A DNA stretch of 64,000 nt from Macrostomum lignano (Eukaryota): NCBI GenBank assembly GCA_002269645.1, contig NIVC01000269.1:620001-684000 (forward strand), in the 5' to 3' direction. Positions 1 through 64,000 of this stretch are shown here, piece after piece; the first letter of the stretch is position 1; each line of letters begins with the position of its first letter. The notes beneath the pieces are model-generated. The model was not told the origin of the DNA and made no database searches. It saw nothing but the letters and a program-made list of their open reading frames with translations. Made by a program: the position numbers and the translations under genes.

Positions 1-102
1 AACTACCCAATCTCAGTAACTACCCAATCCCAGCAACTACCCAATCTCAGCAACTACCCAATCTCAGCAACTACCCAATCTCAGTAACTACCCAATCTCA
101 GC
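1..102. repeat. 17-bp tandem repeat (AACTACCCAATCTCAGC), about 6 copies, runs off the window start
   Basis: Directly visible head-to-tail units with C/T variants. Confidence 0.9.
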
Positions 103-296
103 AATCACCCTCCAAGCTATAACACACAACTACTCAACAAAAACCCTTTTAAAAACAACCCACTCTGAAGCGAACCCCTTAGCAATAAACCACTCACCAC
201 CTACGAGCGTAGCAACAACCGTACGAGAAACAACATTACACAGCCTATTTAATTTAGCACTGAGCCGCCAACAGCCGCAGTCTAATCCCAAAGCAC

Positions 297-1813
297 TCAC
301 GGAGCCGACTGAATCCTCTTGATCCGGCTGAGTTTCTCTCGCCTACCTTCGACCAGCGAAGCCGCAGTCTCGCACCTGTACGCCTCCCAGGTGCGCACAG
401 CCGATCGACGTTGGCGTAGTTGAGCATCCGTTGGCACGGTGCCAGCGTGTTCTCGTACGAGTCTGCTCAGATTCTGGCGACCCAGAACGGTGAGCTGGTT
501 GCGGTGCAGCCGGTAGACGGTGACGTGAGATTTTGTGCACACAGACAGGCTCGACTCGCAGCCTTGTAGAGGGCTTTCCTCTCCGAACATGTCGCCTGAA
601 GTTGCAGGTAATGCAGAAACTTAAAAGCATACTCCAAAGCAGGGGGGCGGCAAATTCCGTCCAAGGAAGACTCTCTACGAGTATCCGACCCTCGGGTCCT
701 TTGGAACTTCACAATAGCAATCTGGCCCGCTCAATGTATCTCTTCTCAGCGCCCTCTCAATTCTCTCTAATCTCCTCTCATGATTCACATAGGATGTACA
801 CGAGTCCTATTTGAGTCATGCATCCTATGTCGACTGCCACTTTGATTAGCAAGCTAACAAACAAACTAAAGAATAGTTCTTCAGAACCCAGTTTTACCTT
901 TGTCAAAAGTACTCAGAGCAAACGCTTCGGTCTTCTCTTGGCCGTCCTCCTGAAAGCTCAACATCCGGTACGCTTGACACCTGCCGGAGGTGAGAAAGTA
1001 CAACCAGTCGTTACGCTCGCCCTGTTTCAGCACCAGCGAGTCGGGACGCAGGTTCTCCTTCACCAGATGGGGCACCAGGGCCTCTTTCTCCGACACTGGC
1101 AACTGGCTGAGAAAGTTCCACTCGGCATTGAGGAAATCGATTGTTTCGCTACGCAGTTGCGCCTCGATGTTGCGCATCAGGGCGTGGAACTTGGCCCGAT
1201 CGACGCGCAGCAGCTCGCAATCGGTCTTACAGTACAGCGTCGCCGGCGGTGCCAAATCGCCTTGGTCCTCGTCGCCGTGGCTGAGCAGGCCGAGGTACTC
1301 GCCCATGCCGTGAGTGTACACGATGTTGGGCTGGAACATCTGCTGCGACACCGTCACTCTGTCGTCGTCGTCAGCCGGTGCCGCTGGCTCGTACGTGGCC
1401 TCGAGGCTGCCGTGCAGGATGTAGTAACAGGAGAACTGCTCCTCGTGCGGTCGCTTCTGCAAGTAGTCGAACGCTTTGTACACCTCATGCGTCAGACTGT
1501 TGGCGATGGCCAGCTTCACGTGACTCCTGCCCCGATGAATCAGGCGCAAGCTGTCAATAATATTTTTCAATACTAGACGTTCGGAGTCGCTCAAGTGGAA
1601 TTTGTGCTCCCGTTCCAGCTGCTCATTTCGCTTCATCACTCGCGCGGCTGTGGCCGTGATAGCAATGCTGCCGACGCCGAAGATTCGTCGGTTGAAGATC
1701 GGCGGCCCCTGACTGTCGCGACCGCCGCTGCGCTGTTTCTCCTCTTCGCGCGCTTTCGCCGTGGCCTCAATGAACGACTTGCGCTCGTTGAGGCGCTGGA
1801 GCAAGCCAAGCAT
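297..1813 (-). CDS. Cyclic nucleotide-binding domain protein with two cNMP-binding domains (CNBD2/PKA-R-like fold); spliced, probably incomplete
   Basis: Exon 1813-898 carries YYILHGSL...GEYLGL...ATLYCKTDCELLRVDR and LKQGERNDWLYFLTSGRC. A GT donor at 897 and AG acceptor at 596 (302-bp intron) join in frame to give TFDK-G-DMFGEE, the canonical GxxFGE motif. Exon 595-297 ends at CC|GTGAGT, a likely donor, so the gene may continue left of position 297. Confidence 0.8.
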
Positions 1814-4800
1814 GCTTATAGAGAGAGACGCTACCTCAGTGACATGACAGTCGCAGCGACAGGCATGTTAGCGATAGCGATCTTTACAGTCAGTGAATGG
1901 GGACGAGAACAGGTGCTATAAAGGGGAGCAGGTGGGGTTAGGGCTTCCCTAGCTACTTCAGACTACCTGTTCCCCAAGCTGCAAACTCTTTTTCCCTATC
2001 ATCGATTTCAACAAGCAACGCGATAGGCCCGCCATTGGTGGTTCATTCTTCCAGGCGGGCAATGGGTTGTATAATCCCTCCGCGTGCCATTCAGCATTTC
2101 CATGTTTCCTTCATCTCGCTCCCGCATCCATCTCTTGCCTAAAGCTCTGCCTCCGCCCCCGTCTTCAGCTCCTATGCTCCCCATTCCCCTCATTACCAGT
2201 ATAGACTTGCAACAGAAGCGGGAGAAACAGAGAGAGGGAGAGAGACAGAGAGAAAAGATCCTGCATTTTGGGTCGCGGGCACGCGTGCTCAGGGGGAGTT
2301 GGCTGTGGGTCCCTGCAGCAACTCCAAAATAGCCTCTCATACCGGACAGCGACCGCGCGTGGAGTGAGGGGGGGATTGTGCGCGACTGCAGAGCGCGGCA
2401 ATAATCTTGAGCACTTGTTGTCATTGGCGACCGTATTGAGTTGTTTTTGTGTTTCCTTCTGCGAGAAGGCAAACATAGACAGGGGAAAGAGCTAGGAGAA
2501 AAAACTGTCTGTACCAATACTGACTGACTATAGTAGCTTTCCAATTCACAATGCCCTGCATGCATTTTTCACTTCTAATTTCCTGCAACTCAAAATTTGA
2601 CAATCCCCACGAACTTGCTGCATGCTACTTAAGTAAAAACGTTTTTGTTGGTTTTGACGTCTACGGAGTAATTCCATTTCGTGTCTATGAATGCAAAGAA
2701 ATACCAGTTAGTATTCGAGTAAAATAGGCCTGCATTCACGCAGGATGCGGACAGCCAAAAACTGAAAAGCAAACTATTAGATCACGATCTCAACGCAATC
2801 CTCAAGTCGACAGCTGGCGTCTCAGCAATTGCAGGCAGTCGACGAAAAGTCCTCGCCGATAGTCATCAGCAGCATCTGAAGTGACCGCGATGGTGCAACA
2901 GGTCTCTTTTGGATGGTGGCCAAGAACAGACTGTGATAGATTGCTTGGATTGATAGAGTCCTCATGATAAGGACGCACTTTTTTTCCAAATTTCACGCTC
3001 GCACATGGGTTCCAAACTTGCTAGCCTACTAACAGCAGGCTATGGGCGTTTTTCTCCTCTTTTGTAATTTTTCTAGAATTCTTACTAGTAGGACTTCTGT
3101 AGCTATATTAATCTGCCATACTTGTAGTTATAATAACATAGGCGCGGTTTTTTGCTGCTTTTGGGTCATAAATCATTGCTTTCGAGCTGACCTGACAGCC
3201 ACCTGCGCCTCACTCAATGCGGAGGCTGGCGCCAGATGGTCTGAAAGGATGCGGGCGGTAGCTTTTTTTCTCATAATTTTGACAGGCCATCAAGATTTAT
3301 GAGGCCAGGACCTATTGTTCGTGTTCACTCAAGCGTGTGACAGCTTTGACAGCTATGCGTTTTACCCCTAAAAGTACGTTGGGATTAGCGATTAGCGATT
3401 ACTCTTCATTATCTTCACTTTCTATTTAATAAGAGCTTTCTAATGTATATTTTTTCATTAATTTTTATCAATTCTAAGCGGAAAGTCATAAATCATTTTG
3501 TTGCGATTTTGATTGATTTATGGCCGCACCTGTCATATTTTTTCGACCCCGAGGGAACTGATAGGATCTCCCGGTCACGTGACTTTGGGTGGCAACAAGC
3601 TCAGCCAATCAGAAAATTCGACGCTCAGTTTAACAAATCGGCTCAGCCAATCAGAATCGACGTGTTCCATTCCATTACATTGACAAACTGCGGTCCAGTT
3701 GGCGGCTATTTAAACCGGTGCTTTTGGCCCGCTCGGACTAACTTGGCAACCCTTTCTGGAGACCGGCCAGGAACTTGCATGCTCTCTCTCTGGCCCGACC
3801 GTCGTTTCTTGATCCCCGGATTGCGACTCCCCCCATCATCATCAAGGACGAATTCCCCCGGTCATCAGCAGTGAACATCAAAGTTAAGATCATCACCTGC
3901 TAGCTATCTGCGAAGGTTGTGACATCAGCACCATCCCGGGTCTACAGCTGCAGAGCATCGAGCCGATTCGGTCACTGTGGATTACCTGGTCTCCGGCTGT
4001 TGAGTTTCTGATTGGTTGGGTGAGAGGCTACCTAGACTTGCTTGATTGGGTGATTCCCTATCTGTCCCCTGTTTCAGTAGCTAAAGGCGCACACTTTTGC
4101 TCATTTTGTTCAGTAGTGCTGTTACTGAGGCAGAAATCATTTAATAATACTGCTAGTAGTCTGAAGCTCCAATTTAATCTGAGGTGTGAAGTGATTCAAG
4201 GAGAAGGTTAAATCTGACAGTTATTTTAGCGGTTTTATTTCTTTGTTCGCCGATGGCTCAGATGATCATGAGTGGCTAAGCTAGTAGGCGCCGATCATAG
4301 TGGACCAATGGCAAGGCAGTTCTCAGTCGGTCAATCTATCGAATCAGTTAGCGAAACTGCCAGTAGTGCAGAATCGGCGCCAGACATGTACTCTGTGCAC
4401 TCTAGGTTAGCCAAGCGGCTCGGGTAATGAATCATGCGGTCTCTGATGTTCGAGTTAGCCTATCATCAGCGCTAGGAGAGGCTAGTTGGCGCGTTGAAGG
4501 CCAAAATTACAATTCCTCGTATTTAGCAATGTAATAGTACATGCAGCTACCCCATAGTCTCGCCACTGCAAGAATCCCCTGCACAAGTCCCCTCTGTACC
4601 TGCATGGCCAATGCGATCTAGTCCCAGCAGTGTCCCTTATCATCGGCTATGACTTCAAGATTGACAGCAAAAAGACACTAGTTGGCAGGTAAGTGCAAAG
4701 CCCCTTCTAGTCGGAAGCCCGATTTCGAGAGTCCCGGTGTGGTGAGCCAGGACGTACGGGCTGGTGGCAGCGAGTTAGCTAACCTGCGGGTTAACTGATT

Positions 4801-7314
4801 TCTACCTTCAAAATTCTCCCTGCTTGTCTCTCGCTGTCCCTCTCTTAGCTATAGGACCCAGACTGCTCGCCACACGATCAAGCTACCGTGGGGCTGACCA
4901 TCTGACAGGAGTGGGGGGCCAGGACGATCTAATTGATTTATTTCTGAGGCCTGAGGCCCGAAGGCTTCCCCACAAGGGGGCCGAAAGGCCGAAACCATCA
5001 CTTACATGTCCTCTGCAGCAAGTTAGCAACCCATGAATTTGTGCGCGAGAGCCAAAATGAATTGCGTTTAGATCGCTACATATTTATAAACGCAATACCG
5101 ATCAGACATTGCGTCTGCATCATCAGCAATAAAAATGTTAAAAGTACATTCATACTGTTATACATACTCCAATACCCCTACCTACACAGGCGCCATGTTC
5201 TAGTGCATGCAGACTCGTAACCTTAGTCATCATCTGTATATCCTGCATCTTCAAATAATCTTCAAAAGTCCCCAAAAATTGGGGGAAAATTGTGTCTTAT
5301 ACCTATGCATCTTAGAGGGAAACCTTTCCGAATAATTTCAAACGATTACGTCATCCGTTTTTGCAGTGGGTTTTGCAATATACTTGCAATTTTCAATTTT
5401 GGCCGAAAGTACAAGACAAACAGCCGAGCTCAGCAAGTCGAGCGGCACTCGCTACTCGCTCAGTTACTACTGTTTATTTCTTAGTCTTGTTCTGAGGTTC
5501 TAAAATCACTACACAGATTATATCAGTCAATCAAAAAAGACAAATCAGATTTGAAAAAATTTACAACTAACAAGAAAAAGCTTCATTGAAATAGGTCGCA
5601 AATAGCGCTACCAGACGCGTGTAAAAAAACCGAAAGAAAGAAAAAATCAAAGCTATTTTTAACAGGAAAACAAACAAGCTGTGGAGCAACTGACATCCGA
5701 ATGCAGAGATGTATTTACAGATTAACCATCAGTAAAAAAGTTCATAATAGTTTATAAACAATAAAATTATAAACTCAATTACTAATCAATCAAAATTCAA
5801 CAAGAAAAAGTTGATTGATTAGTAATTATAGTAAAGTTATACGGTTAAAAATATAAGAAATATTGCTACTGCAGTACTGCCTAATAAAACAGACCCTAAT
5901 AAAGTAGACTTGTTCATGCATACACGGGCAGTAGTACAAAATGAGCGGACAATAACTCATACTGCAAACTACTGATCTAATTCTCAAGGACCTACTCAAG
6001 TAGTAGGAAAGTTTTAGAAGGCCGATTTTAATGCTTCGCAATACCTATCGCTTTATTGATATTCATAGAGCTTTTTGTATAGAAAATTAGGATGCTATTG
6101 TGTACGTCAATTCTATGCACTACGTACAATCGCACATGTGAATTCTATGCCTAAAAATCGTAAAAAAAGGCACAACACAAGTCGACTCATAGGTTTTATG
6201 AATCGATGCAATGTTACACATTCAGTAAGCAAAGAATGATAAAATAGGTTCATGAAAACCGCTGTGTCGAGCTCCGCTATTTTTGAAAGATTTCTAGGTA
6301 CAGGACATGTACGGCTGATGCAATTTTAAAATTGTAGAATTCTAATTTTCTTAAACAAAAATCTCTATGAATATCAACAGAGCTATAAGAAAGTTTTTTT
6401 GTTATTTTCTAGCTTAAGAATGTGACTTTTTGACGATGTGAAATGTCGAGCTTGTGAAGTGTTTTCATTGTTTATTTAACACCACCAGTTTTTTGCCTTA
6501 ACCTAACAAGAAACAGTTAATTTGCACGAGTTATTTTGATAGAAAAAGAAACAAAGGTGGCAAAACGATTGTACTATTCTTGCATCAGTAAATTTTCATA
6601 ACTTGATTTCACATTTAGCACAGTTAAATAATTCAGGGCCTAAATCTTGGCCAGAATAAAGTTTGTAAAAGCGCATATCAAGTACTTCGAATGCGTACTT
6701 ATTTTGACACTTGATGATAAAAAACTGTTTAAAAAAACTTGGCAGCTACAAATAAAATGTCTACTCCAAATAACAATGCAGCGTCGTGTACTCTAAAAAA
6801 GTATTCCTAACGGATAATAACGCAAAACGCGAACGAATATCAGAGCTTTTAGCAAACGAATTAATACATTTTTGTAAGTATTTGTAACACTGCAAATAAT
6901 GCAACAGTTTTCAAAATGAACAACATACATAATTAAAACTACTTTATTTTAGACAACTAAGAAAATTTTTAAAAAACAGACATGATTAAAATTAAATCAA
7001 TTACAATTATTGCTAAAATTTGTAGGCTTACCAAAGAGTTCAACACCTGCTTGACGAATTTGAGAACAACTTACATATTTGTTAGTTCCTTAGAGATTGC
7101 ATAATAAGTACACAACATAAATTTCCTCGCAAGCAAAGCAAAATTTTTATGCATTGATTTTAAGTAACATGGAATGCATTCGATCCTGCTCACTGATTCA
7201 ACTTTCCTACCAGGTAGATATTTAGCTTGTCTGTCGCAATGGGTCTGCAAATCAAGTCAGGATTGGTATTTGCATCTAATTGTATATACAGCTAATAAAC
7301 AGCAACTAAAGTGA

Positions 7315-7725
7315 CTCATCAACAGCATCCGGGTCAATCAAAAAATGCAACATCCGGGTCAATCAACAATCCTGTAACATCCTGTAACATCCGGGTCAAT
7401 CAACAATGCAACATCCGGGTCAATCAACAATCCTGTAACATCATGCAACATCTGGTTCAATCAACAATGCAACATCCGGGTCAATCAACAATGCAACACC
7501 CGGGTCAATCAACAATCCTCTAACATCCTGTAACATCATGCAACATCCGGGTCAATCAACAAGGCAACACCCGGGTCCTTCAACAATGCAACACCCGGGT
7601 CAATCAACAATCCTCTAACATCCTGTAACATCATGCAACATCCGGGTCAATCAACAAGGCAACACCCGGGTCCTTCAACAATCCTGTAACATCCTGTAAC
7701 ACAATGCAACATCCGGGTCAATCAA
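7315..7725. repeat. Modular minisatellite built from CAACATCCGGGTCAATCAACAATG and CCTGTAACAT subunits
   Basis: Repeated CCGGGTCAATCAACAA cores at irregular spacing, visible directly. Confidence 0.85.
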
Positions 7726-7820
7726 AGGACTCAGCAACAATCCAGGCCAATAAAATCTCTAATCAACAATCCAACACCCGGTCACTTACTGTGTGCCATT
7801 CTCAATCCCACAGATTCATC

Positions 7821-10800
7821 TCAACAATCGGCATCGTCAATGACCGGTCCCAATCCTTCAATAGCTCGACTCAATTGGCTAGCGAATTCGTCAGTTTGCG
7901 CTTGAACAGCGACTAGCTGGAGCAATATCCTGTTCAGGGCGGCGCTGCGCTGGGTCTGAACGCCAATGCAACAGCTAGCCGGTGGCGGCGGCGGTGGCTT
8001 CGACAGCCTGTCAACTTCGCTTTGCAAAGCAGCGGCTTCAACCGACAGTTGATCGTAGCGTTGAACTGCGGTCAGCCTGGCTGATTCTGACGCGGCTGCG
8101 CGACCATCTGCCTCCGATAGTCGGGAGTTCGACTCCGCTAGCTTTGTTTCCCTGCGGAGATATTGTCAGGAGAATTTAAGATTATCGAATCAATCGAAAA
8201 AGAGATTTCTAAACTGACTACGACGGATTCAGCTGACATTTCTAAAGCTACTCAAACTGAAGCTGACATTTACAAAGCTACTCAAACTGCAGCTGACATT
8301 TCCAAAGCTACTCAAACTGAAGCTGACATTTCCAAAGCTACTCAAACTGAAGCTGACATTTCCAAAGCTACTCAAACTGTAGCTGACATTTCCAAAGCTA
8401 CTCAAACTGAAGCTGACATTTCCAAAGCTACTCAAACTGTAGCTGACATTTCCAAAGCTACTCAAACTGAAGCTGACATTTCCAAAGCTACTCAAACTGC
8501 AGCTGACATTTCCAAAGCTACTCAAACTGTAGCTGACATTTCCAAAGCTACTCAAACTGAAGCTGACATTTCCAAAGCTACTCAAACTGAAGCTGACATT
8601 TCCAAAGCTACTCAAACTGCAGCTGACATTTTCAAAGCTACTCAAACTGCAGCTGACATTTCCAAAGCTACTCAAACTGCAGCTGACATTTCCAAAGCTA
8701 CTCAAACTGAAGCTGACATTTCCAAAGCTACTCAAACTGCAGCTGACATTTCCAAAGCTACTCAAACTGCAGCTGACATTTCCAAAGCTACTCAAACTGA
8801 AGCTGACATTTCCAAAGCTACTCAAACTGAAGCTGACATTTCCAAAGCTACTCAAACTGCAGCTGACATTTCCAAAGCTACTCAAACTGAAGCTGACATT
8901 TCCAAAGCTACTCAAACTGAAGCTGACATTTCCAAAGCTACTCAAACTGAAGCTGACATTTCCAAAGCTACTCAAACTGTAGCTGACATTTCCAAAGCTA
9001 CTCAAACTGAAGCTGACATTTCCAAAGCTACTCAAACTGCAGCTGACATTTCCAAAGCTACTCAAACTGCAGCTGACATTTCCAAAGCTACTCAAACTGT
9101 AGCTGACATTTCCAAAGCTACTCAAACTGCAGCTGACATTTCCAAAGCTACTCAAACTGCAGCTGACATTTCCAAAGCTACTCAAACTGAAGCTGACATT
9201 TCCAAAGCTACTCAAACTGTAGCTGACATTTCCAAAGCTACTCAAACTGAAGCTGACATTTCCAAAGCTACTCAAACTGAAGCTGACATTTCCAAAGCTA
9301 CTCAAACTGAAGCTGACATTTCCAAAGCTACTCAAACTGAAGCTGACATTTCCAAAGCTACTCAAACTGAAGCTGACATTTCCAAAGCTACTCAAACTGA
9401 AGCTGACATTTCCAAAGCTACTCAAACTGAAGCTGACATTTCCAAAGCTACTCAAACTGAAGCTGACATTTCCAAAGCTACTCAAACTGTAGCTGACATT
9501 TCCAAAGCTACTCAAACTGAAGCTGACATTTCCAAAGCTACTCAAACTGCAGCTGACATTTCCAAAGCTACTCAAACTGAAGCTGACATTTCCAAAGCTA
9601 CTCAAACTGAAGCTGACATTTCCAAAGCTACTCAAACTGTAGCTGACATTTCCAAAGCTACTCAAACTGAAGCTGACATTTCCAAAGCTACTCAAACTGT
9701 AGCTGACATTTCCAAAGCTACTCAAACTGAAGCTGACATTTCCAAAGCTACTCAAACTGCAGCTGACATTTCCAAAGCTATTCAATTTAAAGAGACGCTT
9801 TTTAAAACGCTTCTCAAGCCAGACAGTCACACAGGAGACCAACCTATCAGCCAGTTCGCAATCTCGCACACGACAAGCGGTCTCCAACTCGTTAATCCTA
9901 GTCTCGGCAGCAATCCTAGCTAATTGCTGATTGTCCCTATCCGCTTGCACCTCAGCGAGGCGCTTTCTGATTTCGGCAGCTTCAGCTTCGGCTGACTCCA
10001 ACGCAACAGTTTTTGCTTCGAGTTCCGCAGCGGCCGCGGCTGCCGCAGACTTGGCGGCTGCAAGAGCAGCGGCAGCAGCAGCAGCTGAAGCCTCAGCTTC
10101 GGGATCGTCAATAGCGACCTGAGAGGCCTGTTCAAATAGCACCGGTGCCATAGTCTCAGTTGCCGAGCAAGAGGTAGTGACGGTAGCCTGACTGGCTATC
10201 TCAATTCTTTCAGCTGCAACAATGGGCAACTGCACCGTATTAGTAGAGACCCCTGCTGCTTCGGCAGCTTCAACTCGACGACGCTTCGAGCTGCTGCCGC
10301 TTCCGCCGCCGCCTCGACGTCGACTTTTATTATTACTATTCTTTTTATTCTGGTTACTGCTACCAGAGTTTGCATTGCCTCCATCAGCCGACTTCGACTT
10401 GGAAGATTTTGGCGACTTCTTTGGCGATTTAACTTTTATCTGTTTCGTTGGCAGCTCAGTAGTAACTACTGCTGATGGCGGCGTCAACGGTTGAGCATCC
10501 GTCGAGTCCGTAGCCGGTTGAGTCTCGGAGTTACTCTGCTGATCTACAGACTCCACCTGGGCAATGGTTTGCTGTTGCTGCTCTGGGCAGGCACATTCTT
10601 CAACAGGCGGAGGCGAGATCGACATGGACGAGTCAGCATCGGCGCCGTCCTCATCAGCCGGTGGTTGAGACGGCTGCTGCTCAGAGAGCGGCTGTCGGCT
10701 GTCCTCAGACTGAGCATCGTCAGCTTGAGCGTCGGTCTGATTTGGCGGCGGTTGAATTCGTTTTAGACGTACGGTAACAGGGCCCAAGGTTAGATTGTTG

Positions 10801-13800
10801 GTGGCAATGAGAGCGGCTGATCTGCGAATTCGGTTCTGCTGCTGTTGTAGCAGAAGCTGCTGCTGAGGATTTTCATCTGGCGTGTCCACCGACCAAGCCT
10901 GCTGTTCCGGCTCAGCGGTTGCCGGCTCTGGTGCAGCCGGGGATGACGAGGTGAACTCTGTGCCAGCAGCTGCGTTGGCGGACGTCTCAACAGGCTGAAT
11001 AGGCTTCTCATCAGACAGCTGCTGCTGCTGTTGCTGCTGTTGTTGCTGCTGTTGAACCTCTTGCGTCCAGAGCGACTGCAACTGCAGCGTGTTAATCAGC
11101 CTGTCTGGGCACTACAAATTTCAGCGAATTGTGCAAAAAAAATTTTTAGAACTTGCTTATTTTTTAAAGTTAAACTGCCAGTACTTTTATTGAGTTTACA
11201 AATCTGATAGGGTGACGGATTCCAAAGAAACTGAGGATCTGGGAGTGTTGTGCTTTTGGCTTTAGCCTTAAGCAATTGTCAGTCTAGCGGTCTGTTGACC
11301 TCTGACGCGTCTATTGGCCGTCGTCACTTGGACCGTTGCCACCGGGCTTGGAATCCCCCATTTCCGTAGTTCCGTGAGCCTCAGGTGCATTCAAAGATGC
11401 CATCGGTTCTTGTATGGCCGGAGGTTCACACTGATAACTGATCACCGGCCCCTCACATACATATTCGCGCCAGACAAACAGCTGCCCACCAGAGTTTCAG
11501 CTCGACTACAACGATGGGCAATCATGCTAGCTGCTTATGACTATGTCATACAGTATCGACCATCAAAGCTAATGCTGTCGGATGCGCTATCTCGACTGGT
11601 GCCCGCTAAGCCGAATGCACAGACAGCATCGATCGGACTCCTCGAAGCTGACAACCCGGGAGTAATTCAGCTGGATCGCATTGCACACGCAACCAGAGAG
11701 GACCCGGAGTTCAGATGCCTGGGCGCAGCCATAATTAGCAATAATCTATTTGACGACCCACACCTACTCAGCTACTCGAAAGTTCAAGATGAGCTAACTG
11801 TCAATGATGGAATTATTTACAGAATGAACAGAATTGTATTGCCTCGTGTCCTGAGAGAAACTGCCCTGGCAGCTGTACACTCAACGCACCTTGGGGTGGA
11901 AAAGTCAAAGTCAATTTTGAGGGAACAGTTCTGGTGGCCACAGATGGACCGTGACATCGCTGACTACATTGGACGATGCAACGTGTGCAACGCGTACAAG
12001 TCCAGAAATAAGAACTTTCGGCACTCGTGGCCAGAACCTGACAACCCCTGGGAGCGAGTGCACATTGATTTTGCCGGTCCGATAGAGGGCAAGTACCTAC
12101 TCATCATTGTGGATGCGCACTCGAGCTACCCGGAAGTCTTCATCACGAGCGACATGAAGGCCGACACAGTCATTTCCAGACTTAGAAGATTGTTCTCACA
12201 ACAGGGGGTGCCCAAGTGTCTCGTGTCAGACAACGGCCCTAGTTTTGTGAGCGAAGCGGTGACCGGCTGGCTCACCCAGATTGGCTGTTCGCACATCACA
12301 ACGCCCGCCTACCATCCACAGAGCAACGGCATTGCAGAGCGAATGGTGCGAACCGTCAAAGAGACAATCAAGACCAATGGTTTATCCCAAAGAAGTATTG
12401 ACAGATTTCTACTGTTCTACAGAGCTGCCAAAGGCAAGCAGCAAGCATCACCGTCCGAGTTGTTGAACGGCAGACAAATAAGACTCCCCATCTCGGAGAG
12501 CAGCACTCAGTCCAAGTGGATCCCAGGAGAATCACTCATCTACCGTGCATCGAGTTCTCATGAGCCACGAACTGTGAGATTCGCCAAAATGCTTGGCAGC
12601 AACACAGCAGTCGTCACCACAGAGACTGGACGAAATCTAAAGACCCACCTCGATCAACTACGAATCGGTGAGGTACCTGAGGCTCACGGAACTACGGAAA
12701 TGGGGGATTCCAAGCCCGGTGGCAACGGTCCAAGTGACGACGGCCAATAGACGCGTCAGAGGTCAACAGACCGCTAGACTGACAATTGCTTAAGGCTAAA
12801 GCCAAAAGCACAACAGGGAGGCTGGCCCAGCAACTGAGGATCTGGGAGACTGGCTTAGCAACTGAGGATCTGGGAGGCTGGCCCAGCAACTGAGGATCTG
12901 GGAGGCTGGCCCAGCAACTGAGGATCTGGGAGGCTGGCCCAGCAACTGAGGATCTGGGAGGCTGGCCCAGCAACTGAGGATCTGGGAGGCTGGCCCAGCA
13001 ACTGAGGATCTGGGAGACTGGCCCAGCAACTGAGGATCTGGGAGGCTGGCCCAGCAACTGAGGATCTGGGAGGCTGGCCCAGCAACTGAGGATCTGGGAG
13101 ACTGGCCCAGCAACTGAGGATCTGGGAGGCTGGCCCAGCAACTGAGGATCTGGGAGGCTGGCCCAGCAACTGAGGATCTGGGAGGCTGGCCCAGCAACTG
13201 AGGGTCTGGGAGACTGGCTTAGCAACTGAGGATCTGGGAGGCTGGCCCAGCAACTGAGGATCTGGGAGGCTGGCCCAGAAACTGAGGATCTGGGAGGCTG
13301 GCCCAGCAACTGAGGATCTGGGAGGCTGGCCCAGCAACTGAGGATCTGGGAGACTGGCCCAGCAACTGAGGATCTGGGAGACTGGCCCAGAAACTGAGGA
13401 TCTGGGAGGCTGGTGGCCCAGCAACTGAGGATCTGGGAGACTGGCCCAGCAACTGAGGATCTGGGAGACTGGCCCAGCAACTGAGGATCTGGGAGACTGG
13501 CCCAGAAACTGAGGATCTGGGAGGCTGGTGGCCCAGCAACTGAGGATCTGGGAGACTGGCCCAGCAACTGAGGATCTGGGAGGCTGGCCCAGCAACTGAG
13601 GATCTGGGAGACTGGCCCAGAAACTGAGGATCTGGGAGGCTGGTGGCCCAGCAACTGAGGATCGGGGAGACTGGCCCAGCAACTGAGGATCTGGGAGGCT
13701 GGCCCAGCAACTGAGGATCTGGGAGGCTGGCCCTTCAACTGAGGATCTGGGAGGCTGGCCCAGCAACTGAGGATCTGGGAGGCTGGCCCAGCAACTGAGC

Positions 13801-14162
13801 AGTATGGCAACAAAACATAAGGACTTACGCAGACCACTTCTATTCGGCGATCAAGATAAATGGTTTTGTGCAAATCAGAGCGAGCCTTGGCAGCACTGGC
13901 GGCCTGTCTGAAAACCACAATGCCCAAGTAGGACTTGCTTGACGAGGATGCGCCACCTCTGCTATTGGCTACCACCTGGATTCGCAGCACCTGATTGGTT
14001 GGACAGAAGCAAAGTAATTAGCTTAATTAACTGGATAATGGAAGAAAAAGACAAAAGGCCATAACTCACCTCGCCATATGGAGAAAATAACAGCCTTAGA
14101 TGGTTGGCTGTTACTGAATGATTCAGATTCTTGATTAGCAAAATATTGCTACTATTTAGCAT
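7821..14162 (-). CDS. 4-exon RRM-domain protein with a long Q/S/A-rich low-complexity region and a C-terminal coiled coil (607 aa as reconstructed)
   Basis: Exons 14162-14070, 13990-13829, 11081-9844 and 8151-7821, all GT-AG and in frame (1824 nt). RRM: ILLIKNL (RNP2), LRLLFSPYGEV, SYLGIVVF (RNP1), AAKARSDLHKTIYLDRRIEV. The exon 3/4 junction gives the continuous coiled coil ELADR-ETKLAESNSRLSE. An alternative in-frame acceptor at 11075 is possible and the start codon is not proven. Confidence 0.75.
8229..9782. repeat. 30-bp minisatellite (AGCTGACATTTCCAAAGCTACTCAAACTG[A/C/T]), about 52 copies, in intron 3 of the RRM gene
   Basis: Near-perfect tandem units that vary almost only at one position. 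Confidence 0.97.
11246..12815 (+). mobile_element. 1570-bp TIR element encoding a Gypsy-type integrase (Ginger-like architecture)
   Basis: 11246-11386 is the exact reverse complement of 12675-12815 (141 bp). Ends are TGTTGTG...CACAACA. GGGAG occurs at both 11241-11245 and 12816-12820 (5-bp TSD) and only once per unit of the host 28-bp array. Confidence 0.85.
11314..12750 (+). CDS. Gypsy (Mag-like) RNase H C-terminal remnant plus a complete integrase; first ATG at 11524
   Basis: FTLITDHRPL...RLQRWA...DALSRL (RNase H end), zinc-binding HSTH...CNVC, and the DDE core HIDFAGP / VSDNGPSF / PQSNGIAERMV. No stops or frameshifts. Confidence 0.9.
   Translation: MAVVTWTVATGLGIPHFRSSVSLRCIQRCHRFLYGRRFTLITDHRPLTYIFAPDKQLPTRVSARLQRWAIMLAAYDYVIQYRPSKLMLSDALSRLVPAKPNAQTASIGLLEADNPGVIQLDRIAHATREDPEFRCLGAAIISNNLFDDPHLLSYSKVQDELTVNDGIIYRMNRIVLPRVLRETALAAVHSTHLGVEKSKSILREQFWWPQMDRDIADYIGRCNVCNAYKSRNKNFRHSWPEPDNPWERVHIDFAGPIEGKYLLIIVDAHSSYPEVFITSDMKADTVISRLRRLFSQQGVPKCLVSDNGPSFVSEAVTGWLTQIGCSHITTPAYHPQSNGIAERMVRTVKETIKTNGLSQRSIDRFLLFYRAAKGKQQASPSELLNGRQIRLPISESSTQSKWIPGESLIYRASSSHEPRTVRFAKMLGSNTAVVTTETGRNLKTHLDQLRIGEVPEAHGTTEMGDSKPGGNGPSDDGQ
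12821..13800. repeat. 28-bp minisatellite (GCTGGCCCAGCAACTGAGGATCTGGGAG), about 35 copies; one partial unit is left at 11228-11245
   Basis: Directly visible tandem units. The array is split by the TIR/integrase element. Confidence 0.95.
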
Positions 14163-15821
14163 TGTGCATGCATGAAATGAAATTTGAAAAATATTTGCTA
14201 TTCATTTGGTTGTCACAAATGTAAAATATCAAATATATCAATATTGAACAAAGTAATTACAATATTATTTAACTAAATAATTAGTGACTTATAGCAACCA
14301 AGTGAAAATGTAGGAAAATACATTTTGCTATAATTTGCCATTTCTGTCTACTTATCTAGCATAATGACTTATCTATTATAGCATTAGATAATGTTTTAAA
14401 AGCCAAGTTCTCATATCTTATCTACTTTATTAATATTGTTTGTCTATAAAATGCATAATATTTTCATAAAATTTTAGCTTATAATTTTAACAAATGAATC
14501 GTAGATAATAGATTTTTACTATTTATAAACCAAAAAATTATGTATAAACAATCAAAGATTTTATTTTTAAAGCTGAGATTTAAAGCTGAGATACAATCAA
14601 AGATTTAATGCTGAGATTTAAAGCTGAGATACAATCAAAGATTTAATTTTAAAACTATTACTATTTATATAGTAATAACACTAACTAGATAGTGAGTAAA
14701 GACAATTAAAATTATTCTTATAGCTTATCTACTATATTACAATAGAATTTAACAAGGTAAATAAAAATTATCCTATGAGATTTGACTAGTAACCCAAAAA
14801 ATCATATAACTATTATATAATATCAATTTGTTTATCATACTATTAATTTAAATAAATAGCAAATAATAAAAATAGTACATTTGGGATAGCAAAATTTGCC
14901 AGTTGACATTTGCCATTGGGACATTTGCTTGCTAGACATTTGCAAGTGGCAATTGGTTAAAGAAGTATACCCACTAGGTTTATATATAGACATATAATCT
15001 AATCTAATCTAATCTAATCCCACCTTGCTCCTTACTACTGCTACTAAATGTACAGGTTGCTATAAGAATATAAATTACTACTTATTGTAATATTCTTTGT
15101 CTTCTTGATATTTTTTTGGGTATTTTTTATAATAGGTATACAATTAAATACTATACATTAAAAATTAGACATTAATATATATTTTTATGCCAAAAGTAAA
15201 GTTACTTCAGGTTGGATTATATGCAAAGTTTTTTACAATAAATTTAGAGAATATGCCAATATACAAACAAATTTCATTATAAGCTATAAGGCATTGATTT
15301 TAGGTTTTCTTCTAGTTTAACACATTTCATTATTTTTTATGAAGCAATAAAAATGAAGAACAATATAAAGTATGATAAACTGAATGATAAATGGACAGTT
15401 TCAGACTTTGTAGTAATGTGCCACCCAGAAAAGGATATTGCCAAAGGGTAAATATAAAAAATATAATGTACAATGGTAATGGTGCCATAGAAATTTGTCA
15501 AAATGGGTGTCAAATAAGGCCTTGGATAAACATTAGCAATAGGAATTATCAAAGTGGGTAATAGGCTACTGCAAAATATCTGGCCTTGATTGTTTAAAAG
15601 AAGAGTTGTTCAAGATTGACAAAAATAAATCTTTTCAATTCCTAGTCCTCTTGTCCTAGTCATTTTTCAAAAAACCAAGCATGATGATAGGTTTTAGCTT
15701 TAGACATAGCAAATAGCCATCTCAAACTAGTAGACATATACATAAAATTGATGCATTACAACACTTTAAATTTGCATAACTTTAAATATTTTATCCTTGC
15801 AATAACTAAGTCAATTTTTTG

Positions 15822-16213
15822 TAGAGGTCGGACGGGATCCCAATCCCAATCTCGAAATCTTGGGATCCTAAGGAAAATTGAATTCCTGCGAGACTAGAAT
15901 CCCGACCATAAAAAACTTGAGATTTGGGAACAGGTCTTTTGATTAATGATTTATAGAATTAGTGATTACTTGAAGGTATTTTGCTTTAACTTGTACTCGT
16001 TACATTATTTACTTTGTTGGTTGAAAACTTCATATCAATTTCGTTGTGTTTTACTTCTTGATCTTGACAATCTTTTCTCAATTTTGTTTAACTTTACATG
16101 GACAATACACTAAAAGACCTGATCCCAATTCCCAAATCCTGATCACAATCCCGAGAAAAAAATTATTCCTAATCCTGATCCCGCCCAAAGATTTCAATCC
16201 CATCCGACCTCTA
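15822..16213. mobile_element. MITE with about 17-bp TIRs (TAGAGGTCGGA[C/T]GGGAT), hAT-like
   Basis: The TIR pair is visible and internal ATCCC[A/G] subterminal motifs are present. The flanks ATTTTTTG and ATTTTTGT approximate an 8-bp TSD but differ by one T. Confidence 0.6.
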
Positions 16214-16596
16214 ATTTTTGTAAAAAAATTAAATGTCCAAAACTAGAAGACAGCCATTTTTATATACCTAATAGTTATGCTATATTCCTAAAGATTTTAT
16301 AGGCCTACCAAACTTTTATAAGTATATATTTGTTTTGATATGCATTATGTAATATACTAATGTAATATAGTTCCAATGTGAATTTTGGGCGATTTTCCTC
16401 TTTCGTTCGGGTCGTTCTCAAAATCAGGCACTGCTTATGCTTCCGTTTTTTTTCTTTAAAAATTCGTGACGCAATCTTTACATAAGAACGCATTATAGAT
16501 GCAACAAACGTATTTTGTGTCGTAAACCACAACAAAATGTCAGGACAGCATGGAATGCCGCTTTGTTTAAATTTTATTATTGGAATTATTTTATTG

Positions 16597-19500
16597 CACC
16601 CGAGTGGCATCGATAAAAACCCGGACTAAAGGTACAAAAACGAGTGCATAAGATCGGGTAAATGCCATGTCATATGCCACGGTGACATGTCTTCTACCCA
16701 ATTAAAAGCGGGCTTGTGTATAAATCCAATGAACTAATTTCGGCGCATAATTAAAATCGTTATTTTGCTGCTTTTAATATAGATCGATGGATTAGTTCAA
16801 ACAGTGGAAAGAAGTTTCATTGATACTGCAATATTACTAGTTGCATTGCAAAGTGTAGAGTATTTAAATCAGAATGAGAACTGTTATCAGGGAACTGTCT
16901 ATTTATAATACCTTTAAACATTTAATAAAAGAAGGCCTAACCATCTATACAGGCCTATTATGTAGGGTATACTGTATATAGATCTTTTTAATTTATAAAG
17001 ACCTATCTTTGTTCATTTATTTTTAATCAATGCTAAGCCTCCACTATAATTATATGTTATTAAAATATATCATTATAAAATAGTTGGGCCCTATACTAGC
17101 TAGGGTTATACTTAGAGCTTGCAAATTTATATCAAATTTATATCCAACATTTTTCTAATCCTGATCTTTTTAGAAATTTAGCTTTTCTTTAGCTTAGTAA
17201 GTTAGTATTTTTAGAATAGATATAATTTTTTAGCCTTTATATATTTTTTTCAATTTAGTTTCTTTTCTAGCTAAATTCCTTATTTGAATTTTTAGTTTAA
17301 ATTAATCTTTAAAAGCTACTTTATCCTTAAGCCTAGCCTTAATTTGTCTAACAATATAGCTTTCCCTTATCTTAATCATAATCCTTTAAAGAATCTAGTA
17401 GCTCTATAACCCTAATCCTTTAAGTAATCTATCCTCTCTCTTATCTTAATCATCTAAGAAATTTAGCCACTTTCCTATCTCAATCCTCTAGGAATTTAGC
17501 TGCTTTCTTATCTAAATCTTCTAGGGCATCTAGCCACTCCCAATTCCCAATCTTCTGGGGAATTCAGCCACCCTCCCTTCTCAATCCTCTAGGGAATCCA
17601 GCTGCTTTCTTATCCAGATCTTCTAAGGAATCCAGGCACTCCCCTTTCCCAATCCTCTGAATAATCTAGCTGCTTTCTTATCCAAATCCTTTAGGGAATC
17701 CAGCCACTTCTCTTTCCCAATCCTCTAGAAAATCCAGCCACTCCATTTTCCCAATCCTCTAGGAAATTTAGCTGCTTTTTTATCCAAATCCTCTAGAGAA
17801 TCTAGCCACTCCTCTTTCCTAATCCTCTAGGGAATATAGCCCCTCCTCTTTACAAACCCTCTGCGGAATCTAGCCAATCCCCTTTCCTAATCCTTTGGGG
17901 AATCTAGCCACTCCCCTTCCCAATACTCTAGGGAATTTAGCTGCTTTCTTATCCAAATCCTCTAGGGAATCTAGCCACTCCCCTTTACAAATCTTTTAGG
18001 GAATCCAGCCACTCCCCATTCCCAATCCTCTGGGGAATCTAGCCACTCCCCTTTCCTAATCCTCTGGGGAATCCAGCCACTCCCCTTTCCTAATCCTCTG
18101 GGGAATCTAGCCACTCACCTTTCCTAATCCTTTGGGGAATCCAGCCACTCCCCTTTCCTAATCCTCTGGGGAATCCAGCCACTCACCTTTCCTAATCCTC
18201 TGGGGAATCTAGAGACTCCCCTTTCCTAATCCTCTGGGGAATCCAGAGACTCCCCTTTCCTAATCCTCTGGGGAATCCAGCCACTCCCCTTTCCTAATCC
18301 TCTGGGGAATCCAATCCAGCCACTCCCCATTCCCAATCCTCTGGGGAATCCAATCCAGCCACTCCCCTTTCCCAATCCTCTAGAAAATCCAGCCACTCCA
18401 TTTTCCCAATCCTCTAGGAAATTTAGCTGCTTTTTTATCCAAATCCTCAAGAGAATCTAGCCACTCCCCTTTACAAATCTTTTAGGGAATCCAGCCACTC
18501 CCCTTTCCTAATCCTCTGGGGAATCCAGCCACTCACCTTTCCTAATCCTCTGGGGAATCCAGCCACTCACCTTTCCTAATCCTCTGGGGAATCCAGCCAC
18601 TCCCCTTTCCCAATCCTCTAGGGAATCCAGCCACTCCCCTTTCCCAATCCTCTGGGGAATCAAGCCACGACCCTTTCCCAATCCTCTGGGGAATCAAGCC
18701 ACGACCCTTTCCCAATCCTCTGGGGAATCCACCCACTTCTCTTTCCCAATCCTCTGGGGAATTTAGCTGCTTTCTTATCCAAATCCTCTAGGGAATCTAG
18801 CCACTCCCCTTTACAAATCTTTTAGGGAATCCAGCCACTCCCCATTCCCAATCCTCTGGGGAATCCAGCCACTCCCCTTTCCAAATCCTCTAGGGAATCT
18901 AGCCACTCCCCTTTACAAATCTTCTAAGGAATCCACCCACTTCTCTTTCCCAATCCTCGGGGGAATTTAGCTGCTTTCTTATCCAAATCCTCTGGGGAAT
19001 CCAGCCACTCCCCTCTCCTAATCCTCTGGGGAATCCAGCCACTCCCCTCTCCTAATCCTCTGGGGAATCCAGCCACTTCTCTTTCCCAATCCTCTGGGGA
19101 ATTTATCTGCTTTCTTATCCAAATCCTCTGGGGAATCCAGCCACTCCCCATTCCCAATCCTCTGGGGAATCCAGCCACTCCCCTTTCCAAATCCTCTAGG
19201 GAATCTAGCCACTCCCCTTTACAAATCCTCTGGGGAATCCAGCCACGCCCCTTTCCTAATCCTCTGGGGAATCCAGCCACTCCCCTTTCCCAATCCTCTG
19301 GGGAATCCAGCCACTTCTCTTTCCCAATCCTCTGGGGAATCCAGCCACTCCCCTTTCCCAATCCTTTGAGGAATCAAGCCTCTCTCCCATCCCATTCCTC
19401 CAGGGAATTCAGCCACTCTTTACCCAATCCTCTGGGGAATCCAGCCACTTCTCTTTCCCAATCCTCTAGGGAATCCAGCCACTCCCCATTCCCAATCCTC

Positions 19501-19850
19501 TGGGGAATCCAGCCACTCTTTACCCAATCCTCTAGGGAATCCAGCCGCTCCCCTTTTCCAATCCTCTGGGGAATCCAGCCACTCTCCTTTCCTAATCCTT
19601 TGGGGAATCCAGCCACTCCCCTTTCCTAATCCTCTGGGGAATCCAGCCACTCCCCTTTCCTAATCCTCTGGGGAATCCAGCCACTTCTCTTTCCCAATCC
19701 TCTGGGGAATCCAGCCACTCCCCTTTCCCAATCCTCTAGGGAATCCAGTCAGTCCCCTTTCCCAATCCTTTGAGGAATCAAGCCTCTCTCCCATCCCATT
19801 CCTCCAGGGAATTCAGCCACTCTCCTATCGTAATCCTTTGGGAGAATCAA
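16597..19850 (+). repeat. Left TIR arm: about 0.7 kb of AT-rich sequence followed by a roughly 33-bp satellite (TCCTCTGGGGAATCCAGCCACTCCCCTTTCCCAA)
   Basis: Reverse complement of the right arm. The satellite is recognisable from about 17340 and becomes more consensus-like inward. Confidence 0.9.
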
Positions 19851-20086
19851 ACGTCTAACAATTATATTCCTTATCTCCATCCTTTTATATTTCCACTTTC
19901 CTTTTTATTCATTTAAGGAAATCATGTTTTATAATATAATATTATAATATTTGTTATAGTTGCGTCCAAATCTTTGAAGACGAAGAATGAGCAACATCTA
20001 GACATTTTCCAGCTTGTTGGTGATTCGTTAAATGTGAGGTATTGATACTTTTACTTTCAGTTATTTGAAATATCAGTTATCGTAGA

Positions 20087-20358
20087 TGTTAGTCAGTGCA
20101 AATCGAGAGCCAAAAGTTTGCGAGGCGAGACGAAAGTGCCAAGTGCACTGACATACGATACGATTTATTATAAGCGAGGTTCCATAGCAGCCCCTCAACC
20201 CAAGGGCTAAAACACCAACAGTGTACATTAAAGTCACGATAGAGCAGAGACGTGCAAAGAGCGTGAGCCCAGACAAAGAGCGCACGCACAGGAATAAAAT
20301 CACAAACGATACGCGGAGTAAAAGCACACGCCCAACCCCCCACGCAACAGGCCCAACA
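20087..20358 (-). repeat. Possible solo-LTR-like fragment
   Basis: The minus strand begins TGTTGGG, ends CTAACA and contains AATAAA. No matching TSD was found. Confidence 0.3.
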
Positions 20359-20695
20359 TTTGAAAAAGCAACAATAGGCGAAATCCTAGGCCTTTATTAT
20401 CTGTATAAAGTTTAGCGTGGCTGATGATGCACTATGAGCACTGAAGATTTTGAAGCTTCCTTGTGTACTTTAAGTAACACCCCGACGGCCAGTAATCCCG
20501 CCCGGCTGTCCCCTGTCCTTCCGCCCTCCGCAGGGCCCTACTTCGACTCAACAGTAGAGACATTAGGGCGGTGCCATGCCCTCTTAGGCTATGGCTGTTT
20601 TGCCGCGCATCGTTACCTCCAGGGAAAAAATCCGTAGCGAGAAATTATGCCCATTCTGCCCCTGCGGTTGAAAATCCGGAGCACTATTACATATA

Positions 20696-20934
20696 CTCAG
20701 CAACAGCTAACCCCCCCCCAACTCACGCTGTCACACGGGCACAAAAGTTAAGCAGTCTTTAATTCCCACCACTGGGTTGAGTTGCGCCACCCCCTCCCCA
20801 AATCCCCCATGCCGCATTTTGCGCTCGCGTCTGGCGGCGGCAGCCTTCACACATTTCTGAATCACCGATGGCATACAAAACTTTTGGGCCGTGTGACAGC
20901 GTGAGTTGGGGGGGGGGGTTTAGCTGTTGCTGAG
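20696..20934. mobile_element. 239-bp MITE with about 55-bp TIRs flanked by TA (Tc1/mariner-type target)
   Basis: CTCAGCAACAGCTAA-(C)n-AACTCACGCTGTCACACGG at the left end is mirrored at 20879-20934, with TA on both sides. Confidence 0.7.
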
Positions 20935-22028
20935 TATATATACACACTGCTGAGAATTGAAAAGTATATTCCACCTTTAGCTAGTGATCTCAATTTTTCT
21001 CTGATCGGAATTGCAAGTAACGCAACTGGCATCACGCGCGGGGAGCGGCATTATTATGTATTTAATGTAATACTACTGCATGGTTTCCTTGGTCATAAAT
21101 GTCTAGGAAACTGTTTTTGGCAAAAATCGGATCTGTCTCACTTCTCTCCTTTCCGCGGCCCCTTGTTCATCCCCCGGTCGCTTTGTCACCTGTCGCGCTT
21201 TGAGGCGCTTATCGAGTTCGAGCCCCGGTTCATTTCTTTTTCCGTTGCCCGACCGCAGTAGTCTTGCCGCCGTAACATTCGCGGCGACCTCGTTCAGAGT
21301 TTGTCAGCAAGCGCGGTTTAGTCAGGAGCGGCCAGGGACTCGCTGAACTGTCAGGCCGTAAGTGTCCTCTTCATACACTTCATACCGACGTTTAATTGGT
21401 ATAACTGTCTTGACGTTAATCTTGGTCCATTTCGCGATCGACCGGCCGCTCACCTCTGTCCAAAGCTTCAATGACCAAACTGTGCATCTTCTTATCTCAA
21501 ACAGAGTGCAAAATGCTATATCAAACCTGTGTAAATTTCAAGTTAATCGCGAATACACGGGTTAAAGCCTACTATCATTATCAGCCGTTCTATCAGAATA
21601 GGATTATCACTCAATCTAGATCTACGAGTATCTGGAATTGTGTTCAACCGTGTTATTCATTTACTTGTATACAGTACCTGCGACATTAGAGAAAGCTTGG
21701 TAGGACTCGCCGACCGGCCATAGGCAAATAGGACTCAATGGTTTTAAAATCTTCAATTGTAGGTTTGTCTAGCCTACAACCTAAACTATCCTCTGTATCG
21801 CAATATTTTCAAATAGACCGACGCGAAAGGGGGCCATCACAAACTCGAAAAAGAATAGGGTAAGGGGTCAGGGTTAGAGCCTTACCGGACTGTCGAGGAG
21901 GCATACACCTCATTGCATCAGAGCGACTGTTGGTCATGGAGCTGCACAATGCTGGATAGCGAACCCTCTCTATCAACCAGGAGCCCGGTGACGATGAAAT
22001 TGAGTTTAGATTGATGATTTTGTACGTA

Positions 22029-23412
22029 CGAGGGCTGAGTAATAAGTTTCCGGATGTGCATAGTTGAGAGGCGGCTGACAAAATCTGACACCATATAGGT
22101 GTCAAGTACATTTATAAAGTACAATGTTTGTAAAGTTTCAGACAAACTGGTCATATATAGCCAGTGCAGCACCCAAACCAAGCTAGAATACCCACCCTTA
22201 TCTATCGAATTCACAATGGAGCTCAATAGGAGTCATTTTAGAGCAATGATTTATTACGATTTTAAAAGTGGTTTGCGGCAGCAAGAAAGTCTTGAGCGAT
22301 TGCGAGGATTTTTGGGGATGAAGCACCTTCTAGATCCACCGTTTTTGACTAGTTTGCCGAATTTCGACGTGGCAGGCAGAGTCTGGATGATGAGGAGCGC
22401 AGCGGCCAGCCTGTCTCCGCAACGACCGAGGACAGCCTGTCTCCGCAACGACCGAGGACAGCCTGTCTCCGCAACGACCGAGGACAGCCTGTCTCCGCAA
22501 CGACCGAGGATAATGTTGCTGCTGTCCGGGCCATGGTTGAGAATGATGCCCGAGTGACTGTGGCCCAGATAGAGACAGAGGTGGGCATCTCATCAGGATT
22601 CATCAGGACGATCCTATATTCACAGCTCAACCTGAGCAAGATTTCTGCACGCTGGGTGCCTCATCAGCTGGCTCCGGAGCAGGAGGCTCGGGTGACCTGG
22701 TGCCGCACCATGCTCGACAGATTCAACGGAGGCAGCTCAAACTTGGTCTGGGATATCGTCAGTGGTGACGAGTCCTGGATCTATAGTTTCAACCCGGAGA
22801 CTAAGCAGCAGTCGGCCCAGCGGACTCCAGTTAGCGGCACCCCACCATCCAAGCTCGTCGAGATCGCGCAGCGTGGCGAAGCAGATGGTGGCCGTTTTTG
22901 TGGCGAAAACCGGTCATCTGGCCACGCGGTTCCACTCGTGCAGCAGCGCACAGTTACCAGTGACTGGTACGCCAACGTTTGCCTGCCAGAAGTGCTGAGC
23001 GCTCTCTCCAGGCGTCGCCCAAGGACTCGAGCTCGGGGCATCCTTCTCCATCTCAACAACGCCCCGGCCCACAAGGCTCGACAGGTGGCGGAGTTCCTAG
23101 CCGGAGAGCGCATTCAAGAGCTCGGTCATCCACCCTACAGCCCCGACCTGGCCCCCTGCGACTTCTTTGTGCTTCCACAAATCAAGTGCAGGCCATGCGT
23201 GGAATCCGCTATGGATCACCAAAGCTGCGTGGACTGGAGGCCTTCACCCTGCATGTGGAGAAGGTGCCTGCTTCAGATTGGTCCAGCTGCTTCAGCAAGT
23301 GATTTAGGCGCATGAAAATTTGCATCGAATCTGCTGAAGAGTACTTTGAAAAGATGTAACTGTTTTTTTCTCTAACTATTTCTGTCTGGGCACATCCGGA
23401 AACTTATTGTTC
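22029..23412 (+). pseudogene. Degenerate mariner transposon (D,D34D-type transposase with frameshifts) nested in the KDZ element
   Basis: Left end TA|CGAGGGCTGAGTAATAAGTTTCCGGATGTGC and a partial right TIR (CACATCCGGAAACTTATT). Motifs KISARWVPHQL, GDESWIY, (H)NNAPAH and YSPDLAPCDF are split over frames. An internal 26-bp unit is repeated three times at about 22428-22510. Confidence 0.9.
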
Positions 23413-24592
23413 GGGGGGGGGGGTTCTAACTTCATTTGCTGAGTGTCCATATCGATTGACAAAATGCTGTCAGCGTGGGTGCGTAGCCTGCAGACTTACA
23501 TGTACACTGCATGTACGCTCCTACATGTATTGCAAGTAAGTCATGTAACATTATCTGCATTCAGCCGTATGAAAATTTACACGTACAGCCGATAAGGGTG
23601 CGATTAAGGTCCTTGATCATATTGGCAAAAAGGAGCGGACTGTTTCAATGTCGCTTGATCAGTACTCGATCGACATGTTACATGTTACTCGGGCTCCACT
23701 TTATGAGCTTAAATTGACAGACCCTTTCTTTCTCAAAAGTTTGCAAATAAGATGCAAAAAACCGTGCACTACGCGAAGGCGAAACTTGAAAAATTTCTCT
23801 TGATAAAGTAATTCGTATTTATACTCCTAGTAAAACAGCAGAAATTCGTTGCTTAATGTAATTTAATTAAACATGCATATAGATATTAGTATTTTTTTGT
23901 TTAAATTGACACAAAGAAAAACTTACTTGCTCTTTATGTCACGCTTGCTTGTGCGGATCGTTAAATATTACAAGAACAGATGTGTGGTCTGATCTCATCT
24001 TGAAAGTAAAAACTATACAAAAGGAGAACAAGAACAAGTAAAAATATACAAAAATAAATTACAGGCATTGAAATGATGCATGAGGCTTTCTCTGCTTTGT
24101 CACTTAAAATGAGTAGCACATTACATTGTAGGAAGCGGAAATAAGTCATAATGATGGCAGAAACTGATATCATTTGTGTACATAGGCCAAGTGTAGCTCG
24201 TAAGTAATGCTAAGATGGCTCGCATAAATGCGGGGCAGATGGTGAAAAAATGCTCAGCTGATGTGTGGTGAGAGACTGGGACAGTCATTACTATGCATAC
24301 TTATTTTTTGTACGAAAATGTTTTTAAACCCCGAACCCGGTACCAAAACCCGACCGACCCTGACCCCAATTAATGCAATCAGAACTATCCTTACTTTTCC
24401 TGGGGCATCTTAGCATAACTTAGTTAAGTTACTAGACCCCACAAATACAATATAAATCGCAACACTCAGCAAAAAGTTAAGCAATATTGTAGTTCAGTAA
24501 TTGAACAAACAATTGAATACGACTTTTTTTTACAAATAAGCATGGTTGAAAAGTTATCAAAATGTACCAAAGTTGCTGATGCACTTTAGTTA

Positions 24593-27500
24593 TCAATCAA
24601 GTTCGTCCTCCGATGAAGATGAGCCCGAGCAGTCGGAACTTTTGTTGCTGCAGACCTCTGTAATGGGCAACCTAAATGAGTTAAATCGAGCTAGAGAATC
24701 TCGTTCCGCATTGACCCGCTGGACTTCTTCTGTTGAGCGAATAGAAGTGGTGAAAATTTCAATAGCCGCAAGCTGCACAGCGAGAGGAAAAGGCCGGATG
24801 GTGTGGTTATCAAGACGGGAGTATATCGCCGACGAAGCGTTTTCCAGCTCCTTCAATGTATACTGGCTTCCGCTGGATTCGAGCACTTTCTTCATTTCTG
24901 TGCGTAGTACATCAACTTTGCGCGTCAGCAGACGACTCTGGTGCGAACCTGGTGGGTAAAATTTAGCATTTACGCAAATTAATGATACTGATTTGGATAG
25001 ATGATAAGATGGCAAAAAAGGTTTTGACACTGAATTTATAAGTACTCGTATATATTACGCGATGTGATTTACCAATGCATCTATTAAGTGCGTTCAAGGC
25101 CTGCCGCTTCTCGACTGCAAGCCGGCGCATCTTTTGAAGCCAATCGCTGGTTCGCTGAGTAGCCGCATGTGCATCTTCGCGAAGCCATTGTTCACCTAAT
25201 TGCAGCAACTGCTGGTAGGTGAAGTCTAAAATTTTGGTAATTAGTAGTAATTTCAGCATCTACGCATACGAAATTTGAGTTTATACTCGTTTCATTTATG
25301 AAATGAGTACGCGAAGAGATAAACGGTAACATCCAAACGCTGCATATGCATCAACTAACCTGCTTGTGGTACGAGCTGTCGAACTTCACGAACTTTCTGA
25401 TCAATCAGATACTTTTTCTTTGAAAGAAGCTTATCTCTCGATACCAGCCACGACTCTGTGGAAAAATTAACATACTCGTCAGAATGAAATAAAAAATTGG
25501 ACAGCTAGACATTGACACGTCACTTTTGTAAAGCGGCAGACAAAAAATTGTTATTGGCTAGCTAACCGAAATCCAAACGCAGATGATACATCCCAATGAT
25601 ATGTGCGATGAGTCTGGTGCGCCGGTCGATCCGCATCTCTTTTAATATGCGCCCGTAGGGACGTAAAAACGAAAAAATGCGTTCGCAGATCTCGCCGTCG
25701 GTGATGCCAGTTCCAGAGGTAACGCGGATTGAGTTGTTCAGCTAAATTGGAAGGAAATTATTAAGTAATTATTACTCATTACATTATAGAAATACGACCA
25801 TACGTTTAACAACTACTTGAGTTTTATGGATTTATTGCGAAATATAAATACTGTACGCAATACGCATTAACCTACTATCACCTAGCATCACCTAGCATGA
25901 GTGAACCCGTGAGATGATTATTTTAAATAACCAAGAAACACTTCTAGCTGAACTTACACGGCATTTAGACTCGTGGCCATAAGCGTGAAAAACCGGCACA
26001 GCAAGCTTTGATTTCACTTTGCTTCCAATTTTACACGCGACATCATACACAAACGTCACGGACTCCTCCTGGACGCCAAGACGTTGCACTGCTGCTCGCA
26101 GTAGAGTTGTAGGGTAGATGAGACTAAATGTAGAAAAAAAGAAGCTGATTTGCATCAGTAAAAAGAGCCAAAAATATTCTGTTAGTCATTTCTTACCGTG
26201 AAGGCACAATAAATAAAAAAAACACATATAAACACACCGCTCTCCAGGAGTGCGCACATCAGAGCACGACCAGATAAACCCATGGCGACAGGCAACAATA
26301 AAAAAGCCTTTGACGTCCAGCTTTGAGGATGCACGACAAATGTAAGATGTTTCTCCTGCAGTCCAGTTCGGGCAAGCGCCGCGTGCAGGTGCAATGGCTT
26401 GTCCAGACAGATCAACACGCGCAAACGGAAACGGCAGATCTGCGTCCAGAGGGTCCTGGAAAATCTCCGCTCCTACAGCAGCTCGACGCCTCCACCCCAT
26501 TAGGGCGTCGCCGTGCAGGATGGGTCCCTAAGTCAAAGACAGTAATATTTCTGATAAATGAAAAGCTCTTCACATTAAAAATTTCATCACAAAGCATTCA
26601 TCTTTGTCTCACCAAATCTTTCGATCGGCATAAAGTGCACACAGAAGGAAATTGTGCGACTTCAGCTAAAAATTCTCGATACAGGCCGAGGGTGTTGTTT
26701 CGTCGAAGGTCATAGTACAGATCCCGCTGCAGTAAATTAATAAAAACATTTTTGAAACATCTTACTCTAAACATTTTACTCTAAGAGCCCTTAGAGTAAA
26801 AATAAAAGGTTTACGAGTATGTTGGGCTTCAATTATTTTTACTGCACTGTCTCACTCCACTGGATTGTAGTAATACATTTGCCATTCGAGGGAGGAATGG
26901 TAGAATTGACCTAATGGTTCATCGTGAATTGATAATCTAAAAGTCTAATTTAAAATTGATTCCGCTCATTAAAAAGTTAGACTAAAGAAATTACGTTCGG
27001 TCGCTGGCCAAAAACGATTCTTCTGTTCTGAAGGATGGTACAAGCCTTCGATAATGATGTAATTCCGTGTATCATGATGGAATCTAAACTGTTCAACAGT
27101 TCGAAAGATGCGAAGACTGAAGTACGGTCGGACAAAGGAAAATAGTTACGAGCAACGAGAAATTCAGTACAATGACAACTAGCACAAGCATCGATAATGG
27201 CCGAATGGTAACCTACAAGGAGAGGTACATTAAGTAGAACAATTAAGGTTAGTAGATTTCCAAAAGCAAACTTTGCAGGATACAAGATTTGATTAATTAG
27301 TTATTTTAGTTCGTGCCACAATAGAAGGTAAAAATAACTTTCCTCCAAAAGCGTCCAAAAGCGTCACTTTTAATGATGAGCCAGGCGTGCAGCCACACGC
27401 AAACTTGATACTTAGGTCAAGAGGCTCTCGATTCTGAAATTTTATGTCTCTTAAAAATGTGCTCACTCAATCGTAGAGGATTAATGAATTGAATAGAATA

Positions 27501-27921
27501 TTTTTGAATGAATTGAAGATAATTAATTATTTACCTGGTACGCGGAATGTACAAGGCCAATATGACGAGTTCGGACACATTCATCACAGAAAAATGCTGA
27601 ACACTGTGGACAGTATGCAGAGCCAACTTTCAAACATTGGGCACAAACTCCTACCTCTACAGCTTTCAAGAAGGCCGAAAGGATCTCAGGCCTGTTTTTA
27701 GGACTCACATCTTCCCAGTCACAATGCACTCCGCTAGTACTGGGGCCATCTACATGAGAATTTACAACAGTCTCACAATCATCCGGGACACTTGCACCAC
27801 TACTTTCTAGCACGTGAGCGGTTGTGAGACTTCGTTTTAGGACACTCGTTTTCCCTACACCAGACAGCTGCCTTGTGCGCCCGTTGATTCGCACCTTCAG
27901 ATACTTCTTTGAGCGGCCCAT
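24593..27921 (-). CDS. KDZ transposase with an N-terminal CxC (CxC2-like) cysteine cluster; 10 exons, 681 aa
   Basis: Exons 27921-27535, 27433-27343, 27212-26995, 26726-26613, 26527-26238, 26123-25958, 25741-25567, 25455-25360, 25225-25073 and 24948-24593 join phase-compatibly (2046 nt). KDZ motifs: HGDALMGWRRR, KLDVKGFFIVACRHG...PGER.IYP, FVYDVAC, PVFHAYGH...C, GTGITDGEICERIFSFL. The intron 2 donor reads GAAAGT rather than GT. Confidence 0.85.
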
Positions 27922-28065
27922 GAAAGCAAAATAAATTATATGATAGTTTACCAGCGTAGATAAATTAAATCAAATTAGCAAGAAAAAACTATCAGCTAAA
28001 TACAACTGTTGATAGCAAAGCAGAAATGCTGGAAAAGCTGGATCCAACGACGAATAATATTGCAG

Positions 28066-31000
28066 GCTGGATTCCTAAGACAATTGGGAAAGAAGAGTGG
28101 CTAGACTCACCAGAGGATTGGGAAAGGAAAGTGGCTGGATTCCCCAGAGGATTAGGAAAGGGGAGTGGCTGGATTCCCCAGAGGATTAGGAAAGGGGCGT
28201 GGCTGGATTCCCCAGAGGATTTGTAAAGGGGAGTGGCTGGATTCCCTAGAGGATTTGGATAAGAAAGCAGCTAAATTCCCCAGAGGATTGGGAAAGAGAA
28301 GTGGCTAGATTCCCCAGAGGATTAGGAAAGGAGAGTGGCTGGATTCCCTAGAGGATTGGGAAAGGGGAGTGGCTGGATTCCCCAGAGGATTGGGAAAGGG
28401 GAGTGGCTGGATTCCCTAGAGGATTTGGATAAGAAAGCAGCTAAATTCCCCAGAGGATTGGGAAAGAGAAGTGGCTAGATTCCCCAGAGGATTAGGAAAG
28501 GAGAGTGGCTGGATTCCCTAGAGGATTGGGAAAGGGGAGTGGCTGGATTCCCCAGAGGATTGGGAAAGGGGAGTGGCTGGATTCCCCAGAGGATTAGGAA
28601 AGGGGAGTGGCTAGATTCCCCAGAGGATTAGGAAAGGGGAGTGGCTGGATTCCCCAGAGGATTAGGAATGGGGAGTGGCTGGATTCCCCAGAGGATTAGG
28701 AAAGGGGAGTGGCTGGATTCCCCAGAGGATTGGGAAAAGAGTGGCTGGATTCCCCAGAGGATTGGGAATGGGGAGTGGCTGGATTCCCCAGAGGATTAGG
28801 AAAGGGGAGTGGCTGGATTCCCCAAAGGATTAGAAAAGGGGAGTGGCTGGATTCCCCAAAGGATTAGGAAAGGGGAGTGGCTGGATTCCCCAGAGGATTA
28901 GGAAAGGGGAGTGGCTGGATTCCCCAGAGGATTAGGAAAGGGGCGTGGCTGGATTCCCCAGAGGATTTGTAAAGGGGAGTGGCTGGATTCCCTAGAGGAT
29001 TTGGATAAGAAAGCAGCTAAATTCCCCAGAGGATTGGGAAAGAGAAGTGGCTAGATTCCCCAGAGGATTAGGAAAGGAGAGTGGCTGGATTCCCTAGAGG
29101 ATTGGGAAAGGGGAGTGGCTGGATTCCCCAGAGGATTGGGAAAGGGGAGTGGCTGGATTCCCTAGAGGATTTGGATAAGAAAGCAGCTAAATTCCCCAGA
29201 GGATTGGGAAAGAGAAGTGGCTAGATTCCCCAGAGGATTAGGAAAGGAGAGTGGCTGGATTCCCTAGAGGATTGGGAAAAGAGTGGCTGGATTCCCCAGA
29301 GGATTGGGAATGGGGAGTGGCTGGATTCCCCAGAGGATTAGGAAAGGGGAGTGGCTGGATTCCCCAAAGGATTAGAAAAGGGGAGTGGCTGGATTCCCCA
29401 AAGGATTAGGAAAGGGGAGTGGCTGGATTCCCCAGAGGATTAGGAAAGGGGAGTGGCTGGATTCCCCAGAGGATTGGGAATGGGGAGTGGCTGGATTCCC
29501 TAAAAGATTTGTAAAGGGGAGTGGCTAGATTCCCTAGAGGATTTGGACAAGAAAGCAGCTAAATTCCCTAGAGTATTGGGAAGGGGAGTGGCTAGATTCC
29601 CCAAAGGATTAGGAAAGGGGATTGGCTAGATTCCGCAGAGGGTTTGTAAAGAGGAGGGGCTATATTCCCTAGAGGATTAGGAAAGAGGAGTGGCTAGATT
29701 CTCTAGAGGATTTGGATAAAAAAGCAGCTAAATTTCCTAGAGGATTGGGAAAATGGAGTGGCTGGATTTTCTAGAGGATTGGGAAAATGGAGTGGCTGGA
29801 TTCCCTAAAGGATTAGGAAAGGGGTGGCTGGATTCCCCAGAGGATTAGGAAAGGGGAGTGGCTGGATTCCCCAGAGGATTAGGAAAGGGGAGTGGCTGGA
29901 TTCCCCAGAGGATTAGGAAAGGGGAGTCTCTGGATTCCCCAGAGGATTAGGAAAGTTGAGTGGCTGGATTCCCCAGAGGATTAGGAAAGGGGAGTGGCTG
30001 GATTCCCCAGAGGATTGGGAAAAGAGTGGCTGGATTCCCCAGAGGATTGGGAAAGGGTCGTGGCTTGATTCCCCAGAGGATTGGGAAAGGGTCGTGGCTT
30101 GATTCCCCAGAGGATTGGGAAAGGGGAGTGGCTGGATTCCCTAGAGGATTGGGAAAGGGGAGTGGCTGGATTCCCCAGAGGATTAGGAAAGGTGAGTGGC
30201 TGGATTCCCCAGAGGATTAGGAAAGGTGAGTGGCTGGATTCCCCAGAGGATTAGGAAAGGGGAGTGGCTGGATTCCCTAAAAGATTTGTAAAGGGGAGTG
30301 GCTAGATTCTCTTGAGGATTTGGATAAAAAAGCAGCTAAATTTCCTAGAGGATTGGGAAAATGGAGTGGCTGGATTTTCTAGAGGATTGGGAAAGGGGAG
30401 TGGCTGGATTGGATTCCCCAGAGGATTGGGAATGGGGAGTGGCTGGATTGGATTCCCCAGAGGATTAGGAAAGGGGAGTGGCTGGATTCCCCAGAGGATT
30501 AGGAAAGGGGAGTCTCTGGATTCCCCAGAGGATTAGGAAAGGGGAGTCTCTAGATTCCCCAGAGGATTAGGAAAGGTGAGTGGCTGGATTCCCCAGAGGA
30601 TTAGGAAAGGGGAGTGGCTGGATTCCCCAAAGGATTAGGAAAGGTGAGTGGCTAGATTCCCCAGAGGATTAGGAAAGGGGAGTGGCTGGATTCCCCAGAG
30701 GATTAGGAAAGGGGAGTGGCTAGATTCCCCAGAGGATTGGGAATGGGGAGTGGCTGGATTCCCTAAAAGATTTGTAAAGGGGAGTGGCTAGATTCCCTAG
30801 AGGATTTGGATAAGAAAGCAGCTAAATTCCCTAGAGTATTGGGAAGGGGAGTGGCTAGATTCCCCAAAGGATTAGGAAAGGGGATTGGCTAGATTCCGCA
30901 GAGGGTTTGTAAAGAGGAGGGGCTATATTCCCTAGAGGATTAGGAAAGAGGAGTGGCTAGATTCTCTAGAGGATTTGGATAAAAAAGCAGCTAAATTTCC

Positions 31001-32165
31001 TAGAGGATTGGGAAAATGGAGTGGCTGGATTTTCTAGAGGATTGGGAAAGAGAAGTGGCTGGATTCCCTAAAGGATTTGGATAAGAAAGCAGCTAGATTA
31101 TTCAGAGGATTGGGAAAGGGGAGTGCCTGGATTCCTTAGAAGATCTGGATAAGAAAGCAGCTGGATTCCCTAGAGGATTGAGAAGGGAGGGTGGCTGAAT
31201 TCCCCAGAAGATTGGGAATTGGGAGTGGCTAGATGCCCTAGAAGATTTAGATAAGAAAGCAGCTAAATTCCTAGAGGATTGAGATAGGAAAGTGGCTAAA
31301 TTTCTTAGATGATTAAGATAAGAGAGAGGATAGATTACTTAAAGGATTAGGGTTATAGAGCTACTAGATTCTTTAAAGGATTATGATTAAGATAAGGGAA
31401 AGCTATATTGTTAGACAAATTAAGGCTAGGCTTAAGGATAAAGTAGCTTTTAAAGATTAATTTAAACTAAAAATTCAAATAAGGAATTTAGCTAGAAAAG
31501 AAACTAAATTGAAAAAAATATATAAAGGCTAAAAAATTATATCTATTCTAAAAATACTAACTTACTAAGCTAAAGAAAAGCTAAATTTCTAAAAAGATCA
31601 GGATTAGAAAAATGTTGGATATAAATTTGATATAAATTTGCAAGCTCTAAGTATAACCCTAGCTAGTATAGGGCCCAACTATTTTATAATGATATATTTT
31701 AATAACATATAATTATAGTGGAGGCTTAGCATTGATTAAAAATAAATGAACAAAGATAGGTCTTTATAAATTAAAAAGATCTATATACAGTATACCCTAC
31801 ATAATAGGCCTGTATAGATGGTTAGGCCTTCTTTTATTAAATGTTTAAAGGTATTATAAATAGACAGTTCCCTGATAACAGTTCTCATTCTGATTTAAAT
31901 ACTCTACACTTTGCAATGCAACTAGTAATATTGCAGTATCAATGAAACTTCTTTCCACTGTTTGAACTAATCCATCGATCTATATTAAAAGCAGCAAAAT
32001 AACGATTTTAATTATGCGCCGAAATTAGTTCATTGGATTTATACACAAGCCCGCTTTTAATTGGGTAGAAGACATGTCACCGTGGCATATGACATGGCAT
32101 TTACCCGATCTTATGCACTCGTTTTTGTACCTTTAGTCCGGGTTTTTATCGATGCCACTCGGGTG
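28066..32165 (-). repeat. Right TIR arm with an expanded 33-bp satellite (about 28066-31420) and the terminal AT-rich segment
   Basis: Reverse complement of the left arm. The inner part of the array is longer and contains internal duplications (for example about 29520-29780 versus 30770-31030). Confidence 0.9.
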
Positions 32166-33844
32166 TTTATTGCACGAAAACTAGAAATACACCAGCATAT
32201 CATCGTCAAATTTTATAGAGTAATTTATTATTTTAAAATAGATAATAATTTCATTTAATTAGTTTTCTGTTTACGGAGCGCCGAACCCTTAAATAAACAT
32301 ATTTTGTTATAATATGACTGTATACCTATGATACGCATTTGTTTAACTTTGAACAATTTGTGCGTCGCGCAACAGGGTACTATCTCAAGTATTACATTGC
32401 TTTGTTCGTGACATTTTCTTGCTATTTACAAATTAATTACAATGCGCATTGCGTTGGATAACGCAAATATAGTAATTCAAAACATTATCTGAAAATTGTT
32501 AGCTACATTTCTTAGCGTGAACGACTGATATGTGCATTTATGCGCGAAATTTAGTATCCCGCTAGGCGCTAATTCATATCTGTGGTTACAAGAATGATTG
32601 CAAAGTTTATGTATCACATAATCCTTTCGGATGATTCAAACATCTATAGGAAGATCTATATGTACTCATATTTTAACTCAGAAGTCTGCTTCAGACGGAA
32701 AAAGAATATATTTATACATCTACAGCAAAAATTAAAGCATGAGTGTATAATAGAGAAGCTTTATAGTAAGTATGAAATTACAAAGGCAGTTTAAATATAG
32801 CACACATGGCATATAAAGAGCTGAGAAAATTCGTGTGCATTGTGTATAGTCTTAAAAAGTGCAAGAAGATGCAAAAACTGGAAAGAAGAGACAAAACAAA
32901 TCAAGCACAGAAATGAAATATGATTGCAAAAAGCTTTGTTGCATTGTAAATATGCATGGAATATTGGAGTTTGGACATCTTAATATATGGTACATATGAA
33001 TTATCTGTAGAATTATCTATGTTTGACTCTAAATGTAATTATTTATTATAAATAAGACATTTTCTTGTCTTATATTTTTTATTCTTGCAAGAAATGTAGT
33101 CTTGCAAACAGCTATATACTCTAGTCTGCTATGAATGGATACAATATTATTAAACAAGAAGAAATTTAAAAAGTACATGTATACTGACTGGTTTATGCTA
33201 AAGTATTACAATCCAAAAGGACTTACAAACGTTACTGCAGGACAAAAACAACTGAAAACAATTTGATGAAATGGGTAGATTAAAAAACATTTATCTGTAT
33301 ATGTAGGCATGAAGGAACTATATAATGAAGCTATCGAAACAGTCATGCTTGGACTTGACTGCCCCTGAATCAATAAAAATAGTGCATGAAGAATGATAGT
33401 ATTTTAAACATAGTGTGCATTTAACACTAGTTTAAAGAAATGTAACAGGATGTGATGGACCGAGTTTTGACATCATGGGTGTCGGATTATAATCCTCCAA
33501 TACTTCGCCTCTTTTGGGCCTTCACCTTCGTCTTACGTTTTCATGTACTTTTAGCCCCTTTAACACATTAATTAGTTGCAGCTAACCTTATTTATTGTCT
33601 ATGACCTCATCCCTACCGTTTAGCCAAGCAATTCCAGCAATAGTGACCTAGCTCATCCTTTGCGTTTACCACTTTTATATCTATGTACAAGACCTCCTCT
33701 CCGTTATAGGTTTCTCTTAGCTTTGCTCCCCTCAGGCGCGTCCATGTTCCTTTCTTTCTGCTTTACCTTTTGCTTCCACTGCCACGAAATACACTCCATC
33801 TACTAACTGCTCATTAGTTTGTTGTCCAAGCGACAAATTTGGTA

Positions 33845-36800
33845 CCCAGTGAAAAATGATTCATGGATTCCACGTGGGTTCCACGTGGCCATGTGGAATT
33901 TAAATGTTTCTTTATTTTTTGCAAATTATTAACTTAAAGATGACATAATGGTATGCAAAGTATTTTTTATGCATTATTTTTTTATTTTTACTGTCCTAAT
34001 GTTGATGTGGATTTTACAAGGAATTCATGAGAAATAAGCGTATATTGATTCAACATGGAATCCACTTCGATAAAAAACTGTGATACACCACATTCAGACA
34101 TTTTTAGGAAATTACTATAATTAATTATTACATTTATATGTTTTTAAGTTAAAATTAATATCTTAAAGCTAAATTATAATCGGCAAATAAGACACTGTTT
34201 GTTAAAATAGACAAAGTAGAAGTGAACAATAAAAAACGCTTCGTGCTTTTTAAAATTAAATTAATTTTATTTTATATTCGTCAATGTTTTGGTTCAAGGC
34301 CTTGAAAGATAAATTGCCTTGTTTATGGCTATTTAAGCACCTTAAAAATTTTAGTAGATCTAGCCTATAGGCAATAACTTATCAGGCCATAGCCTCCATG
34401 AGATTAGAAATTAGATAAATCAGTATTTTATCATAGATAGGCCTAATACTTTTGGTAAAATCTATGATAAATTTATTTAGGCCTAGGCCTCCAATTTCTA
34501 GAAATCCCATGGCCATGTCCATAGATTGGCTACTCATTTTTTTAACTTAAATAGACCTTTAGAAGTTCATAATTTCCTCTTAGTCCTAGGCCTACCTATT
34601 ATTAGTCCTATCTATTTATATGTATGCTTATTAGGCGTATTTTAAGCTAGGCCTGCTATAACTATCAATTTAGGTCCTTCTATTTTAATTAAGGTAAGGA
34701 CTAGCTTGACTTTGTGAATTGTGACTAGTCAATCTAGTTAATATGTTAAAAATCAATTAATTTATGATTTTCTTCAAAAAAGTCTGTTAGCATCTTTTGG
34801 ACTTGTTGCATTTTTAAAAACAATATTATTAATTATAATAAATAATTCTTTGCAATTACACTTGCAACTTGCTTTTGGCATAGCTAGCCTAGCAGATCCC
34901 TAAGGTTGCTATTAAAAATAAAGAATGATTATTGTAAATTTGATCTGATTTAGGCCAAGTCCAGAATTTAATTTTAAGCCATAAGGCATAGCTATTTAGG
35001 CTTAGGTTAGGCCTAATGTTTAATTATACTATTTTTTTTATTAGAGGCAGGGGGGTTGTGTGCACCCTGGCGCACTTTAAGCAACATAGGCATACAACTG
35101 GCAAGAGGCATTGCTGCCTATTCCGCCGACTCCCCTAAGCAGGCACACAAGTGTGCGGATATGTATGCAAGCACACTCATACAGGAATGTACAGCGGCCC
35201 TAGCTTTATTTATCGTTAGGCATGTATACTTCACTGTGCCTTGGGGGTTGGCTCTCAAGGCCATTAATTGCATGAGCAGAGAGCCAAGCTGAGATTCCAA
35301 TTCAGCCCCAAATTAATATGACTGTACTTGGATTCGAGCTTGGGTCGTTGGCACACCAGAGCAGCTGCGCTACTACTTGGCTACGGCCCCCCTTTTAATC
35401 ATACTAGGCCAGCAAATATGAAAAACATGCATTGCTTTGCCTAAATACTTTATAGTCTAAAATCAATTTTAAAATAAAAAATTAAATTTATAGAAACATA
35501 TATTAATTATTTTTATACTTATTATTTTAATTTTATTAATTTTATTTTATTGATTGACTTAGGTAGGGTTTTCTTTTTTGCTAGAGACAAGGTGCAAAAT
35601 CATACCCTATGCTCACTTTTAGGGTTTTATGATTTTAAGGCTTAGAATGTAGTTTCTTTTTTTTCTTATATAAAGGCAATGCAAATAAGGCTTCAACATA
35701 AAAATAGGTAATGAGATCGCACCTAAACTGTATCAACTTTTTAATTTCAGTTTTTAAGGTACAATTTTAAGATTTAGGATGCACTTGACTTACTTGACTT
35801 AGCTGCAGGGGGCTCTGTGCATCTGGAAACAGCGAGGAGGCATTGCTGCCCATTTCGCTAACCCCTGGCGAAGGCATATGCACACTCTGCGCTAAAAAAA
35901 TAAACCTAAGACTTAGGCCTAGTTAATTTTAAAATAAACTTTATTAAGTATTCATCCTTAAATTAGTTTTATGAATTATATCAATATTATCTATCAATCT
36001 TAATTGGCAACAATTATTTTTCTATTTCATTTCAGCCTAACATTACATGGCCCATCCTTAAACTTGGATGTCACCTTGGTCTTGCCTTTGAAGAAGCATG
36101 CAAAGCTACTTGGAATTGGAATTTAATATCTCGAATGCTACCTTTTGTGAAGCAATGGTAAGTTTTAGTTATAAACTGATTTTTTTCTGTCATCAAAATC
36201 TGTTATAAGATCAAAATCTATAAAAATCTATTACAAAATCTGTTATCAATCTGTTATAAAATTCTGTAATTTAACCCCTTTCTTTTCTAAGGTTGCTCAC
36301 CTGACCTGAAGAAGCAGCATTCTGGCAATTGGCAGCAGCATGTTTCTGACTGTTCTAATTCTGGTGCATTATATTATTGTTAATTAATTAATGCTATTGA
36401 CAATGTCAATTTCAAATTATATATTATATCATATGCGCAGCGCAACTTTAAAGATATCAATATCTACATCAGTGTGTTTATTCTTTGTGTGCTAGTGACT
36501 CACTACTGTACATAAATACACCTTACTTATTGATACATCCTTTTTGAATATATTTTTGTGCAGAAATATTTTTGGCTATAGCTAATGTTTTATCTGTGTT
36601 TCAGTTTCTTTTATATGGTATTGAGATCTGGGGTTTGTATGAAATTTTGAGATCTGGTATTATTTTGAGATTTAGGATGCAACAATTTATTATGGCAACC
36701 AGTATAATGGCTGCTTACTCAATGACAATGTGGATTCTATGTGAAATACATAATTACTTCCATGTGGATCTTCCATGTGGAATCCATATCTTGATTCCAC

Positions 36801-36879
36801 ATGGATGGACGGAGACAAATGCACATATGGATTTCATATGAAAAATCCACATGGAATCCATATCATTTTTTTCACTGGG
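33845..36879. mobile_element. Non-autonomous CACTA/EnSpm-like DNA transposon (about 3.0 kb)
   Basis: Ends are TA|CCCAGTGAAAAA...TTTTTCACTGGG|TA, with subterminal repeats CCA[C/T]GTGGA[A/T]TCC at both ends. The superfamily is inferred from the end structure only. Confidence 0.6.
35033..35390 (-). mobile_element. tRNA-derived SINE; a second partial copy of its 3' part lies at about 35808-35890
   Basis: Minus-strand head GGGGCCGTAGCCAAGTAGTAG (A-box-like) ... AGCTCGAATCC (B-box-like), with an A-rich tail near 35033-35040. Confidence 0.65.
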
Positions 36880-37556
36880 TAGCAGAGCGTTCACAACTCT
36901 TCAAATAATTCATGGTTATTATGCGTTCGATGGATGCCGGCGACACCACCTCCACTTCTGCAACCACTACTGCTCTGGCGCATACCATGCCGCCCACTCC
37001 GACCGCTGTTGCTGCCACCGCTGGCACTAGTTCTGGAGCCCCCACTGGTCCTGATGCCTCTTTGACACCCAACTTTAACGACCGCTACGACCTCGCCGGG
37101 ACCGACCGGGGCCCACAACAACTGGCTGCTACTCCTACTGCGCCGGTCACTGCTGCCACCCTCACCCCGACAACTCCTGGCATCGATGTCAACGCATTGA
37201 TGACCGCGAAGATGCAGCAGAACCAACAGCTAATACAACTGCAGCTCGCTGCCGCAGTCCATCCTGCTGCAACAGCGGAGCCTGCTGCACCGCCCACCTC
37301 AACGCCGCTGGAGATGCCGACTCCAAGGAGGCCAACTCCCTTGTCTCTGCCGCAGCCGATGGAGGCCTCGTTCCGCATTCGGATTTAAATACGAATGGTT
37401 CACCTTACTTGTACTACTTGCGCCTAACTTTATTTAATATATATATGTGAGCAAATCAACCCCTACTTTAATGGTATATAGCACGTACAATTAGGATGGG
37501 ATTTCATTTTTGGTATATAGGATATATAGGATAGTTAGAGAGATGAGATGAGCTAC

Positions 37557-39632
37557 CTAAGGTTCGTTGCAAAAGTCATAAGGGAGCAGCGCCTTTTCAT
37601 CACCACTTGCACGTCCACGTCCACCTCCGCGTCCTCGTCCACCTCGGCGTCCACCTCCGCGTCCTCGTCCACCTCGGCGTCCACCTCCGCGTCCTCGTCC
37701 ACCTCGGCGTCCACCTCCGCGTCCTCGTCCACCTCGGCGTCCACGTCCACCTCCACGCCCACATCCGAGTCCACTCGTTGCAGTATCAGGAGCTGGCGCC
37801 TCCGGCAGCATCAGCGGCGCCCACACTTTCATCTCGTGGCATGGGCAGGCTACTGCTGTACCAGGGCACATGCAGGACAGCTGACGGTAAGTGATCGGCC
37901 CACCATCAGTCCTTGAGACGTCGTGCATCGACTTCGAGCCTGGCATGCCGCAGAGGTCCTCACCCACGAAGGTGATGATGCTTGTGAAATAGTTCATGTC
38001 CTCTGGCTGAACCAACCATGTGAGTATGTGCAGAGGGCTACCCGATCTGACGGCTTCCATAACTTCCTGAGGTGTTACAACGTCCTGCCGGCTAGCCACG
38101 ACTTCATCGCAGCGGCGTTTGATAGCCGCTCCAACTCCATCCGCAGCACCCTTGCCGTGTCCGGCCTCTGTGTAGATCCAACGCCAGCTTGACACCCTCA
38201 TGATCTTCATCAGGCGGTCGAATAAGAAAACCATCTTGCGATTTCTATACTGGCTGGATGGCGAATCAGAGACGATGACGATCTGGTCCAGTTGGCTAAA
38301 GGCGTCCTTATCGACATCGTGCTTCTCCTTAAAGTGGCGAAGGACTGGTTGTAGATGAGCGGCGATGGCCTCCGCCGTCTTACTCCTCTCTCCTGATACC
38401 GTTGCGAATGAGCAAGGTTGATGTCCAGCCATGTAGGCCACGCCTTGATGAAGCACCACCTGATCCTTGTCGCCAAAGTGCGCCGCCTGTACCTCTTTGT
38501 GGTACTTCGCCGTATAGTTTTCGGAGAAGTCTATGTGCAACAGGAGCTGTCCCGGCTGCAGAGTATCCTTAACCTGGCGGATTGCACGATACTGGTTCCG
38601 CATCCGCATAAAGTGGCCCGCAAAGTCGACTAGTTGCACCATCAGCATGCTGATAGCCGTCTTGCATGATGCCGTCTCTTTGACCACATCCAAGCCGCTG
38701 CGTCCATCTGTCCGAGGCTTCCAAACGCGGTACACAACCTGTGGCTCAGCCTCAGCTGTCTCCGTGACTACAAATGACTTGCGACGGCACTCGTCGCATT
38801 TGCGCAGCAGGCAGTCAGCGTATTCCATGTCGCAGACCATTTCATTCAACACTTTAGTAATGTGGTGGCTGTGAAGAAGTCCAGCAATGTGCATGCCTTT
38901 GATTAAGGACTCCGTGTTAGTGCACTTTATGCACATACACATGTCTCGGTCACACAGACGAGCCCTCTTGACATACCATGGCTTCCAGCGGTTAAATGTT
39001 GCCCGGCTGATCTTCACACCAGGATACTCCCAAAGGAATTTTGCATGGAGCAGGGAGACTGAGCTCAGGAGATAACGCTTCTGTTTTGTCTCCTTCTCCT
39101 CGCCAAATCTCTTGGAGATGCAATCCTTCCGGGAGGAGGTGGCCCGCGAGTTTTCGTCCTGGCAAAAGTACTCCTGGACGACGCTCACAAGCAGATTTAT
39201 CTTCGGCGCTCTCGGCTGCTTTAAGATCTTCGCGGAGGCGCCAAAGAAGGCCATGACGGCCTTCCGTCCTGCCTCGTGGTCGTTTAGACAGGCAGCCTTG
39301 ATTACTCGCCGGGTGTTATTGAACCGTCTGACTGACTGCAGCGCTCTCTTCACATGGCTAGCTATGTTGGTGAAAGTCTGAAGCCGGCAACTTTTTGCCG
39401 CCAATTCCTTATTCGCGCGATGAAGTTTCACTCGTAGGCAGGTTTTGCTTGTCTTGCGCTGCTTGGCAGCAGTCTCAAGCAGGTGCACCCTGGCCTTTAG
39501 CTTGGCATTCTCCCGCTTGAACGCCGCTGCCGATCTTGCCAAGGATCGCTGGGGGATCTCTGCCGAAGTGCTGGACCCTGCCTTGTCCTTGCGATTGCCT
39601 TTGTCCCTATACTTCTGCTGTTGCCGCCGCAT
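37557..39632 (-). CDS. DDE transposase, CMC superfamily (Chapaev-like), 691 aa, with a C-terminal RGG repeat tail
   Basis: Uninterrupted ORF with C-x-C-x2-C, LHIDFSENY, VSDSPSSQYRN and EAGHGKGAADGVGAAIKR. The family is assigned from memory of these motifs, and no TIRs were identified. Confidence 0.7.
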   Translation of the reverse strand: MRRQQQKYRDKGNRKDKAGSSTSAEIPQRSLARSAAAFKRENAKLKARVHLLETAAKQRKTSKTCLRVKLHRANKELAAKSCRLQTFTNIASHVKRALQSVRRFNNTRRVIKAACLNDHEAGRKAVMAFFGASAKILKQPRAPKINLLVSVVQEYFCQDENSRATSSRKDCISKRFGEEKETKQKRYLLSSVSLLHAKFLWEYPGVKISRATFNRWKPWYVKRARLCDRDMCMCIKCTNTESLIKGMHIAGLLHSHHITKVLNEMVCDMEYADCLLRKCDECRRKSFVVTETAEAEPQVVYRVWKPRTDGRSGLDVVKETASCKTAISMLMVQLVDFAGHFMRMRNQYRAIRQVKDTLQPGQLLLHIDFSENYTAKYHKEVQAAHFGDKDQVVLHQGVAYMAGHQPCSFATVSGERSKTAEAIAAHLQPVLRHFKEKHDVDKDAFSQLDQIVIVSDSPSSQYRNRKMVFLFDRLMKIMRVSSWRWIYTEAGHGKGAADGVGAAIKRRCDEVVASRQDVVTPQEVMEAVRSGSPLHILTWLVQPEDMNYFTSIITFVGEDLCGMPGSKSMHDVSRTDGGPITYRQLSCMCPGTAVACPCHEMKVWAPLMLPEAPAPDTATSGLGCGRGGGRGRRGGRGRGGGRRGGRGRGGGRRGGRGRGGGRRGGRGRGGGRGRASGDEKALLPYDFCNEP
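37618..37750. repeat. 30-bp coding tandem repeat (GGRRGGRGRG) at the 3' end of the transposase
   Basis: About 4 copies of GTCCACCTCCGCGTCCTCGTCCACCTCGGC. Confidence 0.9.
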
Positions 39633-40299
39633 GTGCTCTAGGTAGCTACTGTGGGAGCCAAATTTTTTTTAAATATATTTTTTCCTCTTTTCACGCCGCT
39701 TTTGTCGTTCAGTCGGCTTGAACGGCATTGCATGAAACAGATGGTGGGAATTTTTGTGTTTTGCAGTCATTTCAAGCAATTACAGCTGCAGTCTAATTTG
39801 GACAATCATGTGATTGGGAATCACTTAGATGTTACTAGGGGCAACAAACCCAGCAATGTCACTATTAGATGCCTCAACTGCCAGTAGGACCTAGTGGAAA
39901 AGCTTCAAAAATGATATCCAAATTTTGCAGTCTATTTTGTGCTAAATCTGCATAGAGTCTAAACTGTATCTTTCATTTAAATAATGCCAATAGCTACTTG
40001 CTTATTGGGACACAAAATTCAGGATTTTTTGCAAGAAACTGTACATTTCAAAGTAAAATTTTCCAAATGGCCAAAACTTTTTTTGATGGACCAATTTCTA
40101 CAAATAAAGCCACTTGATTCATATTCTTTCAGTCATTGAGATCTAATATCTAATTTAAAACATCCATTTTAATTTCAAGTTTAAAATGCTACTGAATCCC
40201 TTACTCATAAATTACAGTTTGTATGTCTGGTTTCTAAATTGTTAACATATTTTGTGTGGCTTATATGCAATATTTTCTTTTAAAAAATTGATGCTCCTA

Positions 40300-40650
40300 C
40301 ACAACACCTAGTAAAACATTCTCCAAAAAATTCAGCCCAATCAGTTCTTTCAGTGACCCATGATGGCAGTCCCAATGGTTTGACATATGCAAAAGTGCAT
40401 GTTTTTTTTCAGATGTTTTACTTAATTGTGGGGCTCAGAGGCAATGTATTTAAAAATGCAAAAAATGCTCCCATAAGACACCTAGTCTAACACTCTCCAA
40501 AAAATTCGGCCCAATCAGTTCTTTCAGTGACCCATGATGGCAGTCCCAACATTTTGACACATGCAAAAGTGCATGTTTTTCAGATGCTTTGCTTAATTGT
40601 GGGGCTCAGAGGCAATGTATTTAAAAAAGCACAAAAATGCTCCTGTAAGA
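40300..40650. repeat. Two tandem copies of a roughly 175-bp unit upstream of the Chapaev-like ORF
   Basis: CCCAATCAGTTCTTTCAGTGACCCATGATGGCAGTCCCAA occurs at about 40336 and 40510 with shared flanks. Confidence 0.75.
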
Positions 40651-41321
40651 CACCCAGTTCTCCACTTTACTCCTTTTTTTGGTCATTATCTTATTCCAGT
40701 GTTGCAAAACTGTGGTCCCAACGTTTATTGGCTTGTGCCTGTCTTAGTAGCAATTAATTGTATAAAAAAATATTGCAACAACTGTGGTGCACTATTCCAT
40801 ATAAAAACATCACAAATACAAAGATCACATTATAAGGCACAAAAAAACGCCAAAAGACGCCATATGCATTGCTTTCACCTATAAAACTAGCAATATATTT
40901 GTACAATTCAACTGCTAGTAACTAGAACAGTGATGCGTTTAAGTGATGAAAGATTGTGTTTAAGTCAAGGAACAAATCACTAAGCAGTCATTCTTGAAAA
41001 AGAAGCAAATTCTAATGTTCTTTTCTTCCTTCCTGTGCAAAATAGTTTATTTCTGATGTTTCTTTCCCATTGAATTTTTTCACAAAACATGACACCGTCT
41101 TAGCGTTACATCGAAGAAATGGAAATATTAAATTAATAAAATGACTCAGTAGTCAGTTGCTTTGACAACCGTACCAATTTCACTGTTTCGAATGATAAAT
41201 AAAGTACTTTTCTTTCAACAGCTATGTTTACCCTGTTGCTTGTTTTGCATGAAAGGCTGGTTCAGGGTCGAAAATTTTTTTCTTGTTTTATCGCGTAATT
41301 CCTGATTTTGAGAACGACCCG

Positions 41322-41883
41322 TTCGTTAAATTATTTTTTCGATTTGAATCGGTGCGTAGACGCGAAAAAGTGACGTGGCAGCATTTGAAATTGTGCCTAT
41401 TGAAAAAATGATGTGGCAGTAGTGGAAAGGACATGGGGTTGCTGCTGACACATGTCTATGGCACTACTCACCTACTCGGTTTGTGGCGGAGTATAGGCAG
41501 CAGCTTGCACTTGCTCCTTGCTCCCCTTCCCACTCTCGCATGAGCTTTGACTTATCGCATTGAGTCTTCACTTGTTAAATTTTATTAAATTTTACTCAAA
41601 CTGCAACATGGCTGGGCGCCCAGCGGCACCTACATTCATCGTCCCTCCTGGACAACTGCGTCCCTCGCTGGAGCTGTGCGACATAAACTTTACGATGCGC
41701 GAGCTGGCCAACATCACCCAGACGCCTAGAGACTGCATCAACTGGATGGCAATGTTTGTCTTTAGTTAAACAACTCCATCCAACTTTCCAAGAAAAATTT
41801 AAGTCCCAGCATCCCATTACTGTTGTTTTCTGACATTACTTAGTAGTCACAACTTGTTTTTGTCGAAAAAATAATTTAACGAA
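41322..41883. mobile_element. 562-bp element with perfect 21-bp TIRs (TTCGTTAAATTATTTTTTCGA)
   Basis: 41322-41342 is the reverse complement of 41863-41883. A short internal coding-like stretch (DINFTMRELANITQTPRDCINWMAM) is reminiscent of Merlin/IS1595-type N-termini, but this is weak. Confidence 0.6.
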
Positions 41884-42953
41884 TGAAAGAGGAAAATCGC
41901 CGAATTTTGGTATATACTCAACATGATTTTAATAATCTATATTAAATATAAAAAGGGACCTAGCCTACAACTGCATATTAGAATTTTCTAGCCTATAGGC
42001 CTAGCATGCAAGCTATTTGGCATACAAAATCCAATATAATTATAATGGCATATAAACTAGGGGCCTATTTGAAAATTGATGCATGTACTAGTGCTATGCC
42101 TTTATCATAGTATACTCGAATGTTCTTTCAATGTAATAACTGTATATTCGAATCTTTCTTAGAAACTGAATCTACGCGAACGCCAAATAATAGTTTGTTT
42201 TAATGCGCGAAATAAATTGGAGAATTATTTTTTGTTTTAATCGTATGTGGGGAAAATCACTATATATAGGAGCGATTTTATAGCAAATAAACCAACTGTC
42301 TTTTACTCGTGAGCAAATAATTGCGAACAGAATAAGCAGTTCAATCTAAACCATTTCAAAGTCTTTGAGCTAAATAGCGACTTATTTATTTGCAAAACCT
42401 GTGAAACGATTCTAAGAAATTTGCTAAGAGAAGGGAATTGGGACTAATTCTTGGAGATATACCAAGAGAGGCGCCGTGACCCTCTAGTCTCGGTGAACGC
42501 CCGATTAGGACTATACACTAATACATATACCAGTACTAGACCGCTCAGGCCATAAGCTACTAGAACGCTACCAGAAAGCAAGCCATAAGCTACCAGAAAC
42601 GCTACTAAGAACGCTACCAGAAACGCTACTAAGAACGCTACCCAGAAATATTTAAATGAAATTCTAAGAAATAGTTAGGGAGTAAAAGCAAGTATAATCA
42701 GGATAACTGTAGTTGGCAAATCGGTGGGATTAAAATTGATAAAGTAAGAGGTGAAAGGCCTGTAACAACTTTGGTGGCAGCTCGTAGGATATTTAATAAA
42801 CACTAATAGTTAGAAGTTTAGAAAGACAGAGCCAAAAAGGCCTGTCACAGCTGGTGGCAGCGGTGGGATTATTTCAGTGAGAGCGCCCACCCCTACGACA
42901 ACTTGGTGGCAATAGTGGGATATTATTAAGAAGGAAGTAAGCACTGTCACAGC

Positions 42954-42964
42954 TGGTGGCAGCG
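42954..42964 (+). promoter_or_regulatory. Primer-binding site complementary to the tRNA-Leu 3' end
   Basis: TGGTGGCAGCG lies 2 nt after the LTR end and is complementary to the remembered tRNA-Leu end ...CCGCTGCCA-CCA. Confidence 0.8.
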
Positions 42965-43052
42965 ATAAGGATTAGAGAAACGGCGCGAACTCTCAAAACT
43001 AGATTCAGAAGAATTCCGAAGAATAATTTGAAAAGTTTTTCGTAGAGAGAAG

Positions 43053-43846
43053 ATGAATCAGAATCAGGCTAATGACGCCATCGCCATGCTGGCAGAAGAA
43101 TTGCGAAACCGACTAGAGATACGGCCGATGAGACACGTTAAGATTCAGAAATTCACACCTACGCAAGACATTCGGATTTGGCTAACAGCTTTCGATCAGC
43201 GCTGTGAAGTAGAAGGGATAGATGAGGAACATAGGAAGCAGGAATTGCTAGCTAATCTGGACCTGTCCACTGCATTCGCAGCGGTACAGCGCCTAAATCT
43301 GCCCGAGGATCTCGAATACGAAGAGTTCAAAGAGCGACTGATTGAGCGATTCGGAAGAATCGGTAGTTCCGCAGAATTCAGAGAGGAGTTTCGTGGAAGA
43401 ATGCAAGGCAGAAATGAGCCTGTAGAGACTTTCGCAGACTGTTTGATCGAGCTGGCATCGCGTGCATTTCCGAATATGACGGTTGAGCAAAGGGAAGAAG
43501 AAATTGTTGAGCAATTCATCAAGGGAATCAGAATTCCGTCAGAGACCCGTGAGAAGCTAATCTTTGCGCAGCCAGGCAATTTACAAGAGGCTAGAAGAAT
43601 GCTAAGAAGGATGGAGGCTGCGTGGAACATGTCTCACAAGAATGTCAACATGAGAATGGCCAAAGGCGAAGGCGAGAGTGAGCAGAAGGCAGATCAGGAG
43701 AAGCTTGAGGACATCATCAAGAAGCAGAGAGCAGAGTTAGAGCAACAGAAGAAGGCGATTGAGGAGCTGATGGAAGAGAAGAGAGCTAGCCGTCAGCAGT
43801 ATCATCCGCAGAATCAATATCAAACGTACGCTCAGGTCGCTGGACC

Positions 43847-43879
<33 letters not shown>

Positions 43880-44042
43880 AGTATGGCGCGGTCAGCCTCA
43901 GTTCAACAGGCAGCCACAGCAACAACAGCAGCCTCGAGCCTGCTACAATTGCGGGAAGCTTGGCCACATGGCGAGGAATTGCCAGAGCGCTAGGCCAAAC
44001 GGTCAGCGAGTGGTGAACTACCAGAAGCAGCAGGGAAACTGA
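43053..44042 (+). CDS. gag: Gypsy Gag with a CCHC zinc knuckle
   Basis: 329-aa ORF with retrotransposon-gag-like segments (FKERLIERFG, QGRNEPVETF) and CYNCGKLGHMARNC. Confidence 0.9.
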
Positions 44043-44080
44043 GTAGCGAGGGCCGCTTTGCGAGGCCACGTCCCTCTAGC
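44033..44080 (+). promoter_or_regulatory. -1 programmed ribosomal frameshift site between gag and pol
   Basis: Slippery heptamer G GGA AAC (44033-44039) immediately before the gag stop. The -1 frame is open through to the protease, and a downstream GAGGG...CCCTC / GGCC...GGCC stem is possible. Confidence 0.8.
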
Positions 44081-46117
44081 AACAATTATCGCGAATTTCA
44101 GGCCTCTGAATTTGTAAATAATGCGTATCGAAGTAATGCCAGACAGTATAGTAACAGCAGAACGCATGCCGAATTCAATAAATTTCACAGAAAACCAAAT
44201 AAAAATTTTGCACCTCGTGTACATACGCCGCTTGCACCTAGTCATGCGTCTGCCAGCCACAGTAGGCCGAATAATAAAGTACAAAGTACAGTAATTCCGA
44301 ATGAGCATTCGAAGAAAGAATTCGAAGAAGATACGGAGAGAAAAGGACGAGAAGCAGTCGTCAATGGAATGCTAAGAAACCGAAAGGTCTACTTCCTGCT
44401 AGACACAGGAGCTGGACATAATTTCCTAAGCAAGAGTACTTGGAAAAAGATGTTCAGAAGTGATGAAATTGAGTTGACTACTCGAAGAGTGACTACGTTT
44501 GACGGATCAAGTGTGCGAATTGAAGGAGAAGTCAGAACGAAAATACGATTCGGAGAGATAGAGATTGAGACAGAGTTCCTGCTGTGCAATCACGAGTGTG
44601 ACGACATACTCGGGATGGAGTTCTTCATGAACTTCTGCGACAGCATCAGCCTTTCCAGAGGAATGCTTGTATTAAAAGAAGGAACCTGCATCCCAATTCA
44701 GTTTACAAAATTACCCGTACGGGTTTGCCGAATCTACAGCCATAACAGCGTGACTATACCAGCGAATAGCGCTCTTCGAATTCCAATTAGAATGACTAAA
44801 GGATCAGAAGCTAACTATGGAACGCCAATGGTCATTGACACCATTGGAGGCCAAGTGACTACGAAGAGAAATTCCTTAGAGATGATTCCTACTCTAGTGA
44901 CCATGAACGATGGAACAGGAGTAGTGGAAATAATCAATCGACAGAATGACGATATCAGACTGACAAGATCTACGCTGATTGGAGTGGCCAAACCCTTGAA
45001 GCCAGGAGGCCTGGCCTACTCTATTAACAGCAAAGGTCAAGCCAGTTCAGATGATGCAATTAGGACAGTGAAGAGTGAAGAGAGTGAGTACAGCTGGATA
45101 AACGAGATCGATTTAGGAGAAGAGCTAACATCAGAACAGAAAGGACTAGTGATCGATTTGCTAAAGAAGAACAAGGAAGCATTTTCGCAGACCAACCAAG
45201 ACATGGGTCTCACCCATCTTGTGACTCATGAAATATCTCTAAAAGATACCACACCGGTCAGGATTCCAACACGCAGAATTCCACCACATCTGCAAAAGCA
45301 AGTAGATGAGCAACTTGACGACATGCTTGCTAAGAACCTGATCCGACCATGCTATAGTACTTATTCAACGCCGCTAGTGATAGTTCCTAAGAAGGATGGA
45401 TCCATAAGAATCGTCAGTGACTTCAGGGTCCTGAACTCGAGAGTGAACTATTACCCATATCCATTGCCGAACATACAAGAGACTTTCGCTCAGTTATCTG
45501 GAAGCAAGTACTTCAGTAGTCTAGATTTAAACTCTGGATACTGGCAGGTACCTATCAAAGAAGAGCACAAATTTATGACAGCCTTTTCCACCCTTACCAG
45601 AGGCCAGTTCGAATATCAGGTCATGGCACAGGGCTTGTCTAACGCTCCTGGTACATTCCAGAGACTCATGAATTTGGTGCTGATGGGAATACAGCACAAA
45701 TTCGCGATGTCGTACATAGATGATATTGTGACATACTCAGAGAAATTCGAAGATCATCTCGGTCATCTGCAAGAAGTATTTCAAAGACTAATCTCAGCAG
45801 GACTAAAATTAAGACCAAAAAAGTGCAACTTGTTTCAGAAAGAGCTAAAGTACTTAGGGCATATCGTAGGAAGAGAAGGGATTAGAACAGACCCAGCTAA
45901 GATCGAAGCGATACAGTCATGGCCTACGCCGAAAGAGGTCAAAGAACTGCGAAGCTTCTTGGGGTTGTGTAACTACTACTGCAGATTTGTAAAGAATTAC
46001 GCAGAGGCAGCAGCATCAGTCAGTACCAAGACCTCGCCGCCTGAACAGATTCAGTGGAATCAGGCCAGAGCCGAAACCTGGTCACTGCTTCTTCTGCAAC
46101 CAGCCAGGACCCATTAG
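44033..46117 (+). CDS. pol: Truncated Gypsy Pol (aspartic protease plus reverse transcriptase)
   Basis: FLLDTGA (protease), YFSSLDLNSGYWQ and SYIDDI (RT), KELRSFLGLCNYY. Similarity ends near 46010, before RNase H. Confidence 0.9.
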   Translation, partial: GKLSSEGRFARPRPSSNNYREFQASEFVNNAYRSNARQYSNSRTHAEFNKFHRKPNKNFAPRVHTPLAPSHASASHSRPNNKVQSTVIPNEHSKKEFEEDTERKGREAVVNGMLRNRKVYFLLDTGAGHNFLSKSTWKKMFRSDEIELTTRRVTTFDGSSVRIEGEVRTKIRFGEIEIETEFLLCNHECDDILGMEFFMNFCDSISLSRGMLVLKEGTCIPIQFTKLPVRVCRIYSHNSVTIPANSALRIPIRMTKGSEANYGTPMVIDTIGGQVTTKRNSLEMIPTLVTMNDGTGVVEIINRQNDDIRLTRSTLIGVAKPLKPGGLAYSINSKGQASSDDAIRTVKSEESEYSWINEIDLGEELTSEQKGLVIDLLKKNKEAFSQTNQDMGLTHLVTHEISLKDTTPVRIPTRRIPPHLQKQVDEQLDDMLAKNLIRPCYSTYSTPLVIVPKKDGSIRIVSDFRVLNSRVNYYPYPLPNIQETFAQLSGSKYFSSLDLNSGYWQVPIKEEHKFMTAFSTLTRGQFEYQVMAQGLSNAPGTFQRLMNLVLMGIQHKFAMSYIDDIVTYSEKFEDHLGHLQEVFQRLISAGLKLRPKKCNLFQKELKYLGHIVGREGIRTDPAKIEAIQSWPTPKEVKELRSFLGLCNYYCRFVKNYAEAAASVSTKTSPPEQIQWNQARAETWSLLLLQPARTH

Positions 46118-46977
46118 GCCTCAGGCAGGACACCAGTGCCGAATCAACTTCAACCGGCACGCCCAGCAGAAGCCACCCTAAGAAGACTCGTACACAGGAG
46201 CGCGAATCTGAAAGCTATTTGTAAATATGTTTCAAATATGCAAAAAATATAAAAACGAATAAAAAAAAAATTCAGAAAACCCAAAAAAATATTTGTTTAA
46301 GAAGTATTTCGTCTGCATACTGCAATGTACTGACCAAGTAAGCCGTCTAAAGGTCGTTAAATAGCTAAAAATTTAGGAGGTAACCCTTAAAAGGGCCGTT
46401 TGACCTTAAAAGGGCCGTTTTACTAAGAAACTTATTTAGGAAAGCCAGGGAACTGCAATTTCGGACTGAAAACATTGAAGGAAGATTATTTTACTCAGAG
46501 AAGTTGACGAGAAGTTGATGCTGAGAGAATTGTGCAGAATTGTGCGAAGAGAATTGTCGAAAAGATTGGATTGCAGAGATTGGCATGACGCACGGACAGC
46601 TACGCATGCTGACCAATTGCGGATTGGCCAAAGGCAGAAAGAAGAGGCCGATGACGCTTTCAGAAGAGCCAAAAAAGGTTCAGAGAGTCAGGCCATGCAG
46701 GAAAGGAAGGGCAGTAAGGCCTAAAGAGCAGATTAATACAGAATTTCTATGATTCTACTGACGAGGCCAAACTGAGATAGCGGAAGGGGATTCGAGATTT
46801 GAGAATTTGTTAAGAGTTGTAGGACCCGTGACAGTAGAGCTGTAGCTGGCATGAGTTCAGCAGAGAAGCTTTCGAGAGGTCAGGGTCGAGTCGAGATATT
46901 GAGTCGAGAAGTTGTTGAGTTGAGATGAGATGGAATGAAGATGAGATTTCGAGGAGAAGCTGTGAGAATTTGCAAAG

Positions 46978-47466
46978 TTGTTCGAAGAGAAACATAGAAA
47001 TAATCTGACTCCAGTACCGAAATCCGAAATTAATTTACCAGAGGAAATTAATAATAATTTAAAACCAGCACCAGTGTCAACTAAGAAGAAGGAACCGCCG
47101 AAGTCGAATAAAAGAATTTGCCATAGACAAAAAGAAGTTAGAATTCCAGAAGTTCAAATTTTAGAGGAGGAAAGCTCAGACGAAGAAAACAGAATTCAAT
47201 GGAGAGTATTCGCAGATCCGAATTCGCAGAGTGAAAACGAAGGAAATGAAGAATTGAACAGTGAGAATACAGAGAGAGCGACTGACTCAGATGAGCCATC
47301 AGAAGAAGAGGAAGGAGCATTAGAGTTAGAGGAGGAACGTGCTAACACAGTAGGAGGCTATAATTTGAGACCCCGAGACAATAGAGTGACTCAGCAAGAG
47401 AGAGAGAGAGAAGGCGCGACAGGATTTGTGCCCCGAAGGCGCTACGCGAAATATTTAGCACCTTAA
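46978..47466 (+). pseudogene. Acidic remnant resembling a Gypsy pol C-terminal tail
   Basis: E-rich segment ending in GGYNLRPR, a motif typical of Gypsy integrase tails. Confidence 0.45.
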
Positions 47467-47866
47467 ATCATGACGTAAGCAATTTCCCATAAGAAACAGT
47501 GTTAAATAGTTAAAATTCCGTATTAGAATTACTTATCTGCTTATAAAATTTGACATGCTGTACATAGAGCGAATCTGTAAATACCATATTAATCTACAAA
47601 ATGCGATCTTTAATTTGATACTTTACTCAAGAAAATCTATCAAAAAATAAAAAAGTTATAAAAAGAAATAGAAAATCCATAAAAATTTAGTTGTCAAATC
47701 TGTCAAATCTGGCATGCCCCGCCCCACGCGCGAGGGGAGTGCTTCGAAGAGGTCCAGTTTTTCGGCCCGCCAGCCTATAAATACGAGCACCCCGCAGGCC
47801 CCACAGATCCCATAGCTCACTGCTAGCTTCCTTTCTATTCTAAGAGCCATTCGCAAAGAAATCAAA

Positions 47867-48751
47867 ATGAACAACTCTATTGATATCTTGGACGAGTTAA
47901 TTGGCAATCTGTCAGACGATATGGAGCCCCAGCCAGCGCCCAACACCGATGAAAATGAGGCACCGCTTCGATGTGCAACACGTCCAAAGGCGCCTGGTGT
48001 ATCCAGCAAACGGCCAAGAACATCATCGCCAGCTTCATCGCCTTGCCGCCAAATGAGGGTCGAAGGCCCCGAGCAGAAGCGCGCCGCCCTGGTGGCAGCA
48101 CAGGCAGCTGCGCCCGAGCGCTCCTATGTTGTCAAGGCCACGCCAGGATCGTCGACATCAAGCCGAACGCAGCAGTTGGTGTCACCGCCAGCTGCCCCAT
48201 CATCGAGAAAGACCCCGGCACCACGGCAGAAGAAATCGACAGCTGCGACACCGCCAGCTCAGCAGCCAGCGTCGCAGCCGAGCCTGCAATCAGCGCAGCA
48301 GTCAGCGCTGCAGCCGAGCCTGCAATCAGCGCAGCAGTCTAGCCAGCCATCAGCACTACAGCCGAGCCAGCAGCAATCGAATTCGCAGAGAGATTTTCAT
48401 CGCATCGTCCGAGAACTTGTGGAGACTCGCGGAGCAGAGGTGGAAAAGCTACGCTTCCACATTGAGCAATACGCACTGAAAGTAGCGTACCACCGATCCG
48501 ACAGCCGACAGCGCTACCCCCAATGCTCGCAAATTTGGACACACCTGAAGTTTCTGAGGGATCAATTCAGTTACCAGGAAGCTGTCGCTGTTCTCCAGGA
48601 CGTCGCCTATCGCCTCCAGCGAGCTATAAGAGCCAACCCGCCGCCAGCGCTGACGGTCCTCGACGAAGAGTACCGATGGTTTTTTCGCTCAAGTCGGCTG
48701 GCCCTACTATCGCGACCTCCCGGAGCCCTGCATGTTTATCTGAACTATTGA
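47867..48751 (+). CDS. Extra 294-aa ORF of unknown function in the 3' internal region of the Gypsy element
   Basis: ATG-initiated and intact, with a disordered S/P/Q-rich N-half and a helical-looking C-half. TATAAATA at about 47775 and a GC box lie upstream. Confidence 0.6.
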   Translation: MNNSIDILDELIGNLSDDMEPQPAPNTDENEAPLRCATRPKAPGVSSKRPRTSSPASSPCRQMRVEGPEQKRAALVAAQAAAPERSYVVKATPGSSTSSRTQQLVSPPAAPSSRKTPAPRQKKSTAATPPAQQPASQPSLQSAQQSALQPSLQSAQQSSQPSALQPSQQQSNSQRDFHRIVRELVETRGAEVEKLRFHIEQYALKVAYHRSDSRQRYPQCSQIWTHLKFLRDQFSYQEAVAVLQDVAYRLQRAIRANPPPALTVLDEEYRWFFRSSRLALLSRPPGALHVYLNY

Positions 48752-50030
48752 GGTGAACTAACTTTTGCGTTGCCTTTAATAACAATTTTGCCTTTTATAA
48801 TACTTTTATAATAGTTCGTTTTGCTTCCATAATAGTTCTCACTTTAATGGTTTACCTACATAATAGTTCTATCACAACCATTTTATGCACCAATTGTTTT
48901 AGCACTGAATTGTGTTTTCTGCACCTTGCTTTGCACCTTTTCACCTGCATTTTCCTACGATATCAATTTTTCACTGTATACATATAATATAGTATTTCGT
49001 TCAAAATTTGATATATAGAGGAGGAAAGTTGTACTAGTGCTATGCCTTTATCATAGTATACTCGAATGTTCTTTCAATGTAATAACTGTATATTCGAATC
49101 TTTCTTAGAAACTGAATCTACGCGAACGCCAAATAATAGTTTGTTTTAATGCGCGAAATAAATTGGAGAATTATTTTTTGTTTTAATCGTATGTGGGGAA
49201 AATCACTATATATAGGAGCGATTTTATAGCAAATAAACCAACTGTCTTTTACTCGTGAGCAAATAATTGCGAACAGAATAAGCAGTTCAATCTAAACCAT
49301 TTCAAAGTCTTTGAGCTAAATAGCGACTTATTTATTTGCAAAACCTGTGAAACGATTCTAAGAAATTTGCTAAGAGAAGGGAATTGGGACTAATTCTTGG
49401 AGATATACCAAGAGAGGCGCCGTGACCCTCTAGTCTCGGTGAACGCCCGATTAGGACTATACACTAATACATATACCAGTACTAGACCGCTCAGGCCATA
49501 AGCTACTAGAACGCTACCAGAAAGCAAGCCATAAGCTACCAGAAACGCTACTAAGAACGCTACCAGAAACGCTACTAAGAACGCTACCCAGAAATATTTA
49601 AATGAAATTCTAAGAAATAGTTAGGGAGTAAAAGCAAGTATAATCAGGATAACTGTAGTTGGCAAATCGGTGGGATTAAAATTGATAAAGTAAGAGGTGA
49701 AAGGCCTGTAACAACTTTGGTGGCAGCTCGTAGGATATTTAATAAACACTAATAGTTAGAAGTTTAGAAAGACAGAGCCAAAAAGGCCTGTCACAGCTGG
49801 TGGCAGCGGTGGGATTATTTCAGTGAGAGCGCCCACCCCTACGACAACTTGGTGGCAATAGTGGGATATTATTAAGAAGGAAGTAAGCACTGTCACATGC
49901 AAGCATATTCCAGTTTTTAGAACAAAATTATAATATTTCTGAGATTACAATACAATTAACAAGTGAAAGTAAGTACCAACCAACAATTAACAACATCTAG
50001 CTTAAAATTTAGCTTTAGTATAACTATAGA

Positions 50031-50372
50031 CAGGGGCAAATTTAGGAAAGGGGGCAGGGGGCAGCAGCAACTATCTCCTCACATTAAAAATAGCTTGACA
50101 AAACATATCCCCCTTCTAAAAAAACCTAAGTTTATGCCTCCCTAAAATTGATATTTTGTCCCTCTCCTAAAAACCTTCTTTATGCCCCTAAGCTTGACTT
50201 TTTGCCTCCTATACATATTTATTTTTTGTACCCCTAAGGCCTAAGCCTGATTTTTTGCCCCTTATATTCATTTTATGCCCCTTAGCTTAAAAATTGGTAC
50301 CCTTTATACTTATGTTGGCACTATAAACTTGAACTGCCTCTCCCCCAAATGAAACTCTAGATCCACCACTTG
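50031..50372. mobile_element. Degenerate hAT-like MITE
   Basis: Ends CAGGGGCAAATTTAGG and CTAGATCCACCACTTG look like decayed CAGGGGCGGATCTAG-type TIRs, and internal TTTT[G/A]CCCC motifs are present. Confidence 0.4.
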
Positions 50373-51909
50373 CTATAGGCTAGGCCTATACTACATATAG
50401 TCTATAGACGTCTATACTCCCAGTACCAGAACCAGTACCAGAACCAGTACCAAAAAATAAAATACAAAATACAAGTAAAAAAACGAAAAATAACCAAGAA
50501 AATTGTCTAAAATAGTAAAAAAATCAACTCCAGTAATTATTACAAGCGTTACCACAGCACAGCGTTCAACATATTTCGTTTCAGCGAATTACATTACAGC
50601 AACTTAAAATGCCTATTGAAATGCCTATTTGAAAACTAAAAGTAAAACACCGAAATTAAACATTCTAGCTAATCAAACCTTGAAACAAATATAAATAAAA
50701 CTTAAAAACATATCAACAATTGTTGGTAATGCCATCGATACAATATAAATATACCAAAAAACTGTACATGTAATATGTTCATTTAATGTAAATTTTAACA
50801 CAAAAATTACTTTAGTGTTCTTCGGCAGGAACCATTGTGAGTACGAAGCTGAAAACTCAGATCTGGAAGGAAAAATTATCAATCTAGAAGCCTACAAGAC
50901 GCCAAGGCTCCATCTGTTCCCTACTCGAACTTACAGACTCCCAAGTCCCCCCCCCCGCTTAGTACATTAATATGCAGAAAGTGACTTTATAGTGTACTTC
51001 GGCAGGAACCATTGTGAGTACGAAGCTGAAAACTGAGATCTGGAAGGAAACATAATCAATCTAGAAGCCTACAAGACGCCAAGGCTCCATCTGTTCGAAC
51101 TTACAGACTCTTGAATGCCCCCGCTCAGTCCATTATCCCCTCTCAGACGGCAGGGCGCTGTGTGTTGCTTCTGTTGCGGCACTGCCATTTGCGACTTCAA
51201 TTGTTAATGCTTGAAATTACTTGTTGTACTAATAGATAATAGGTCTTTGTACGAAGCTGTCGCTTTTGTTTATTTTGTTTGATGTGCCTTTTGTCAGACG
51301 TTTTCTGTGTTTTTTATTGTAATACTTTTATCTTTCGTCTGATGCTGTCAATGTGCTCTGTGCCGTCTTCTGTCTGTTTTTATTCCCTCTTAGTCCCTGC
51401 TCGCCGCATTAAACCTCGTCTGTAAGCCCCCAATTCTTATGTGTTTAGTCTCATGGTATGAAAGAGCTTTACGCTTAGATCTGCCCGATTGAATGGATCG
51501 TCCAATAAGGATGCTTCTGCTTAATTCCATGGACGACGATTCCCCGTTGCTCACTCCATATATGCAGCTGCTTTCATTGTTGTCCAACTTAAACTCGCCA
51601 TCATAGCTTTCTGTCTTGTCTCTTCATTCGCATTTGCCTACTGGCTGCTCTTGTGTTGCTTTGTGACGGAACACACAATCGGCGCATATCGTTTCTGGAT
51701 TTGTCCAAAAATTTGTTTCAAGAGTACAGTGACGGAAGTCTTAGAAAGTCCTTTCGCTGCCCATATGGTGCTTGCGGGCAAATACTTGGAAAAATCTCAG
51801 CAAAAATAGTTTAGAAAATCGTCGAATTGTATGGCTATTCTACCAAAGGAAGATCGTTGGAGGTAAGTCAACTATCCCGACTAAATCTAGTTACAAATTT
51901 TCTATTCCA

Positions 51910-52825
51910 AATGATAGGAGGAAAGCTTCTTTTGTTGCTGGTAAGAGTGCTGCTGGTGCTGCTGGTAGGAGTGCTGCAGGTGCTGCTGGTGTTGCAGGGA
52001 GGAGTGCTGCCGGTGTTGCTGGGAGGAGTGCTGCTTCTGTTGCTGGGAGGAGTGCTGCTTCTGTTGCTGCGAGGAGTGCTGCTGGTGTTGTTGTTGTTGT
52101 TGGTTGTTGTTGTTGGCGTTGCCGTACCACAGCCCTACTCTCTCTTCAGTCTAACCCGTTCTCGGAACTCGTTCCAAAGGGCCCGGTGCTGGTGTTGCTG
52201 GGAGGAGTGCTGCTTCTGTTGCTGGGAGGAGTGCTGCTTCTGTTGCTGCGAGGAGTGCTGCTGGTGCTGCTGGTGTTGCTGGTGTTGCTTTGAGGGGTGC
52301 TGCTGGTGTTGCTTTGAGGGGTGCTGCTGGTGTTGCTTTGAGGGGTGCTGCTTCTGTTGCTGGGAGGAGTGCTGCTGGTGTTGCTGCGAGGGGTGCTGCT
52401 TCTGTTACTGCGAGGAGTGCTGCTGGTGCTGCTGGTGTTGCTGGTGTTGCCTGTGTTGCTGGGAGGAGTGCTGTCGGTGCTGCTGGTGCTGCTAGGAGGG
52501 CTGGTGCTGGGAGTGATGATGTTGGGAGTGATGATGCTGGGAGTGATGATGTTGGGAGTGATGATGCTGGGAGTGATGATGCTGGGAGTGATGATGTTGG
52601 GAGTGATGATGCTGGGAGTGATGCTGCTGGGAGTGATGATGTTGGGAGTGATGCTGTTGGGAGTGATGATGTTGGGAGTGATGCTGCTGGGAGTGATGAT
52701 GCTGGGAGTGATGCTGCTGGGAGTGATGATGTTGGGAGTGATGCTGCTGGGAGTGATGATGCTGGGAGTGATGATGTTGGGAGTGATGCTGGTCGGAGTG
52801 ATGATGCGGAGAGCAGTGATGCTGT
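51910..52825. repeat. GC-rich low-complexity repeats (GGAGGAGTGCTGCT... units and 15-bp GGGAGTGATGATGCT units encoding GSDDA/GSDDV)
   Basis: Directly visible. The 15-bp array is in frame with the downstream transposase. Confidence 0.9.
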
Positions 52826-55563
52826 GAAGCAATTTCATAATTCGAATTTTATTATTAAGTTGTCTTTTGATAGGTGGCAAAAAAATATGAAAATTAGGCA
52901 GAGTCAGAAGAATCATGCTGCACTCACGCGGAGTGCAGCATCATGGTGGCTGGATACGTTGAGGGAAAACTATCGAAGCTATTGCTCTGCTAGTGAACAG
53001 GGAAGTAATTGTGTGTTGAAATTCAAAATATTTTTTAAAACAAGTCGCTTTTTGTCAGCACGCTGGTTGCGAGATCGTTCACGATTTCAGAATTTCCAAC
53101 GTACTCACCTCAAATCAGCCAGTGCAGAGGTAGTGGTACATAGCAGGGGCAGAAAATGTCACCAAAAAGCAACGATTTCGAGAATGACCCCTGCGGAGGC
53201 GCAAAAGATAACGAAGCTGCTTGAAGCCGATGCACCAACAGAGGTTCACGATAGGCTTCTTTCCGAAATGTCTAAGAGAGACAGAGACGAGTACAACTTC
53301 TCAAGAGCAAAGAATTTAGATGCCATTCGGCGCGTCAATGCAAAGCGTATTGTTTCTGCTGAAGATCGTCTCCACAATAATGTTGAAGTCGAACCCTCTG
53401 TGCAGCAGCAAATTTTGCACGATACAGATGTGGAGAGTAAGTACGTGCTAGGCTACATTCAAGCCACATCACGTCACCCTTATCACCTTCATTTGTATCT
53501 GGAAAAGCAACTTGAATTAATAGTCAACAGGACTCAGTGTGTATTGCATCTTGACGCGACTGGCGGCATTTTCAAAAAGATCCAGCGCCTAGGCAAAAAG
53601 ATGATGCTGTACTCCCTAGTACTTCCCTCCGCCAACCAGGAAACACGCAGTGTACCAGTGGCTGAGATGGTTACAAGCGATCATAAAACAAAATCAATTC
53701 AACATTTCCTATTCTCTGTGCGAGCTGATTTAGGAGCACTCGCTTCCGGCACACTGATGTCATACGAGTTTATGTCGGCTGTAATTGTCACCGAATTTTC
53801 ATGGGCGATGTTGCATTCAGTTTGTCGGTAATTTGGAAACAGCTTAGAGGAATACCTGGTCGATTCATCCGAGGCAGTTCACAGTGGGAGGTCCATATCG
53901 TACACGATTCCGTTTATTTGCACTAATCATGCAATTCATGCATTTGCCCGAGGCATCAAAGCAAAAGGAACTGTCGACAAAGCCGTTCGAGAACTTTTTA
54001 TAAATTCATTCGTTCTGCTTATTCACCAGGAAACTTTTGAGGCGTTTGAGTTCACATTGAATATCGTAACAGAAACATTCCTAGGGCAGCGCCATCCTCG
54101 GGACTTAATAAATCAAATCAATCAATGGGAAACGACTCACACCACAACCGATGAAAACATTTTGCTAGACATTAACGAAAAAGTAAAAAACCCTAAACCT
54201 TATGACGATAAATCACATGCTATTCGAATTAAATCGCTCCGAGAAAACTCGCCATTCTTTAGCCTGTTTCTGGCAAGGCAGAAAATAATTGACAGCACTG
54301 AGCCTTCTAACACTTCTAAAATATTATTCTCCGCAGCTGCTGATTTACCTTCTAAAAAACTGGTGCAGCCTGGCGCCTCTCTTTTGTCATTTTATAGCTG
54401 CTCTAAAAAGATTTGAGAAGAAAAAGAGCTGGTTTTCAAATTCATACGTTGAATCATACTTTGCCGACGTGAAATCACGCATATCAAAGAGAGGAAAGAG
54501 AGTGCGCACGACATGTTTTGTTGAAATGCAGTTGAAGTACTTGAAAGCTCGCATATCTGCATTCAATATATTTAACAAGTGTGGAAAAGCTACATTGTCA
54601 GGACGAAAGAGAAAGCGTGAGGACATTTCATCATGCTAGGAGGAGTGGAAAAAACGTGAATAAAATACGCGCTCGAAATATAAACGGCAGAAAACAAGTC
54701 AAAGAGCCCACCGTACCAACCCAATGACATCTGGTCCATCAGGCACGCACGACCAAGAGCACTCAGAGGTTTGGTACACTCGGGCGGGAGACTTCCTGAG
54801 CAGGTACGACAAAGATTCTTTAGCACCAGGGCAGTGGCTGTCCATCGGCATCGTGAATGCTTTTATCCATCTTCTCTGCGTTAGCAACCCGGATCGTGAA
54901 GTTGGTCACTTGCCGTCCAGTTTCTTCAACTGCATCCGAAACGTAGATTCGAATGATGCACTGAGGATGCTACAGAACTCTGTTTCAACCGGTTGCAAGC
55001 GCCTACTGAGTCCCATTTTAGAAAACGACCACTTTCACTTAGTCTATATTGATTTGAGCACAAAGCAACTTGCAGTCTTAGACACAAGGCCAATTAGGAA
55101 CAGCAACATAACAAATCGATACATTGAGCTTTGGCACAGGTTCATCAACACGGCCCAAGTAAAGATGTGCGTTCCGAGTGTTCAAGGAAAATATAGGAAT
55201 AAATCGATGCTAAGATCCATTCAAGCAGATGGCTACAACTGTGGAGTCTTTGTGTGCTTGTACGCAAAAGTATTGATCACATCTAACGATAATGAATTCA
55301 GGTCTTTGTGCTTTCCAACTTCGAGGCAATTTTTTAACAAAGCAAGAACCCATATTTGGGAATATTTAGAAGGCACAGCCTATTCGAATAATGGAAACGC
55401 AAACTCGTGCATACTCTGCAACGAAGCAGAAGCTAGAGAGAGTGGTACATGGCTACAATGCGACCTCTGTGACTCATGGATACACATTGAATGCGCCTCT
55501 CCAGAGATGCTCCAGCGCCACAGCGCTCATGGCTATGTGTGCTGCTGCGTGCCATACAACTAA
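52290..55563 (+). pseudogene. NOF-FB/MULE-like transposase fused to a Ulp1-like cysteine protease and a PHD finger; disrupted
   Basis: LHLDATGG, VPVAEMVTSDH, IVTEFSWA and ICTNH (transposase core); WLS..IVNAF, HFHLVYID and QADGYNCGVFVC (Ulp1-like H/D/Q/C); CILC...WLQCDLCDSWIHIEC (PHD). Stops occur at 53829, 54637 and 54661, with a frameshift near 54350. Confidence 0.7.
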
Positions 55564-55602
55564 AGTTTTTCTTTGACTTTCACCGGCTTTGTGCGAACAC
55601 AT

Positions 55603-56140
55603 TGTTGTAAATACTCGTCTGCGTATTTGGCATATACTATCTGAAATTGTAAATACTCGTCTGCGTATTTTGCATATACTATCTGAAATTGTAAATACTC
55701 GTCTGCGTATTTGGCATACACTATCTGAAATTGTAAATACTCGTCTGCGTATTTTGCATATACTATCTGAAATTGTAAATACTCGTCTGCGTATTTGGCA
55801 TATACTATCTGAAATTGTAAATACTCGTCTGCGTATTTGGCATACACTATCTGAAATTGTAAATACTCGTCTGCGTATTTGGCATATACTATCTGAAATT
55901 GTAAATACTCGTCTGCGTATTTTGCATATACTATCTGAAATGGTAAATACTCGTCTGCGTATTTTGCATATACTATCTGAAATTGTAAATACTCGTCTGC
56001 GTATTTGGCATATACTATCTGAAATTGTATATACTCGTCTGCGTATTTGGCATATACTATCTGAAATGGTAAATACTCGTCTGCGTATTTTGCATATACT
56101 ATCTGAAATTGTAAATACTCGTCTGCGTATTTTGCATATA
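55603..56140. repeat. 42-bp minisatellite (TGTAAATACTCGTCTGCGTATTTGGCATATACTATCTGAAAT), about 13 copies
   Basis: Directly visible, starting just after the PHD stop codon. Confidence 0.95.
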
Positions 56141-57183
56141 GCGTCCTTTAAAAAATCATAGTTGCGTCATGTAAAAATCATAGAAGCGTCATGCAAACAA
56201 TAATAGAAGCGTCATGGTAAAATCATAGAAGCGTCATGCAAACAATCATAGAAGCCTCATATAAAAACTAATGAAAGTGTCATTTAAAAAATTAAGAAGA
56301 ATAATGGAAGAATAAAAGAAGCGTCATGTAAAAATCAAAAGAAGCGCCATGTCAGACATGAAAGGTGTCATATAAAAATTAAATGAAGCTATAGTACAGT
56401 GCTGTGCTGGGGAGAATTACTGAGACGTCAAGGCTCACAGAGAATAACTGAGATTACAGGTGGGGGGGGGGGTTTCTGAGATGTCAAAGCAAAAGTCAGA
56501 AGCTACTTCAAAGTTCATGTACTTTACTCAATTTTTATTACATTCATTGTTGGCTCGCCACAGGGGGGCGCTGATAGAAGCAGAGTCATGTAAAAAATAA
56601 AAGTAGCACTATGTATACATATAAGAAAAGTCATGTCGAAGTTAAAAGATTCATTTGGGAATTGCTACAATGTCAAAGCTTGGTGGAAATCGTTATAGTG
56701 CTGTGATTCTTAAAGAAGGAAACACTAAAATGCCAAGGCTTAGGGGAGAAGAATTGCTGAGATTTCAAGGCTTTAGGTTGGGTTAAAGTTAGGTTTAGGT
56801 CAGGTGTGGGTTGAGGGTTATATTTTATCGGGTTTCAAGGTTAACAGGGGATTTTTTTAGATTTCAAGATTTATGGGGGGCATCGCTGACATGTCAAGGC
56901 TTACGGGGGGAATAGCTGAGATGTCAAGGCTCACGGGGGTATAAATGAGATTTCAAGGCTAAAGTCAGAAGCTACATGTAGTTTAATGAAAACTTTTTAT
57001 TACATTTTTTGTTGGCTCCTCAGGGCTCACTGATAGAAAAAGCATAATGTAAAAAATAAAAGAAGCTTCATGTCGAATTTAAGAGATTCATTTGGGAATC
57101 CCTACGATGTCGAGGCTTGCAGGGAATCGCTATAACGCTGTAGTAGTGCTATAATGACTCAGAATTACTGAAATTTCAATGCT

Positions 57184-57291
57184 TTAGGGTTAGGTTAGGG
57201 TTAGGGTTAGGGTTAGGGTTAGGCTAGGGTTAGGGTTAGGGTTAGGGTTAGGCTAGGGTTAGGGTTAGGGTTAGGCTAGGGTTAGGGTTAG
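57184..57291 (+). repeat. Interstitial (TTAGGG)n telomeric tract; degenerate tracts also at about 56780-56820, 57550-57645 and 57800-57820
   Basis: About 17 TTAGGG-like units with TTAGG/CTAGGG variants. Confidence 0.95.
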
Positions 57292-58569
57292 AAGGTTGAC
57301 AGATTTTTTTAGACTTCAAGGCTTATTTGGGGCATCGCTGAGATGTCAAGGGGGGGAGTTGATTTGTTAAAGCTTGTGGGGGGAATTACTGACATTTCAA
57401 GGCTTACAAGGGACTTCTGAGGTATATTGCAAAGAGATGCTACATGTAGTTTATTACAAAACTTGTACTGTATTTTTGGCTCCCTAACGCTAAGATACTA
57501 AGCTAAAAAATAATACTAGCTCTTCACAAACTTATGCAGATGTCAGGCTGTAGGGTTAGTGTTAGGGTTGGTATTAGGGTTTAGGTTTAGGGTTAGGTTC
57601 AGGGTTATTGCGTTAAGATTCGGGTTAGGGTTAGGGTTAGGGTAGCTTATAACTTGGCTCATTTAGCTTATTAAAAATGTTTATCATGGAAGCATCATGC
57701 AAAAATAATGGAAGCGTCATGCAAAAACAATGGAAGCGTCATGCCAAAAATCATAGAAGCATCGATCATGCAAAAACTCATGGACAAAATATTGAATTTA
57801 GGGTTTTGGTTAGGGTTAGAATTTTGACAGGAGATTTTTTAAGATTTCAAGGCTACATGTAGCTTATTAAAAATACGTGTATTGCATTTCTTTGGCTCCC
57901 CAACGGGGGGCGTAGATTGCTAGTCTTCTGTATAAAATCATGACATAAACTAGCCAACATAAACATTTAGCATAACAAAGCTAATACCTTATACAGTAAA
58001 AAACTTGTACATGCTAAATATCATACGCATGAGAGAGCCAATAGCTCAGCAAAGAATACAATGCGGAAAATGCTCAAGCAACATTTCTTTGTGCATTTAA
58101 CGAATTTTCTGCAAATCACAAAAACTTTGTGAGAAACTCTGCCAAAGCCAGTCCCAAGCCTGGTTGCAAAAAGAGGAGGGTAGCAAAGTTAACGAATTCA
58201 CAAGCAAGGCAAAAACATGTTATAAAAAAATTGCAATGAACACGTGACCAAGAAAAAAACCTTTAGCCAACCGGACCGAAAGGAACAAGAAGACGCAGGG
58301 GGTGGCGGCGAAAAGGCGGGCGAAACGAGCCCAGCGAGAGCGAGTGTATTTGACGCGAAATTGAAGTACGAGTATTACAAGCGATGGGATAAAAGCAGAG
58401 GGATAAAAAGAGGGGAAAGGCAGTGGGCAAAGTCAAGCGCACAAGAAAAAAAATTTAGCCAAGCATGCCAGCGCTGAGGGGCAGAGTACGCGAATAAAAG
58501 GGCCAACGCGACCCCAACCCCCACCACCCCACACCACGCACACAACACACCGCACCCACACCCCCACCC

Positions 58570-59045
58570 AGCACAGAGGCAAAGGCTCGCTTGCACTCAG
58601 CTTCTGTCCTCGCCATGACAAGAAAATCATCTATGAAGACACTGGTGGCCAGGAAGCCTTTGCGGCATATCATACGCCGAACCGCTTGAGTGAGACGATG
58701 GAAGATGCTGACAGAGGCACGACTGCCGAATGGTAGCCGCGTGTTCACTAAGTAAGCCGAGCGCCCGTCACCGAAATCCCAGTGAATCCCGGTGGCTTGG
58801 TAGCACTGCGGAGAAATGGGCACAGCACGGTAGGCGGACGCGATGTCAACCTTCGCCATGAACCAGCCCGGTTGCATCAAATTAACGGCCTCATCGACAG
58901 AAGTGAAGCGGAGCTTGCGCTGATGGGCGTAGTGGTCGTTCAGGCTTTGGCGGTGAGGAACGGAGCAGTCATGGATCAGCCACATGCTGGCACTGTCCTT
59001 AGGAATCGCGCCGAGTTTGCAGACCATCGTGGGCTTGTCCGCCAC
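58570..59045 (-). pseudogene. Truncated Ngaro/DIRS-type reverse transcriptase
   Basis: WLIHDCS.P, MAKVDIASAYR, LPFGSRASVSIF and VFIDDFL; the sequence runs directly into the terminal repeat after AECKRAF. Confidence 0.85.
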
Positions 59046-59383
59046 CGGGATGTATCTGCCCAGACGGATTTCTTCTTCTAGGGCTGCTTGGACTTGGTCG
59101 CGCTTTTGGTAGGAGGATTGGTAGTTGCGTAAAAAACAGGGCGTAAAATCAAGGTCATCAGCGATAGGGAAGCCATGCTTGATGCTGTCAAGAATAAAAT
59201 CAGCGTCGTGGTCACCGGCGAGCTCCTGGCGCCAGGCGTCGATTCAAAGATGACCAGACGGCCGCGTCAGAGCAGAGATTTGAGTAAGCGGCCTGAGGAG
59301 GCCCGCCGCTGGGGCAGGCTGCGTCGGGTTGATAAAATCAGAAGGCGTAAAATCGGCTGTGCGCGCGCAATCGGCGCGCTTTC

Positions 59384-60301
59384 TCAGTTTTTTGAGTGAT
59401 TCTGCTCAGAGTGGTTGCCCTCGCACACTCGGCAGGCATGCAGATAGCGGCAGTTCGTTCTTGAGCATCCATTGGTGCTGTTGAAAGACAGACAAAGCTC
59501 ACGACCCGAGGATGTTCGCGGCCTAACGATGCGGTTCTTGATAGGCTGGGGGTGCCTAGCTGTCTGGTTTTGCTGGTCAGTCTTGGTGCTGAGCAGGTGC
59601 TTGATAGACATCTGGGAGCAGTCTTTGCTCCAGCGGAGACTGTTGGCGGCGCGGTGCTGGCGGTAGTCGTGGTCGAATCGGACCACCCGATGCACCGAAA
59701 AGCGGTCGAAAAACTCGGCCACTTGGATGTTGTACCGGGCGTAGTCCTTGGCTTGTTCCACCGGGGTGTACGGCTGGCCCTTGCTAGTTACCTGATACGA
59801 CGTCACGTCGAGCATCTGCAGCAGGATCCTCATGCTGCCTGATAGCCACTGTCCGACTGTCATGCCGTCTAATTTAGTTGTCGACTTCTTGAGCACCAGT
59901 CCGCCTGAGCTGCCCCGGGTGAGCAGCTCGTCTGCTTGGCCCGACAGGTCGTCGACGAAGTCTTTGACGAGCAGACACGGCATCCCAGTCGACCGGGGAC
60001 TGGCATTCGCGCAGACGGTGCCTGTTTGGTTCAGGATTTCAGCGATAATGTTTTGATGCTCACCTGATTCCGTACCTGATGTTGCTCCCGCGTTTGTAGC
60101 TCCACGAGCTGCAGCCGCTTCTGGGCCTGCCGGATCTCGCCGTCCAGGTCCGCCTCCTGCGTGTCCCGGCCTCGCAGCTCCGTCCGCTCGCCCCGTGATG
60201 CCATTCGATCTGAGTGCTGTGCTGCATCCGCTTGGATCTCTGTCTGATCGATGTGCTGGCACAGTCTGGCTAGTAAGGCTGCTTTGTTGCCTGCCGTTCA
60301 T
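59384..60301 (-). CDS. Ngaro/DIRS-type Gag with a C-terminal cysteine/histidine finger
   Basis: 305-aa ORF ending in ELCLSFN...GCSRTNCRYLHACRVCEGNH, directly upstream of the RT. Confidence 0.75.
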   Translation of the reverse strand: MNGRQQSSLTSQTVPAHRSDRDPSGCSTALRSNGITGRADGAARPGHAGGGPGRRDPAGPEAAAARGATNAGATSGTESGEHQNIIAEILNQTGTVCANASPRSTGMPCLLVKDFVDDLSGQADELLTRGSSGGLVLKKSTTKLDGMTVGQWLSGSMRILLQMLDVTSYQVTSKGQPYTPVEQAKDYARYNIQVAEFFDRFSVHRVVRFDHDYRQHRAANSLRWSKDCSQMSIKHLLSTKTDQQNQTARHPQPIKNRIVRPRTSSGRELCLSFNSTNGCSRTNCRYLHACRVCEGNHSEQNHSKN

Positions 60302-62442
60302 AGCCCTCGGCTACCAAGCTCATTCTTGAGTTGTTTGGCTGTTAGCTTGTCAGCGCGGAGCATATTGGCAGTGAGATATCGATATCTTAGGTAGCCAAAA
60401 AGATTTTAGCCAAGCACGCCAACGCTGAAGGGCAGAGTACATGAATAAAAGGGCCAACCCACACCTCAACCCTAACGGCAAACCCAATCCTCACCACCCA
60501 CACCCCACCCAGCGGGAAAAGGCACCGGACCCGGTCAGCTAAAACCGATTATAGAGCCAGTAAAACCGGCCATGAAATCGAAACATTATTTCGGGAAATT
60601 CTCATCCAGCTGACAAAGTACTTTCTGCAACTGAGTGTACTGAGCAGGGGGGACTTGGGAGTCTGTAAGTTCGAGTAGGGAACAGATGGAGCCTTGGCGT
60701 CTTGTAGGCTTCTAGATTGATAATGTTTCCTTTCAGATCTGAGTTTTCAGCTTCGTACTCACAATGGTTCCTGCCGAAGTACACTAAAGTACTTTCTGCA
60801 GCTGAATGTACTGAGCAGGGGGGGACTTGGGAGTCTGTAAGTTCGAGTAGGGAACAGATGGAGCCTTGGCGTCTTGTAGGCTTCTAGATTGATAATGTTT
60901 CCTTCCAGATCTCAGTTTTCAGCTTCGTACTCACAATGGTTCCTGCCGAAGTACACTAAAGTACTTTCTGCATATTAATGTACTAAGCGGGGGGGGGACT
61001 TGGGAGTCTGTAAGTTTGAGTAGGGAACAGATGGAGCTTTGGCGTCTTGTAGGCTTTTATATTGATAATGTTTCCTTCCAGATCTCAGTTTTCAGCTTCG
61101 TACTCACAATGGTTCCTGCCGAAGTACACTAAAGTACTTTCTGCAGTTGAGTGTACTGAGCAGGGGGGACTTGGGAGTCTGTAAGTTTGAGTAGGGAACA
61201 GATGGAGCCTTGGCGTCTTGTAGGCTTCTAGATTGATAATGTTTCCTTCCAGATCTGAGTTTTCAGCTTCGTACTCACAATGGTTCCTGCCGAAGTACAC
61301 TAAAGTACTTTCTGCATATTAATGTACTAAGCGGGGGGGGGGACTTGGGAGTCTGTAAGTTCGAGTAGGGAACAGATGGAGCCTTGGCGTCTTGTAGGCT
61401 TCTAGATTGATAATGTTTCCTTCCAGATCTCAGTTTTCAGCTTCGTACTCACAATGGTTCCTGCCGAAGAACACTAAAGTAATCTTTGTGTTAAAATTTA
61501 CATTAAATGAACATATTACATGTACAGTTTTTTGGTATATTTATATTGTATCGATGGCATTACCAACAATTGTTGATATGTTTTTAAGTTTTATTTATAT
61601 TTGTTTCAAGGTTTGATTAGCTAGAATGTTTAATTTCGGTGTTTTACTTTTAGTTTTCAAATAGGCATTTCAATAGGCATTAAGTTGCTGTAATGTAATT
61701 CGCTGAAACGAAATATGTTGAACGCTGTGCTGTGGTAACGCTTATAACAATTGCTAGAGTTGATTTTTTACTATTTTAGACTATTTTCTTGGTTATTTTT
61801 CGTTTTTTACTTGTATTTTGTATTTTATTTTTTGGTACTGGTTCTGGTACTGGTTCTGGTACTGGGAGTATAGCTGACATGTCTATAGACTAAATCTAAA
61901 CTTGACCTTTTTGTATAAAAAAAACAACTAGTCTAGGCCTATTATGGATGCCAAGCAGCCAATGTTGGACTTTAAAATTGTATATTCCAAGTGCATATTA
62001 AGATTCTTAGTGAGGGGCAAAAATATGCCAGCCTAGAATTTTCCAATGTAAAGACCATCCTCGGCCTAGCTCTAGGCTAGGCCCTAATCCATGGTCCAAG
62101 TCCATGAACAAGGTTACATTAGGCCTATGAGAGCCCTGGATATAGGGCCTACTCGTAATAGGTAAGATTAAATCAGTAGAATAAATAAATGAACACAGAT
62201 ACTGATAGTTTCAAAGCGTTTAGGAGAACTCTTAAGTCTTAAGTCTCTAAGTTTGGGTAAAATGATATAATCTGAACTTTAAAAATAGCTTTCTGAAATT
62301 TGAACTAGGTATCAGTAGTATTATTGTTTTTTGTTTACATTAAAGCATCGAGTAAAATATTTTTAGGACCTTTCTGAAAACTTTAGGAATTGGACTTTTT
62401 GAAATAAAAATATTGCCACAAGTTCGCTTCAGGCTTGCGGGA

Positions 62443-63269
62443 CTAACTAACTAACTAAATAAGTAAACCGGCGCCTCAGCCATTGATCAGGCTCTTACGC
62501 CACTAGATAAATGTACTTATGTACACTAAGATCCTAATTAGAGCTAATGACAAATGACAAATGACAAAACAAAAACCTCCCCGGGGGACAGTGACAGCGG
62601 TTCGACGAACCAGTCAGGAAGCCCGTGCCCAAAAAACCTGGTTAGTAGACCCCTTTCCAATTAGGGTTGGCCCGAAGGCCGAGAGCCGTGGCTACCATAC
62701 TGGGGCCGACCACCCACCACCCCCGGGTACTCAAGCCAAACATAACTAAAACCTCCCCGGGGCCAGAGGGGGGTGAACGAACCAATCAGGGAAGCCCGTG
62801 CCTTCTCCGGGTTAGATAAGCCAAAAAAACCGGTCATATGACCGCCCCCACGGCCGTGGCAACCCTCGAGGAGCCTCCCCCCCCCAACTAGACCCCGGGT
62901 ACTCTTGCCAGACAGTCTCTTATCTTTGAAGCGGCGGGAGGGCTAATCGCCGGGACTATTTCACCCTTTGCTTCGCCAACCCGCTATTTCTATAGTGACC
63001 GTGCCAACGGTCTCGTCCTGCTCAGACTCAGTCCTGGTTCTGGCACACTCCAGCTTTAATAGGGTCGCTGGCTGTTCGCTCAGAGGGCACTCCGAGAGCA
63101 CCATGCAACTGGAACAGGTATAGGTCTGCCTTCCTATACAGCTACCCACAGCCCTTCCTGATCCACTATTACCCTCCAACCCAGCCTACTAACTCATTAC
63201 AAGCTTTCGGCCAGGCAGAGACAAGTTTCACAGGGGTACTGCGGTTAGGCGCCTCTATGCGAGACAAAA
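62443..63269 (-). mobile_element. About 830-bp non-autonomous retroposon with an 18-bp TSD and a (TTAG)n tail
   Basis: CGCTTCAGGCTTGCGGGA occurs at 62425-62442 and 63270-63287. (CTAA)3 abuts the left copy, which is a TTAG tail on the minus strand. No credible ORF. Confidence 0.7.
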
Positions 63270-63324
63270 CGCTTCAGGCTTGCGGGATCAGAAGATGTGA
63301 TACTTATAGGTTGTTTCCAAGCAG

Positions 63325-63732
63325 GGGTCTCCCTGAAACACGGTCTTCCTAAAACACGCACCGCACCGCCTTCGCACAGCGCTACACATTAAAACAAATT
63401 TGACTATAACTGAAGACATTTCAAAATGCGTTTTTTGTTAAGCTTCAAGTTTTTATTAAATTTAGTTTTTTACTTTGAAATATAAAATTTGGTGAATAAT
63501 AAGTGATAGTGATAAATAATAATATAAATAAAATAAAATATAATTTAATGATGAAAACGAGATATGAAAAACATTAATATTGTTTATAATATTAATTAAA
63601 ATTAGTTATTCCATTACTCTTACAGCAAATAGTTGTCTCTGCAATCAAATACTGCGTTGACAAAAATTTATAATGTGTTTTATAATGTGTGTAGCGGTTC
63701 GGGGCGGTGCCGTGCGTGTTTTAGGGAGACCC
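63325..63732. mobile_element. Mutator-like MITE
   Basis: GGGTCTCCCT...CCTAAAACACGCACCGCACCGCC on the left is mirrored by GGCGGTGCCGTGCGTGTTTTAGGGAGACCC. GTTTCCAAGC flanks both sides (63313-63322 and 63733-63742) with a 2-nt offset on the left. Confidence 0.55.
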
Positions 63733-64000
63733 GTTTCCAAGCCCTAATCATATTTCGATCACGGCTTCATGGAAATTCCGTTGTGTCATATTTAATAGAA
63801 TTTGCGTCATAAGCGCACATAAAAAATGCGGTACGAATTCGTGTATATACGTGTATAGTACATATTGTATTAGCTAATAGCTAAAAGAACTGCAGAATCT
63901 CTTTCGTTTAAGGTGTAACATGGGTTGAGCTGTATTGGTGACCATGCAGTCAACTCGTGGTACATCCTCTGCAGCCTTGCTCTAGAACACCAAAGAGAGA

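Follow-up and report, generated by a model that had tools for sequence, protein, structure and literature searches.

The element at positions 11246-12815 of the window (the whole 64-kb stretch of Macrostomum lignano DNA analyzed here) is probably a one-off defective Ty3/Gypsy insertion, derived from a faulty reverse-transcription product and inserted by an integrase acting in trans; we put the probability of this reading at about 0.6. The element has a size of 1.57 kb (1,570 bp) and carries an integrase-coding piece of pol between two inverted copies of one end. The initial annotation had proposed a conversion of a retrotransposon into a DNA transposon. The anatomy agrees with the part of this proposal that has one att end copied in inverted orientation prior to integration. 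The status as a DNA transposon is not supported. The structure is fully explained by a dead-end faulty cDNA inserted in trans, and the window contains one copy only.

Arms, ends and target site

The repeat search detected one inverted pair, 11246-11386 and 12675-12815, whose arms of 141 nt are 100% complementary and separated by 1288 nt. This pair is the sole repeat of the element, and direct repeats flanking the ORF (LTRs) were absent. A 37-nt probe from the end matched twice in the window, once in each arm, with zero matches expected by chance. The termini are TGTTGTG on the left and CACAACA on the right; the inverted repeat ends precisely at the TG/CA nucleotides, and the DNA flanking it is non-complementary. 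GGGAG is found directly outside both ends, at 11241-11245, where the minisatellite begins with a partial unit (11226-11245) whose final 5 nt it forms, and again at 12816-12820. The element is inserted in unit one of the host 28-bp minisatellite (12816-13799, about 35 units), and removing it together with one GGGAG joins AGAAACTGAGGATCTGGGAG to GCTGGCCC, which is an ordinary unit of this array. Repeat search and sequence thus both confirmed what had been annotated for the perfect arms, their termini and the GGGAG duplicated from the 28-bp unit.

Since the insertion sits in a 28-bp array, GGGAG is expected on the right flank by chance with a frequency of about 1/28, not 1/1024, and a 5-bp duplication is formally indistinguishable there from a 23-bp target deletion. 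The arms stop at TG/CA and the 5-bp duplication rebuilds a minisatellite unit, therefore, the inverted ends predate integration. An assembly artefact, or a chromosomal fold-back rearrangement after an ordinary insertion, is quite improbable. Chimeric long reads or replication template switching can make perfect inverted repeats, and the chance of an apparent target site duplication (TSD) in such an array is the 1/28 given above, but the repeat ends exactly at the terminal TG/CA on both sides and the flanks restore an intact unit. An assembly error or a switch at a replication fork would give arbitrary boundaries, with no att end beside a duplicated target.

The right arm (12675-12815, plus strand) consists of 24 integrase-tail codons (12676-12747), a TAG stop (12748-12750) and 65 non-coding nt ending in AAAAGCACAACA. 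Its 24 codons contain zero stops and encode zero hydrophobic residues, like the disordered integrase tails of the relatives, and only 0.063% of shuffles matched this composition (p ~6e-4), by a criterion that was picked after the 24-codon peptide had been seen. Because the right arm extends the integrase frame with a tail-like composition, it is the native 3' end of the element. The left arm (11246-11386, minus strand, outer end TGTTGTG) would then be an inverted copy of these 3'-terminal 141 nt. An 8-bp palindrome, AGGTACCT (12671-12678), has its centre exactly at the right arm's inner edge; it is unexplained and possibly a coincidence.

This edge bears on a two-step history. Here a 282-bp palindromic mini-element, made of two att-end modules in inverted orientation, would have integrated first, and a later break at its centre would have taken up a retrotransposon cDNA fragment through microhomology-mediated end joining. 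Perfect palindromes are fragile at the centre, and breaks are known to capture cDNA. The pol fragment lies exactly at the symmetry centre, and AGGTACCT spans the right inner boundary so that AGGT is present at both inner junctions. Against this history, the right arm continues the integrase frame with the composition described above, the captured fragment would have to end in frame exactly at the start of the module, and two rare events are needed versus one. A history of this kind is therefore improbable.

The ORF and its Gypsy relatives

The ORF at 11314-12750 is unbroken over 478 codons and has its first ATG at 11524. The longest ATG-initiated frame (11524-12750, plus strand, 408 codons) is predicted to encode a near-native integrase with ~25 extra N-terminal residues. 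Pfam matched RT_RNaseH at positions 59-105 of 105 only (E=2e-9), Integrase_H2C2 and rve, and neither an RT domain nor an OTU or Ulp1 domain was found in the ORF. The ORF reading, Pfam and the repeat search together bear out the annotated single ORF with an ATG at 11524 and without RT or LTRs. No promoter is evident for this ORF. Elsewhere in the window, an ORF at 54724-55563 encodes Ulp1 and PHD domains and is unrelated to the element.

The C-terminal RNase H stub, which the initial annotation had recognized and Pfam RT_RNaseH now delimits, occupies 11387-11601 (plus strand) together with the RH-IN connector and reads IQRCHRFLYGRRFTLITDHRPL ... LQRWA ... SDALSRLV. In the alignment with the relatives, homology starts at CIQRCH. 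The homology to pol thus sets in abruptly at the boundary of the arm, in the middle of RNase H. The HHCC zinc-binding domain follows at 11842-12006 (plus strand; H189, H192, C222 and C225; PF17921, E=2e-15), and the catalytic core at 12046-12318 (plus strand; PF00665, E=8e-14) includes D252 at 12067 and D306 at 12229. E342 at 12337, which completes the catalytic triad, is located just past the Pfam rve match. All seven of these residues are invariant in comparison with five aligned relatives. The description of a full HHCC and DDE integrase accordingly holds for both motifs, which are intact, but not for the C-terminus, where ~35-75 residues ending in RRSxRLxxKPRxxY are missing that all five aligned relatives (5/5) possess.

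Short-LTR Gypsy elements from M. lignano and from Logan contigs encode the nearest relatives, which are pol proteins with 47-63% identity. They include BOX15_Mlig004066g4 (L008) and BOX15_Mlig014775g1 (L002) as well as the Logan contigs L001, L005 and L007. The closest one, L001, shares 63% identity over pol and encodes gag-PR-RT-RH-IN with a short LTR. Pol-type domains are carried by all 120 relatives listed, and the best identity in a search of 5.8 billion proteins was 61%. Many other relatives are labelled 'K02A2.6-like'.

The element and these flatworm Gypsy elements are collinear from RNase H to integrase, have the HHCC and DDE residues in common and share termini of the TGTTG...(C/T)AACA type. 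The intact M. lignano relative L008 has the ends TGTTGGG...CATAACA and the 5-bp TSD AAGTG, which agrees with the earlier view of TG...CA ends and a 4-6 bp TSD as the signature of an LTR-type integrase. This comparison supports TG...CA ends with a 5-bp TSD as the product expected of the integrase of a short-LTR Gypsy family. The element differs from its relatives in that it has no direct LTRs, primer binding site (PBS), gag, protease, RT or N-terminal RNase H half, no canonical polypurine tract (PPT) and no RRSxRLxxKPRxxY tail, and in that its ends are inverted copies of one end. Measured against Ty3/Gypsy elements in general, it shows the order RNase H to integrase, Gypsy-type HHCC and DDE motifs and TG...CA ends with a 5-bp TSD, and lacks direct LTRs, a PBS and a PPT before a TG-starting 3' LTR.

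Because the RNase H stub is in frame with the integrase, the nearest relatives are pol proteins and L001 is a full element with an LTR, the sequence comparison supports the annotated origin of the ORF as a cut piece of a Ty3/Gypsy-type LTR-retrotransposon pol, rather than an established Ginger transposase. Membership in an established group of integrase-type DNA transposons (Ginger1, Ginger2/TDD or GingerRoot) is highly improbable. The TIR length and TGTNR ends would fit, and TDD-4 and TDD-5 make 5-bp TSDs, but the integrase is preceded upstream by an in-frame RNase H stub, and the listed relatives are all pol-type. Moreover, OTU and Ulp1 are absent, the TSD differs from CCGG/CCGT and the target from RTATAY, and GingerRoot has a 6-bp TSD and mostly TA...TA ends.

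A faulty cDNA as the probable source of the inverted end

The faulty-cDNA reading would proceed as follows. Minus-strand cDNA would start normally at the tRNA/PBS end, so that its 5' end carries the U5 att sequence, and would copy the 3' end of the RNA back via the integrase into the RNase H region. At ~11384-11387, the growing 3' end would leave the RNA and, through ~3 nt (ACC on GGT), anneal to a minus-strand DNA in the 5' region of the latter, 141 nt from its end; this DNA could be its own strand or that of the co-packaged genome. The switched cDNA would then copy that stretch to the very end. Completion of the second strand would give a 1,570-bp linear DNA with the identical ...CACAACA-3' att end on both sides, and integrase from an active element of the same family would join both ends to the chromosome and produce the 5-bp duplication. 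Minus-strand strong-stop DNA is well known to prime aberrantly (PMC4668388), and Ty1 integrase inserts any fragment with TG...CA ends and generates a 5-bp TSD (PMC2939329). The element cannot retrotranspose, because it is without a 5' LTR, PBS, gag, protease, RT and usable PPT.

The sole true junction lies at 11383-11387, and GGT at 11384-11386 (plus strand) is a probable 3-nt microhomology there. The arm ends in CAGGT, and the closest relative reads TGG TGC (W-C) where the element has AGG TGC, which points to GGT as the shared triplet. The RNase H region of the parent would in this case read TGGTGCATTCAA. A 3-nt match arises by chance in 1/64 of cases, which reduces the weight of the microhomology. 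The 3' end also speaks against a clean single event, as it has no canonical PPT, no recognizable LTR start and no conserved integrase tail; these gaps would call for an additional deletion or for a parent that is unusually compact.

The ends of the element may correspond to U5 att ends, a weak assignment: the outer 16 nt score slightly nearer to the U5 ends of the relatives than to their U3 starts, and the right-arm end AAAAGCACAACA resembles the U5 ends of their LTRs. Comparisons of the right-arm nucleotides with the LTRs of the relatives or with the integrase tail of L001 gave p = 0.03-0.7, which ranges from non-significant to suggestive only, and an LTR start could not be placed inside the right arm by nucleotide comparison with these LTRs. 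Four relatives have a GGCCATAGAC motif 10-75 nt inside the LTR start, and GGCCAATAGAC at 12742-12752 (plus strand) is a possible counterpart, although suggestive only (p = 0.03-0.09). No PPT|TG junction occurs anywhere in the element, and the sole PPT-like run (12696-12707) is followed by TTCC. ARAGORN and reading of the sequence revealed no convincing PBS or tRNA-like sequence in the element.

Three other readings of the arms were rejected. In one, the arm would be minus-strand strong-stop DNA (R-U5) and two aberrant transfers of such DNA would have taken place; this is contradicted by the right arm, whose first 72 nt look like genuine integrase-tail coding sequence. The appeal of the strong-stop reading is that both junctions fall at one module position. 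Autointegration into an 'inversion circle' predicts that a whole inverted LTR adjoins pol with its U3 start and that a PPT precedes the right LTR; it was rejected because neither inner arm edge has a PPT|TG boundary on it or close by. PBS readings of TGGCAACGG on the plus strand and TGGCCGTCG in the left arm imply non-canonical tRNA 3' ends, and ARAGORN found nothing.

Searches for the parent and for further copies were informative within the window only. No other fragment of the element was found in the 64 kb by blastn and tblastn, leaving one copy. In metagenome contigs the exact TIR had 0 matches, and protein-guided scans of viral and metagenome contigs retrieved only relatives with 24-28% identity. 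Neither a parent element nor a second copy was found in these collections, which lack the host genome. As a control, the RT of the other young LTR element in the window had best matches of 30-50% identity in the same collections. Because this control places the host genome outside the collections, the negative searches carry no weight on copy number. With no parent element found, the original sequence to either side of the junction was deduced from the relatives with 47-63% identity. The LTRs of the other LTR element are 868 bp long and 100% identical, which indicates that retrotransposition in the host genome is recent.

Comparison with DNA transposons and meaning of the element

In Ginger1, TIRs of ~40-270 bp with TGTNR termini are combined with a 4-bp TSD (CCGG/CCGT) and a C-terminal OTU or Ulp1 domain, with or without PHD; metazoan Ginger2 has a 4-bp TSD in an RTATAY target, and in TDD-4 and TDD-5 it measures 5 bp (PMC2836005). 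The element resembles Ginger1 and Ginger2/TDD (Bao, Kapitonov and Jurka 2010, PMC2836005) in having an integrase-type DDE protein between TIRs of ~40-300 bp with TGTNR ends and a short TSD, and if mobile, it would work like them. Its TIR length and termini (141 bp, TGTTG) agree with Ginger1, whereas its 5-bp TSD GGGAG and the absence of OTU/Ulp1 do not. In contrast to RTATAY, its target is G-rich (GGGAG) in a GC-rich minisatellite, and its agreement with TDD-4 and TDD-5 is confined to the 5-bp length. Ginger1 and Ginger2 are multi-copy families without an RNase H remnant, whereas the element has a stub and one copy known from the 64-kb window. GingerRoot elements display a 6-bp TSD, mostly TA...TA termini and a length of 3.9-12.9 kb, compared with 5 bp, TG...CA and 1.57 kb here. 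Polinton/Maverick elements have a 6-bp TSD, AG...TC termini and a protein-primed DNA polymerase; the element differs in termini and TSD, and its single ORF encodes no polymerase.

A nascent, possibly autonomous TIR DNA transposon, mobilized as DNA by its own encoded integrase, is unlikely. The ORF is intact with invariant HHCC and DDE residues and an ATG at 11524 near the natural integrase N-terminus, the Ginger range covers the arm length of 141 bp, the TGTNR-type termini and the short TSD, and the att sequence of this integrase family is present at both ends. However, any recent dead insertion would equally be expected to have perfect arms and an intact ORF, and neither is evidence of function. 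The single copy in the window, without further copies from collections lacking the host genome, the missing integrase tail and the lack of an evident promoter also weigh against autonomy. Because arm and ORF overlap by 25 codons, the arm resembles a mechanical duplication more than an evolved TIR. Retroviral-type integrases nick 3' ends but are not known to excise DNA once it is integrated.

For the faulty-cDNA reading, mini-Ty1 and retroviral donors with identical LTR ends exist as in-vitro counterparts. Such artificial mini-donors carry one LTR end on both sides, as the element does. For a linear DNA, proper terminal nucleotides at both ends suffice for an LTR-element integrase to insert it with the family TSD (Ty1; PMC2939329). 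The mini-donors are laboratory substrates, whereas the element would be a natural faulty reverse-transcription product that also carries an integrase gene.

Twin priming makes 5'-inverted LINE-1 copies, which, like the element, are truncated retroelement copies with a segment inverted by aberrant priming or template switching. Their inversion takes place at the target in target-primed reverse transcription, unlike here, and involves neither duplication of an att end nor an integrase. PMC2912911 mentions 5'-inverted L1 copies. If the element is a single dead copy, it would be a curiosity, the LTR-element counterpart of 5'-inverted LINE-1 and mainly a record of aberrant cDNA forms.

The direction of descent between integrase-type DNA transposons (Ginger, TDD, GingerRoot) and LTR retrotransposons is debated (PMC2836005, PMC6839031). 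The element, even if a dead end, would represent one reverse-transcription error that yielded a TIR-flanked integrase gene together with proof of its integration in vivo. Because one error would be sufficient to give an integrable gene of this kind, a route from retrotransposon to DNA transposon is mechanistically plausible and testable. The element is quite unlikely to be a just-born, self-contained integrase/TIR unit, with a catalytically intact-looking Gypsy integrase gene between inverted copies of its own att end. If this were true and the unit were expressed and mobilisable, it would be a natural snapshot of Ginger-like DNA transposons arising from LTR retrotransposons.

Terminal repeats and coding content of the inverted-end element

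The repeat search of the window returned one inverted-repeat pair, formed by the two arms of the inverted-end element (11246-12815; 1,570 bp). The arms (11246-11386 and 12675-12815) are 141 nt long, 100% complementary and separated by 1288 nt, and a 37-nt end probe had two matches in the 64 kb, both in the arms (0 expected by chance). The outer termini read TGTTGTG... and ...CACAACA, the inverted repeat stops precisely at the terminal TG/CA nucleotides, and GGGAG lies on either side (11241-11245 and 12816-12820). In-silico excision of the element and one GGGAG joined ACTGAGGATCTGGGAG to GCTGGCCC, giving a regular repeat of the 28-bp minisatellite at 12816-13799, whose first partial unit is located at 11226-11245. 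Within this array a 5-bp duplication is formally indistinguishable from a 23-bp deletion, therefore the chance of seeing the GGGAG duplication is about 1/28 and not 1/1024. The repeat search and the reading of the flanks confirmed the perfect 141-bp inverted ends, the TG...CA termini and the duplicated GGGAG of the minisatellite unit described in the initial annotation. An assembly artefact or a later chromosomal rearrangement by fold-back is very unlikely, because its limits would be arbitrary, whereas the observed ends are the exact att nucleotides with a target duplication.

The pol fragment contains a lone ORF (11314-12750; 478 codons; first ATG at 11524). The Pfam search identified only the C-terminal half of RNase H (profile positions 59-105 of 105), the integrase HHCC domain and the rve core, with no RT domain in this ORF. 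A search of 5.8 billion proteins produced 1,930 matches to the ORF protein. Among the best 120 listed, all carried integrase domains and most also RNase H or RT; the best match was a Logan contig protein (61% identity), two Macrostomum lignano proteins (52% and 47%) were also among the best matches, and many of these were labelled 'K02A2.6-like'. The contig of the closest relative (L001) displayed the order gag-PR-RT-RH, integrase, PPT, an LTR of ~156-159 bp and a PBS-like site. In an alignment of six sequences, the ORF and five relatives, homology began abruptly (CIQRCHRFLYG..TDHRPL) at the inner edge of the left arm. Therefore, the RNase H half-domain, the pol-type relatives and the abrupt homology indicate a cut piece of LTR-retrotransposon pol. 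Residues H189, H192, C222, C225, D252, D306 and E342 were invariant, and the relatives extended ~35-75 residues beyond the ORF end to a conserved RRSxRLxxKPRxxY tail that the ORF lacks. By this alignment, the integrase is complete in its catalytic residues and truncated at the C-terminus. The earlier description of a full HHCC+DDE integrase thus holds for these residues but not for the tail, while the proposed C-terminal stub of Gypsy RNase H agrees with the Pfam positions and with the listed relatives, most of which carry RNase H or RT domains. Ginger elements have a similar layout, yet membership of Ginger1, Ginger2 or GingerRoot is extremely improbable, as the RNase H stub is present, the TSD and target do not fit, OTU or Ulp1 domains are missing and the nearest relatives argue against it.

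Orientation of the arms and LTRs of the relatives

The 24 codons of the right arm encode PEAHGTTEMGDSKPGGNGPSDDGQ, with no stop and without L, I, V, F, W, Y or C. Among shuffles of these 72 nt, 0.063% were equally free of stops and of these residues, a composition criterion picked after the peptide had been seen. The integrase tails of the relatives are likewise disordered (4-14% hydrophobic residues), and GEVPE in the ORF compares with GEVPQ in the closest relative. The right-arm codons are tail-like, therefore the right arm is the native continuation of the integrase and the left arm its inverted copy. The sole true junction is at 11383-11387. Here the closest relative reads gta TGG TGC ata cag (V-W-C-I-Q) and the inverted-end element AGG TGC att caa, and the inner end of the left arm reads ...CAGGT; a parent with the conserved tryptophan codon would make GGT a 3-nt microhomology.

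The inner boundary of the right arm falls at the exact centre of an 8-bp palindrome, AGGTACCT (12671-12678), possibly by coincidence (~1/256), so that AGGT is found ahead of the right arm as well as ahead of the pol fragment (11383-11386). This palindrome would be accounted for by a palindromic mini-element that arose first and captured a cDNA fragment later, but the in-frame, tail-like run-on into the right arm conflicts with that sequence of events, which is quite unlikely.

LTR ends were readable in four Gypsy-type relatives. The LTRs of the M. lignano loci L008 (192 bp) and L002 (267 bp) start with TGTTGGG and TGTTGTG and end with GTCATAACA and TAAAGACACAACA, respectively, and those of the Logan contigs L007 (249 bp) and L001 (about 159 bp) start with TGTTGCG and TGCTGCG and end with AAAAGACATAACA and CATATAACA. 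The intact L008 copy is bracketed by AAGTG, a 5-bp TSD. Therefore, the TGTTGTG...AAAAGCACAACA ends and 5-bp TSD of the inverted-end element are of the kind that the integrase of this family generates. The outer 16 nt scored 4.5-8.0 against the U5 ends of the relatives and 3.0-6.5 against their U3 starts, and this slightly closer resemblance to U5 agrees with a right arm located downstream of the integrase. A PBS-like gTGGCGT(C/A)GCA after the 5' LTR is common to L001, L007 and L008, and the implied tRNA 3' end is non-canonical (no C61). The LTR region of L002 (11897-12972) is an unusual array of tandem 336-bp units, 100% identical and interleaved with 21-bp minisatellites.

The 3' region of the inverted-end element is odd all the same: a purine tract followed by TG was found nowhere in the element, the conserved integrase tail is absent, and only 65 nt separate the stop codon from the element end. 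The motif GGCCAATAGAC (12742-12752) resembles GGCCATAGAC near the LTR start of the four relatives (p = 0.03-0.09), and its being their counterpart is only suggestive. Either the parent had lost sequence between its integrase tail and its LTR beforehand, or its layout is unusually compact.

Other mobile elements in the window

Mobile elements abound in the window. An LTR retrotransposon at 42084-49897 is very young, with 868-bp LTRs that are 100% identical (TGTACTAG...GTCACA), a 4-bp TSD (TGCA) and the PPT AGAGGAGGAAAG. Its coding part includes a zinc-knuckle gag (43053-44042) and a protease-RT (44369-46117). RNase H and integrase homology was not detected in this element, and two ORFs with no assigned function (46978-47466 and 47867-48751) occupy their expected place; the element is possibly non-autonomous and dependent on integrase in trans. 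Its RT, taken as a control, matched nothing in the protein collection at more than 50% identity. Therefore the host genome lies outside the searched collections, and the empty searches for the inverted-end element carry no weight.

The ORF at 54724-55563 encodes Ulp1 (Peptidase_C48) and PHD domains, which are also the accessory domains reported in Ginger1 and in certain Mutator transposases. The ORF upstream of it (52290-53831) has an 'LHLDATGG' motif, with no Pfam match and no integrase domain, and no TIRs were found around 52290-55563. This region probably represents a different DNA transposon that has no relation to the inverted-end element. A 691-aa ATG ORF on the minus strand (37557-39632), with a C-terminal GGRGR repeat and without a Pfam domain, is possibly a transposon protein, and the ORF at 22533-23315 had a weak, sub-threshold match to DDE_3 (Tc1/mariner-type). 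Long minisatellites with 30-bp and 28-bp units, together with CAG/CTG runs, at 8229-11081 (minus strand), 9000-9785 and 12816-13799 leave several reading frames without a stop over hundreds of codons, with weak matches to pentapeptide and decapeptide repeat families.

Origin of the inverted-end element

The inverted repeat ends exactly at the att nucleotides and has the duplicated target on either side, so its two ends must predate integration. This fits one half of the initial annotation, in which an att end was proposed to have been duplicated in inverted orientation and then integrated. The other half, a nascent transposon (proto-Ginger), could draw on the intact ORF and perfect arms, but both are equally expected of a recent dead copy and we consider it rather unlikely. 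The leading explanation (probability about 0.6) is a faulty reverse-transcription product inserted by integrase in trans, the simplest route being that the reverse transcriptase switched templates. A minus strand, with the U5 end as its 5' end, would have copied the RNA back as far as the RNase H region. The ...GCACC at the 3' terminus of this strand may next have paired with a GGT that lies 141 nt in from the 5' terminus of a minus-strand DNA, and copying would have run to the end of that DNA. The second strand may have been completed by two minus strands extending on each other, or by a new round of priming at a PBS copy of the tRNA; the molecule would then have ...CACAACA-3' on both ends. 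The integrase that joined these ends to the chromosome would have had to be supplied in trans, because the fragment could not be packaged or expressed beforehand. In a source without a PPT normal plus-strand synthesis would be impossible, and such aberrant duplexes would be favoured. Minus-strand DNA is well documented as an aberrant primer (PMC4668388), and LTR-element integrases insert whatever linear DNA has correct TG...CA termini, with the usual TSD (Ty1: PMC2939329).

An internal-deletion derivative occurs in L002 at 10001-11833 (NIVC01000010.1, P0002), where the RNase H stub, at HRFLFG..TDHRPL, follows immediately on the protease (DTGA...GYTDS). The break in RNase H of this derivative is only ~4 codons away from that of the window element, a hint that breakage or template switching may recur at a site in the RNase H part of pol.

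The inverted-end element is a real, unusual structure, which works like an artificial mini-donor with two identical ends. The preferred reading is a novel structural variant among defective LTR-retrotransposon insertions, in which the U5-side end was duplicated in inverted orientation and the product inserted by integrase.
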